Below are positions 1 to 64,000 of a DNA stretch of 64,000 nt, piece by piece. The notes beneath the pieces are model-generated. The model was not told the origin of the DNA. It saw nothing but the letters and a program-made list of their open reading frames with translations, and did no database searches. Numbering within the stretch: position 1 is the first letter of the stretch; every line of letters starts with the position of its first letter. The position numbers and the translations under genes were made by a program. This DNA comes from Pristiophorus japonicus (Eukaryota): contig NC_091979.1 in NCBI RefSeq assembly GCF_044704955.1, positions 189,472,001-189,536,000 on the forward strand, given 5' to 3'.

Positions 1-1038
1 TCCGAATAAAGCGCTTGCTTTGGGAGTCTTGTGTCGGGCATATGGACAATGTGGCCCGCCCAACAGAGCTGGTCGAGTGTGGTCAGTGCTTCGATGCTGG
101 GGATGTTGGCTTGATCGAGAACACGGACGTCGGTGCGTCTATCCTCCCGGGGATTTGCAGGATCTCGTGGAGACATCGTTGGTGGTATTTCTCCAGCGAT
201 TTGAGGTGCCTACTGTATATGGTCCACGTCTCTGAGCCATACAGGAGGGCGGGTATCACAACAGCCTTGTAGACCATGAGCTTAGTCGCAGATTTGAGGG
301 CCTGCTCGTCGGACACTCTTTTCTTCAGGCGGCCAAAGGCTGCGCTGGCGCACTGGAGGCGGTATTGAATCTCGTCGTCAATGTTTGTCCTTGTTGATAA
401 TAGGCTCCCGAGGTATGGAAAGTGGTCCAAGTTGTCCAGAGCCGTGTCATGGATCTTGATGACTGGGGGGCAGTGCTGTGTGGTGGGGGTCAGGCGTGTC
501 TTACGGATGTTTAGTGTAAGGCCCATGCTTTCGTGCGCCTCAGTGAAGATGTTGACTATGTCTTGGAGTTCAGACTCTGAACGTGCGCAGACGCATGCAT
601 CGACTGCGTGCTGCAGTTCGACGACAGAGGTTGGGACGGTCTTGGATCTGGCCTGGAGACGACGAAGGTTGAACAGGTTCCCACTGCTTCTGTAGTTTAG
701 TTCCACTCCAGCGGGGAGCTTGTTGAGTGTTAGGTGGAGCATTGCAGCGAGGAAGATTGAGGAGAAGGTTGGCGCGATGACACAGCCCTGCTTGACCCCG
801 GTCAAGATGTGGATTGGATCTGTAATGGATCCATTGGTCAGGATCACGGCCTGCATATAGTCATGGAGCAGGCGGAGAATGGTGACGAACCTTTGGGGGC
901 AGCCGAAACGGAGGAGGACGCTCCATAGGCCCTCGCAGTTGAGTGTGTCAAAGGTCTTTGTAAGGTCAAAGAAGCCCACGTACAAGGGTTGGTGCTGTTC
1001 CCTGCATTTTTCTTATAGCTGTTGCGCTATAAAAATCA
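1..1038 (-). mobile_element. RTE-clade LINE, 5'-truncated RT region running off the window's left edge
   Basis: ORF 83..985: FFDLTKTFDT, GVKQGCVIAPT, degenerate YADD (QHAVDA), FPYLGS, LLYGSETWT. Confidence 0.92.
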
Positions 1039-2479
1039 TGCCCGTTGTACCCCGTAGGTACTGAAGGATATATTAAAGTGTTAAAACATTGAAAAAAAGT
1101 CCCTCATTAGGCATGTCTGACTGATGTACATTTGATCATAAATACATAAAACCAACTATCATAGGTTGGTTGACAGACAGTGTAGAAGGCCGCAAGATAA
1201 TAGAAAATATCACTCAAATGGGCAGAATTCCTTCGTAATAGTTTGAGCCATTAAATTACATCCAAAATTGCTCACCGTCATGAAGCCTATTTTTTTTTAA
1301 TATAGGGAGCTTCTTTTTAGGCAGCAGGTTCAGTTGCTGTCTATAAATGCAGTGATAAGTTGGGCTGTACTGTATTTCAAATACAGTTAATCAGAGAGCT
1401 GCCAGTTTGCATGTCATCTACAGCACAGAACAGGAAAGTAATGGTGCAATTGGACACAGGTCAGCAACTCATTCAATAAAGGCATATTTTTAAAACTGTC
1501 ATACATGGGGCAGAAGCCATGTTGTCTAAATGCCAACCTGTCTGCGTCTCCACACTGTCCTTTACATCAACACGAAACATTTTCTATATACAAAGCTTGA
1601 CATTCAATGTATTGTTTTTAAATGCTGGATTCATATTAGTACTGCATCTTGGATTGTAATCATGTTATATTAAGCTGTGCTAGCTAACCTCTCTCCCACT
1701 CCCCCGCAAAACCCATCACTCCACCAGTGCCAAATCCTATTGATAACATCAATCCTATCAATTCCTTTCCAGAGCCAGCTACTTCACCTGTATGCCTTGC
1801 TATTTACATTTCATCCACAGAACACTCTCTTTACACTTTTCAAAATCCATCTCTTGTGAAATGCCCCATTCTCAAACTAAAACTCGGGTGATTTGTTCCC
1901 AGCCAGCAACCTATGCCCGTCACTGGTCACGAGGAGAGGAAAGGGTTAACCTGCAACTTCTGTCACCTGAAGAATGGGAGAATGATTTTTTTGTGGGCGT
2001 CAATGAATTTTTTTTTTTAAATCACTGACATTGTAGATTCTAACATCAATTTAGCGTTGAATATGTCAAAAAGAACCAAGTACCGTACTACTGTATCTCC
2101 TGAAGAACCCAATTCTGCTATTATGCTCTTCTCCATTTGACTAGCTGCTATGTTGGACGTTAAACTGTCTTGAGATGTCTGGCAGAACTTTGATGTCTAA
2201 TCTTTAGTAATGTATATATATCCATTATAGCAGAATGGCTTCATAGATTTGAACTATTCTTTTCCAAAGTAGATGATAAACAGACAGGGCCCAAACTTCA
2301 ATCTCCAAGCAGGCCTAGTCAATTTTGAAAATTAAAGCTCCAAGCTGAGCATTCATGACTCATCAGGAAATGAAGTTGAGGTACAAATCAGCCATAATCT
2401 AACAAAATGGCTCGAGGGTTCGAATGCCTGCCTCTACTGTTCCTACGTTCCCCAAGTTACAGTTGGACCAACAACATTG

Positions 2480-2913
2480 TAACTATTGTTCATTCACAAG
2501 CATGTACTGGCCACCATTCTAGACTGTATTTCCCGTTTGCTTACCCACCTAATTTCCTACCCTTTTCCCAGTCACTGCCTCCGATCATGCTCTTCCTGCC
2601 TCTCTCTGGCATACTGCACCATACCTCTTCAGATCTTCGCCCCTTCCAAAACAATTCCTCCACCGAGCTCTTATGCTGCCACCACCCCAGACACTTTTCC
2701 TTTCCTGAAAGGCCTACAGCCCCTCTCAATGGTGTGCATGGAGCAGCCACTCATTCCTCCTTTTTCAGTGCTTACTCAATTTACTAGAATCCAGAGACAA
2801 ACTGCTCCATTCCTTCTCATCCTCTTCTCCGTCCCTACACCCGAACTCCTTGTGATTCTCGAGCATGAACTTACAAATGTCCAATCTCATTAACCAACCC
2901 TCGCCCACTCGTA
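2480..2913 (+). mobile_element. Highly degraded L2-like LINE relic
   Basis: C/T-rich decayed sequence resembling the L2 relics elsewhere in the window; no intact motif. Confidence 0.3.
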
Positions 2914-4166
2914 GGGCCCAAGTTTCCACATAATTTGCGCCTGATTTTTTAGGAGCAACTGGTGGAGAACGGACTATCTTAGAAATCGCAATTCTCCACA
3001 TTTTTTTTTCTGCAGTTCTAGTCAGGTAGAACAGTTCCGCTTTGGAACAGAATTTTTTCTTAAAAAGGGGGCGTGTCCGGCCACTGACGCCTGATTTCAA
3101 AGTTTCCACAGTGAAAATGTACTCCAAACTAACTTAGAATGGAGCAAGTGAAGATTTTTGTAGAACTGAAAAAACCTGTTCTACACATTAAAAAATCAGG
3201 CGCAGGTTACAAATTAGGCGTCCAGAACGAGGTAGGGGGGAGGAGGGGAAGGGAAGTCATTAAATTCTACAATAAATCCTTATTTATACTTATACAAATA
3301 TTATACAAATAAATCCAACCTGAATAAACATTTATAAGCAAAGAAAAGATTAAATAAACCATCTTCCTACCTGTGTGAAAGTTCTTCAGGCAGGCCTTTC
3401 GGGACCGAAGGCTGAACGGGCCGGCCCGAGACTTCAGACAGGGCCCGTCCCCAGCACCAGATTTACAGGTAGGTGGCGTTGGGTCGGGTCGGGTCGGGGG
3501 AGGGAGGGAGAGAGAGAGAGAGAGGGGGAGAGAGAGGGAGGTCAGGTCGGATCCAGTCCGGGAGCGGGGGAGCACGAGTCGAGTCGGGTCCAGTCGGGGG
3601 GGGGGGGGTGGGGAGAGCGGGAGCAGGAGCGCGGGTCGGGTCCAGTCAGGGGGGGGGGGGGGGGGGGGGGGGAGCGGAGCGGAGCGGGAGTCGGGGGAGG
3701 GGGTCGGGGGAAGAGCAGGAATCGGGTCGGGTCCAGTCCGGGGGGGCGGGGAGCGGGTGCCGGGTCCGGTCCGGAGGGGGGGGGGGGGGGGGCGCGGTGT
3801 CGGGTCTGGTCGGGCGGGGAGCAGGAGCTGGTCGTGGGAGGAGCCTTATTCACGCAGCCCCAGTGAGGCCATTGGGCCAGGGCTAGGGGCTGCGTGCTTC
3901 GGGCCCCTCCCACAGTGTTTCGGACGCCTGGAGCTACTGCACTTGCGTGCCCACTGTAGCGCGCATGTGCAGAGGTCCCGGCACTGTTTTCAGCGCAGGG
4001 ACCTGGCTCCGCCCCCCCACAGCTCGTGCTGCGCTGCGCCGAGGGCCAGAGGAACTGCAGGGAGGTGGAGAATACCGAGGATTTTTTTAGGCGCACTTTG
4101 TGGCGCGAAAAACGGGCGTCCAGGTCGGGACTGCGCCGTTCTAGGCACGTGTGGAAACTTGGGCCC
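2914..4166. mobile_element. PIF/Harbinger-type non-autonomous element (MITE), family A copy 1
   Basis: Perfect 17-bp TIR gggcccaagtttccaca / tgtggaaacttgggccc; first ~470 bp nearly identical to 30522-30990; G-rich core; no clean TSD (gta/atg). Confidence 0.88.
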
Positions 4167-4374
4167 ATGGCCTTATCCTAATTGAGTAGTTACATCATGA
4201 CCCTGATCTAAACTGGGCACTGAGGGAAACTCCTCTCTCACTGCCACCATCCTGCCGAGTTACACATTCCATCATGTGCCCCATCCAAATACACAAAAAG
4301 GCTTGAAAAATTGGGGCTTTTTTCAAAAAAGATAAGGGGCGGGGGGGGGGGGGCGGTGGTGGGCAGGGTGGTAA

Positions 4375-4712
4375 CAGATAGGAGCTAACAAATATTTTCA
4401 AGATAATGAAAGGCTTTGAGAGGGCAAATAGTAATAGATCATTTGCATTAGTTCATGAATTATTAGAATAAATGTTTCCACACAGATGGTTATTGGAATA
4501 TGAATTGGGTTCTTCAGCAGCTACAGTAATAGGGTACTTGGCTATGAAGACAAAAACATAATTTAAAAGAAAACTGGTTAAGTAATGAATCAGAACGAAT
4601 AGAAAGTATATAGGAAAATTGGATTAGAATAATTAGCTCTGGCAAGGGTTAGTAATGGTACATGTGATGGGCTAAAGGGCCTCCTTCTGAGCTTTAATTT
4701 CTATGATTCTAG
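4375..4712 (+). mobile_element. Old CR1 3' end
   Basis: ttcaagataatgaaaggctttga ... gggctaaagggcctccttctg ... ttctatgattcta tail. Confidence 0.65.
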
Positions 4713-4729
4713 GATGATGACCAATAGAG

Positions 4730-5200
4730 TGAGGATAGAAGGAAGGGCATTTCAGTAAAGAAAGTACCAGGCTATCTGTAGGGGAAGGGACAAGAAGAGA
4801 ATCATTAAGCCACGACAATCTTGAGGAAGAGGTGGTGGAGTGAGGTGTTCATTCATGGCCAAAGTGTTTGACTATGGAGATAAGCGAAGTTATGATTTGG
4901 AGATAAGTGCAATATTGTCTCCATGTGGTCCAGACGAGAGTCACCTGCGCTTAAGGGTCAAAACATGGGTCTCAAGAAACATCATGGAGGATTTTGATAA
5001 TGGGAGGTGAGGGAGCATTGGAGAAGCTGCAAATTTTAGAAGCTGGGTTGTGAGGAGGGCTGGGAAGAGTGATGAGAGGACAGATGAAGAGACGGAGGGA
5101 AATAGACAGATGACCTTGACTTTAGAAATTGAGTCCGAGTTCCTCACAGGCCCATGGGTGAGGGTGGTGTTGGGAGAGTGCGGTCAGAGAGTTTGGTTTC
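4730..5200 (-). mobile_element. Degraded L2-like LINE fragment
   Basis: Purine-rich plus strand similar to the L2 at 55990-56900; motifs decayed. Confidence 0.45.
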
Positions 5201-5427
5201 TCGTGGAGAAAAAAAGGCCAGGAGTGGACCACAGAAATAGTTGGCCCTAGGTTTCACATATGCAATAGTTACCTGATTAAGACTGCAAAGTGTGTATAAA
5301 GCTTTGGAAAGGTTAGCAACATTACAGGATTTTCTATCCATCCCTACGCAGAATATTCTATTTGTATTTGGAGAATGGAAAAAAAAAAGAATTGCACCCA
5401 TTCTACTGGATAAGTGAAAAATACCAA

Positions 5428-6012
5428 GGGCCCGAAATTGGCGAAGGCCAAGGCCTTCCCAAGTGCCGCCGATGGCCACCAAGAGACCGGGCGGTACTTT
5501 GCCAGGAGGATTCCTCTAAAAGAGGTGGCAGTACCGCTCCACGGCCAAATAACGGCTTACGCCATCAATCTGGGTGGCAGGGGGCAGAAACTCTCAGTCT
5601 CAGCGGCAAATGAGATTGCCACCCAAATGCCGCCCAGGATGGAGTCGGGCCCAGGGAGAGTGGAAGACCTGAAAATGAAAATCATCACCCAAAAAAAACC
5701 CACCGGAAGACCTTCAGGGGAGCCCATACAGGTAAAATGCTGTTAAAAAAAATAATTAAAAGATGTTCATAACTTTTTTTTGCAGGTTTTCGTACTTACC
5801 ATCGGGGTTAGACCTGCCTCTATGCAGCAGTCTTCTCCCTGCTGCCGCTGACTCTCGCCCGAACTGGCAGCTCGGCGGGCAGGAGGACACTTGCGCTACT
5901 TGGCCGCCAGCGGGTGGTTCCCGGTGGCACCCCCCCCCCACCGGCTGCAGCCACTGGTACAGAGGGGAGAACGGCGGCAAAACTCGGCGGCAGGGCCACC
6001 AATTTCGGGGCC
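5428..6012. mobile_element. Harbinger-type MITE, family B
   Basis: 14-bp TIR gggcccgaaattgg / ccaatttcggggcc (1 mismatch), 3-bp TSD CAA on both sides, CpG-rich interior. Confidence 0.85.
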
Positions 6013-7939
6013 CAAGGGTTTTCAAACTAATTGAAGCATCATTTATTTGTATGGCATTTGATGGTCAAAAATACTCAACTTCTGACCTGTAAGTATGAGA
6101 ATCCTAAAAGTATAATGCTATGAATATCTGAACCGACCAATACTCTTTACAACCAAAGTGGCCATCAGTATACTTCAAATACAACGAGGGAAAGGTACCA
6201 ATTCTACAGGCCTGTACAACTTTTCCCAATACTGGCCACAAATTTGCCCAACAATTGGATTTCTCCTCAGCTCTGTTTTAATTACCAGTATCCAGGTCAC
6301 CCAAGTGCCAATCTATCACCTTGACAGCTCACAGTCTCACTCCAAACCACATCAATGTACCTCTTCCAAGAGAAGCTTTAAGATCCATCACAAAACTGCA
6401 AGACTTCCTTTTCACTTTGCAGTATTCTTATCAATTCAGAGTGTAGATTAAAGTAACAAAGTGGCTTTAATCACATGATTTATTCTATGCAGCCTGCAAC
6501 ATGCCCTTGTCAAAACTGTTGCCATAAGAGCCATGGCTTATCATAGGTTTTAATCAATGAGACAAAAATAAAGTATAACAAGGAAGTAGAATATAGTAAT
6601 TTCAAACCTGCTGTCCCACTCATGCAGGGATTCAAAATAAGGTTAGATAGTCCGACGGTTTTGAAAATAAATGCATCCATGTATCGAAGTAGAACTAATT
6701 TTCCAGAGAGATATTTTGCAGTATTTCACATTTAGGTTTTTTTTAAAAAAAGGACTCAATACATTGAGTTTTACAGGCATAATGCCATACTGATATGTCC
6801 CTATTTTTAGGCCTTATAAAGAAAACGACTTCCCAAAATAATTTCATTAAATGAAATTTGTTCTACAATTCTAGCTAAATGTTTTTAGTAGTAATGATAT
6901 TGGCTGCAGAGCTATGTCAAATTTCTTACATTTACCAAATGCAGTCTTTGAAAAATGAGATGACTGTAGGCAAAACTGGGAAAATGCAGTGGGTCAGTAA
7001 GTGCATGAACGCAAGGGAACAAGCTATCTGAAATGCATTAACAATCTTTTTTTTCCCAAGGTGATCTTTTTAATGTAATCGACTGTACTTACCCTTGATT
7101 ATGCCCTACAGCAGAAATATTGAAATATTTCAATGAAGTATAGAAACAGGAAATCCATGTGTGTGCAAATTGTATACAAGCATACTGTTTACCAAGCAAA
7201 TCATTACTTCATACTTCTGTTAAACTCTGCTATTAAAAGCAAACGGTGACATTATTCAACATTAACAAAAACTATTTCTCTGTGACTGTGCTAGGAATGG
7301 ACCATATTCATCCCAGCTATGATTGGTGGTTCTGAACATTAGGCAGCACGGACTTCATTGAACTTCTTGATACATACTTGGGCAATAGCAGGTTATCAAC
7401 AAAAATTCTGTTCGTGCATCACACTATCTACATGGCTCATTAAATCACATTTGGGTAGGAGAAAAACAATTCAGAATGCAATCAGACTGAGAAAAATAAA
7501 TGTATACAATGCCACTGAGAGCAAAGTGTTTTTGATATAGCACACAAAGCAAAAGTTAAACATTTTTCTAGAGGTGTAAAAGGAGCATAAAGCGGCAAAT
7601 GAGTGAGGGATATTAGTACTCGAAATTTGAACAATGTCTTATCTTGGTATTCACCAGCAGTATCAACTATACCCAGGTCAGAAACAGCTGAGGGGATACA
7701 CACAAATACTCTGGCAAGGATACCCATATCAGAGAAAGCACGGATTAGATCTAGGATCTCTCTACTCAGCCCCCAAAAAACCTCAACCTTAAGAGAACCT
7801 TGTACAACAACAATGCGATGTTTCCAAACCAGCAATTTTCATAGATCATTTTGTGCTAAACACTAAACCTCACTAAATTTTGTTTGCAGCCCCTTCCCTA
7901 GTTTGGTAGCATCAGTAAATTTAAACAGTTAAACAGTGA

Positions 7940-8248
7940 TGCTCCCAACGACAGCACCTTCCAAACCCGTGACTTCTACCATCTAGAAGGCCAAAGGCAA
8001 CAGGGCGCATGGGAACACCATCACTTCCAAATTCCCCAAATCACACACCATCCTGACCTGGAAATATATCGCCATTCCTTCATCATCACTGGGTCAAAAT
8101 CCTGGAACTCCCTACCTAACAGCATTTTGGGAGTACCTTCACTGCACGGACTGCAGCGGTTCAAGCTCCTTCTCAAGGGCAATTAAGAATGGGAAATAAA
8201 TGCTGGCCTTGCTAGCGATGCTCACATCCTGTGAATGAATTAAAAAAA
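7940..8248 (+). mobile_element. 3' end of an abundant chondrichthyan CR1-group LINE
   Basis: gggtcaaaatcctggaactccctacctaacagc ... aataaatgctggccttgctagcgatgctcacatcctgtgaatgaat followed by an A-tail. Confidence 0.7.
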
Positions 8249-8289
8249 CATTGATTCCTGGGGCATCTTACTCACAACCTCCCTGCCTC

Positions 8290-8660
8290 CAAATCCTCTA
8301 ATATGTACCCTTTGTTTTCTACCCTTCAAACAATTTTTTTAGCCATCTCAAAGATTTAACCTGGATCCCCACAACTTTGCAGTTTAACTACTAGCTTTTC
8401 ATGTAAAACATAGTCAAACCCCTTTTGGAAATCTAGGTACATCACATCGCAGAGTTTTCCAAGAGCACTTGACTTGGCACTTCAAAAAAATCAAGTGGCT
8501 TTGTGGGGCAGGATCTTCTGAAGCGATTTTGATGCAGTTTACGAGATTATCCTTAAATTTACTCCTGATAATCAATTCCATAATTTTACACAGAATTGAA
8601 GTCTCTGTTAGCAGCATGTGTCTTATTTGTCATTGTTTTTAAATAAGGGCACCACATTAT
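8290..8660 (-). mobile_element. Old CR1 RT fragment
   Basis: Minus strand encodes DVMYLDFQKGFD at about 8413-8448. Confidence 0.6.
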
Positions 8661-9004
8661 TTGTTTTGAGTCCTTCCATCACACTTGTAACAACAACAAA
8701 AGCAGTAGACACATTTTGAAGCAGTTTGTTGATCAAAATAATCATAGGCCTGCATATGCAACCATATTGGGATGGGATGTGATCAAGAATTAATTACTTG
8801 GCTTGGCTGGAGTCATTATGTATGTTTGATTGTTTCCTTGAACTGAGATTTTTGAAGCTTCTCATGGCAAGAACAAGGAAAAGGAAAGTTTTTTTGTACA
8901 ACGTGCAAGTTTTTTTGAAAAGAAATGTGCTGTATATTTCTTCTCGGAATACTTGATTTATTCTCTCAGCATCTGAAACCGCATCGTGCACAATTACCAA
9001 TAGT

Positions 9005-9190
9005 TATACAAAAGCAAAATACTGCGGATGCTGGAATCGGAAATAAAAACAGAAAATGCTGGAAATACTCAGGTCGTCAGGCAGCATCTGTGGAGGGAGA
9101 AACAGAGTTAACTTTCAGGTCGATGACCCTGCGTCAGAACTCGATGCTGCCTGACCTGCTGAGTATTTCCATCATTTTCTGTTTTTATCT
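9005..9190. mobile_element. Penelope-type palindromic repeat with degenerate hammerhead motif
   Basis: Arms aaaaacagaaaatgctggaaatactcag..caggcagcatc / gatgctgcctg..ctgagtatttcc..attttctgttttt; minus strand agtt-ctgacgc-agggtc-atc-gacct-gaaa-gttaact. Confidence 0.7.
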
Positions 9191-12074
9191 CTTAAATAGT
9201 TCGAATAGATCTTCTGGGATAGACTTCGGTTTGGACAGAATTTACCTAATTTATATTTAGCTAACCTATTTGAATGTTGAGAGTTTCAGGATGCCACTGT
9301 TCTAATCGTAAAATATACTGCAGGCAGAGTTTAAAAAAAAACAAATAGCACACCCTATCCAAGTTGTTTCACAGAAATTCCATCACTGCATTTGTATTTA
9401 CAGTGCTACAGGTAATGTACTTCAACCCCACCAAAATAGCGCAAAATGGAATTTAAAAAATACATTTCAAGAAGTGATCTGACTTCAAGTTAGTTATCTT
9501 ATACAGGTAACTTCATACATCATACTAATATGCATCTCATTATTAATGACAAATATCAATGCCTAAAGGCTTGAAAGTGGACTGCCTGGTGCAGCTATCA
9601 ATGTAAATAGTCTTTCACATCTTCACTTGCAGAAACCCGTTACTTGGAACCTCATTTGTTACCTTTTAATAAAAACCACATGCTCTTGTGTTGCTTTATT
9701 TGTCTTCTAACATTGGTTATTCTGAAGTCTGATTTCTGAAGGGCTGACAGCCTTATCAAATATTTTTCTGCCCTTTAATGAAGTGCCCAAGGCAATGCGC
9801 CAATTCATGTGGAAATATGCTTGAAATACATGGCTGTGTGTAGAGGGCACCACCAGCCCCTGGCAGAGATAAATCACTTACACCAGAATGTGATTAATAG
9901 CAGGCTGCTCCTCACGAATACAAACAACCAACGATATGCACAGATGCAGGTTGCCCTGTTCGCAAATATACAAAGTCTTTTCTTTCTCTAACATTTATTT
10001 TAATTTGGAAAAGGTTTGTAAATGGCTGTTATACAATTCCCATTTTTGAACTAATATTAAAAAGAGGACAAGCAGATGACACAGACATTTTCAGCAGTTC
10101 CTGACTGGGCGATTAGGTGGCACATCTAAGCATGCCTTCAGGGTGACAAGACGTATCTGTGAAAACGTTTATAGGTTGTATAGATCTGTTAGCCTGAGTG
10201 AGGATACAGTCACCACAAAGAGCTGACTGCAGTATGGAGTTGGGGAGGGGGGAGGGACAAAAGGAGAAAGGGAAAAGAAAAATGTATCTAACAAATGACA
10301 ATTATAAATAGAATGCTAAACTTAATGTATTTTTAATGTATTTTAGCTAGGGCTTACAGCAGCAAGTTTTCAAATGCTCCTTTTGGGATTTTTATCAATT
10401 CCCCTTTGAATGCCACACATCTCCAAGTGATACAATGGTTTACTGTCTCCAGTTCTGCAAAGATTGAAGTCCATTATGTACATTTAAGCACAGCATTTAT
10501 AATTCTTCAACTAAAACTTAAGTCTATCATCAATATATCAATGTGTGAAGGATTTCATTTTTGGGTTTCTCTGTCGAGACATCACACAACTTCCCCCGTT
10601 CTCACAAAGGTGCATGGTTCTGGCAATGGTGATGAAGTCCTGAAGGAATATAGGAGCCACTTCACAGGATTTAAAAAAATTATAGTCATGTGCAAGGTAT
10701 CAGCATCGGTGTTCGTCATGGCACACAAGGTCACACTGCACTTGCAAATATATAACATTTACTCAAAGGTAGTAATCTCTGGATTATTCCCGGTGCCACG
10801 TGCGAGTGAGTATAGAAATAGGAGGATAGAGCAGATGAATGTGTGGCTGGAGAGATGATGCAGGAGGGAGGGCTTCAGATTCCTGGGGCATAGGGGCCTG
10901 CACCTCAACGGAGCTGATGCAAACCTCCTCGTGAGGATATTGGTAAGTGCTGTCGGGGAGGGTTTAAACTAAATTGGCAAGGGGATGGACACCAGGATGT
11001 AGCATTAGAAAGGAGAAACACAGGGCACAAAGGATTGGGAGAGACGGATAGCACTAAAGCAAGAAACAGTAAGGTATTAGGTGAGGTCAGATTGAGAGCG
11101 AACACAGGATGGTCGAAGATAGGTTTACAGTGTATGTGTGTGAATGCATAAAGCATAGTAAGCAAGGTTGGTGAGCTGCAGGCACAAACAGCCATATGGA
11201 ATTTGATGTTGTGGCAATAACAGAGACCTGGCTCAAAAAATAGCAGGATTAGGTATTAAATATTCCTGGATATAGGGTGTTCAGGGAAGGAATGATAGGA
11301 GGTGGTGTGACAGTATTGGTTAAGGAGAATGCGACAGTGTTGGAGAGAGAGGATGTCCTGGAGGGGGCAAAACCAGAATCTATGGGGGCAGGTTTCCACA
11401 GGAATTGATCCTATTTTTTTGGAGCAACTAGTTTTTTTTGGAGTATCTTAAAAATCGCAATTCTCCACATTCAGTTCAAGTTTAGACAGCCAATAGTTAC
11501 TCCAAACTAACTTCGGTCAGCGTATGTGTCTACTTTTGTACACTCAGAAAAACCTTGCGGACACTTTAGAAATGAGGCGCAGGTAGCCAGAGATTGGGGG
11601 GGGGGGGGGGGAAGCTAGAGGATTTTCCAAACCACTAAACACCTTCACAATGACATTAAAGAAGCATAAGTACATTTAAAATACTAAGCACTAAACAAAG
11701 CACAAAAATTAGCATTCAATAACAAATAAAAAATACAAGGAAAGCAGCAAAACTTACAAAGCACAAAAAGTAATAAGCAAATAATTAACAAATAAAAAGT
11801 AGACAGAACCTAAAGCACCAAGACCAAAGTAATAAGCAATCAATAATAAACAACAAATAGAAGTCCTACCTTTATGTGAAGGGAAGGCAGCTGGCTGCCG
11901 ATGAGGGAGAGGGGGGAGGAGGGGAGAGTATGGAGGAGGGGAGAGTAGGGAGGAGGGGAGAAGGAGGGAGGGAGGGAGGAGGAGGGAGGGAGGGAGGAGG
12001 AGGAACGAGGGGGAGGGAAGGGGAGGGGGGAAAGGGGGAGGGGGGAGTAAGGGGGAGGAGGGAGGGGGGTGGTG

Positions 12075-13735
12075 GAGGGGGGTGGTAGAGGATGTGGAGG
12101 AGGGGGGTGGTAGAGGATGTGGAGGAGGGGGGTGGTGGAGGATGTGGTGGAGGGGGGTGGTAGAGGATGTGGAGGAGGGGGGTGGTAGAGGATGTGGAGG
12201 AGGGGGGTGGTGGAGGATGTGGAGGAGGGGGGTGGTGGAGGATGTGGTGGAGGGGGGTGGTAGAGGATGTGGAGGAGGGGGGTGGTAGAGGATGTGGAGG
12301 AGGGGGGTGGTGGAGGATGTGGAGGAGGGGGGTGGTGGAGGATGTGGAGGAGGGGGGTGGTGGAGGATGTGGAGGAGGGGGGTGGTGGAGGATGTGGAGG
12401 AGGGGGGTGGTGGAGGATGTGGAGGAGGGGGGTGGTGGAGGATGTGGAGGAGGGGGGTGGTGGAGGATGTGGAGGAGGGGGGTGGTGGAGGATGTGGAGG
12501 AGGGGGGTGGTGGAGGATGTGGAGGAGGGGGGTGGTGGAGGATGTGGAGGAGGGGGGTGGTGGAGGATGTGGAGGAAGGGGGTGGTGGAGGATGTGGAGG
12601 AGGGGGGTGGTGGAGGATGTGGAGGAGGGGGGTGGTGGAGGATGTGGAGGAGGGGGGTGGTGGAGGATGTGGAGGAGGGGGGTGGTGGAGGATGTGGAGG
12701 AGGGGGGTGGTGGAGGATGTGGAGGAGGGGGGTGGTGGAGGATGTGGAGGAGGGGGGTGGTGGAGGATGTGGAGGAGGGGGGTGGTGGAGGATGTGGAGG
12801 AGGGGGGTGGTGGAGGATGTGGAGGAGGGGGGTGGTGGAGGATGTGGAGGAGGGGGGTGGTGGAGGATGTGGAGGAGGGGGGTGGTGGAGGATGTGGAGG
12901 AGGGGGGTGGTGGAGGATGTGGAGGAGGGGGGTGGTGGAGGATGTGGAGGAGGGGGGTGGTGGAGGATGTGGAGGAGGGGGGTGGTGGAGGATGTGGAGG
13001 AGGGGGGTGGTGGAGGATGTGGAGGAGGGGGGTGGTGGAGGATGTGGAGGAGGGGGGTGGTGGAGGATGTGGAGGAGGGGGGTGGTGGAGGATGTGGAGG
13101 AGGGGGGTGGTGGAGGATGTGGAGGAGGGGGGTGGTGGAGGATGTGGAGGAGGGGGGTGGTGGAGGATGTGGAGGAGGGGGGTGGTGGAGGATGTGGAGG
13201 AGGGGGGTGGTGGAGGATGTGGAGGAGGGGGGTGGTGGAGGATGTGGAGGAGGGGGGTGGTGGAGGATGTGGAGGAGGGGGGTGGTGGAGGATGTGGAGG
13301 AGGGGGGTGGTGGAGGATGTGGAGGAGGGGGGTGGTGGAGGATGTGGAGGAGGGGGGTGGTGGAGGATGTGGAGGAGGGGGGTGGTGGAGGATGTGGAGG
13401 AGGGGGGTGGTGGAGGATGTGGAGGAGGGGGGTGGTGGAGGATGTGGAGGAGGGGGGTGGTGGAGGATGTGGAGGAGGGGGGTGGTGGAGGATGTGGAGG
13501 AGGGGGGTGGTGGAGGATGTGGAGGAGGGGGGTGGTGGAGGATGTGGAGGAGGGGGGTGGTGGAGGATGTGGAGGAGGGGGGTGGTGGAGGATGTGGAGG
13601 AGGGGGGTGGTGGAGGATGTGGAGGAGGGGGGTGGTGGAGGATGTGGAGGAGGGGGGTGGTGGAGGATGTGGAGGAGGGGGGTGGTGGAGGATGTGGAGG
13701 AGGGGGGTGGTGGAGGATGTGGAGGAGGGGGGGTG
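12075..13735 (+). repeat. 25-bp minisatellite (GGAGGATGTGGAGGAGGGGGGTGGT), about 66 copies
   Basis: Exact 25-bp periodicity; variants mostly in the first ~10 units. Confidence 0.97.
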
Positions 13736-13739
13736 GTGG

Positions 13740-13990
13740 AGGAGGAGGGGGGGAAAGAGAGGAGGAGGGGGGGAAAGAGAGGAGGAGGGGGGAAAGAGAG
13801 GAGGGGGAAAAGAGAGGAGGGGGGAAAGAGAGGAGGGGGGAAAGAGAGGAGGGGGGAAAGAGAGGAGGGGGGAAGAGAGGAGGGGGGAAAGAGAGGAGGG
13901 GGGAAAGAGAGGAGGGGGGGAAGAGAGGAGGGGGGGAAGAGAGGAGGGGGGGAAAGAGAGGAGGGGGGGAAGATGAGAGGGGGGGGGGGG
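13740..13990 (+). repeat. ~19-bp polypurine tandem repeat (GGGGGGAAAGAGAGGA-like)
   Basis: Repeated ggggggaaagagagga(gga) units, nearly pure G/A. Confidence 0.85.
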
Positions 13991-14184
13991 AGAGAAGAGA
14001 GGGGCGGGGGAGCGGAGTAGGGCGGGGGAGCGGAGGATGGAGCAACGTTAAACATATGAGCTTGCCCAGGTGGTCCCATCCTACTCACGTCTTGCCTCAA
14101 TCTCTTTGCTTTCCTGCTTCCCCAGCCCCCCACCCCCCCGAACATCTCCGAGACAGTCCCAAGGAACACTCGATGGCCTCAGGT

Positions 14185-14283
14185 ATCTTCCTTCTTGATG
14201 GTCACTTTTGGCAGCTCTTTCTCCCAATCTTGTTTGGCTTTCTGTTCCCACGATCTCCTGTCTCCGATGACGGACATTGCCGT
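14185..14283 (-). pseudogene. HYPK: Captured intronless fragment of huntingtin-interacting protein K
   Basis: TAMSVIGDRRSWEQKAKQDWEKELPKVTIKKED versus recalled human HYPK TAMSVIGDRRSREQKAKQEREKELAKVTIKKED (29/33); both R>W changes are CGG>TGG-type. Confidence 0.88.
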
Positions 14284-17200
14284 CTGTTCCCTCACAGGTT
14301 GCGGTGGGGAGCCCATTCGGCCATGGCTAGGAACGGCCTGCTTCGGGCACATCCTATAAAGCCTGGAGCATACACACATAGAATCTGGGGGTGAGGAGCT
14401 ACTGCACATGCGCGCACACTCTAGCGTGCATGTGCAGAGGTCCCGGCACTGTTTTCAGCGCCGGGACCTGGCTCCGCCCCCCACGCGTTCTCTAGTGCTG
14501 CGCCAGGGCCCTACATCGGTGCTGGTGCACCATTCTAACCATAGGTGCAAACTTGGGCCCTATATGGCGAGCGTTAAGAAATAGTCGAGGTGCCAATACA
14601 CTACTAGATGTATTCTATAGGCCACCAAATGGTGGGAAAAATATGGAGGAGCAAATTTGCAGAGAAATTACAGAGAGATGGAAGAACTATAGAGTAGTGA
14701 TAAAAGGGGACTTCAACTATCCTAATATAGACTGGGATAATAATAGTGTAAAGGGCAGCGAGGGGGAAGAATTTATGAAGTGTGATCAGTATGTATCCGG
14801 CCCAACGGGAAGGAGGCATTGCTGGATCTGGTTCTGAGGAATGAGGTAGGTCAAGTGGAGCAAGTGTCAGTAAGCGAACATAGTATCAGAAGGTTTAGAT
14901 TAGCTATGGAAAAGGACAGGGAGCAATCTGGAGTAAAATTACTTAATTGGAGGAAGGCAGATTTCAGTGGGATGAGAACGGATCTGGCCCGGATAAATTT
15001 GAATCAAAGATTGGCAGGCAAAATTGTAGTGGAACAATGGGCTGCCTTTAAAGAGGAAATAGTTTGGTGCAGTCGAAGTACATTCCCACTAAGGGGAAAG
15101 GTAGGGCAACCAAAGCTAGAGCTCCCTGGATGACGAAAGAGATAGAGTAAGATGAAGCAGAAAAAGAACACATATGACAGATGTCAGGCGAGAATACATC
15201 TGATGATCAGGCTAAATATAGGAAGTTCAGAGAAGTAAAAAAGCAAGAGCGGGGTATGAGAATAAAACGGCAGCTAGCATAAAAGGTAATCCAAAAGTCT
15301 TCCATAGGCATATAAATAGTAGATAGGTAGTAAGAGGAGAGGTGGGGTTGATTTTGGACCAAAAAGGAGACCTACGCACGGAGGCAGAGGGTATGGCTGA
15401 GGTACTAAATGAGTAATTGCATCGGTCTTCACAAAGGAAGATGCTGCCATAAACATAGTGAAGGAGATACTGGATGGGATAAGAATTGATAAAGACGAGG
15501 TACTCAAAAAGCTGGCTGGATTTAAAGTAGATAAGTCACCAAGACCGGATGGAATGCATCCTATGACGCTGAGGGAAGTGAAGGAAGAAATCACGGAGGT
15601 ACTGGCCATAACCTTCCAATCCTCCTTAGAAACAGGGGCGGTGCCAAAGGACTGGAAAATTGCAAATGTTAGTTACACTCTTGTTCAAAAAAAGGTATAA
15701 AAATAAACCCAGCAACTATAGGTCAGTCAATTTAACCTCGGTAGTAGGGAAGCTTTCAGAAACAATAATCAGGGATAAAATAAACAAACAGTCACTTGGA
15801 CAAGTGTGGGTTAATTAAGGAAAGCCAGCACAATTTGTTAAAGGCAAATGGTGTTTAACCAACTTAATCGAGTTTTTTGACGAGGGCAATGCGGTTGACA
15901 TGCTGTACATGAATTTCAAAAGGCGTTTGACAAAGTGTCATAATAGACTTACCAGCAAAGTTGAAGCCCATAGAATAAAAGGGACAGTGGCAGCATGGAT
16001 ACAAAATTAGCTAAGTGACAGGAAACAGAGAGTAGTGAACCGTTGTTTTTCGGACTGGAGGCAGGACCCCAGGGGTCAGTACTCGGACCATTGCATTTCT
16101 TGATATATATTAATGACTTGGATGAGGGTGTACAGGGCACAATTTCAAAATTTGCAGATGGCACAAAACTTTGAAATAGTGAACAGTGAGGAGGATAGTG
16201 AGGAAACTTCAAGGAGGACATAGACAGGCTGGTGGAATGAGCAGACACATGGCAGATGAAATTTAATGCAGAAAAGTGTGAAGTGATACATTTTGGTAGA
16301 AAGAATGAGGAGAGGAAATATAAACTAAAGGGTACAATCCGAAAGAGGAACAGAGAGACCTAGGGGTATATGTGCACAAATCGTTGAAGGTGGCAGTGCA
16401 GGTTGAGAAAGCAGTTTAAAAAGCACACGGAATCCTGGGTTTCATGAATAGAGATATAATAGTACAAAAGTCTGAAAATTATGATGAACCTGTATTAAAC
16501 ACTGGTTCGTCCTCAACTGGAGTTTTTTTTATCCAATTCTGGACACCGCACTTTAGGAAGGATGTGAAGGCCTTGGAGAGGGTGCAGCAAAGATTTACAA
16601 GAATTATTCCAGGGATGAGGTACTTCAGTTACATGGATAGACTGGAGAACCTAGGTTGTTCTCCTCGGAGCAGAGATAGGTGTTCAAAATCATGAGTCGT
16701 CGAGACAGAGCTGATAGAGAGAAACTGTTCCCATTGACAGAAGGGTCGAGGAAACAGAGGACACAGATTTAAGGTGAGTGGCAAAAGAACCAAGGCGACA
16801 TAAGAAAAACTTTTTTACACAGCGTGTGCTTAGGATCTGGAATGCACTGCCTGAAAGGGTGTCGGAGGCAGACTCGATCACAGCTTTCAAAAGGGAGTGG
16901 GATAAATACCTGAAAGAAAAATATTGCAGGGTTACGGGGAAAGGGTGGGACTAGCTGAGGTGCTTTTGCAGAGAGCTGGCATGGGCTCAAAGGGCCGAAT
17001 GGCCTTTTTCCATGCTGGAATCATTGTATGATGGTCAGACAAACATACTTTTTGCCAATAAATACATTTCATCAATATGAAGGAATCATAGTGTGAAGGG
17101 TTACACAGTATTCCCAATATACAAATACAGATATTTGCATATCATCAAACAACACGGCATACAACCTTTGGAGGAAGGTTGCAAAATCCAAAAAAGCTAG

Positions 17201-20200
17201 CAATAACTAACTTTTAAATAGTAATAGCAAAGTAAAAAATATTTTACTTTTGTGTGGTAGGTCAATATAAAACATTCATACCAGGTATATTGAAATGCAA
17301 AATTCCAATTTGAGGAAATCTGGCAGCTCAAGGTCCAAGTCCAAGGTGAAGAAGAATATGAACTGTTATTTGTGCAGCACAACTTCATTAAAAAAGTAAA
17401 AGATGAATATTTTATTGAAGGCACTGAATTTTTGCAGAGATACAGTTCTGCAGCCTGTGTTTTGGTCCATCAAGATGTTTAGCCAATGAGAATATTCTAG
17501 TAATACACCTTTAAAATGACCCCTCATCCCTATGTTCGAATGTTATAAGTCTCTCTGATTTCAGAACAGCAGTATAATCTTGCAGTAAAAGTGTAAATTG
17601 TTAGTCCTGGTCCTACTCCCCCCCCATTCACAGTCATGTAAAAAAAAGGTTATGTTTTGATTTGTAAGAAGTACGAGTCTGATTAAAGATACTACTTTTT
17701 GCTAGCAGCCCAAGTAGCAACAGCTTGGAAGAGTAAATACAAAATGTACCATCACAATTCAGGGACCAGTGCATTCTAATTACCGTGATCTCGACTAAAT
17801 GCTGGGCTTTCTCGCAACACTTCAAATTTGCAAAAAGGTAGCTCCCATAAACATACCCGCGTCTCTTATACACTGAAAAGTACACCTTTATGCTTCGCAT
17901 CAATGGAATAGCATATCTTAAGATTAACAATTGGCCTTTTATGACATTATTACATCCAAAACTACATGAACTGCCCCCACATTCTCCTGTCCCTCTGGAA
18001 AGACAGTAAATATACCAGGCCAAAAAAAACTAGTCAAACTTATTTCAAATAAGATAATTACACAGAACTAGAAAATGCTCTGCAAGAAACTAATGTTTCA
18101 ATGTTTTACTTACACAATAATTGAAGTGTTACAAAATCAAAGAACAGCCCTAAATCTTTGTAGTTTTATCCACATCCTTTGAACAGGGTTAGTGATGAGT
18201 GATGCACTCTACAGAGCCCTTTCTTAGCTGCCACTGGAAATGGCAAGTCAAAACATAGAATTGCACTCCTTAAAGAAACCCTACATCTCTTACCCAATGA
18301 TCTGGAATTCAAAAGGCAGGTTCCTCTGAAGGTCAAATCCATTCTTCAGAATGGTCAGACAGTTAAAATTATTACAGGTGTTAATCTCAAGACAGTTGCC
18401 TTCCTTTTTAAAATGTCCTCCAGTTTAAGCTTAACATTGCTAAGAAAACAAGTCATCGCTTGCTACAATTAACTGGTGAATATAGGCAATTTCACCACTC
18501 CAGAGAACTGGCTAAGATTAACGTGGAGATGTCCTGACAGTTTTATATATTGGCTTTCTTCCGCACCTCTTAACACCAAGACAAAGAAATTACAGCTAGC
18601 ATGTCATTTCAATTCACATTTTTCTTTACTATATCATTTTTAATATTACATAAAATAAATATTTTTGTTTTGACACACGATGAAGCTTTGCTTCCACCAT
18701 ACTTATTATTGTTCACATTTCTGAGACCACAAAAATGTTGCATCTGTCTTCAAGCTTCACTTTGATTTTACCCATCATATGGCTCAGTCGGAAAGAGATC
18801 ACATGCTTCTGTAGGTCTAGAAATTTCTGTTTGAAATGCAAACTTATTTTGCTTGTTCCAGGTATTACAGTACTGCATTGTCGGTTAGGAAACGGCTAAG
18901 AAATCAAGCTAATGAGCAGAAACAATACAACAGAAGACCAGCAGCATTAAAAAGATCTTATGACTCCATAAGTACCAAGAACTTGCCAAAACACCAATCT
19001 AGTTAATTGAAAAATCATAATACGTTAAGCCAACTGTACTTTGCAGCCTTTAAACTAATATTTTACTTCAGTTTCAGCATCCCCGTTGCTATTTTCTGGA
19101 GAGGCTGGGAACTAAAACAAAACACTGAAGCATCATCATTCATCAACCAGCTTCAAAAGGAATGGTAAAGACACCAGTTCCAATTTCAACCAGAAATCAA
19201 TATTTTTCCTTCAAAAATAAATGATTGGAAGTTCTGAGAAATATTTGAGGATACAGCCTTGAAGAGTTTTATGCCATTGCATTCATTCAATGACAAATTT
19301 ACTGTCAACAATTAACTGCTTCACTCAAAAGGGTAATACTGGCCATCATGTATAGCAGTGAGCATGAGCACGCCCGCTATAAGGGGTGGAGAGGACTGTA
19401 CATGCTGACTGCTGAAAACGTTAATATTTTACAGTGAAAACTTGAGGCAGCATTCGTAGTGATGGCCCAGGTGCCAATGATTACAACGCTCACAGCAGGC
19501 TTTAAAGTTGTAGTCTGGCACTTTTGTTTGGCTTCTTAGTGTGAATATATCCAGTTGAAAGGATATTACTTCAAGGACATGCAATGTGACTTGACAGCTG
19601 GTGGGGCCTGACCATCAATTGCTCATGTGGTGGCATCAATTTCCTAGCTTTAACACTAAATCGCTCCCAGCATCTTTCTATTCTACCATCTTCTGAATCT
19701 ATAATACAAATAAAACTACAACTGCGTGACACGTGTTAGCCTGCTGTGTGCTGAACTTCATTTTGTAATAACACCTTCCTGTAGGTCACTGCTATTCTTG
19801 TCCCAACAGCTGTAATGCTTTTATAAAATAAACTTCAGAAAAAATTTATACAAAGCACATCTGTTGGGATGAATTCAAAAGCCATTTCAGACTCGCCTAT
19901 CAGGGTTTGAATGAAGACAAGCCAGAGTACTAACTGCTGTATGCTGAGAAAGTGCAGACCCTATAACTGCCACTGAAAAGCTGCAAATTGGACATACATG
20001 TCAAAACGTGACATTCCTTAATCTGTAGCTCTGAGATATCATTCACTTTGAAGGTTGCACCTGTATATCACCTCTGAAGCCCAAGTTGTCTTTCTCTCAA
20101 CGCCAATGTCAACCCTTGGGCCTTGATCTTGACCATTTCACCCCCAAAATGCTTGACCATTTGCACAGCTTTAAATGCTGATAACAGCATAGTGCCCTCC

Positions 20201-20826
20201 CAAAATAAGATTCCTACTTGGAACCCAGCTGAGATGGTGAAGTGCATTTTATTTCAACACCACTGAAGACTACTTCCATCTTGTCAAAAGGAAAAAATAT
20301 TCGAACCCACTGTATGACCCAATTTTTATTTCTTCTTTTCACTCCTCCAATTTTCCCTGAGTCCACTTCTCTCCGCTCTTGTAGACAATGACTGATCTTG
20401 GAGCTCAACAGCCCTCCAGGACCTAACAAAGCATCCATTTAAGTATGAGAATGGATGGACAGTAAGTGTTTTTTTCCAAGAGAGTCATCATAGCCAAGAG
20501 CAAGACTATAGTCACACATTCACTGATTATGGCTGCAAATATGATACTTGCAGTGTAGCTGATATTTATTTTCCACGGACTATGAACACATAAAACCTAC
20601 TGTAACACACCCACTGAATTGCAACACATACCCAAACTGAGTTTGGCCATTTTGGAACAGACCACAGATCACACTTAGGACTTTCTTGGTCTATGTCAAT
20701 CACAATCATACCACGCAGCTTATTGACCAATGAGCCTTTAGAACGCCATGTTTTTAAACTGTATTCTTTTACATTCCCCTTCTTCCTTACTTAATCTTTG
20801 AACAACAATTACATTGAAATCCTTTT

Positions 20827-23800
20827 ACATAGAAACATAGAAAATAGGTGCAGGAGTAGACCATTCGGCCCTACGAGCCTGCACCACCATTCAATAAGGT
20901 CATGGCTGATCATTCACTCAGTACCCCTTTCCTGCTTTCTCTTCATACCCCTTGATCCCCTTAGCCGTAAGGGCCATATCTCACTCCCTCTTGAATATAT
21001 CCAATGAACTGGCATCAACAACTCTCTGCGCAGGGAATTGCACAGATTAACAACCCTCTGAGTGAAGAAGTTTCTCCTCATCTCGGTCCTAAATGGCCTA
21101 CCCCTTATCCTTAGACTGTGTCCCCTGGTTCTGGACTTCCCAACATCGGGAACATTCTACACGGATCTAACCTGTCCAGTCCCATCAGAATCTTATATGT
21201 TTCTGTGTTATCCCCTCTCATCCATCTAAACTCCAATGTATAAAGGCCCAGATGATTCAGTTTATCCTCATATGTCAGTCCTGCCATCCACGGAATTAGC
21301 TTGGATGATGTGGAATCTATATGGGTAGAGCTGCAGAACACGAAAGGGCAAAAAACGTTAGTGGGAGTTGTGTACAGACCTCCAAACAGTAGTGATGTTG
21401 GGGAGGGCATCAAACAGGAAATTAGGGGTGCATGCAATAAGGGTGCAGCAGTTATAATGGGTGACTTTAATATGCACATAGATTGGGCTAACCAAACTGG
21501 TGGTGGAGGATTTCCTGGAGTGCATAAGGGATGGTTTTCTAGACCAATATGTCGAGGAACCAACTAGGGGGGAGGCCATCTTAGACTGGGTGTTGTGTAA
21601 TGAGAGAGGATTAATTAGCAATCTCGTTGTGCGAGGCCCCTTGGGGAAGAGTGACCATAATATGGTGGAATTCTGCATTAGGATGGAGAATGAAACAGTT
21701 AATTCAGAGACCATGGTCCAGAACTTAAAGAAGGGTAACTTTGAAGGTATGAGGCGTGAATTGGCTAGGATAGATTGACGAATGATACTTAAGGGGTCGA
21801 CTGTGGATGGGCAATGGCAGACATTTAGAGACCGCATGGATGAACTACAACAATTGTACATTCCTGTCTGGCGTAAAAATAAAAAAGGGAAGGTGGCTCA
21901 ACCGTGGCTATCAAGGGAAATCAGGGATAGTATTAAAGCCAAGGAAGTGGCATACAAATTGGCTAGAAATAGCAGCGAACCCGGAGACTGGGAGAAATTT
22001 AGAACTCAGCAGAGGAGGACAAAGGATTTGATTAGGGCAGGGAAAATGGAGTAAACATTTGCAGGAAACATTAAGACGGATTGCAAAAGTTTCTATAGAT
22101 ATGTAAAGAGAAAAAGGTTAGTAAAGACAAACGTAGGTCCCCTGCAGTCAGAATCAGGGGAAGTCATAACGGGGAACAAAGAAATGGCGGACCAATTGAA
22201 CAAGTACTTTGGTCACTAAGGAGGACACTAACAACCTTCCGGATATAAAAGGGGTCAGAGGGTCTAGTAAGGAGGAGGAACTGAGGGAAATCCTTATTAG
22301 TCGGGAAATTGTGTTGGGGAAATTGATGGGATTGAAGGCCGATAAATCCCCAGGGCCTGATGGACTGCATCCCAGAGTACTTAAGGAGGTAGCCTTGGAA
22401 ATAGCGGATGCATTGACAGTCATTTTCCAACATTCCATTGACTCTAGATCAGTTCCTATCGAGTGGAGGGTAGCCAATGTAACCCCACTTTTTAAAAAAA
22501 GGAGGGAGAGAGAAAACAGGGAATTATAGACCGGTCAGCCTGACATCGGTAGTGGGTAAGATGATGGAATCAATTATTAAGGATGTCATAGCAGCGCATT
22601 TGGAAAGAGGTGACATGATAGGTCCAAGTCAGCATGGATTTGTGAAAGGGAAATCATGCTTGACAAATCTTCTGGAATTTTTTGAGGATGTTTCCAGTGG
22701 AGTGGACAAGGGAGAACCATTTGATGTGGTATATTTGGACTTTCAGAAGGCTTTCGACAAGGTCCCACACAAGAGATTAATGTGCAAAGTTAAAGCACAT
22801 GGGATTGGGGGTAGTGTGCTGACATGGATTGAGAACATGGTTGTCAGACAGGAAGCAAAGAGTAGGAGTAAATGGGTACTTTTCAGAATGGCAGGCGGTG
22901 ACTAGTGGGGTACCGCAAGGTTCTGTGCTGGGGCCCCAGCTGTTTACACTGTACATTAATGATTTAGACGAGGGGATTAAATGTAGTATCTCCAAATTTG
23001 CGGACGACACTAAGTTGGGTGGCAGTGTGAGCTGTGAGGAGGATGCTATGAGGCTGCAGAGCGACTTGGATAGGTTAGGTGAGTGGGCAAATGCATGGCA
23101 GATGAAGTATAATGTGGATAAATGTGAGGTTATCCACTTTGGTGGTAAAAACAGAGAGACAGACTATTATCTGAATGGTGACAGATTAGGAAAAGGGGAG
23201 GTGCAACGAGACCTGGGTGTCATGGTACATCAGTCATTGAAGGTTGGCATGCAGGTACACAGCAGGCGGTTAAGAAAGCAAATGGCATGTTGGCCTTCCT
23301 AGTGAGAGGATTTGAGTACAGGGGCAGGGAGGTGTTGCTACATTTGTACAGGGCCTTGGTGAGGCCACACCTGGATTATTGTGTACAGTTTTGGTCTCCT
23401 AACCTGAGGAAGGACATTCTTGCTATTGAGGGAGTGCAGTGAAGGTTCACCAGACTGATTCCCGGGATGGCGGGACTGACCTATCAAGAAAGACTGGATC
23501 AACTGGGCTTGTATTCACTGGAGTTCAGAAGAATGAGAGGAGACCTCATAGAAACGTTTAAAATTCTGATATGTTTAGACAGGTTAGATGCAGGAAGAAT
23601 GTTCCCAATATTGGGGAAGTCCAGAACCAGGGGTCACAGTCTAAGGATAAGGGGTAAGCCATTTAGGACCGAGATGAGGAGAAACTTCTTCACCCAGAGA
23701 GTGGTGAACCTGTGGAATTCTCTACCACAGAAAGTTGTTGAGGCCAATTCACTAAATATATTCAAAAAGGAGTTAGATGAAGTCCTTACTACTAGGGGGA

Positions 23801-25905
23801 TCAAGGGGTATGGCGAGAAAGCAGGAATGGGGTACTGAAGTTGCATGTTCAGCCATGAACTCATTGAATGGCAGTGCCGGCTAGAAGGGCCGAATGGCCT
23901 ACTCCTGCACCTATTTTCTATGTTTCTATGAATCAGTCTGGTGAAATTTCGCTGCACTCCCTCAATAGCAAGAACGTCCTTCTTCAGATTAGGAGACCAA
24001 AACTGAACACAATATTCCAGATGAGGCCTCACTAAGGCCCTGTACAAATGTAGCAAGACCTTCATACTTCTATACTCAAATCCCCCAGCTATGAAGGCCA
24101 ACATACCATTTGCCTTCTTCACCGCCTGCTGTACCTACATGCCAGCTTTCAATGACTGATGAACCATGACACCCAGGTCTTGTTGCACCTCCCCTTTTCC
24201 TAATCTGCCACCATTCAGGTAATATTCTGCCTTTGTGTTTTTGCCCCCAAAATGGATAACCTCACATTTATCCACATTATACTGCATCTGCCATGCATTT
24301 GCCCACTCACCTAACCTGTCCAAGTCACCCTGCAGCTTCTTAGCGTCCTCCTCACAGCTCACACCGCCACCCAGTTTAGTGTCATCTGCAAACTTGGAGA
24401 TATTACACTCAATTCCTTTATCTAAATCGTTAATGTATATTGTAAAGAGCTGGGGTCCCAGCAATGAGCCCTGCGGCACTCCACTAGTCACTGCCTGCCA
24501 TTCTGGAAAGGATCCGTTTATCCCGACTCTCTGCTTCCTCTCTATCCACATCAGTATATTATCCCCAATACCATGCGCTTTGATTTTGCACACCAATCTC
24601 TTGTGCGGGACCTTGTCAAAAGCCTTTTGAAAGTCCAAATACACCACATCCACTGGTTCTCCCTTGCCTACTATACTGGTTACATCCTCAAAAAATTCCA
24701 GAAGATTCGTCAAGCATGATTTCCCTTTCATAAATCCATGCTGACTTGGACCGATCCTGTCACTGCTTTCCAAATGCGCTGCTATTTCATCCTTAATGAT
24801 TGATTCCAACATTTTCCCCACTATTGATGTCAGGCGAACCGGTCTATAATTACCCGTTTTCTCTCTCCCTCCTTTTTTAAAAAGTGGGATTACATTAGCT
24901 TCCCTCCAGTCCATAGGAACTGATCCACAGTCGACAGACTGTTGGAAAATGATCACCAATGCATCCACTATTTCTAGGGCCACTTCCTTAAGTACTCTGG
25001 GATGCAGACTATCAGGCCCCGGGGATTTATCGGCCTTCAATCCCATCAATGTCCCTAACACAATTTCCCGCCTAATAAGGATATCCTTCAGTTCCTCCTT
25101 CTCACTAGACCCACTGTCCCCTAGTACATTCGGAAGGTTATTTGTGTCTTCACTCGTGAAGTATTTGTTCAATTGGTCTGCCATTTCTTTGCTCCCCATT
25201 ATAGATTCACCTGAATCCGACTGCAAGGGACCTACGTTTGTCTTCACTAATTTTTTCTCTTCACATATTTATAGAAGCTTTTGCAGTCAGTTTTTATGTT
25301 CCCTGCAAGCTTCCTCTCGTACTCTATTTTCCCCCTCTTAATTAAACCCTTAGTCCTCCTCTGTTGAATTTTAAATTTCTCCCAGTCCTCAGGTTTGTTG
25401 CTTTTTCTAGCCAATTTATATGCCTCTTCCTTGGTTTTAACACTATCCTTAATTTCCCTTGTTAGCCACGGTTGAGCCACCTTCCCAGTTTTATTTTTAC
25501 TCCAGACAGTGATGTACAATTGCTAAAGTTCATCCGTATGATCATTAAATGTTAGCCATTGCTTATTTACCGTCAACCCTTTAAGTATCCTTTGCCAGTC
25601 TATTCTAGCCAATTCATGCCTCATACCGTCAAAGTTACCTTTCATTAAGTTCAGGATCCTAATTTCCGAATTAACTGTGTCACTCTCCATCTTAATAAAG
25701 AATTCTACCATATTATGGTCACTCTTCCTCAAGGGGCCTCGCACAACAAGATTGCTAATTAGTCTCTTCTCATTACACATCACCCAGTCTAGGATGGCCA
25801 GCTCTAGTTGGTTCCTCGACATATTGATCAAAAAAACCATCCCTAATACACTCCAGGAAATTCTCCTCCACCGCATTACTACCAGTTTGGTTAGCCCAAT
25901 CAATA
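20827..25905 (-). mobile_element. CR1 LINE (EN-RT ORF2, AGAAACAT-type tail), interrupted by 21298-23929
   Basis: Tail at 20827; ORF 24135..25247 with YLDFQKAFDKV and KFADD; sequence resumes at gaatcagtctggtg (23930). Confidence 0.93.
21298..23929 (+). mobile_element. CR1 LINE, 5'-truncated, inserted antisense into another CR1
   Basis: VYRPPN, GDFN, SDHN, KFADD, tttctatgtttctat tail; GAAT flanks both ends. Confidence 0.94.
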
Positions 25906-27075
25906 TTCCAGGTGAGGCCTCACCAAGACCCTGTACAACTGCAGTAAGACCTCCCTGCTCCTATACTTAAATCCCCTAGCTATGAAGGCCAACATACCAT
26001 TTGCCTTCTTCACCGCCTGCTGTACCTGTATGCCAACTTTCAACGACTAATGAACCATGACACCCAGTTCTCGTTGCACCTGCCCTTTTCCTAATCTGCT
26101 GCCATTCAGATAATATTCTGTCTTCGTGTTTGTGCCCCCAAAGTGGATAACCTCACATTTATCCATATTATACTGCATCTGCCATTCATTTGTCCAAGTC
26201 ACCCTGCAACCTCCTAGAGTCTCCCTCACAGCTCACACCGCCACCCAGTTTAGTGTCATCTGCAAACTTGGAGATATTACACTCAATTCCTTCATCCAAA
26301 TCATTGATATATATTGTATAGTGCTGGGGTCCTAGCACGGAGCCTTGCGGCACTCCACTAGTCATCTGAAAAGATCCCGTTTATCCCGACTCTCTGCTTC
26401 CTGTCTGCCAACCAGTTTCTCTGTCCACATCAGTATTTTACCCCCAATACCATGTGCTTTGATTTTGCACACCAATCTCTTGTGTGGGACCTTGTCAAAA
26501 GCTTTTTGAAAGTCCCAATACACCACATTCACTGGTTCTCCCTTGTCCACTCTACTCGTTACATCCTCAAAAAATTCCAGAAGATTTGTCAAGCATGATT
26601 TCCCCTTCATAAATCCATGCTGAGTTGGACCGATCCTGTCATTGCTTTCTAAATGTGTTGCTATTTCATCCTTAATAATTGATGCCATCATTTTCCCCAC
26701 TACTGATGTCAAGCTAACCGGTCAAAAATTACCCGCTTTCTCTCTCCCTCCCTTTTTAAAAAGTAGGGTTACATTAGCTACCCTCCAGTCCATAGGAACT
26801 GATCCAGAGTCAATAGACTGTTTGAAAATGATCACCAATGCATCCACTATTTCTAGGGCCACTTCCTTAAGTACTCTGGGATGCAGACTATCAGGCCCCG
26901 GGGATTTATCGGCCTTCAATCCCATCAATGTCCCTAACACAATTTCCCGCCTAATAAGGATATCCTTCAGTTCCTCCTCACGAGACCCACTGTCCCCCTA
27001 GTACTTCCGGAAGGTTATTTGTGTCTTCCTTCGTGAAGACAGAACCAAAGTATTTGTTCAATTGCTCTGCCATTT
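25902..27075 (-). mobile_element. CR1 RT fragment lacking its 3' end
   Basis: ORFs 26362..26712 and 26722..26940 carry CR1 RT motifs. Confidence 0.9.
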
Positions 27076-27769
27076 TAGCAAAGCATGGATGGCAAGTGTA
27101 ATTGAAATGTTGATTTTGTAAACTGTAACAACGATGTCAGAGCAATGTCTTAGCTGCAATTTGCAAAGTAAAAGCCTCCCTCCATCCTTCAACAGCAGGA
27201 TCTGAAATGCAGATGCTAACAATTTGGTGAAGTAGTTCTAGGATGTCTCAGTTTGTAAGCTGACACTGAAGGTAATGCTGTTGCAGACACAACCAGCCGT
27301 AACTAAAAAAAAAAGATGCTTCCCAGAAGGTAGATTTAAGTTGGCAAATTAAAACTTTTAAAAGATACAAAATGAAATGGGGAGGGAGTTCTCACCCAGT
27401 ACAGTAAACCTTTTACCAGGTTTGAATTTGCAAATTCAGGCCATGGGATAGGTGCATGTGTGTATCTACATGCTCAGCTGAAGAGTAGAGCAATGCACTC
27501 TTAAAGTACTCTTTGTATTTTGTAATTAACATAAGTCAAAGACTGAAGTTTATTCTGCCTAGTGAGGCCCATCGCTCCAATAATCTTAGCATCAACTTGT
27601 TTTTTTTGAATATCCCTAATGATTTACTCATTACTCGCCTGCTGGGCAGATTCTAAAAACATTTATCACTGAGTAAAGACATTATTCCACATCAGTTCTG
27701 AATTTCTTTCGCCAATTTCACAAAACTTATCCAGGACACCAAGGATAGTACCTTCTCCAACAGTCATCA

Positions 27770-28050
27770 CCTTAATTGTTGTCAAACTCCACTGGTTCCT
27801 GCGCACTCACGAATTGACTTCAAGTTCTTTGTCCTCATTTTAAAATTCTTCGACAGCTCTGTTCCAACAGATTAGCCTGACATTCTCCTCTCGTACATTT
27901 CCAGACACTTTAACACTGGATTATTGCTCACTTCCCCAATGAAGCCCACAGTCACTACACTCGTATTACCAGGTTCTCTCACAAAACCACACCTTCCACT
28001 CTTCACACCATCATTCACCTTCAAAAGGTCCTTAAAAAGCCTCCCTTCTG
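27770..28050 (+). mobile_element. L2 LINE 3' relic
   Basis: ctccactggttcctg..gaattgacttcaagttctttgtcctcattttaaa resembles the L2 C-terminus LHWLP..RIDFK. Confidence 0.55.
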
Positions 28051-28194
28051 ACTCGGTCTTTGGCCCTCCCCTTCTGTGTTTTCCTTTTCCCATTCCCCCA
28101 GAACTCAGTGTGCACTTTTGTGTCATCCAGTCCTACTTTCCTAGCTTACCATGCTGCTGCAGGAGGGCAGCAGCTGACTGCAGTGCAGGCAGGT

Positions 28195-28607
28195 ACAACA
28201 GGAGTGGTGAGGTCGGGGCGAAGGAGTGGCAAGAGTTCGTAGAGGGATGTGATCAGGGCCCAGGAGAGGCGAGAGTTCGGGATCCAGAAGAGGCGAGGGC
28301 CCATGGGCAGCACGGGCCAGCCCACACTGCGATGTGTGTGTGCACTAGGTCTGTGCAGCAGAGCTGGTCTCCAGTCATCTTGGTTAATCCTTGCCACTGG
28401 ACCAAGACCTAGCTCTATCAAGCCCATGTGGTGGGCTGGGGTGCAACGGCCACCACATGTTAAAAAAAATCCACGCACAGGCATCTTCCACCCTTCAATA
28501 TATTGATCCGGAATATTGGGCCCTTCATTGAAACACCTGTGAACTCATCTATTTTCGGCGTGGAAGCAAGTCATCCTCGTTTCGAGGGACTGCCCTATGA
28601 TGATGAT
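28195..28607 (+). mobile_element. Non-autonomous RTE-tailed SINE-like element
   Basis: 3' end ggaagcaagtcatcctcg..gagggactgccctatgatgatgat shared with RTE tails at 29760 and 45535; second copy at 59628-59970 (-). Confidence 0.82.
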
Positions 28608-28914
28608 AAGATCCTCATCCACCAGATCAGGTAGATTACACCGTGGAATAACTTCTCATCTGAACGGTGCCTCAAGCACTGCACTACCCCTCAGCACGAA
28701 GACGTCAGTACCAGGAAATGAATTCAAAAATTAACAATTGTCCTTCTCACATAATAGAAAGTTATACTGCTTTCCAAAGTGGATAACTATACAAGATACA
28801 AAACAAATTGGGATTAATCATGCATCTCAATATATTTTAGTAAAATCATAAAAATTATCCAGAAAAATCAGGTCATAAAACAGCAAAGGTTTAATCAAAA
28901 TATGCAGCACATAC

Positions 28915-28941
28915 CTTCAGCCATGGATTTGCTACAGGTTC
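28915..28941 (-). CDS. Candidate 27-nt exon of unidentified host gene (may contain start codon, ATG GCT GAA G)
   Basis: CTAAC branch point, T-rich tract, ttttctttag|GAACCTGTAGCAAATCCATGGCTGAAG|gtatgt. Confidence 0.62.
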
Positions 28942-29077
28942 CTAAAGAAAAAGTAAAAAAAAATGACAGTTAGCTTTCAATGTACAAACAGAAAAATAAA
29001 AATATGGCACAATCCCATTGTTGCTTAAAAGCTGAGCAGCACTATCTTTTTAAAAAAAAAAGAAAATGGTGATTATA

Positions 29078-29690
29078 TTATAGAATCATAGAAACTTCCA
29101 GCACAGGAGGAGGTCCTTTGGCACGCTGTGCTTGTACTGGCTCTTTGAAACAGCAATTGTGCTTGGTCACCACATGGCCAATTTTTGTCCTTAATCCTGC
29201 AAGTTCCACATCCCCAAGCACCTGTCCAACTCCCCTGTAAAATTATTTATGAAATCAGCTTCCATCACCTTTTCAGGTAGAGCGTTCCAGATTCCGAAAA
29301 CTCTGAAAAAATGTCGTCTCATCTCCCCCTTAGATCTTTTGTCAATGATATTAAATCTTTGACTTCTAGTTATTGACCCACTCACTAGAGGGAATAGTTT
29401 CTCTCTATTTACTCTCATCTAAACCTCTCATCTTCTTGAAAACCTCTATTAGGTCACCTCTTAACCTTTTCTGTTCCAAGAAGAAGTCCTAACTTTTCCA
29501 CTTCTCCTCATAACTCAAGTCCCTCATCCCTGGTAACATTGTGGTAAACCTCCTCTGTACCCTTTCTAAGGCCTTTACATCTTTCCTTAAGTATGGTGCC
29601 CAGAACTGTCCACAATGCTCCAGCTGAGCTCTAACCAGTTATAAAGTTCTAGCAAGATCTTTTTGTTTTTATACTCTATTCCTCTATTTA
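29078..29690 (-). mobile_element. Old CR1 3' end
   Basis: atagaatcatagaa tail; ORF 29191..29418 with FFRVFGIWNALP. Confidence 0.85.
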
Positions 29691-29757
29691 TACTTTGCTG
29701 GTTTTAAGGACTGTATAATAAATATTGCAGTTGTCATTTAAGTGTATAGCTCTACAT

Positions 29758-30237
29758 ATCATCATCATCATCCTAGGCAGTCCCTCAGAATCGAGGAAGA
29801 CTTGCTTCCACTCTTAGCATGAGTTCTTAGGTGCTGTTTTGTCCAATACGAGAACCACAGTCTCGGTCACAGGTGGGACAAACAGTCGTCGAGGGAAGGG
29901 GTGGGTGGGACTGGTTTACCACACGCTCTTTCCGCTGCCTGCGCTTCATTTCTGCATGCTCTCGACGACGAGACTCGAGGTGCTCAGCACCCTCCTGAAT
30001 GCACTTCCTCCACTTAGGGCGGTCTTTGGCCAGGGACTCCCAGATGTCAGTGGGGATGTTGCACTTCATCAGGGAGGCTTTGTGGGTGTCCTTGTAACGT
30101 TTCCACTGCTCTCCTTTGGCTCTTTTGCCGTGAAGGAGTTCCAAGTAGACTGCTTGCTTTGGGAGTCTCGTGACTAGCATGCGAACTACGTAGGCTTCCC
30201 AGCGGAGCTGGTGAAGTGTGGTCAGTGCTTCAATGCT
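29758..30237 (-). mobile_element. RTE LINE 3' end
   Basis: (ATC)n tail; RLPKQ..YLEL..GKR, CPTCDRDC zinc knuckle. Confidence 0.92.
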
Positions 30238-30521
30238 CTACATATAAAGCAATATACACAACTTTTTAAGTTTAAAAAAAAGACCAAGTCACATGAACGT
30301 TTATTTTAGACCCAGGAATAGTCTCAACCATGATAGGTAATGTGATCTCATTTTTATGTTCTAGGTTGTCCTCCCTCATCGAATAGAACATAGATTATAG
30401 CAAGTATGCTGCATGTAGAGGCAGATACTAAAATGAGTTTTAGCAAACAACTTGAAACATTCAACTGAAAAGTTGAGAATTTTACATTAATAAGCTACAG
30501 TGTTCAATTTGTAAGCACTAA

Positions 30522-31583
30522 GGGCCCAAGTTTCCACATGATTTGCGCCAGATTTTTTAGGAGCAACTGGTGGAGAACAGATTATCTTAGAAATCGCAAT
30601 TCTCCACATTTTTTTTCTGCAGTTCTAGTCAGGTAGAACAGTTCCGCTTTGGAACAGAATTTTTTCTTCAAAAGGGGGCGTGTCCGGCCACTGACGCCTG
30701 ATTTCAAAGTTTCCACAGTGAAAACGTACTCCAAACTAAAGTAGAATGGAGCAAGTGAAGATTTTTGTAGAACTGAAAAAACCTGTTCTACACATTAAAA
30801 AATCAGGCGCAGGTTACAAATTAGGCGTCCAGAACGAGGTGGGGGGGGGGGGGGGGGGAGGGGAACTCATTAAATTCTACAATAAATCCTTATTTATACT
30901 TCTACAAATATTATACAAATAAATCCAACCTGAAGAAACATTTATAAACAACGAAAAGGTTAAATAAACCATCTTCCTACCTGTGTGAAAGTGCTTCAGG
31001 CACGGAGAATTCTGTAGTCAGCCTGAGGCGTCCGTTCTTCCCGAGTGGGGAAGAGAAGAGGCGCCCGTTCTGCCCGCAGGGGGGGGGGGGGGGGGTCTCC
31101 CATTCTTTCCCGCGAGGGGAGGGGAGAGGCGCCCGTTCTGCCCGCGGGGGGGGGGGAAAGAGAGAGGCGCCCGTTCTTTCCCGGGGGGGGGGGAGAAAGA
31201 GAGGAGGAGACAGTGAGAAGGCTACAAGTGCTGATGGCAATGTGCTTTTATTAAAATAATGTTCAAAAATTAAACAGCTACAAAGAACTACAAAAATGGC
31301 CGAGTGCCAATGTTTTTTTCACACTGAGCATGCGCGAACGCTCCAACGCACACGCGCAGCGTTGCCGGCAGGAAAAAAACTAATTTAAATAGTACCCGCC
31401 CCCTCCCACTTACAAAATCGACGCAAGTGTAGGCTCCGCCCCCTGGGCGCCGCGCCAGGCAAACAAGGAGCTGCAGAACGCTCCAGAATCGCGATTTTCT
31501 TTTTTAGGCGCCGTTTTAGGCGCGAAAAACGGGCGCTCAGCTCGGAGGGGCGCCCGTTTTTTATCGTGTGGAAACTTGGGCCC
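30522..31583. mobile_element. Harbinger-type MITE, family A copy
   Basis: TIR gggcccaagtttccaca / tgtggaaacttgggccc; flanks taa/tat; left arm nearly identical to 2914-3380. Confidence 0.9.
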
Positions 31584-34149
31584 TATATTTCTACTTTGCT
31601 ATATTATTTATTTTCCTTCATCATAAATGATTTTTTTCAGTATTGAGCTTTAACCATTGATTTAAAAATGTTTATTTTATGAAAGAATAACAAATGGGAT
31701 CAATTACTTATACACTAGCAGAACTCATGATGAGTTGGCAGATACACTGTTTGTAATGATAGGAAGGTTTATGCCCCTGATTTGCGATGATTGAACAAAT
31801 ACAATTTAGTTTTTATTACATTGGTATTCTGGTACTTTGGAGATCGAATTCCTCGAGTCTATCTATTGTTCACTGAATATTGTAAATGAGCTGTCTTTAT
31901 TTTATATTTAGCCGTGAGAGGTGGCGAGGGAGAGGGAATTCGAGCTGCACTGGGGAGACAGTTCTGGGCTTTGCTAGCACGAGCTGACGGAACAAAACTG
32001 TGGTGGGGTTTTGGAGTTCGGCACTGTAGTCTGACACCACTACAGAGAGAGAATCCGAGGTTCAATAAGATATGCAATGTGGGGGTTCAGCTCACTGGTG
32101 GAATGATAGCGTCTTATCAGCAATGAGGGGATGGCAAGGGCATGGACCTGACAGCACTGGTTTATACGTTTCTAAGACATCTCTGCAAACACAAGAGTTC
32201 AGTGTTTTGTGATTGGTTTCTGGGCAGGTGTCTTTCTCAGTCTCATAAGTTGTCTTATATCTGTCATGCATTATATTTAACAGGTGAACCTTTTTCTTTT
32301 TCAAGAGCTTTCAAAATTCAATTCTACTGAAAAGCACACTTTACCATGAAGAAAAACATTGTCTCTCAACTTGATATTCTTTGATGTAAAAATGAGTGGC
32401 ATGTATTTTAATATTTAGTTAAGAACCTACTCAAATTCATTGTCACTTAGTTTGTATTCAAATCATTTTCAAAAACAGAAATTGCAACGCCTATTCACTG
32501 ATACACATTTGTTCCCTCCGTAGGAAAGTCAAATTGTACAAGTTGAAGACAAACAAAAGCTGCAATAGGAGCGCAAACAGTAGTCGATCACCTTTGTGAA
32601 GTGGGTCTTCTGCTCTTTCACACCCATCCCTTCTCGATTTAAAAACTAGTCAAAATAATTGTGATCAGAATGAAGTTACTGAACAATTTCTAAATTTGTT
32701 CAAATCATTTTGAAAAATAACTAACATATTATTAGAGGCTGAAGAAAAGTATTCCATCAGTTAGGCGAATTAAATGCTACTGATGCACCCTGGAAAACGG
32801 TTTAGACTACAGGATCTGTCCAGCTAAAAGTCTCTATTCCTTCTATTCAAAGATAAATTTCTTCATAAATTTCTAACATAAATCAGAGTAAAAGGCAGAA
32901 CAAGTACTGAGCAGGTCTAGCATGTCAAGACGTGCCTGCAGCATGATGTAATTCTGAGGCAGCCAACACTGAAAACACTTAGTGGCAGATTTGGGAAGCC
33001 TACAGAAAAGGAATCTTCTCTGTTTTTGGGTGTGAGGAAACAAGTAACGTTTGTATTTGCCAGTGGCATTGAATGGATAAGACCAATACACTGGGAGTGA
33101 ACAGCATTGCAGTAATGTAAACATTGCTTTTGAATCTCACTTAGTAACTGGTGCCTCATCAATTCCAGGAACAGAAGCATTCAGTTGCTAGACACAGGTT
33201 GTGAATTCCTAACAGTTGTCATCCATGATTCCAAATAGTGTTCCTTTGGGTTGGGTGGGTGAATAAGGCAATTTGAGAGGAATCTGGTTTAGAATGTCAC
33301 ATATTTCCCAATTGGAAAAAGAAGCCAGAAAACATAACTGTTAGCTTATCTACAAAACTATGTCCAACAATACATCAGTGTTTTATTCAGAATGCCTGCA
33401 ATTATTGAACTACGATTGGCCACGACAACTTGGGCTGGTGAGTTAACATATGTTCTGTAAAACCCTACTTGGGTCATAGTTTCCAAAATTGCATTGAGGG
33501 CTAGTTAAATAATCAGGGCAATATATGAACTCCATTATCCACTTTTTTGTGAAAGGCAGATCAGTCCCAGTTACTGTAGGGGTGAGTTAGCTGTGAGTAA
33601 TACTTAGTTTGCAAATGATTAACTAACAATTCTCAAACAATGCCAGCGCAGACTTATACTGAAAGTATCCAAATAAGATGATACAGTATCTTGCAAAGTT
33701 GCATACCTGTTAAAACTGTCCTTGGTATAATTAACGAGAGTCATTAGTTAAACAGATAAATGCAACAATTTTTTTTACAAAAAGGAACATAGAAATGAGC
33801 AGCACCCTGCAAGATACCCAGGTACCTACCTGACAACATCATACAGAATTCTAGACATTCTCACAGCTACCCACCAAGCCTCAAGTTACAAACTCCTACC
33901 ACATTGACACCATGCTAAATTAACTCTCAACATATATAGACCTTTTAGAAATATATAGCATCTTGGATTCACTATGGTGCAACTGGTAAATTGGATGTGT
34001 AACTTTCTCAAAATGTGCACTCATAACCAAATGATAATTGAATATTAGTCTTCTCAACACCTGTGAAGAATTTCTCAGGCAAACATGCTTGGTCACTCTG
34101 TTTCCAATCTTTTTTTTGAATTACCTGGTTGGTCTCATCAAAAGTGACA

Positions 34150-34900
34150 ATATTTCCCAAGTCATGTCTTTTTTAAGGAACACACAACTTTTTAAGTCCT
34201 AATTTTTCGGGACATATTGCATCTTAAGTAATCTGCTCTAGGCCTTCACAATGTTGCTTTGAGCTAGCTGTCAGGAGGTGAAATGGTGATTTGGAAGCGA
34301 CCAGCCCTTTGAATTTGCCATATCACAGTAATGTGACTGAGAACTCACTGGTATGGGGGAATTTTTGACCTCCATTACTGTGAGCTGGTACTCCAAAATA
34401 CACAACACCTCGGAGGATGGTATTAATTTTCCATTGGACAGACAGTAATGACTAAACCACTGCAAGCAAATGGAGGTGAAACTGGTCTGTCGACAGTCAA
34501 ATGGGGCTTTATGCTCAGTGTTGAGATAAAAACCCTCGAGAAAGACTGACTTGAAGCTGCCAATCATATCTACTGAAGAGTTGCAAATCCTTTAGTTATA
34601 AAATTTCAAGTGTTTGAGGAAAATAAGAGAAAATGGCAAAAAAAAAGCTAGGGCTAAAATCCTCAAGAAAGCTTTGCCTCATTTGATACCATCAGCAATT
34701 TCAGCGTATTATAAAGCCTGTATCTGCCCAGTGATGGAATATTGTACTCCTCTGTCAAGGTACAAAGAAAATAATTCTTACTAGTAAAGCCCAAAGCCAG
34801 ACCTGTGACTTTGGGAAGAACAGCTTATTCTATTAACTAACAATACAGTCGCAAGATTAACAAGCAAGGAGATAAACAAAGATTATCTGCACTGAGTCCA
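34150..34900 (+). mobile_element. Ancient CR1/Crack-like LINE RT relic
   Basis: Translates YKACICPVMEYCTPL near 34710-34755; otherwise broken. Confidence 0.5.
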
Positions 34901-35250
34901 GAACTCCAAATTTAAGTATTACATCAGCTACATTTCAACATTTTGGGCATAAATATTTTCCTGCTTGTTGAATACTCTCCTAGAAAGTGACATCGCTGGA
35001 AATTCTGCCATTAAGTAAAATATTCAAATGCTTCACCAGAATTGTTGTAGCATGCATCAGACTATGGAAAACCTAATTTTCCCTCTGGTAACCCTTTCCA
35101 GAAGTCTTTCCCATGTTTCCAAGCACCAATGGGATGAAGCACCTTGGTCTTACATTACCTAATGCAAAAAACAAAAACAGAAGAGGGGTGTAACTTAAGT
35201 TTACAACTGACCAGAACATTGCTAGTGGTAGGACAAAACCATGACTGTGT

Positions 35251-38200
35251 CACAGAAACATAGAAAATAGGTGCAGGAGTAGGCCATTTGGCCCTTCGAG
35301 CCTGCACCACCAAGCAATATGATCATGGCTGATCAGATCATGCAACTTCAGTACCCCATTCCTGCTTTCTCTCCATACTCCTTGATCCCTTTAGCCGTAA
35401 GGGCCACATCGAACTCCCTTTTCAATATATCTAACGAACTGGCCTCAACAACTTTCTGTGGTAGAGAATTCCACAGGTTCACAATTCTCTGGGTGAAGAA
35501 GTTTCTCCTCATCAGTCCGAAATGGCTTACCACTCATCTTTAGACGGTGACCCCTGGTTCTGGACTTTCCCAACATCAGGAACATTCTTCCTGCATCTAA
35601 CCTGTCCAATCCCATCAGAATTTTATATGTTTCAATGAGATTCTCTCTCATTCTTCTAAATTCCAGTGAATATAAGCCAAGTCGACCCAGACTTTCTTCA
35701 TATGTCAGTCCTGCCATCCCGGGAATCAGTCTGGTGAATCTTTGCTGCACTCCCTCAATAGCAAGAAATTCCTTCCTCAGATTAGGAGACCAAAGCTTTA
35801 CACAATATTCAAGGTGAGGCCTCACCAAGGCCCTGTGCAACTGCAGTATGACCTCCCTGCTCCTATACTTAAATCCTCTCGCTATGAAGGCCAACATGCC
35901 ATTTGCCTTCTTCACTGCCTGCTGTACCTGCATGCCAACTTTCAAAGACTGATGTACCATGACACCCAGGTCTTGTTGCACCTCCCCTTTTCTTAATCGG
36001 TCACCATTCAGATAATATTCTGCCTTCCTGTTTTTGCCACCAAAGTGGATAACCTCACATTCCAAAGGGCAGAAAACGCTAGTGGGAGTTGTGTATAGAC
36101 CACCAAATAGTAGTAGTGAGGTTGGGGACAGCATCAAACAAGAAATAAGGGATGTGTGCAATAAAGGTACAGCAGTAATCATGGGCAACTTTAATCTACA
36201 TGTTGATTGGGCTAACCTAACTGGTAGCAATGCGGTGGAGGAGAATTTCCTGGAGTGTATTAGGGATGGTTTTCTGGACCAATATGTCGATGAACCAACC
36301 TGAGAACTGGCCATCCTAGACTGGGTGATGTGTAATGAGAAGGGACTAATTAGCAATCTTCTTGTGCGAGGCCCCTTGGGGAAAAGTGACCATAATATGG
36401 TAGAATTCCTTATTAAGATGGAGGGTGACAAAGTTAATTCGGAAACTAGGGTCTTGAACTTAAGGAAAGCTAACTTCGACGTTATGAGACGTGAATTGGC
36501 TAGAATAGACTGGCAAAGGATACTCAAAGGGTTGACGGTGGATCAGCAGTGGCAAACATTTAAAGATCACATGGATGAACTTTAGCAATTGTTCATCCCT
36601 GTCTGGAGTAAAAATAAAATGGGGAAGGTGGCTCAACCCTGGCTAACAAGGGAAATTAAGGATCGTGTTAAAACCAAGGAAGAGGCATATAAATTGGCTA
36701 GAAAAAGCAACAAACCTGAGGACTGGGAGAAATATAGAATTCAAAAGAGGAGGACTAAGGGTTTAATTAGGAGGGGGAAAATAGAGTATGAGAGGAAGCT
36801 TGCTAAGAACATAAAAACTGACTGCAAAAGATTCTATAAATATGGGAAGAGAAAAAGATTAGTAAAGACAACGTAGATCCCTTGCAGTCGGATTCAGGTG
36901 AATTTATAATGGGGAACAAAGAAATGGCAGACCAATTGAACCAATACTTCGGTTCCGTCTTCACAAAGGAAGATACAAATAACCTTCCGAAGGTACTAGG
37001 GGACAGTGAGTCTAGTGAGAAGGAGGAACTGAAGGATATCCTTATTAGGCGGGAAATTGATGGGATTGAAGTCTGATAAATCCCCGGATCCTGATAGTCT
37101 GCATCCCAGAGTACTCAAGGAAGTGGCCCTAGAAATAGTGGGTGCATTGGTAATCATTTTCCAACAGTCTGTCGACTTTGGATCAGTTCCGATGGACTGG
37201 AGGGTAGCTAATGTAACACCACTTTTTTTAAAAAGGAGGGAGAGAAAACGTGTAATTATAGACCTGACATCAGTAGTGGGGAAAATGTTGGAATCAATCA
37301 TTAAGGATGAAATAGCAGCGCATTTGGAAAGCAGTGACAGGATCGGACCAAATCAGCATGGATTTATGAAGGGGAAATCATGCTTGACGAATCTTCTGGA
37401 ATTTTCTGAGGATGCAACTAGCAGAGTGGACAAGGGAGAACCAGTAGATGTGGTGTATTTGGACTTTCAAAAGGCTTTTGACAAGGTCCCGCACAAGAGA
37501 TTGGTGTGCAAAATCAAAGCACATGATATTGGGGCTAATATACTGACGTGGATAGGGAACTGGTTGGCAGACAGGAAGCAGAGAGTCGGGATAAACGGGT
37601 CCTTTTCAGAATGGCAGGCAGTGACTCGTGGAGTGCCACGGGGCTGAGTGCCGGGACCCCAGCTCTTTACAATGTACATTAATGGTATCGAAGAAGGAAG
37701 AGAGCGTAATATCTCTAAGTTTGCAGATGACACTAAACTGGGTGGCGGTGTGAGCTGTGAGGAGGATGCTAAGAGGCTGCAGGGTGACTTGGATAGATTA
37801 AGTGAGTGGGCAAATACATGGCAGATGCAGTATAATGTGGATAAATGTGAGGTTATCCATTTTGGGGGCAAAAACACAAAGACAGAATATTATCTGAATG
37901 GCAGCAGATTAGGAAAAGGGGAAGTGCAACGAGACCTGGGTGTCATGGTTCATCAGTCACTGAAAGTGGGCATGCAGGTACAGCAGGCGGTAAAGGCAGC
38001 CAATGGTATGTTGGCCTTCATAGCTAGGGTATTTGAATATAGAAGCAGGGAGGTCTTAATGCAGCTGTACAGGGCCTTAGTGAGGCCTCATCTGGAATAT
38101 TGTGTTCAGTTTTGGTCTCCTAGTCTGAGGAAGGACGCTCTTGCTATTGAGGGAGTGCAGCGAAGGTTCACCAGACTGATTTAAGGGATGGCTGGGCTGT

Positions 38201-40853
38201 CATATGAGGAGAGACTGGATCAACAGGGCCTTTATTCACTGGCGTTTAGAAGGATAAGAGGGGATCTCATAGAAAAGTACAAGATTCTGATGGGACTGGA
38301 CAGGATAGATGCAGGAAGAATGTTCACGATGTTGGGGACATAGTCTTAGGATAAGGGGAAGGCCATTTAGGACTGAGATGAGGAGAAACTTCTTCACTCA
38401 GAGTTGTTAACCTGTGGAATTCCCTGCCACAGAGTTGTTGATGCCAGTTCACTGGTTATATTCAAGAGGGAGTTAGATATGGCCCTTACGGTTAAGGTGA
38501 TCAAGGGGTATGGAGAGAAAGCAAGAAAGGGGTATTGAAGGAATGATCAGCCATGATCTTATTGAATGGTGGTGAAGGCTCGAAGGGCTGAATGGCCTAC
38601 TCCAGCACCTATTTTCTATGTTTCTATGTTATCTACATCATACTGCATCTGCCATGCATTTGCCCACTCACCTAACCTGCCAAGTCACCCTGCAACCTCT
38701 TAGCATCCTCCTCACAGCTCACACTGCCACCCAGCTTAGTGACATCTGCAAACTTGGAGATATTGCATTCAATTCCTTTGTCTAAATCATTAATGTATAT
38801 TGTAAATAGGAGTCCCAGCACTGAACCTGCTAGTCACTGACTGCCATTTGAAAAGGACCCGTTTATTCCTACTCTTTGCTTACTGTCTGCCAACCAGTTC
38901 TCTATCCACATCAATACATTACCCCCAATACCATGTGCACACTAATCTCTTGTATGGGACCTTGTCAAAAGCCTTTTGAAAGTCCAAATACACCACATCC
39001 ACTGCTTCTCCCTTGTCCACTCTACCAGTTACATCCTCAAAAAATTCTAGAAGATTTGTCAAGCATGATTTCCCTTTCATAAATCCATGCTGACTTGGAC
39101 TGATCCTGTCACTGCTTTCCAAATGCGCTGCTATTACATCTTTAATAATTGATTCCAACATTTTCTCCACTACTGAGGTCAGGCTAACTGGTCTATAATT
39201 CCCGGTTTTCTCTCTCCCTCCTTTTTTAAAAGTGGAGTTACATTAGCTACCCTCAGTCCATAGGAACTGATCCAGAGTCTATAGAATGTTGGAAAATGAC
39301 ACCAATGCATCCACTATTTCTCGGGCCACTTCCTTTAGTACTCTGAGATGCAGACTATCAGGCCCTGGGGATTTATCGGCCTTCAATCCCATCAATTTCC
39401 CTAGCACAATTTCCTGACTAATAAGGATTACCTTCAGTTCCTCCTTCTCACTAGACCCTCGGTCCCCTAATATTTCCGGAAGGTTATTTGTGTCTTCCTT
39501 AGTGAAGACAGAACCAAGTATTTGTTCAATTGGTCTGCCATTTCTTTGTTCCCCATTATAAATTCACCTGATTCTATCTTCACTAATCTTTTTCTCTTCA
39601 CATATCTATAGAAGCTTTTGCAGTCAGTTTTTATGTTCCCTACAAGTTTACTCTCATACTCTATTTTCCCCCTCTTAATTAAACCCTTTGTGCTCCTCTG
39701 CTGAAGTCTGAATTTCTCCCAGTCCTCAGGTTTTCTACTTTTTCTGGCCAATTTATATGCCTCTTCCTTGGATTTAACACTATCCCTAATTTCCCTTGTT
39801 AGCCACGGTTGAGCCACCTTCCCAGTTTTATTTTTATACCAGACAGGGATGTACAATTTTTGAAGTTCATCCATGTGATCCTTAAATGTCTGCCATTGTC
39901 TATCCACCGTCAACCCTTTAAGTATCATTCGCCAGTCTATCCTAGCCAATTCAAGTCTCATACCATCGAAGTTACCTTTCTTTAACCTCAGGACCCTAAT
40001 CTCTGAATTAACTATGTCACTCTCCAATCTTAATGAAGAATTCTACCATATTATGGTCACTCTTCCCTAAGGAGCCTCGCACAACAAACCGCTAATTAAT
40101 CCTCTCTCATTACACAACACCCAGTCTCGGATGGCCAGCTCGCTAGTTGGTTCCTTGACATATTGGTCTCGAAAACCATCCCTTGTACACGCCAGGATAT
40201 CCTCCTCCACCGTATTGCTACCAGTTTGGTTAGCCCAATCTATATGTAGATTAAAGTCACCCATGATAACTGCTGTAACTTTATTGCACGCATCCCTAAT
40301 TTCCTGTTTGATACCACCCCCAACCTCACTACTACTGTTTGGTGGTCTGTACACAACTCCCACTAGCGTTTTCTGCCCTTTGGTATTCCGCAGCTCTACC
40401 CATACAGATTCCACATCATCCAAGCTAATGTCCTTTCTTACTATTGCGTTAATCTCCTCTTTAACCAGCAACTCTACCCCACCTCCTATTCCTTTCTGTC
40501 TAATCCTTCCTGAATACTGAATACCCCTGGATGTTGAGTTCCCAGCCATGGTCACCCTGGAGCCATGTCTCCGTAATCCCAATTCCATCATATTCGTTAA
40601 CAGCTATCTGCGCAGTTAATTCATCCACCTTATTATGAATGCTCCTCTCATTGAGACACAGAGCCTTCAGGCTTGTTTTTTTAACACTCTTTGTCCTTTT
40701 AGAATTATGTTGTAATGTGGCACTTTTTGATTTTTGCCTTTGATCTCTCTGCCCTCCACTTTTCCTTATCTCCTCTCCACCCTTTGCTTCTGCCCCCATT
40801 TTACTTCCCTCTGTCTCCCTGCATAGATTCCCATTCCCTGCCATATTAGTTTG
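35251..40853 (-). mobile_element. CR1 LINE with near-complete ORF2, interrupted by 36061-38628
   Basis: Tail at 35251; break at gataacctcacat|(insert)|ttatctacat; EN start LKALCLNERSIHNK near 40600-40670. Confidence 0.93.
36061..38628 (+). mobile_element. CR1 LINE, 5'-truncated, inserted antisense into another CR1
   Basis: VYRPPN, SDHN, YLDFQKAFDKV, KFADD, ttctatgtttctatg tail. Confidence 0.94.
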
Positions 40854-42126
40854 CACCACGGGCAGTTTCCAAGAGGGCTAACTGTACACCAACCCAACTG
40901 CACTCGTGGAACCACAGATTTCTTGAAGTGGACATGCAGCAGTTGGAAACCTCCTAAGTATCTTCTGGATCTTCCCACTGGTCAAGAGATTTTCAAGTGT
41001 GATCTTCAGAGGGATGAAATCGATCACATTTGAAACCAATTCACAGCAGTTCATTCTGGAGTTACTGCAACAGATATCATTCTCGACATGGCTGATCTCT
41101 TCTGGACTGCCAGCTGTTCTTTGCCATCCAGATGTTTTGGCATGCTGCAGTCAGAAAGGACCATGGTAACCAATAAAACGCCTGCACCCTTAACCCTAAA
41201 AAAGTGTGTTGGCCTGGGAGAACTTTTTAAGCTTTTTGAATGATGACAACCTAGTTCATAGTTTATTAAAGCATTTTCACAGCTTCTAAAAGTAGAACAA
41301 GGAATACCCATACCAATACTTGCTATGGGTACACAGATGACTGATTACACATCTGCAAAGCACCCTGGGATATTTTCCTCATTAAATGCAAATTGTCATC
41401 AATAAGCCTAAAAAAAAGTGTGACGTGTAGTTTTCATCTGCATTAATAGAAAAAACTGCCCACATTCCAACTTAACTTACAACAAACTAAAAATAAACAT
41501 TCAGCAGTCTGGCGGTTCAAAATTCAGGTGATAAATAGCTTTCCCAAACACATTACATTCCCTCAAACTGTACAGAATGAAGGTTTTGTTCAGTTTCACA
41601 GAACACCAGTTCATCAGGGGATAGAAAAAGAGCAGCAGCCTATTTCCACCCAAGAAAATGCTGACCGAAGCAAGTATATTTCAAATTAATTTTAGTAAAG
41701 CTTTAGCTGAGGTGGTCAGATGGGGGTCAGACATTATACACTATACAGTTAACATTGAAACGCCCCTGACTGACTTAAAATGTAAAGCTATATCATTCTG
41801 ATGGAAAACCAGGAGATTTTTTTTAAGTCAGATGACAATTTACTACATATATCAATAAGGATTTTTCAAGTGCACCAAATATTGCACTATAGCTAAATCC
41901 CCCTTCTCTTTAAAATAGCATTGCGTATGGACTAAATTCATCTGGCTTTACAGCTTGGGTGAGAGAGCGGAAGGAACATCATTCACATGATTTACTGGTT
42001 AATAAGAACATTAAAATGATTATAGTCAGATAAAAAATGCCAAAACCTGGGAGGGAAATCTAAGTCTAGGAGCAAGACCTGTAAAAGGACAGGTTCTTAT
42101 CCTGTAATGTTATCAGACAGAAGTAG

Positions 42127-44998
42127 TACACTCTACCTAAATGCACGCAGCATTCGAAATAAAGTAAATGAGTTGACGGCACAAATCATTACAAATGGGT
42201 ATGATTTGGTGGCCATTACAGAAACATGGTTGCAAGGTGGCCAAGACTGGGAATTAAACATACAGGGGTATCTGACAATTCAGAAAGATAGGCAAGAAAG
42301 GAAAGGAGGTGGGGTAGCTCTGTTAATAAAGGATGATATCAGGGCAGTTGTGAGGGATGATATTGGCTCCAATGAACAAAATGTTGAATCATTGTGGGTG
42401 GAGATTAGAGATAGTAAGGGGAAAAAAGTCACTGGTCGGCGTAGTTTATAGGCCCCCAAATAATAACTTCACGATGGGGCGGGCAATAATCAAGGTAATA
42501 ATGGAGGCATGTGAAAAAGGAACGACAGTAGTCATGGGGGATTTTAACCTACATATCGATTGGTCAAATCAAATTGCAGGGGGTAGCCTGGAGGAGGAAT
42601 TCATAGAATGCATACGGGACTGTTTCTTAGAACAGTATGTAACAGAGCCTACAAGGGAGCAAGCCATCTTGGATCTGGTCCTGTGTAATGAGACAGGAAA
42701 AATAAACGATCTCCTCGTAAAAGATCCTCTCGGAATGAGTGATCACAATATGGTTGAATTTGTAAATACAGATTGAGGATGAGGAAGTTGTATCAGAAAC
42801 GAGGGTACTATGTTTAAACAAAGGAGACTACAGTGGGATGAGGGCAGAGTTGGCTAAAGTAGACTGGAAACAAGGACTAAACGGTGGCACAATTGAGGAA
42901 CAGTGGAGGACTTTTAAGGAGCTCTTTCATAGTGCGCAAAAAAAATATATTCCAGTGAAAAAGAAGGGCGGCAAGAGAAGTGATAACCAGCCGTGGATAA
43001 CCAAGGAAATAAAGGAGCGTATCAAATTAAAAACCAATGCGTATAAGGTGGCCAAGGTTAGTGGGAAACTAGAAGATTGGGAAAATTTTAAACGACAGCA
43101 AAGAATGACAAAGAAAGCAATAAAGAAAGGAAAGATAGATTACGAAAGTAAACTGGCGCAAAACATAAAAACAGATAGTAAAAGCTTTTACCGATATATA
43201 AAACGGAAGAGAGTGACTAAAGTAAATGTTGGTCCTTTAGAAGATGAGAAGGGAGATTTAATAATGGGAAATGTGGAAATGGCTGAGACCTTAAACAATT
43301 ATTTTGCTTCCGTCTTCACAGTGGAAGACACAAAAACAATGCCAAAATTTGCAGGCCACAGGAATGTGGGAAGGGAGGACCTTGAGACAATCACTATCAC
43401 TAGGGGAGTAGTGCTGGACAGGCTAATGGGACTCAAGGTAGACAAGTCCCCTGATCCTGATGAAATACATCCCAGGGTATTAAAAGAGATGGCTGAAGTT
43501 ATAGCAGATGCATTCGTTATAATCTACCAAAATTCTCTGGACTCTGGGGAGGTACCAGCGGATTGGAGAGCAGCTAATGTAACGCCTCTGTTTAAAAAAG
43601 GGGGCAGGCAAAAGGCAGGTAACTATAGGCCGGTTAGTTTAACATCTGTAGTGGGGAAAATGCTTGAAACTATCATTAAGGAAGAAATAGCGGGACATCT
43701 GGATATGAATAGTGCAATCAAGCAGACACAGCATGGATTCATGAAAGGGAAATCATGTTTAACTAACTTACTGGAATTCTTTGAGGATATAACGAGCATG
43801 GTGGATGGAGGTGTACCGATGGATGTGGTGTATTTAGATTTCCAAAAGGCATTCGATAAGGTGCCACACAAAAGGTTACTACAAAAGATAAAGGTACGCG
43901 GAGTCAGAGGAAATGTATTAGCATGGATAGAGAATTGGATGGCTAACAGAAAGCAGAGAGTCGGGATAAATGGGTCCTTTTCGGGTTGGAAATCAGTGGT
44001 TAGTGGTGTGCCACAGGGATCAGTGCTGGGACCACAACTGTTTACAATATACATAGATGACCTGGAAGAGGGGACAGAGTGTAGTGTAACAAAATTTGCA
44101 GATGACATAAAGATTAGTGGGAAAGCGGGTTGTGTAGAGGACTCAGAGACTGCAAGGAGATTTGGATAGGTTAAGCGAATGGGCTAAGGTTTGGCAGATG
44201 GAATACAATGTCGGAAAGTGTGAGGTCATCCACCTTGGGAAAAAAACAGTAAAAGGGAATATTATTTGAATGGAGAGAAATTACAACATGCTGTGGTGCA
44301 AAGGGACCTGGGGGTCCTTGTGCATGAATCCCAAAAGGTTAGTTTGCAGGTGCAGCAGGTAATCAGGAAGGCAAATGGAATATTGGCCTTCATTGCGAAA
44401 GGGATGAAGTACAAAAGCAGGGAGGTCTTGCTGCAACTGTATAGGTATTGGTAAGGCCGCACCTGGAGTACTGCGTGCAGTTTTGGTCACCTTACTTAAG
44501 GAAGGATATACTAGCTTTGGAAGGGGTACAGAGACGATTCACTAGGCTGATTCCAGAAATGAGGGGGTTACCTTATGATGATAGATTGAGTAGACTGGGT
44601 CTTTACTCCTTGGAGTTCAGAAGGATGAGGGGTGATCTTATAGAAACATTTAAAATCATGAAAGGGATAGACAAGATAGAGGCAGAGAGGTTGTTTCCAT
44701 TGGTGGGGGAGACTAGAAATAGGGGGCACAGCCTCAAAATACGGAGGAGCCAATTTAAAACCGAGTTGAGAAAAAATTTCTTCTCCCAGAGGGTTGTGAA
44801 TCTGTGGAATTCTCTGCCCAAGATAGATAGACAGATAGATAGATTTTTAACCAATAAGGGAATTAAGCGTTACGGGGAGAGGGCGGGTAAGTGGAGCTGA
44901 GTCCACGACCAGATCAGCCATGATCTTACTGAATGGCGGAGCAGGCTCGAGGGGCTAGATGGCCTACTCCTGTTCCTAATTCTTATGTTCTTATGTTA
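42127..44998 (+). mobile_element. CR1 LINE (TTCTTATG-tail family), near-complete frameshifted ORF2
   Basis: LYLNARSIRNK, ITETWL, SDHN, 443-aa ORF 42838..44169 with RT motifs. Confidence 0.95.
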
Positions 44999-45534
44999 TG
45001 CTCCCCTCTCCTAAAGCTAAAGCAGCTAAAAATACAATTTATTACAACACTTAATCGTCTAGTACACAGGCTAAGAATAACACTTCATCACCTCAAGAAT
45101 CAAACTGTGCTCAGAACATCACAAACTCAAGTTTCAAACGGGCATTGTTTCCCCGCCCCCATTCACACACTCTATATTCATGTTGTACAGTTAGGTTTGT
45201 AATACTCAAATCTAATAGTAATCAAAAATAAAGATCTGATAACTATATCATTCATGTCCACTATTTGTTGCAATTCTAGACCACCACAAAGACTGAAACT
45301 TTCAGGCACTCAACCCAATCCTTTTATGACTCAGTTCAAAAGGGTTAACCACGGACACATATTTCAAGTTTAAATGAATTGCACTTCCTTGGATTTCATC
45401 ACGTTCCCTCTTGTGTCGTATTGCATAAAAAGGGAAATGTTGAAAAAGTACACTAAACATCTACAGATCACGTAAATTATCTCTCAAGGTGGTTACAAAT
45501 AAGGTGTCAGTACTTCAACTATTAGCTCCAGGGA

Positions 45535-46075
45535 ATCATCATAGGCAGTCCCTCGAAATAGAGGAAGACTTGCTTCCACTCTAAAAGTGAGTCCTTAGGT
45601 GACTGAACAGTCCAATACGAGAATTACAGTCTCTGTCATAGGTGGGACAGACAGTCGTTGAAGGAAAGGGGGGTGGGACTGGTTTGCGGCACGCTCTTTC
45701 CGCTGCCTGCGCTTGGTTTCTGCATGCTCTCGGCGATGAGACTCGAGGTGCTCAGTGCCCTCCTGGATGCACTTCTTCCACTTAGGACGGTCTTTGGCCA
45801 GAGACTCCCAGGTGTTGGTGGGGATGTTGCATTTTATCAAGGGGGCTTTGAGGGTGTCCTTGAAACGTTTCCTCTGCCCACGTTGGGCTCGCTTGCCGTG
45901 TAGGAGTTCCAAGTAGAGCGCTTGCTTTGGGAGTCTTGTGTCAGGGATGCGAACAATGTGGCCCGCCCAGCAGAGCTGGTCAAGTGCGGTCAGTTCTTCG
46001 ATGCTGCGGATGTTGGTCTGATCGAGGACGCTAACATTGGCGCGTCTGTCCTCCCAGGGGATTTGCAGGATCTTG
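45535..46075 (-). mobile_element. RTE LINE 3' end
   Basis: atcatcataggcagtccc tail; WAGHIVRIPDTRLPKQ. Confidence 0.92.
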
Positions 46076-46369
46076 TAATCAAGGAATGGCACTCTGTGCA
46101 CAATATAGCAATTGGTAAAATGGCCAGATAAGTTACCAAAGGCATAAAATGTCACTGGAGTAGGTTCTTGTTATGCAACAGCTGTGGCTCAGTTGGTAGC
46201 ACGCTCCCCTCTGAGTCAGAAGGTTGTGGGTTCAAGTCCCACTCAAGAGACTGGAGCACAAAATTTAGGCTGTCACTCCAGTGCAGTCGGCAGTGCCGTC
46301 TTTCAGATGCGATGTTAAATCGAGGTCCTGTCTGCTCTCTCAGGTGGACTTAAAATATCCCACGGTCAT

Positions 46370-46568
46370 TGTTATGTCTGAATAAAGAGTCTGACTGGGT
46401 ACTGTGAGCTCAAAGTAAAGTGTGACTGTAGTCTTTTATTGCAGCTCTCCAGCCTGTGAGGCCTCCTTAAGTACATGTGCTCCCAAGGGATAATGGGATT
46501 CCTTGGGATTCCAGGGGATGAGCCCTCTGGTGGCTGTAGAAGGTATATACAAGTTTACATATATAACA
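46370..46568 (-). mobile_element. Solo LTR (199 bp)
   Basis: TGTTAT...ATAACA termini, 5-bp TSD gtcat/atcat, AATAAA on minus strand. Confidence 0.75.
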
Positions 46569-47822
46569 ATCATCATCAAAGGCAGTCCCCCGGAATAGAG
46601 GAAAACTTGACTGGTTTGCCGCACGCTCTTTCCGCTGCCTGCGCTTGATTTCAGCATGCTCTCAGCGTTGAGACTCGAGGTGCTCAGCACCCTCTCGGAT
46701 ACACTTCCTCCACTTAGGGCGGTCTTGGGCCAGGGACTCCCAGGTGTCAGTGGGGATGTCGCACTTTATCAGGGAGGTTTTGAGGGTGTCCTTGTAGCGT
46801 TTCCACTGCCCACCTTTGCCATGAAGGAGCTCCGAGTAGAGCACTTGCTTTGGGAGTCTCGTGTCTGGCATGTGAACTAAGTGGCCTATCCAGCTGAGCT
46901 GATCGAGTGTGGTCAGTGCTTCAATGCTGGGGATGTTAGCCTGAATGAGGACAGTGATGTTGGTGCGCCTGTCCTCCCAGGGGATTTGTAGGATCTTGCA
47001 GAGACATCATTGGTGATATTTCTCCAGCAACTTGAGGTTTCTGCTGTACATGGTCCATGTCTCAGCCATACAGGAGGGCAGGTATTACTACAGCCCTGTA
47101 GACCATGAGCTTGGTGGCAGTTTTAAGGGCCTGGTCTTCAAACACACTTTTCCTCAGGCGGCCAAAGGCTGCACTGGAGCACTGGAGGCAATGTTGGATC
47201 TCTTTGTTGATGCCTGATCTTGTTGATAGGTGGCTCAAGATATATGGGAAGTGGTCCACAGTGTCCAGGGCTGCGCCTTGGATCTTGATTATTGGGGGGG
47301 GGGGGGAGTGCTGTGCAGTGAGGACAGGCTGGTGGAGGACCTTTGTCTTATGGCGGTTTAGCGTAAGGCCCATGTTTTCGTACGCCTCAGTAAATACGTC
47401 GACTATGTCCTGGAGTTCAGCCTCTATGTGCGCAGACGCAGGCGTCGTCCGCGTAACTATAGCTCGACGACAGAGGTTGGGGTGGTCTTGGACCTGGCCT
47501 GGAGACGGCGTAGGTTGAACAGGTTCCCACTGGTTCTGTAGTTTAGTTCCACTCCAGCGGGGAGCTTGTTGACTGTGAGGTGGAGCATGGCGACGACAAA
47601 GATTGAAAAGAGGGTTGGGGCGATGACGTAACCCTGTTTGACCCCGGTCCAGACGTGGATTGGGTCTGTGATGGATCCGTTGGTAAGGATTACGGCCTGC
47701 ATGTCGTCATGGAGCAGGCGGAGGATGGTGACCAACTTTTGGGAGCATCCGAAACAGAGGAGGACACTCCATAGACCCTCGCGGTTGACAGTGTCAAAGG
47801 CCTTTGTAAGGTCGAAGGCGGC

Positions 47823-48911
47823 CATAGAAACATAGAAAATAGGTGCAGGAGCAGGCCATTCAGCCCTTCTAGCCTGAACCGCCATTCAATGAGTTCATGG
47901 CTGAACATGAAACTTCAGTACCCCATTCCTGCTTTCTCGCCATAACCCTTGATCCCCCGAGTAGTAAGGACTTCATCTAACTCCCTTTTGAATATATTTA
48001 GTGAATTGGCCTCAACTTTCTGTGGTCGAGAATTTCACAGGTTCACCACTCTCTGGGTGAAGAAGTTTCTCCTCATCTAAATGGCTTACCCCTTATCCTC
48101 AGACTGTGACCCCTGGTTCTGGACTTCCCCAACATTGGGAACATTCTTCCTGCATCTAACCTGTCTAAACCCGTCAGAATTTTAAACGTTTCTATGAGGT
48201 CCCCTCTCATTCTTCTGAACTCCAGTGAATACAAGCCCAGTTGATCCAGTCTTTCTTGATAGGTCAGTCCCGCCATCCCGGGAATCAGTCTGGTGAATGC
48301 ACTCCCTCAATAGCAAGAATGTCCTTCCTCAAGTTAGGAGACCAAAACTGTACACAATACTCCAGGTGTGGCCTCACCAAGGCCCTGTACAACTGTAGCA
48401 ACACCTCCCTGCCCCTGTATTCAAATCCCCTCGCTATGAAGGCCAACATGCCATTTGCTTTCTTAACCGCCTGCTGTACCTGCATGCTAACCTTCAATGA
48501 CTGATGTACCATGACACCCAGGTCTCGTTGCACCTTCCCTTTTCCTAATCTGTCACCATTCAGATAATAGTCTGTCTCTCTGTTTTTACCACCAAAGTGG
48601 ATAACCTCACATCTATCCACATTATACTTCATCTGCCATGCATTTGCCCACTCACCTAACCTATCCAAGTCACTCTGCAGCCTCATAGCATCCTCCTCGC
48701 AGCTCACACTGCCACCCAACTTAGTGTCATCCGCAAATTTGGAGATACTGCATTTAATCCCCTCGTCTAAATCATTAATGTACAATGTAAACAGCTGGGG
48801 CCCCAGCACAGAACCTTGCGGAACCCCACTAGTCACTGCCTGCCATTCTGAAAAGTACCCGTTTACTCCTACTCTTTGCTTCCTGTCTGACAACCAGTTC
48901 TCAATCCATGT
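47823..48911 (-). mobile_element. CR1 3' portion inserted into the RTE
   Basis: agaaacatagaaa tail; KFADD; ccat at both junctions; same subfamily as 21298-23929. Confidence 0.93.
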
Positions 48912-50499
48912 ATAAGGGCTGGGGCTGTTCCCTGCATTTTTCCTGTAGCTGTCGTGCTGCAAAAATCATATCCGTTGTGCCCCGTAGGTGACGAAATCCG
49001 CACTGTGACTCCGGGCGGAGCACCTCGGCCGCGGGAAGACGGCGGTTGAGAAGGACTCTAGCGACGACTTTCCCAGTGGCCGATAGCAGGGAGATTCCTC
49101 TGTAGTTGCCGCAGTTGGACTTGTCTCTTTTTTTAAAAAAATGATGATGATTACTGCATCTCAGATCCCCGGCATGCTCTCCTACCTCCAGATGAGGTCG
49201 TGTGTTCGCGCCAGCAGTGCCTCTCCGCCATACTTCAGTGGCTCAGCAGGGATTCCATCCGCACCTGTAGCCTTCTTGTTTTTAAGCTATCTTATGGCTT
49301 TTTCTACCTCGTGCAGTGTTGAGGTCTCACTGAGGTGGTGGCGGGTAGCATGCTGCGGGATGGAGTCGAGAACACTCAATTCAAAGGCAGAGTCTCGATT
49401 GAGGAGATCTCCTGTGCTTTCTCCATCCACCACCTGTTCTTTAGGTCCTGGGTTTTTTGTTGGACCTCAGCCTTGAGCCGTCTGTAATGCTGCTTTGCTG
49501 CTGCCGTGTTGGGTTGTTGTTTAAGGCTCAGAAATGCCCTGCGCTTGCGATCTATTAGCTCTTGGATCTCCTGATGATTCTCATCAAACCAGTCCTGATG
49601 TTTCCTGGTTGAGTGACCAAGCGTCTCTTTGCAGGCACTGGTTATGGAGGCCTGGAGGGCAGACCAAACGCTGTGGGCATTCTGCGTCTCGGGGTCATCA
49701 TAGCATGCCAGGTTAGCTGTGAGGCGCAGGCTGTATAGGGCTCCCTTAGCTGGGTCCTTAAGTGCTCTTGCATTGACTTTTTTGCAGCACTGCTTCTGCT
49801 GCCCCCTCCGCTTTGGGGCTATGTTGATATTGATGATGGATCGGATTAGGCGGTGGTCCATCCAGCAGTCATCGGCTCCTGTCATGGCGTGGGTGATGCT
49901 CACATCGTTGCAATCCCTGGCTCGGACGATGACATAGTCGAGCAGGTGCCAGTGCTTGGAGCGAGGGTGTTGCCATGATGCCTTGTATTTGTCCCTCTGG
50001 CGGAACAAGGTGTTGGTGATGACAATTTCAAAGAGCTGGGGAGTTATCCCCACTGTCCTGAGCAATATTCATCCCTCAATCAGATTATCTGGTCATTATC
50101 ATATTGCTAATTGTGGGAGCTTGCTGTGCACAAATTGGCCGCTGAGTTTCCTACATTACAACAGTGACTATACTTCAAAAGTACTTCACTGGCTGTAAAG
50201 CGCTTTGGAATGTCCTGAGGTTGTGAAAGATGCTGTATAAATGCAAGTTTTTCTTTTTTGGAGAAATTAACTATTTTGAATAAAAGTGATCACTGCTAAA
50301 ACCAATTCTTGTTGAATTTCAAAGATAACATTTTAGGATTCATCAGCTGGACTCAGCAACTTGCCTTGAGCACCCAATATAGTTCAGTTGTAAAGATGAT
50401 TTGGGAATTTTAGTTCTTACTGTCACATTAGAATTTGTTCAATTGCTTCATATTGAAATGCATCACCTTTATTTAGACTAGGGAGATATTTAGATTAGA

Positions 50500-50731
50500 A
50501 TTGGTTTTTTACACCGAAGGCTATTGGGACATGGAATGCCTTAACAGAATCAGTGGGTAGAAGCAGAATCCACAATAGCTTCTAAAAGGAAAGTGGTTAA
50601 TATATGAAAAATAAAAAAATTGCAAGATTATGAAGTTAGACCAAGGGAATAGCACCAAGTGGATAGCTCTCTCAGAGATGGCACAGGCACAATGGGTCAA
50701 ATGGCCTCCTTACATTCTGTATGATTCTATG
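50500..50731 (+). mobile_element. Old CR1 3' end
   Basis: ggaatgccttaacagaa ... atgggtcaaatggcctcct ... atgattctatga. Confidence 0.7.
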
Positions 50732-51765
50732 AAACATTGCGCAGTTGGGATCTTAAGAACATATGATATCAAGAACAAGATACATCAGTACAGGACACAA
50801 CTTATCTAAACATAAAGCACTGCCTTTCAATCCAGTAATATGACCATACAGTTGAAAGGGCATGGAACAATTAGGACATATGCTAGGACAAGAATGTCCT
50901 GTGCATTTATTTTGCAGTCTAATGAAGACAGTGACCTTCAGTTCCACTGGGAAGAGACCTCATCAGAACAAGTATGCTGAAATGTTATTAACTGTCAATA
51001 GCGTACAGGTCCGTGCACTTGGAAACTGCTGGGTAGAAATCCATCATTGCTGATTGAAGTGTCTTAGATCTGTGAGATGGATGTGTTCAGGTGAGCTTCA
51101 AAATTGTCACCTGTACCTTGGGCGCAGTACATTCTTGCATCAGTAATAATGACCTCATTAAAATGAGATTTGATCCATTTCAATTGATACAATTAAAGAG
51201 ATTAAATACGTTTATGCTAAACATAAACATAAATTTTATGTTGGAGTCTACCCTAAACTCACAAGGTTATGCTCAACAGTGATGTGGGTGAAAAATATTC
51301 TCAAATTCTTAAAAAATATGGTTCAGATCTATGGCAGGACACAAATCAATCCCTTCCAGGAGTACATCCTATTATTTTGAATTCCACTTCAACAGCCTCC
51401 ACTAATAACATATTCCATAACACTAATACTCTTTGCTTGAAAAACGTGCACCTGACTTCCTTTAATACTTATAACTTACTAATTTTTAAACTGGTGTTCC
51501 ATAGTATAAATGAACCTTTCGCTGCAGTGTAGTATTTGCTTGGATCAACTTCCTTCACAATAATAAAAAGTTAATTTAAGTCAATTCAAAGACTTAACCA
51601 AAGAAAAAGGCCACCTAGAATCATCTTTGTCATGTGCCTCTCAAGAGCAACATATAAGATTATTTAACCAGGTGCACACAGTGGTCCAGAGGAGTGTGAC
51701 CAAGACTCTAAAGAGCTACAACATAACCACCTTTGACTGGTATTCTATTCTTCATTGTTATAAAT

Positions 51766-53922
51766 TATAGAAATATAGAAACATAGAAAATAGGTGCAGG
51801 AGTAGGCCATTCGGCCCTTCGAGCCTGCACCGCCATTCAATAAGATCATGGCTGATCATTCCTTCTGTATCCCTTTCCTGCTTTCTCTCCATATCCCTTG
51901 ATCCCCTTAACTGTAAGGGCCATATCTAACTCCCTGTTGAATATATCCAGTGAACTGGCATCAACAATTCTCTGCGGCAGGGAATTCCACAGGTTAACAA
52001 CTCTCTGAATGAAGAAGCTTCTCTCATCTCAGTCCTAAATGGCCTACCCCTTATCCTAAGACTATGTCCCCTGGTTCTGGACTTCCTCAACTTCGGGAAC
52101 ATTCTTCCTACATCTAACCTGTCCAGTCCCGTCAGAATCTTATATTTTTTTTATGAGATCCCCTCTCATCCTTCTAAACTCCAGTGAATAAAGGTCCAGT
52201 TGATCCAGTCTCTCCTCATATGACAGCCCAGCCATCCCTGGAATCAGTCTGGTGAACCTTCGCTGCACTCCCTCAATAGCAAGAATGTCCTTCCTCAGAT
52301 TAGGAGACCAAAACTGAACACAATATTCCAGGTGAGGCCTCACTAAGGCCCTGTGCAACTGCAGTAAGACCTCCCTGCTTCTATATTCAAATACCCTAGC
52401 TATGAAGGCCAACATACCATTTGCCTTCTTCACCGCCTGCTGTACCTGCGTGCCCACTTTCAGTGATTGATGAACCATGACATGCAGGTCTCGTTGCACC
52501 TCCCGTTTTACTAGTCTGCCGCCATTCAGATAATATTCTGCCTTCGTGTTTTTGCCCCCAAAATGGATAACCTCACATTTATCCACATTATACTGCATCT
52601 GCCATGTATTTTCCCACTCACCTAACCTGTCCAAGTCACCCTGCAGCCTCTTAGCGTCCTCCTCACAGCTCACACCGCCACCCAGTTTAGTGTCATCTGC
52701 AAACTTGGAGATATTATACTCTATCCCTTCATCCAAATCGTTAATGTATATTGTAAAGAACTGGAGTTCCAGCACTGAGCCGTGCGGCACTCCACTAGTC
52801 ACTGCCTGCCATTCTGAAAAGGACCCGTTTATCCCGACTCTCTGCTTCCTGTCTGCCAATCAGTTCCCTATCCAAGTCAGTATATTACCACCAATACCAT
52901 GTGCTTTGATTTTGCACAACAACCTCTTGTGCAGGACCTTGTCAAAAGCTTTCTGAAATACACCATATCCACTGGTTCTCCCCTTGTCCACTCTGCTCGT
53001 TACATCCTCAAAGAATTCCAGAAGATTCATCAAGCATGATTTCCCTTTCATAAATCCATGCTGACTTGGTCCGATCCTGTCACCGCTTTCCAAATGCGCT
53101 ATTTCATCCTTCATGATCAATTCCAACATTTTCCCTACTACTGGATGTCAAGCTAACCGGTCTATAATTACCCGTTTTCTCTCTCCCTCCTTTTTTAAAA
53201 AAGTGGTGTTACATTAGCTACCCTCCAGTCCATCGGAACTGATCCAAAGTCGACAGACTGTTGGAAAATGATCACCAATGCACCCACTATTTCGAGGACC
53301 ACTTCCTTGAGCACTCTGGGATGCAGTCTATCAGGCCCCGGGGATTTATCAGCCTTCAATCCCATCAATTTTCCGAACACAATTTCCTGCCTAATAAGGA
53401 TATCCTTCAGTTCCTCCTTCTCACTGAACCCACTGCCCCCTAGTACCTTCGTAAGGTTATTTGTATCTTCCTTTGTGAAGACAGAACCAAAGTATTTGTT
53501 CAATTGGTCTGCCATTTCTTTGTTCCCCATTACAAATTTACCCGAATCCGACTGCAAGGGACCCACACTCGTCTTCACCAATCGTTTTCTCGTCACATAT
53601 TTATAGAAGCTTTTGCAGTCAGTTTTTATATTCCCTGCAAGCTTCCTCTCGTACTCTATTTTCCCCCTCTTAATTAAACCCTTAGTCCTCCTCTATCGAA
53701 TTCTAAATTTCTCCCAGTCCTCAGGTTTGTTGCTTTTTCTAGCCAATTTATATGCCCCTTCCTTGGCTTTAACACTATCCTTAATTTCCCTTGTTAGCCA
53801 GGGTTGAGCCACCTTCCCAGTTTTATTTTTTACTCCAGACAGGGATGTACATTTGCTGAAGCTCATCCATGTGATCTTTAAATGTTTGCTACTGCTTATC
53901 CACCGTCAACCCTTTGAGTATC
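51766..53922 (-). mobile_element. CR1 LINE, 5'-truncated
   Basis: Tail at 51766; ORFs 52140..52859 (KFADD) and 53195..53596. Confidence 0.94.
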
Positions 53923-53983
53923 TGAACAAGTATATAGGTTTTGCGAGGAAAATAAGGAATCTAATATGCATTTCAAAAAATAC

Positions 53984-54039
53984 CTGAAGGATTTCCTGTC
54001 CTAATTTTAACAATGAAAGAAGCTAAAGGCTTAATTAAC
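53984..54039 (-). other. Candidate 56-nt host-gene exon
   Basis: ttttggtttctttgtag|G...CAG|gtattt; one open frame that joins in phase to 28915-28941. Confidence 0.4.
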
Positions 54040-54894
54040 CTACAAAGAAACCAAAATGACGATTAAAAATGAAGAGTGTCATTCTTCTCTCATCATTTCA
54101 GTAGTGCTCGACACTAAACTATAATTTTAATTTTAAGTATATTACTTTAAAACAAGATGAAGGAGATTCATTCATTATAAGAAGGATAAAAAAGCAGTTT
54201 TGCTGGGATTGGTGAGGAACAAGTAAGAAGCACGTAGAGTAGTGGAGGTGAAAACACTGGGTATCATTTAAGAAACAATTAGATGCTGCAATGGAGGGAG
54301 TGCAGGATCTTTCTAGATGGGCTGAATGGTCTTCATCATTTGTTAATTATCTTGTAATTACGTCCAGGGAAGTAGTGGGGGAGAAAAAAAGTACAAAATA
54401 ATCTGGCCCAATTCCCTGATACTGCCACCTTAAAACAACATTGCATGAACTCACCTTAAAAATCACCAAAGAAGCCTTCTCTAGCAGGTCTGATCTTCAA
54501 TCACAGGCGACTTCAACAATCATTGATCCTTTCCCAAAGATCTTGCACCCACTTCAGATTTTCTTAGATAGAAATTGTTTGACATGTGCAGACTTTGCAC
54601 ATTGGAACATAAAATACTTGTATGATAGTTATGTATAATGTTATTTATGTATATAATTAGCTTAAACCGTGAATATTCTGAATCCATCAAAAGTACACTA
54701 TCATCCTCAGAACAAGCGACCTCACATACAAGGCTCATTTGTGTGACAGCAGGAATATGCCCTCCTTGCTGTGCAGAAGTACAAAGCAATTACTTCTCAT
54801 TGCAACTGCACATCTGTTATGTTGCAGAGGTGGAATGCCCTATTTTTCTGTTTGTAAATAGCTGCCTGAGGTTTGTTTGCTCTGCTAGCTCATC

Positions 54895-55025
54895 AGTGAG
54901 AGACTTTTGATCACCTGTCCTAATATCTCTATGTGGCTTGGTGTCCAATATGTGTTTGACAACACTCCTGTGAAATGCCTTGGAATGCTTTATGTTAAAG
55001 GCGTTATATAAATGCAAGTTGTTGA
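54895..55025 (+). mobile_element. L2/SINE-type 3' tail
   Basis: tgtgaaatgccttggaatg..ggcgttatataaatgcaagttgttg. Confidence 0.6.
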
Positions 55026-55989
55026 ATAAAAAACAAGTTTCCCATCCCAAGTCAACCAGTTATGCATAATTGAAGCAAAACAAAATTAATATTGAAATAT
55101 AAAAGCCCATCAATGTTAACATACTGTTAACCTATTGAAAACTGAAATTAGGCAATGGGTCATTAGTGGAGAAATTCTATAACGGTGGAAGTATGTTGGT
55201 AAAGAGTCTTCGCTTGGATGGGGTTGTCTCCATAGTTGCCTGTAATTTTATTTGTGCGCGCAGGCCCTTAACTGGCTATGTAGCCCATTCAATTTTTTGC
55301 GTATACGCGTTTATTTCGTTTATAAGCCCGGTGTGTGGCCTGCATGGGGCCTCCAGACCGCTGCGCAACTGGTCAGCTTAATGGGAACATTGGTCGTCTC
55401 TATTCAGTGATCTTGCATTTTATCTGAAGCTTGTAGAGTTGAACTGAAGAACACGTCTAGGCTGAAATCACCCACGACAAAAACAGATCTCCAATTAACC
55501 ATCTGTCCTTTTTAATCATATTCCACCAAAATAATGATCACTAATACTGTACATATTTTAGAGCATTAGGTAAAAGAGATTCATCAAGCAGTTAATAGAG
55601 AGCACTCCCATTTGAGTACTGTGAAACGCAGACCTTCAATTAATCTCGACAGGTCGACTGGCGGCAGCACTGACAGTATGAAGCCAGAGAGCCTTAGCCC
55701 ATCTGCGCTATTAAATCTAACCAAAAATCCATTTCACAGTGATTACACCTACTCTTCTGGTCACAGCTCAGACTCTTGCAAACTCTGTATGCCAGGTTAT
55801 CAAAGGAAAAAATAGGTCAATGGGTAATGTATTATCTCTGAATGAAGAGGAAGGGAACAGCACTGGAGTATACAAAGAACTGAGGCTTCCCTATGGCGCA
55901 GCCAATTAAAATAAAGACAACATGCATCTTGAATGTTGGCAATGGCCTAAGGCACTTCAATGGCACGAGGAAAAAATGGGCGCTATGCC

Positions 55990-56900
55990 AAAAGGAGGAA
56001 ATAGTCGGAGTGGTGACCAAAAATTGGGTCAGAAAGGGAAAGGAGGCTCTTAACAGGTGGATAGGCAGGGGAGTTTAGGGAGGGAATTCCATAGCATCAA
56101 GCTTAGGTGGCTGAAGGCACAGCCTTCAATGTGGAACAAATGAGTGAAGGAATGCACAATAGACCAGAAAGAAATTGAGAGAGTTCAGGCGATTATATCG
56201 TTGGAGAAAGTTACAAATGTGGGAGTTGCGAGGCAACGAAAGGAGTTAAACACAAAAATGAGAATTTTAAATTTGAGGCACTGAGGGAGAGCAGGTCAGC
56301 AAGATGGGTTAATGGGCGACAGGTGAACAGGACATGAGAGAGCAAAGTTTTGTACGAACTGAAGCTTAAGGAGGGTGCAGGATGGAATCCTGCGAGGAAA
56401 GCATTAGAATAGATGAATCTGGAGGTGACAAAGTAACGAATGAGGGTTTCAGCAGCAGACTGGCTAAGGTTGGGACAGAGGTAGGTGATGATATGGAGGT
56501 GGAAGTAGGGAGTCTCTGTGATGGAAAGCATATAGGGTTTAAAGTTGAGCTCAGGGTTGACTAAGACACCGAGTGTACCTGGTTCAGCCTGACACACATG
56601 GCCAAGTAAGGGGGATGGAATCGGTGGCAAATTTTTGGGCGATATCGATGTCAATAGAAAGTCGAGCCCATGGAGTTTGTGGTCTGCACCGAAGACAATG
56701 ACTTTGGTCTTCCCAATGTTTATATAAATTTGTTCTGCTCACCTAATGTTTAACTAGAGGAAATTGCAGCTTATTCAAGACTGAATGTCAGACAAAGAGT
56801 CTGAAGCGTAGGGGAGGATGCTGGGATTGAATGTGTAAAAAGCTGCAGAGAGGTGGAGGAGTAATAATGCTCCATGTCCAGACATCGTAGAGAGGAAACA
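55990..56900 (-). mobile_element. L2 LINE RT relic
   Basis: LLLHLSAAFYT and AAETLIRYFVTSRFIYSNAFLAG match L2 RT motifs. Confidence 0.8.
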
Positions 56901-57023
56901 AAACTTTAAGGTAGGCATTCTGGAGATAAGTGGCACTGAATTAAAACAATAATTAACAAAAGGAAAACACAGAAAATTCTGGAAACACAGCAGGCCCATC
57001 ATTATCTGCAGAGTGAACAGGTA

Positions 57024-57059
57024 AATTAACATTTCAGGTGTTGACCTTTCATCAGAACT
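57024..57059 (-). ncRNA. Penelope-type minimal hammerhead ribozyme motif (within repeat ~56960-57062)
   Basis: agtt-CTGATGA-a-aggt-caac-acct-GAAA-tgt-t-aatt: core boxes intact, stems I and II pair. Confidence 0.55.
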
Positions 57060-59089
57060 GGAATAAGGCGTCTCTACCTTTGTCAAAAATCCTCCAAATG
57101 CACTATGCTGAACTATGCTCACAATGAGGATCGCTCGTTTGATCGCTGGTCTGCTGATTCTTAGACATGGTGATTAATATCCATCGTGAAGAGTCATGGT
57201 TAAAAAGTAAAGTGCACTGGTGGATAGATAATCAGTGCTCCACTGTGAATGGACAGCATGATATAAATCCCCCCACACATGATATTTTCCACATACTGTC
57301 TTTGCCACAAAAAAATATTAAATCAAACAAACATCAAGCCTTGAACATGTAAACTGGTATTAATTTTGAAATATAGTTGCATGGAAGACCAAGCAACAAC
57401 TCAGCACTCTAATGCACAATGTCAAGGGTCCCTTGGACAAAACATTTATCCCATTTGAAGCTCAGAACATCAAATTTAAAACAATATACAGGGTACACAT
57501 TGTCTGACTCCCAGATTCCTCTCTGAGAAATGCTCCAGTCCCCAGGCACAGAAATGTTATGTTGCACATATGACAACAAACTTGCAGTTAGATTATAGAA
57601 ATTATTAAACACTGTCAGGCCAGTTTAAGAATGCTACTTTTAGCATCAGGTGCGCTCTCTGATTCTCCACTTTCCAAGATTGGAACTGGCTATTACTCCC
57701 CAGACCAACAATTCTGAAATGGTTTTACACATCCCACTGGTGGGCCACACAAAGTGCATCCAATTCTGTCCATATGGGCAGCAGTGAGAGGACAAGAGAA
57801 GAAAAACAAATAAAAATGACAAAAACTGCATGTACTAGTGAAACCAAAACTAAAAATAAATACCACACCTATGCCAGTCACAATAGCCAAGGTTAGATGT
57901 CTTGGCAGAATGGGCATGCAGCATGCAAAGTGCCAAACTGTGCCTTGTCTCTATTGGCACATGCACATTGAACCCGGAGTGATAGATAGCTTTGCATCTT
58001 TTCTGGTCCTTGAAAGCCTGAGCTAGAGCATAGCAGATACATGTTCACCATTTATATAATGTGTGTGTTTTAAAGTGCGCTTCTCACTCATGCACAAGAA
58101 ATGTTAGCATGTCACATTAATTTAAATTGCCATTGCATAGGGGGAGGAATCCTGAATAAATTACCTTTACTAGGAGAGTGTGGTACCATCCAAAAGGTAG
58201 TGGGAGGGAAAAAGCTGAGGCATGGCCTAAAAAAAATCTAGAGAATCACTGATGCAGGCATCTTTCTTCAATCTTCTGCTGTTTGTCCAAGGGCAACAGT
58301 AGTAATTAAACTAGGTTTCTCCACCAACCATCATTAGAATACAAATAAATTAGAGACACACACATGTCCCAGTTGCAGCAATAAAACAGTCTACAAAGAC
58401 TCACAAACCCTATATAAAATATATGGAGGATACATAGTAGGAGATACTGATTACCAAAAAAAACACCAACATTAAAGCAATGCATTCAAACCAATGTATT
58501 TGTCACTGTTGTTGTTAGTCATACTCTGTGCACCTCGACTATCCCACACATGATTTTTTTTAAATAGTATCACTTAGTCAGTTAGATGATCAGTCAGACA
58601 ACATATCAGTTTTATTCTATGAGGACTTAACATGGCAGAAGGCCTTGAAAACTTCACAACAGTGGTTGGACTTCAATATGGTCACAAGGCACGTAGTGAC
58701 TTTGATGGAAAAGTAAACAAAATGGTTTACAATGTTGTGAAACGGGAGAAAACAGTGCTCAAAATGTTCAATCTTACACTGCAACAATCTTCCAGAAACT
58801 AATTTTGAATCCAAGATTAACAATGTAGTACAAAAGGCTGGGACTCTGAGCATGCTAAAATGTGTGTGACAGGGGTCAAAGAGATGGCTGATTTGAGCGA
58901 TAACATGCTGCAAAATCAAGGTCAATATTCATTCCAGGTATTTTCTGTACAAATGTGTGTCAAATAGGGACCATGTAAATAGTCATACCAAAATGTCACA
59001 CATACACACCCGTGTGAGATGCAAACCAATAAAAAAAATCCTACATAAGATATAACGCCATGTTGCATTCCCTTTGATTAAGTTTGAAA

Positions 59090-59243
59090 TGCAAAACACG
59101 TCAGATGCTGGAAATCTGAAAGAAAATGCTGGAAACACTCAGCAGGTCAGTCAGCAACTAGAGAGAAGGACTGGTTAACATTTCACATGTGAACTCTTGG
59201 TCAGAACTCAAAGTTCTGGTGAAGGGTTCATACCTGAAACATT
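59090..59243. mobile_element. Penelope-type palindromic repeat truncated by the Harbinger insertion
   Basis: aaaatgctggaaacactcagcaggtcag; agtt-ctggtga-agggttcatacct-gaaacatt. Confidence 0.6.
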
Positions 59244-59627
59244 GGGCTTAATTTTTCCCTGTGCCATTTTTTTGCATATTTCAAGAGTTATGCCCGTTTA
59301 TTTTTGGCCCCAACTACTCCCAAAAAAAAACTTAAAAGTTTCCCCGTTCTAATTTTTTTAATTGCCGCCGTGCAGACGGTCCTTTAGTTTCGGGGGTGGA
59401 GCCTAATGTCTGCAACAAAAAAAAATGTGCGAAAAAGAAGACGGTTTTTACGTGACTACTTTGGGCGCGCATGCCCAGTACACCTCCCGGCTGCATTTGG
59501 CCATTTTTAAAGAGCCAGTTGTGTGCGAGAACTTAATTCTCAGTGGAAAAAAAATCGGAGCTGTAATATGCAACACGGCTCAAGGACTAAGAATTTCTCA
59601 GAAGAGGAAGAGGAGGCACTAATTACT

Positions 59628-59970
59628 ATCATCAACATCATCATAGGCAGTCCCCGAACGAGGATGACTTGCTTCCACGAGTTCACCGATGTTTCAATGA
59701 AGGACCCGATGTTCCAATTGAGGGGGTGGAAGATGCCAGTTCATGGATTTTTTTAACGTGTGGTGACCATTGCACTGCAGCCACCACAAAGGCTTGATAG
59801 AGCTAGGCCTTTATCCAGTGGCAAGGGTTGACCAGGACGACTGGAGAACTGCTCTGCTGCGCACACATATGTGCTGCTCCTGGACCCTTGGCTCTTCTGG
59901 GCCCCATACCCTCATTCGCCGCACCTCCGCTATGATTTCTCGCCGCTCCTCCGCCACAAAAAGACTCACC
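59628..59970 (-). mobile_element. RTE-tailed SINE-like element (same family as 28195-28607)
   Basis: (ATC)n tail, gacttgcttccacg, ccagtggcaagggttgaccaggacgactggaga. Confidence 0.82.
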
Positions 59971-60499
59971 GCATCTCCACCGATCACCCACCAAATATTG
60001 CAATCAATGCAGATTCCTGCAGCAAACTTAGGCTGCTTTTACACTACAATTGTAACGTCTGTGCAAAGTGAAAACAAACCACTATCAAACTGAAGCTATA
60101 TCAATAAATCCTTAATAAGAACATTATTTTTTATTTAAGAAACACTTGAATTAGAAATACTTGATTAGAAACAAAGAACTTGCATTTATAAAACGACTTT
60201 CACAAACTCAGTATGGACTAAAGAGCTTTGCAGCCAATGAAAGACTTTTGAAGTGTAGTCAGTGTACTGTTTGCTTAGTTATACTTGATGTCACTAATTC
60301 TACTTACAAATTATGCAAAATAATTGGCACTTTAATTATTATAAAATGCATGGAGCGATGATTTTTAATTAAATGCACTGTACATTTTATTAATAACCAG
60401 TAAATGAATACAAAAGACTGGGGGAGGTTGGTTTAGTGGACAAGAGAAAAGAATGGGGCGGCGGGGAGGGAAGCAGCTGGTCGAATCATCTCTGCCGTG

Positions 60500-61064
60500 G
60501 ATGACATTTATCAACCTCCGCCGCCTCCAGTCCAGATCCAACGTCGTCCCATCTTCGGTCACTGAATTACAGTATGCAGATGACGCTTGCGTCTGCGCAC
60601 ACTCGGAGGTCGAACACCAAACCATCATCAACACCTTCACCGAAGCGTACAAGAGCATAGGACTTACACTAAACATCCATAAGACAACGGCCCTCTACCA
60701 ATCTGCCCTGCCACAGTACTGCCCCCCGATTATCAAAATCCACAACGAGGCATCGGACAACGTGAACCATTTTTTCGGGAGCCGACCAGCGATGTCTAAT
60801 GTCCAACCACCTTCAGTGTGCCAGTGCAGCCTTCGGAAGAGAGTGTTTGAAGATCAGGACCTCAAACCGGCAACAAGCTCATGGTCTACAGAGCAGTAGT
60901 GATACCCGCGCTCTCTATGCTTCAGAGAGATGGACCATGTGCAGCAGGCACCTCAAAGCACTGGAGAAATACCACCAACGCTGCCTCTGCAAGATCCTGC
61001 ACCAATGTCAGTGTTCTCGCTCAAGCCAACATCCCCAGCATCGAAGCATTGACCACGTCAGCTC
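60500..61064 (+). mobile_element. RTE RT fragment
   Basis: NLRRLQSRS..ELQYADDACVCAHSE. Confidence 0.9.
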
Positions 61065-62021
61065 CACTAGTTACTGTAATTGAGGCCAGATGGCATAAGC
61101 TGGACACCAGCAGAGATCACATAAAAGTTTTACCAAAAGAAATGAAGAAATGCTGGAACCAACTTGCAGTAGATTACTGTGCAATGGTGACCACCTCAAG
61201 TTCTGGAGGCCAGTGCAAAAAGAAGTGGCAGGAACTTGGTCAAGTAGTTAGTGGAAGTAATATTTTCATTTCACCCAGCAAAAAGACACCTTCTCTAAAA
61301 AGTTATATTTTCATCTTTGCAGAGGAAGGTGGCACACAACAAAAAAGAGAGAACTCGAACGGGAGGAGGCCCGGCAAATTTGCACCCACTGACACACTTG
61401 GAAGACAGGGTCGCTACTTTGATGGGTCCTGCCTGGAGAAAAGCAATCACTGCTGCACAAGCTGGGCCCACACTCAAGGGAGAGGGTAAATCCTGCAAAT
61501 TCCAGAGTCTGGCTTTGCTAAAAGTCAAGAACTGCGTGGGCTAGCCATGCTTTGGTTCATGGGGATGTCACCGTCAGCAACGCTTCAGTTGATACAATGT
61601 GCTATCATTCATCGTGGTCCTTCAAATGAGCCTGCTGCCTGCACTGTGTGAGCCTACTCATGTCACCCTGCCCCCTCCTCTGCTGTTAACCATTTGTCTG
61701 TTCTGTTATATTTTGCAGAACTGGAGGCCAACCCGGACGAGGCTGTAGCCAACGCAGATGATGATTCAGACGCGGACAAGCCTGAAGAGGAGAACATCTT
61801 GCAATCCCACCTTCCAGACCAAGAGCATGGCGATGAGGGGGAGAGGGAGGATGAAGCCCCCACTGTTGTACTCACTCTGGAGGAGGTGCAGGTGCGGCCC
61901 TTTGGAGGTGCCAGCCCCTTTCCTGAGTGGTGCAAATGTTGGGACAATCAATGATTTCGCACAGTCCGAGGCTGCAGGTTCCAGTGGGGTGCAGAAAGGC
62001 ACACCCAGGGCCCCACTGTCC

Positions 62022-62647
62022 GAACATAAGAAATAGGAGCAGAAGTAGGCCACTTGACCCTTCTAGCCTGCTCCACTAATTTAACAAAATCATGGCTGAT
62101 CTGAGCATGGACTCAGCTCCACTTCCCTGCCCACTCCCCATAATCCTTTACTCCCTTATCGCTCAGAAATCTGTCTATCGCCGTCTTAAATACAGTCAAT
62201 GATCCAGCCTCCACAGCTCTCTGGGGCAGAGAATTCCATAGATTTACAACCCTCTGGGAGAAGAAATTCCTCCTCATCTCAGTTTTAAATGGGCAGCCCT
62301 TTATTCTGAGACTATGCCCCTTGTTTTAGTTTCCCCTACGCATGGAAATATCCTCTCTGCATCCACTTTGTCAAGCCCCCTCATTATCTTGTATGTTTCG
62401 ATAAGATCACCTCTCATTCTTCTGAACTCCAATGAGTGTAGGCTCAACCGATCTTCATAAGTCAACCCCCTCATCTCCGGAATCAACATAGTAAACCTTC
62501 TCTGAACAGCCTCCAATGCAAGTATATCCTTCCTAAAATAGAGACCAAAACTGTATGCCGTGCTCTAGGTGTGGCCTCACCAATACCCTTTATAGTTGTA
62601 GCAGGACTTCGCTGCTTTTATACTCTATCCCCTTTGCAATAAAGGCT
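62022..62647 (-). mobile_element. CR1 3' end inserted into the Harbinger element
   Basis: cataagaaatagg tail; QRRFTMLIPEMRGL..RMRGDLIETYK. Confidence 0.9.
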
Positions 62648-62649
62648 AG

Positions 62650-63709
62650 TAAAATCTTCCTCGTCCTCATCATCTGCATCTTCCTCCTCATCATCAGCCA
62701 CTCTCACCTCAGGTGGGTCTTCTCCTACCAGCTGCTGCTGCCTCATGATGGCTAAGTTGTGCAGCATGCAGCACACAACAGTGAATTGACTCAGGGGAAT
62801 ATTGCAAGTAGCCTCTGGAATGGTCCAGGAATTGGAAACGTTGCTTCAAGATGCCAATGGTCTTCTCTATTATGCTGCACGTCGTAATGTGCTACATGTT
62901 GTATTCCTGGTCAGCTTCCGTCCGGGCATCATGAGCCAGGTGGAGAGGTTGTACCCTTTGTCTCCTAGCAGCCAACTCTGCCCTTCTGGCTGCTGCTGAA
63001 ACATGGCAGATATAGCGCTCTTGCGTAGGATGAATGCATCATGGGTGTTCGCAGGGTATCTTGCATCAATTGCCATGATGCGATGCATGTCGTCACAGAT
63101 GAACTGCACATTCACAGAGTGGAAGCCTTTTCTGTTCCTGTACATCTCGGAATCCTCCAAAGGTGCTTGCAAGGCAATGTGGGTACAATCAATGCAGCCC
63201 TGTACCTTTGGGAAGCCAGTAATCCTGGAGAAGCCCACAGCCCTGTCACGCATTGCCTGGGCCGTCATGGGGAACTTTATGTAGTCATTCCTCCAGGCAT
63301 ATAGTGCTGCAGTCACCTGCCGAATGAAATATGTATTGCATGTTGAGAAATGGCGCACACATCGTCAGTTGTGGCCTGGAATGATTCAGATGCATAAAAT
63401 GAAAGTGCAGCTGTTACTTCAACTGACAAAGCAGTCCTCCTGACGCTTCTAGGGTGCAGGTCTGCTTTTATTAACTCACAGATCTCGGTTACAACTTCTT
63501 TGCGGAAACACAGCCTTTTGACACAGTCTGCATCACACATGCAGGTATGAACGTGTGTCTCAATATACCCAATGTGGGCAAGGCCTCCTTCCCATCAGCC
63601 TATGTGCTCTCAGCTTCCTCAGGCAATGATGTCTAATCAATCTTCTCCTCTGCAGCACAATTATGCAGAAGCTTTGCACGAGGTATGGCATTGTCAATAT
63701 TGCCACCAT
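62650..63709 (-). pseudogene. Harbinger (HARBI1-like) DDE transposase, frameshifted
   Basis: GFPKVQGCIDCTHI, YRNRKGFHSVNVQ, THDAFIL, LLGDKGY, CCMLHN. Confidence 0.92.
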
Positions 63710-64000
63710 AATGTAATTGAATCTTTGCAAGAAGCTCAAAACAGCAGGAGAAAAGACAGCACTCAAGCCTTCCTTCCTCTTCCTCCCCCGCCCACCTCCA
63801 AGGTCGATGCCAGAGTATGGACCACACCCTGGTCTGATTATGCGCAATAGGCTTGCTTAGAACGGGAAGCTAGGCATTCAATAAAGAAACGAAGTCTAAT
63901 GCAATTCTTTAATTTGTTAATTATTTTTCAAAGTACCACCCCACCACCAACCGAACGTCTCCTCATCGGGCTCGAGGGACGGCCGGCAGAATCGCTCCCT

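Follow-up and report, generated by a model that had tools for sequence, protein, structure and literature searches.

Structure and Classification of the Element

The window, a 64,000-nucleotide stretch of Pristiophorus japonicus DNA, contains a non-autonomous PIF/Harbinger element with an intron-free piece of the HYPK gene in an internal slot, and two sister elements (Table 1). The element had earlier been described, from the letters alone (hereafter, the sequence-only reading), as a Harbinger MITE bounded by terminal inverted repeats (TIRs) and a TAT target site duplication (TSD). TAT is indeed present on both sides, and excision of the element plus one TAT reopens across the flanks an open reading frame (ORF) that we take to be CR1-like. 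The TIRs are only imperfect, with 12 of the first 16 nt matching. The Harbinger assignment holds through the shared TIR, 3-bp TSD, DDE transposase, and Myb protein, while the MITE label did not hold. Tourist-like MITEs are under about 600 bp in length; the element is generally 1.1–2.5 kb in size, two-ended copies of the family are 0.8–3.1 kb long, and the window copy, which reaches 3177 bp through its 25-bp G-rich tandem array, is too large for this criterion. In most subfamilies, the cargo end abuts the pyrimidine strand of a similar purine tract.

Table 1. Coordinates of the window element, its parts, and its sister copies.
Feature	Position	Strand	Remarks
Window element	11384–14560		3177 bp, non-autonomous PIF/Harbinger
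Left TSD, TAT	11381–11383		Basis: duplicated TAT and reading frame restored at empty site
Element end with TIR	11384–11880	+	Homologous to transposase-side end of autonomous Harbingers, 73–81% identity (pieces)
Purine tract and 25-bp tandem array	11881–14042	+	1452 G in 2160 nt
HYPK stop codon and start of 3′ UTR (exon 4)	14043–14184	−
HYPK exon 3, first 40 nt	14185–14224	−
HYPK exon 2, 56 nt	14225–14280	−	Intron-free joins on both sides
HYPK exon 1, last 5 nt	14281–14285	−	Exon 1/2 junction
Spacer	14286–14308	−	Also in RPS13-only subfamily
GC-rich element end	14309–14560	−	TIR, GC box, arm motif bordering cargo slot
Right TSD, TAT	14561–14563		Matches left flank
Sister element	2914–4166	+	Non-autonomous, GC-rich low-complexity interior, no HYPK
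Sister element	30522–31583	+	Internal-deletion derivative of autonomous element, no HYPK

As had been claimed, the sister copies share their ends with the window element but not its cargo. One end of the first is 96% identical to a transposase-bearing element, and both ends of the second are 86–95% identical to an autonomous locus, L272; their 3-bp flanks differ (GTA/ATG and TAA/TAT, respectively). Traced through the sister copies, the GC-rich end of the window element is the counterpart of the end that, in autonomous elements, lies upstream of the Myb gene; it may act as a promoter.

Autonomous relatives, which code for a DDE transposase as well as a Myb protein, have the same TIR and 3-bp TSD (identical in five of eight copies). 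The transposase domain matched DDE_Tnp_4 (PF13359, E = 5e-40), and in the one element tested for it, L279, a Myb/SANT domain (PF13873, E = 1.6e-10) was found in the second ORF, on the strand opposite the transposase. Eleven of 30 transposase loci aligned to the element end. The TIR match covers ~13–16 bp in the window element and is similarly short in autonomous copies, the usual PIF/Harbinger TIR length being 25–50 bp (PMC9179366). No exact autonomous partner was found, the identity being 73–81%. The family is non-autonomous PIF/Harbinger, and its dispersed copies with different TSDs suggest mobilization in trans by partner proteins. Harbingers are very abundant in P. japonicus, with 89,386 transposase candidates in the genome, unlike in the elephant shark, where they were undetected (PMC9179366).

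The HYPK Cargo Derives from Spliced mRNA

Positions 14185–14283 of the minus strand encode 33 amino acids, 29 of which match a primate HYPK record (P0020), the count given in the sequence-only reading; a PDB search returned human HYPK (6c95_D, E = 7.7e-12). One of these identities (T) is an element-side change, I being the residue in the host gene and in two ray proteins. Two R>W changes had been read as CGG>TGG, which is correct for one; the other is AGG>TGG.

Introns had been placed near T/AM and R/EK in mammalian HYPK. Three GT-AG introns interrupt the host HYPK gene, including one at T/AM and one inside R (ER/EK), and all are precisely missing from the cargo; an intronless host gene is thereby ruled out as an explanation. 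In a DNA-run contig of another organism, HYPK exons 2 and 3 are also separate, ~840 nt apart. In the 33 long copies, the splice junctions are intact in 32, 32, and 33; in the 30 short copies, in 27 and 30.

A longer HYPK subfamily retains the 3′ UTR, the polyA signal, and an A-tract that lies ~20 nt past AATAAA and is followed by an RPS13 fragment. In the window copy, the exon 4 part is joined to exon 3 via an ~100-nt internal deletion common to its subfamily, and the copy is a deletion derivative of the longer, polyA-bearing cargo; L379 is an intermediate. The window-type subfamily is also a mosaic, because it has the spacer of the RPS13-only subfamily. HYPK takes the place of ~100 nt of RPS13-type interior without target duplication, with 2-nt overlaps at both joins and at a site unlike the T-rich consensus; an earlier cargo of spliced RPS13 was probably displaced in part by it. 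A cargo-free variant shares 11 nt with the start of the HYPK cargo, which would suit a capture microhomology; the arm tree (unrooted, with bootstrap not settled and two cargo types lumped under the label X3) groups this variant with the window type, so the match may instead have been left behind when cargo was lost.

Genome-wide, the HYPK exon 2/3 junction gave 254 matches, with none for a reversed control; as a lower bound, there are at least 254 spliced HYPK copies, and their flanks vary. An element arm was present in 30 of 30 inspected copies (both arms in 26), which, together with the multi-copy cargo, rules out a single retrocopy inside one element. Intron loss and these arms support the original claim of a cut-and-paste element holding spliced-mRNA cargo of the host, and the three outcomes named in advance as contrary to it did not occur: the HYPK match is significant, the host introns are present, and the cargo is multi-copy and has no TSD of its own. 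Two-ended copies have identical TSDs in 53 of 146 cases (shuffle mean 10.6, maximum 21).

The pN/pS ratio of the HYPK cargo is 0.93 in the long type and 1.60 in the short type (10 synonymous changes), with no selection seen in either. CpG transitions in the cargo are raised five-fold, so the suspected CpG decay is real at the level of the family. The cargo decays neutrally, as a passenger. A public protein record named “HYPK-like” is an element-borne copy.

Two sequencing runs of unrecorded kind, both from one organism, cover arm and cargo, with no listed piece spanning the entire stretch. DNA contigs of two further organisms left the arm uncovered, which does not prove absence, and no RNA runs holding the element were found among the sequencing runs listed.

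Other Cargos in the Same Slot

The suggested check of other family members revealed foreign cargo in the slot of 29 of 90 sampled members, of 13 kinds. Spliced cargos derive from at least three host mRNAs: HYPK, RPS13, and a PDCD4-like gene. Spliced RPS13 also occupies the slot by itself, spans two splice junctions in the longest copies, and has no polyA. The PDCD4-like cargo consists of 74 + 140 + 123 nt from three exons, spliced and fused to RPS13; it is truncated at both ends and lacks polyA. All three share one orientation, the nested cargos are all sense, and they occupy one GC-rich slot, not the AT-rich arm. Each is estimated at hundreds of copies; five other cargos gave 125–320 first-look candidates each.

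The remaining fillers are of other origins. Cargo E is unspliced and aligns with an uninterrupted piece of the genome (L202, 90% over 399 nt), cargo X1 appears by eye to hold a splice donor and an intron, and a mitochondrial ND2-like sequence lies antisense in the slot. The latter and several other cargos, each observed once, may have inserted later into individual copies. Parent loci, without flanking element, were located for HYPK, RPS13, PDCD4-like, and cargo E. For X1 and X5, no parent locus was found among the matches inspected (27 and 14 of 40 scored, respectively), all of which were element copies; across ten cargos, 82 of 85 frames had no Pfam match. Within the family, microhomology deletions are frequent, several cargos lie between arm-end direct repeats, and the arms of some copies are mosaic.

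Routes of Cargo Capture

The data demonstrate that the cargos are spliced, multi-copy, and chimerically joined, that the elements have TIRs and TSDs, and that the cargo decays neutrally. As to how the cargo entered, we think it probable that cDNA was used in break repair at one slot, and that transposase acting in trans then amplified the products. This reading is favored because HYPK has no TSD, ~100 nt of target are lost, and the joins overlap by 2 nt; because the PDCD4-like piece is truncated on either side and has no polyA; because L202-like genomic and ND2-like fillers share the slot; and because of the arm-end repeats and mosaic arms. Of the features of a doubly cut spliced insert with short microhomology and neither polyA nor TSD, the PDCD4-like cargo fits all and HYPK part, and the joins may postdate capture.

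Post-excision gap repair would stall at the purine/pyrimidine tract and then switch template to other copies, to genomic or mitochondrial sequence, or to cDNA made by retrotransposon reverse transcriptase (RT) in trans. Spliced RPS13, from codon ~31 to just beyond AATAAA, would have entered the slot first and been trimmed by a microhomology deletion. A 5′-truncated polyadenylated HYPK cDNA would then have displaced ~100 nt of RPS13 without a TSD, a further deletion would have removed the HYPK UBA part, and exchange with an RPS13-type copy plus a 3′ deletion would have produced the window type. In a separate event, a spliced PDCD4-like piece would have been added to that RPS13 remnant. Autonomous relatives would have supplied the transposase and Myb proteins that multiplied the carriers.

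Several observations count against break repair. The A-tract after AATAAA is what polyA-primed insertion of the L1 type leaves behind, and ordinary retrocopies exist in the genome, such as L091, a full-length RPS13 retrocopy of young age that has polyA and an ~11-bp TSD. Microhomology deletions are common and could later have removed TSDs and tails. The spliced cargos have a single orientation, while L1 insertions at Cas9 breaks are balanced (PMC9237045, accessible part). The lack of an exact autonomous partner and the modest share of perfect TSDs were counted here as well. Separately, three spliced cargos are too few to judge orientation bias.

The same A-tract makes it possible that a retrocopy landed in an element and was then amplified. 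On this account, L1-type target-primed retrotransposition placed processed pseudogenes in elements, internal deletions later removed the TSDs along with most tails, and the carriers multiplied by transposition. The 5′ truncation, L091, the huge insertion target offered by the transposase candidates, the frequent deletions, and the same route in bat Helitrons (PMC4224331, accessible part) agree with it. It is the main rival to break repair, but we hold it to be unlikely, given that HYPK lacks both a TSD and a T-rich target, PDCD4-like and RPS13 cargos lack polyA, all three sit in one GC-rich slot, and that slot also takes non-mRNA fillers. Of the L1-type marks, precise intron loss is present, polyA is limited to HYPK, and a TSD is absent, perhaps through later loss.

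Cargo E, the apparent intron of X1, and the existence of L091 would also suit DNA-level capture, in which gap repair copied pre-existing genomic retrocopies, as in Pack-MULEs and Pack-TIRs. Such donors, however, did not appear among the loci inspected. The 5′ part of HYPK exon 1 matched only the gene (1/1 candidate), element sequence accompanied all 30 junction copies and all 20 UBA-domain copies inspected (a short or lost donor being possible), and of 30 PDCD4-like loci only the exon of the gene itself had intron flanks. At sites away from two exon boundaries where the model was a few bases off, L091 has two private changes not seen in element copies and is nearer to the gene than element copies are to one another, which rules it out as RPS13 donor. 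We consider this route improbable.

Finally, an element transcript might recruit LINE RT; by switching from element RNA to mRNAs and back, the enzyme would make a chimeric cDNA that converts an existing copy. This would account for the fixed slot and sense orientation of nested cargos; moreover, the slot comes after the Myb-upstream end, which has kept its GC box, and the arm motif resembles the tail of an abundant repeat (13–14 of 15 nt; 10 tails in 154 kb), presumably a LINE/SINE tail. Yet the cargo-bearing transcript is hypothetical, the likeness is short and may be due to chance, and the ND2-like cargo is antisense, and we assign this scheme very little probability.

Comparison with Known Systems

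Statements on published systems refer to the accessible portions of the papers cited. Spliced cargo in DNA transposons is precedented in fungi (hAT) and bats (Helitrons). The Pseudocercospora hAT carries a spliced histone H3 copy in 784 copies (PMC6710886) and, like the shark family, is a TIR cut-and-paste element with an intron-free housekeeping-gene copy and hundreds of decaying copies. It is, however, fungal, transposase-bearing, ~9.5 kb long, and limited to one gene, whereas the shark family is a vertebrate non-autonomous Harbinger with at least three mRNAs in serial chimeras, other fillers, and legible junctions. Bat Helitrons, with four nested retrogenes in 118 copies (PMC4224331), likewise show a vertebrate DNA transposon amplifying sequentially captured, 5′-truncated mRNA copies; they are rolling-circle elements whose four retrogenes have polyA, TSDs, and empty counterparts, in contrast to a TIR element with TSD-less cargo and a target deletion.

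Animal Pack-TIRs (370 cases, DNA-derived, mostly single-copy and near the parent, with four multicopy families in frog and alligator; PMC8277862) and Ssk-FB4 share with our family host sequence between TIRs, junction microhomology, gap-filling and template-switch models, and pseudo-TE amplification. Under the Pack-TIR definition (Tan et al. 2021), contiguous cargo E would fit, while the three spliced cargos, not being DNA-level, do not. The design of that survey dropped intronless captures of multi-exon genes, and the word Harbinger is absent from its accessible text (PMC8277862). Captured gene pieces in Harbinger/PIF elements are known from C. elegans Turmoil-1, where a retained rsp-2 intron indicates DNA-level capture (nine listed copies; PMC2572040), and from maize Pack-PIFs, whose accessible text does not mention introns, cDNA, or retro-origin (PMC8903248); among these elements, two nearby captures hinted at a hotspot. 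In RT-product-mediated break repair, Cas9 breaks in mouse zygotes received doubly truncated spliced mRNA pieces without polyA or TSD, with similar junctions, short microhomology, and several inserts per break; these were experimental, single events without later amplification (PMC4516963). A literature search of openly accessible papers listed neither this family nor spliced cargo in a vertebrate TIR element.

The at least 254 HYPK copies of one family contrast with the mostly single-copy, DNA-derived captures in the largest survey of animal Pack-TIRs (PMC8277862, accessible text). Gene annotation is affected, as the “HYPK-like” record illustrates. Since nested cargos and intermediates can be read alongside the parent genes, capture of host sequence by TIR elements becomes testable by sequence census, as does the role of RNA templates in natural germline break repair. 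It is conceivable, though we advance it tentatively, that the family has a built-in capture slot, in which excision repair at the tract repeatedly samples germline RNA, fuses sense pieces behind an element promoter, and spreads the chimeras by cut-and-paste. If so, it would be a vertebrate RNA-route counterpart of plant Pack-MULEs, with thousands of cargo-bearing copies per genome.

The window element and its HYPK cargo

The window element, 3.2 kb long and in bulk a G-rich 25-bp tandem array, is bounded by imperfect TIRs with TAT on each side; once the element and one TAT were taken out, an open frame across the flanks was regained. Its 33-aa frame, likened to HYPK in the sequence-only reading, is indeed identical at 29 positions to a primate HYPK record and matched human HYPK in the PDB (E=7.7e-12). 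As had also been proposed, the cargo is absent from both sister elements, the ends of which are common with the window element. The element is real and belongs to a non-autonomous Harbinger family of Pack type, whose serial cargo derives from the RNA of several genes and was amplified to hundreds of copies. No function for the cargo is indicated.

The argument that introns are missing from the fragment stood up at the host gene. This gene, reached through one partial match to the UBA domain of HYPK (Pfam; 81 of 119 candidates matched), has three GT-AG introns (~1.0, 1.2, and 1.5 kb); the cargo is spliced, and an RNA step was thus involved. The family TIR was found at 20 of 20 UBA loci inspected, most of which contain exons 2-4 preceded by ~60 nt from the end of exon 1 and followed by the 3' UTR, AATAAA, and a short A-tract. 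The three exon junctions were intact in 32, 32, and 33 of 33 copies of this long type, while all 30 short, window-type copies have lost the third by deletion, the first two being intact in 27 and 30 of them. Codon 94 is P in the host gene vs. S in element copies and in an electric-ray protein, implying that the element keeps an older HYPK state.

Coordinates of the described features (window positions unless a contig is named)
Feature	Position	Strand	Remarks
Sister element	2914-4166
Window element	11384-14560
HYPK frame	14185-14283	-	within window element
Arm motif	14309-14325		resembles 3' tail of abundant repeat (13-14 of 15 nt), presumably a LINE/SINE tail
Sister element	30522-31583
Nested repeats	20800-27100, 35200-40600, 42100-53900	both	dense, reverse-transcriptase-bearing; we take them to be CR1-like
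Transposase remnant	62873-63364	-	Harbinger frame, by likeness to L274/L275 frames
Host HYPK gene	G000:C21:65729740-65734140	-	four exons, 118-aa frame
RPS13 processed pseudogene (L091)	G000:C11:~165727500-165728050		full-length, polyA, ~11-bp TSD, 98% identical to gene
Best Ribosomal_S15 hit (L119)	G000:C20:19680407-19680640	-	apparently intronless stretch, no TIR found nearby; presumably mitochondrial-type S15

Multiplication and decay of the cargo

With the window cargo as query, 348 candidates were obtained, and 40 of 40 scored at least 90% over nearly full length. A 28-nt pattern over the exon 2/3 junction (up to 2 mismatches) was found at 254 places (reversed control, 0); the window copy, too diverged at this junction, lies outside them. 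At least one arm, the element end bordering the cargo, accompanied each of the first 30 exact junction matches, and both arms were present in 26. Identical 3-bp flanks occurred in 53 of 146 copies with both ends, all types pooled, vs. a shuffle mean of 10.6. From the dispersal of the copies, their TIRs, and their varied TSDs, we infer that the element multiplied the HYPK cargo by cut-and-paste in trans.

Median divergence from the column majority was 2.9% outside CpG, in sets biased to well-kept copies. The suspected CpG decay was evident (CpG transitions 15% vs. 2.8%), and pN/pS of long-type cargo was 0.93. By eye, a UniRef "HYPK-like" record from this species (P0039) equals the element-borne frame of locus L031 over ~90 aa; public annotation therefore counts element copies as genes.

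Serial captures at one slot

HYPK is neither the first nor the sole cargo of the family. The frame right after its A-tract is ribosomal protein uS15/RPS13 (37/37 aa identical). RPS13-only elements occur as long copies spanning two exon junctions, as copies shortened by deletion between two CAAGA words, and as a 3' half ending just past AATAAA. In the long HYPK type, the RPS13 end is the shortened one and the arms are almost those of the RPS13 type, so HYPK appears to have replaced ~100 nt of the shortened type; its joins show 2-nt overlaps and no duplication. The 5' spacer of the window type came from an RPS13 type, and one locus (L379) combines the long 5' part with the internal deletion. Separately, the young RPS13 pseudogene L091 has polyA and a TSD, so L1-type retroposition was active recently.

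A 25-nt arm motif bordering the cargo slot had 1151 exact matches (control, 0). Ninety such places were read, all on contig C1 (the initial 30 plus 60 of the following 70): interiors were GC-rich low-complexity in 49, short or empty in 12, and foreign in 29. The foreign cargos were of 13 kinds, six of them in at least two copies; those found once may be later insertions. The commonest, PDCD4-like with an MA3 domain, comprises 74+140+123 nt of three exons of its parent on C4, starts mid-exon, stops within the 3' UTR short of the first AATAAA, has no polyA, and is fused to the RPS13 remnant. One further cargo matches a contiguous, element-free genomic locus, and the interior of L158 holds ~600 nt of antisense mitochondrial ND2-like sequence, in one copy. 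First-look candidates, which are not copy numbers, were 320 for the RPS13 piece, 286 for the PDCD4-like piece, and 169, 156, and 125 for others.

Tandem cassettes (cargo, arm-end repeat, second cargo) at L222, L092/L098/L101, L167, and L212 show that elements accumulate modules, and arms at L017, L228, and L291 that group with a subfamily other than that of their cargo mark exchange between copies. Arms otherwise clustered by cargo (21 changes vs. a shuffled mean of 57.6) in an unrooted tree with unsettled bootstrap, built from up to nine copies per group, two cargo types being mixed under one label.

Route of cargo entry

The cDNA probably entered by template-switching break repair, in which a break in the element would be patched using cDNA, genomic, or mitochondrial sequence. 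We favor this route because cargo TSDs are absent, target sequence was lost, and the PDCD4-like cargo is doubly truncated, and because RNA, genomic, and mitochondrial fillers are mixed at one slot, with arm-end repeats and mosaic arms. Comparable features at Cas9 breaks in mouse zygotes are described in PMC4516963. The HYPK A-tract, the existence of an ordinary young retrocopy (L091), and the frequency of later deletions in the family would fit L1-type insertion of retrocopies into elements, which we consider rather unlikely. Capture from older free retrocopies is disfavored as quite improbable, since the 5' part of HYPK exon 1 matches the gene alone and all 30 inspected junction copies carry an arm. 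The three spliced cargos are all sense, unlike L1 at Cas9 breaks, where orientation is balanced (PMC9237045), but they are too few to decide the matter.

Spliced cargo is likewise amplified by a TIR element in fungal hAT elements with histone H3 (PMC6710886), and retrogenes by a DNA transposon in bat Helitrons (PMC4224331), whereas a C. elegans Harbinger capture kept its intron (PMC2572040); a survey of Pack-TIRs in animals filtered out captures that lacked introns and recovered few multicopy families (PMC8277862). In the open-access literature, covered by titles and abstract starts apart from the papers named here, we found no report of the present family, nor of a vertebrate TIR element that captured spliced sequences in series.

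Autonomous relatives

A PF13359 search of the genome gave 89,386 candidates, of which 150 were scored; 11 of 30 fetched transposase loci align to the window-element end. Eight extended loci proved to be 4.3-5.1-kb elements with the TIR core of the cargo family, a ~405-aa DDE frame, identical 3-bp flanks in five, and a Myb/SANT domain on the strand opposite the transposase (one element tested in the right frame). These features uphold the Harbinger assignment; Harbinger features, and the absence of Harbingers from elephant shark, are given in PMC9179366. Cargo-bearing subfamilies are only 73-81% identical to the ends of the fetched autonomous elements, so their exact partner was not found among these. 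The first-look transposase candidates lie in a 5.9-Gb genome, and several of the eight elements have long open transposase frames. This is a large, fairly young Harbinger expansion, which may bear on genome size.
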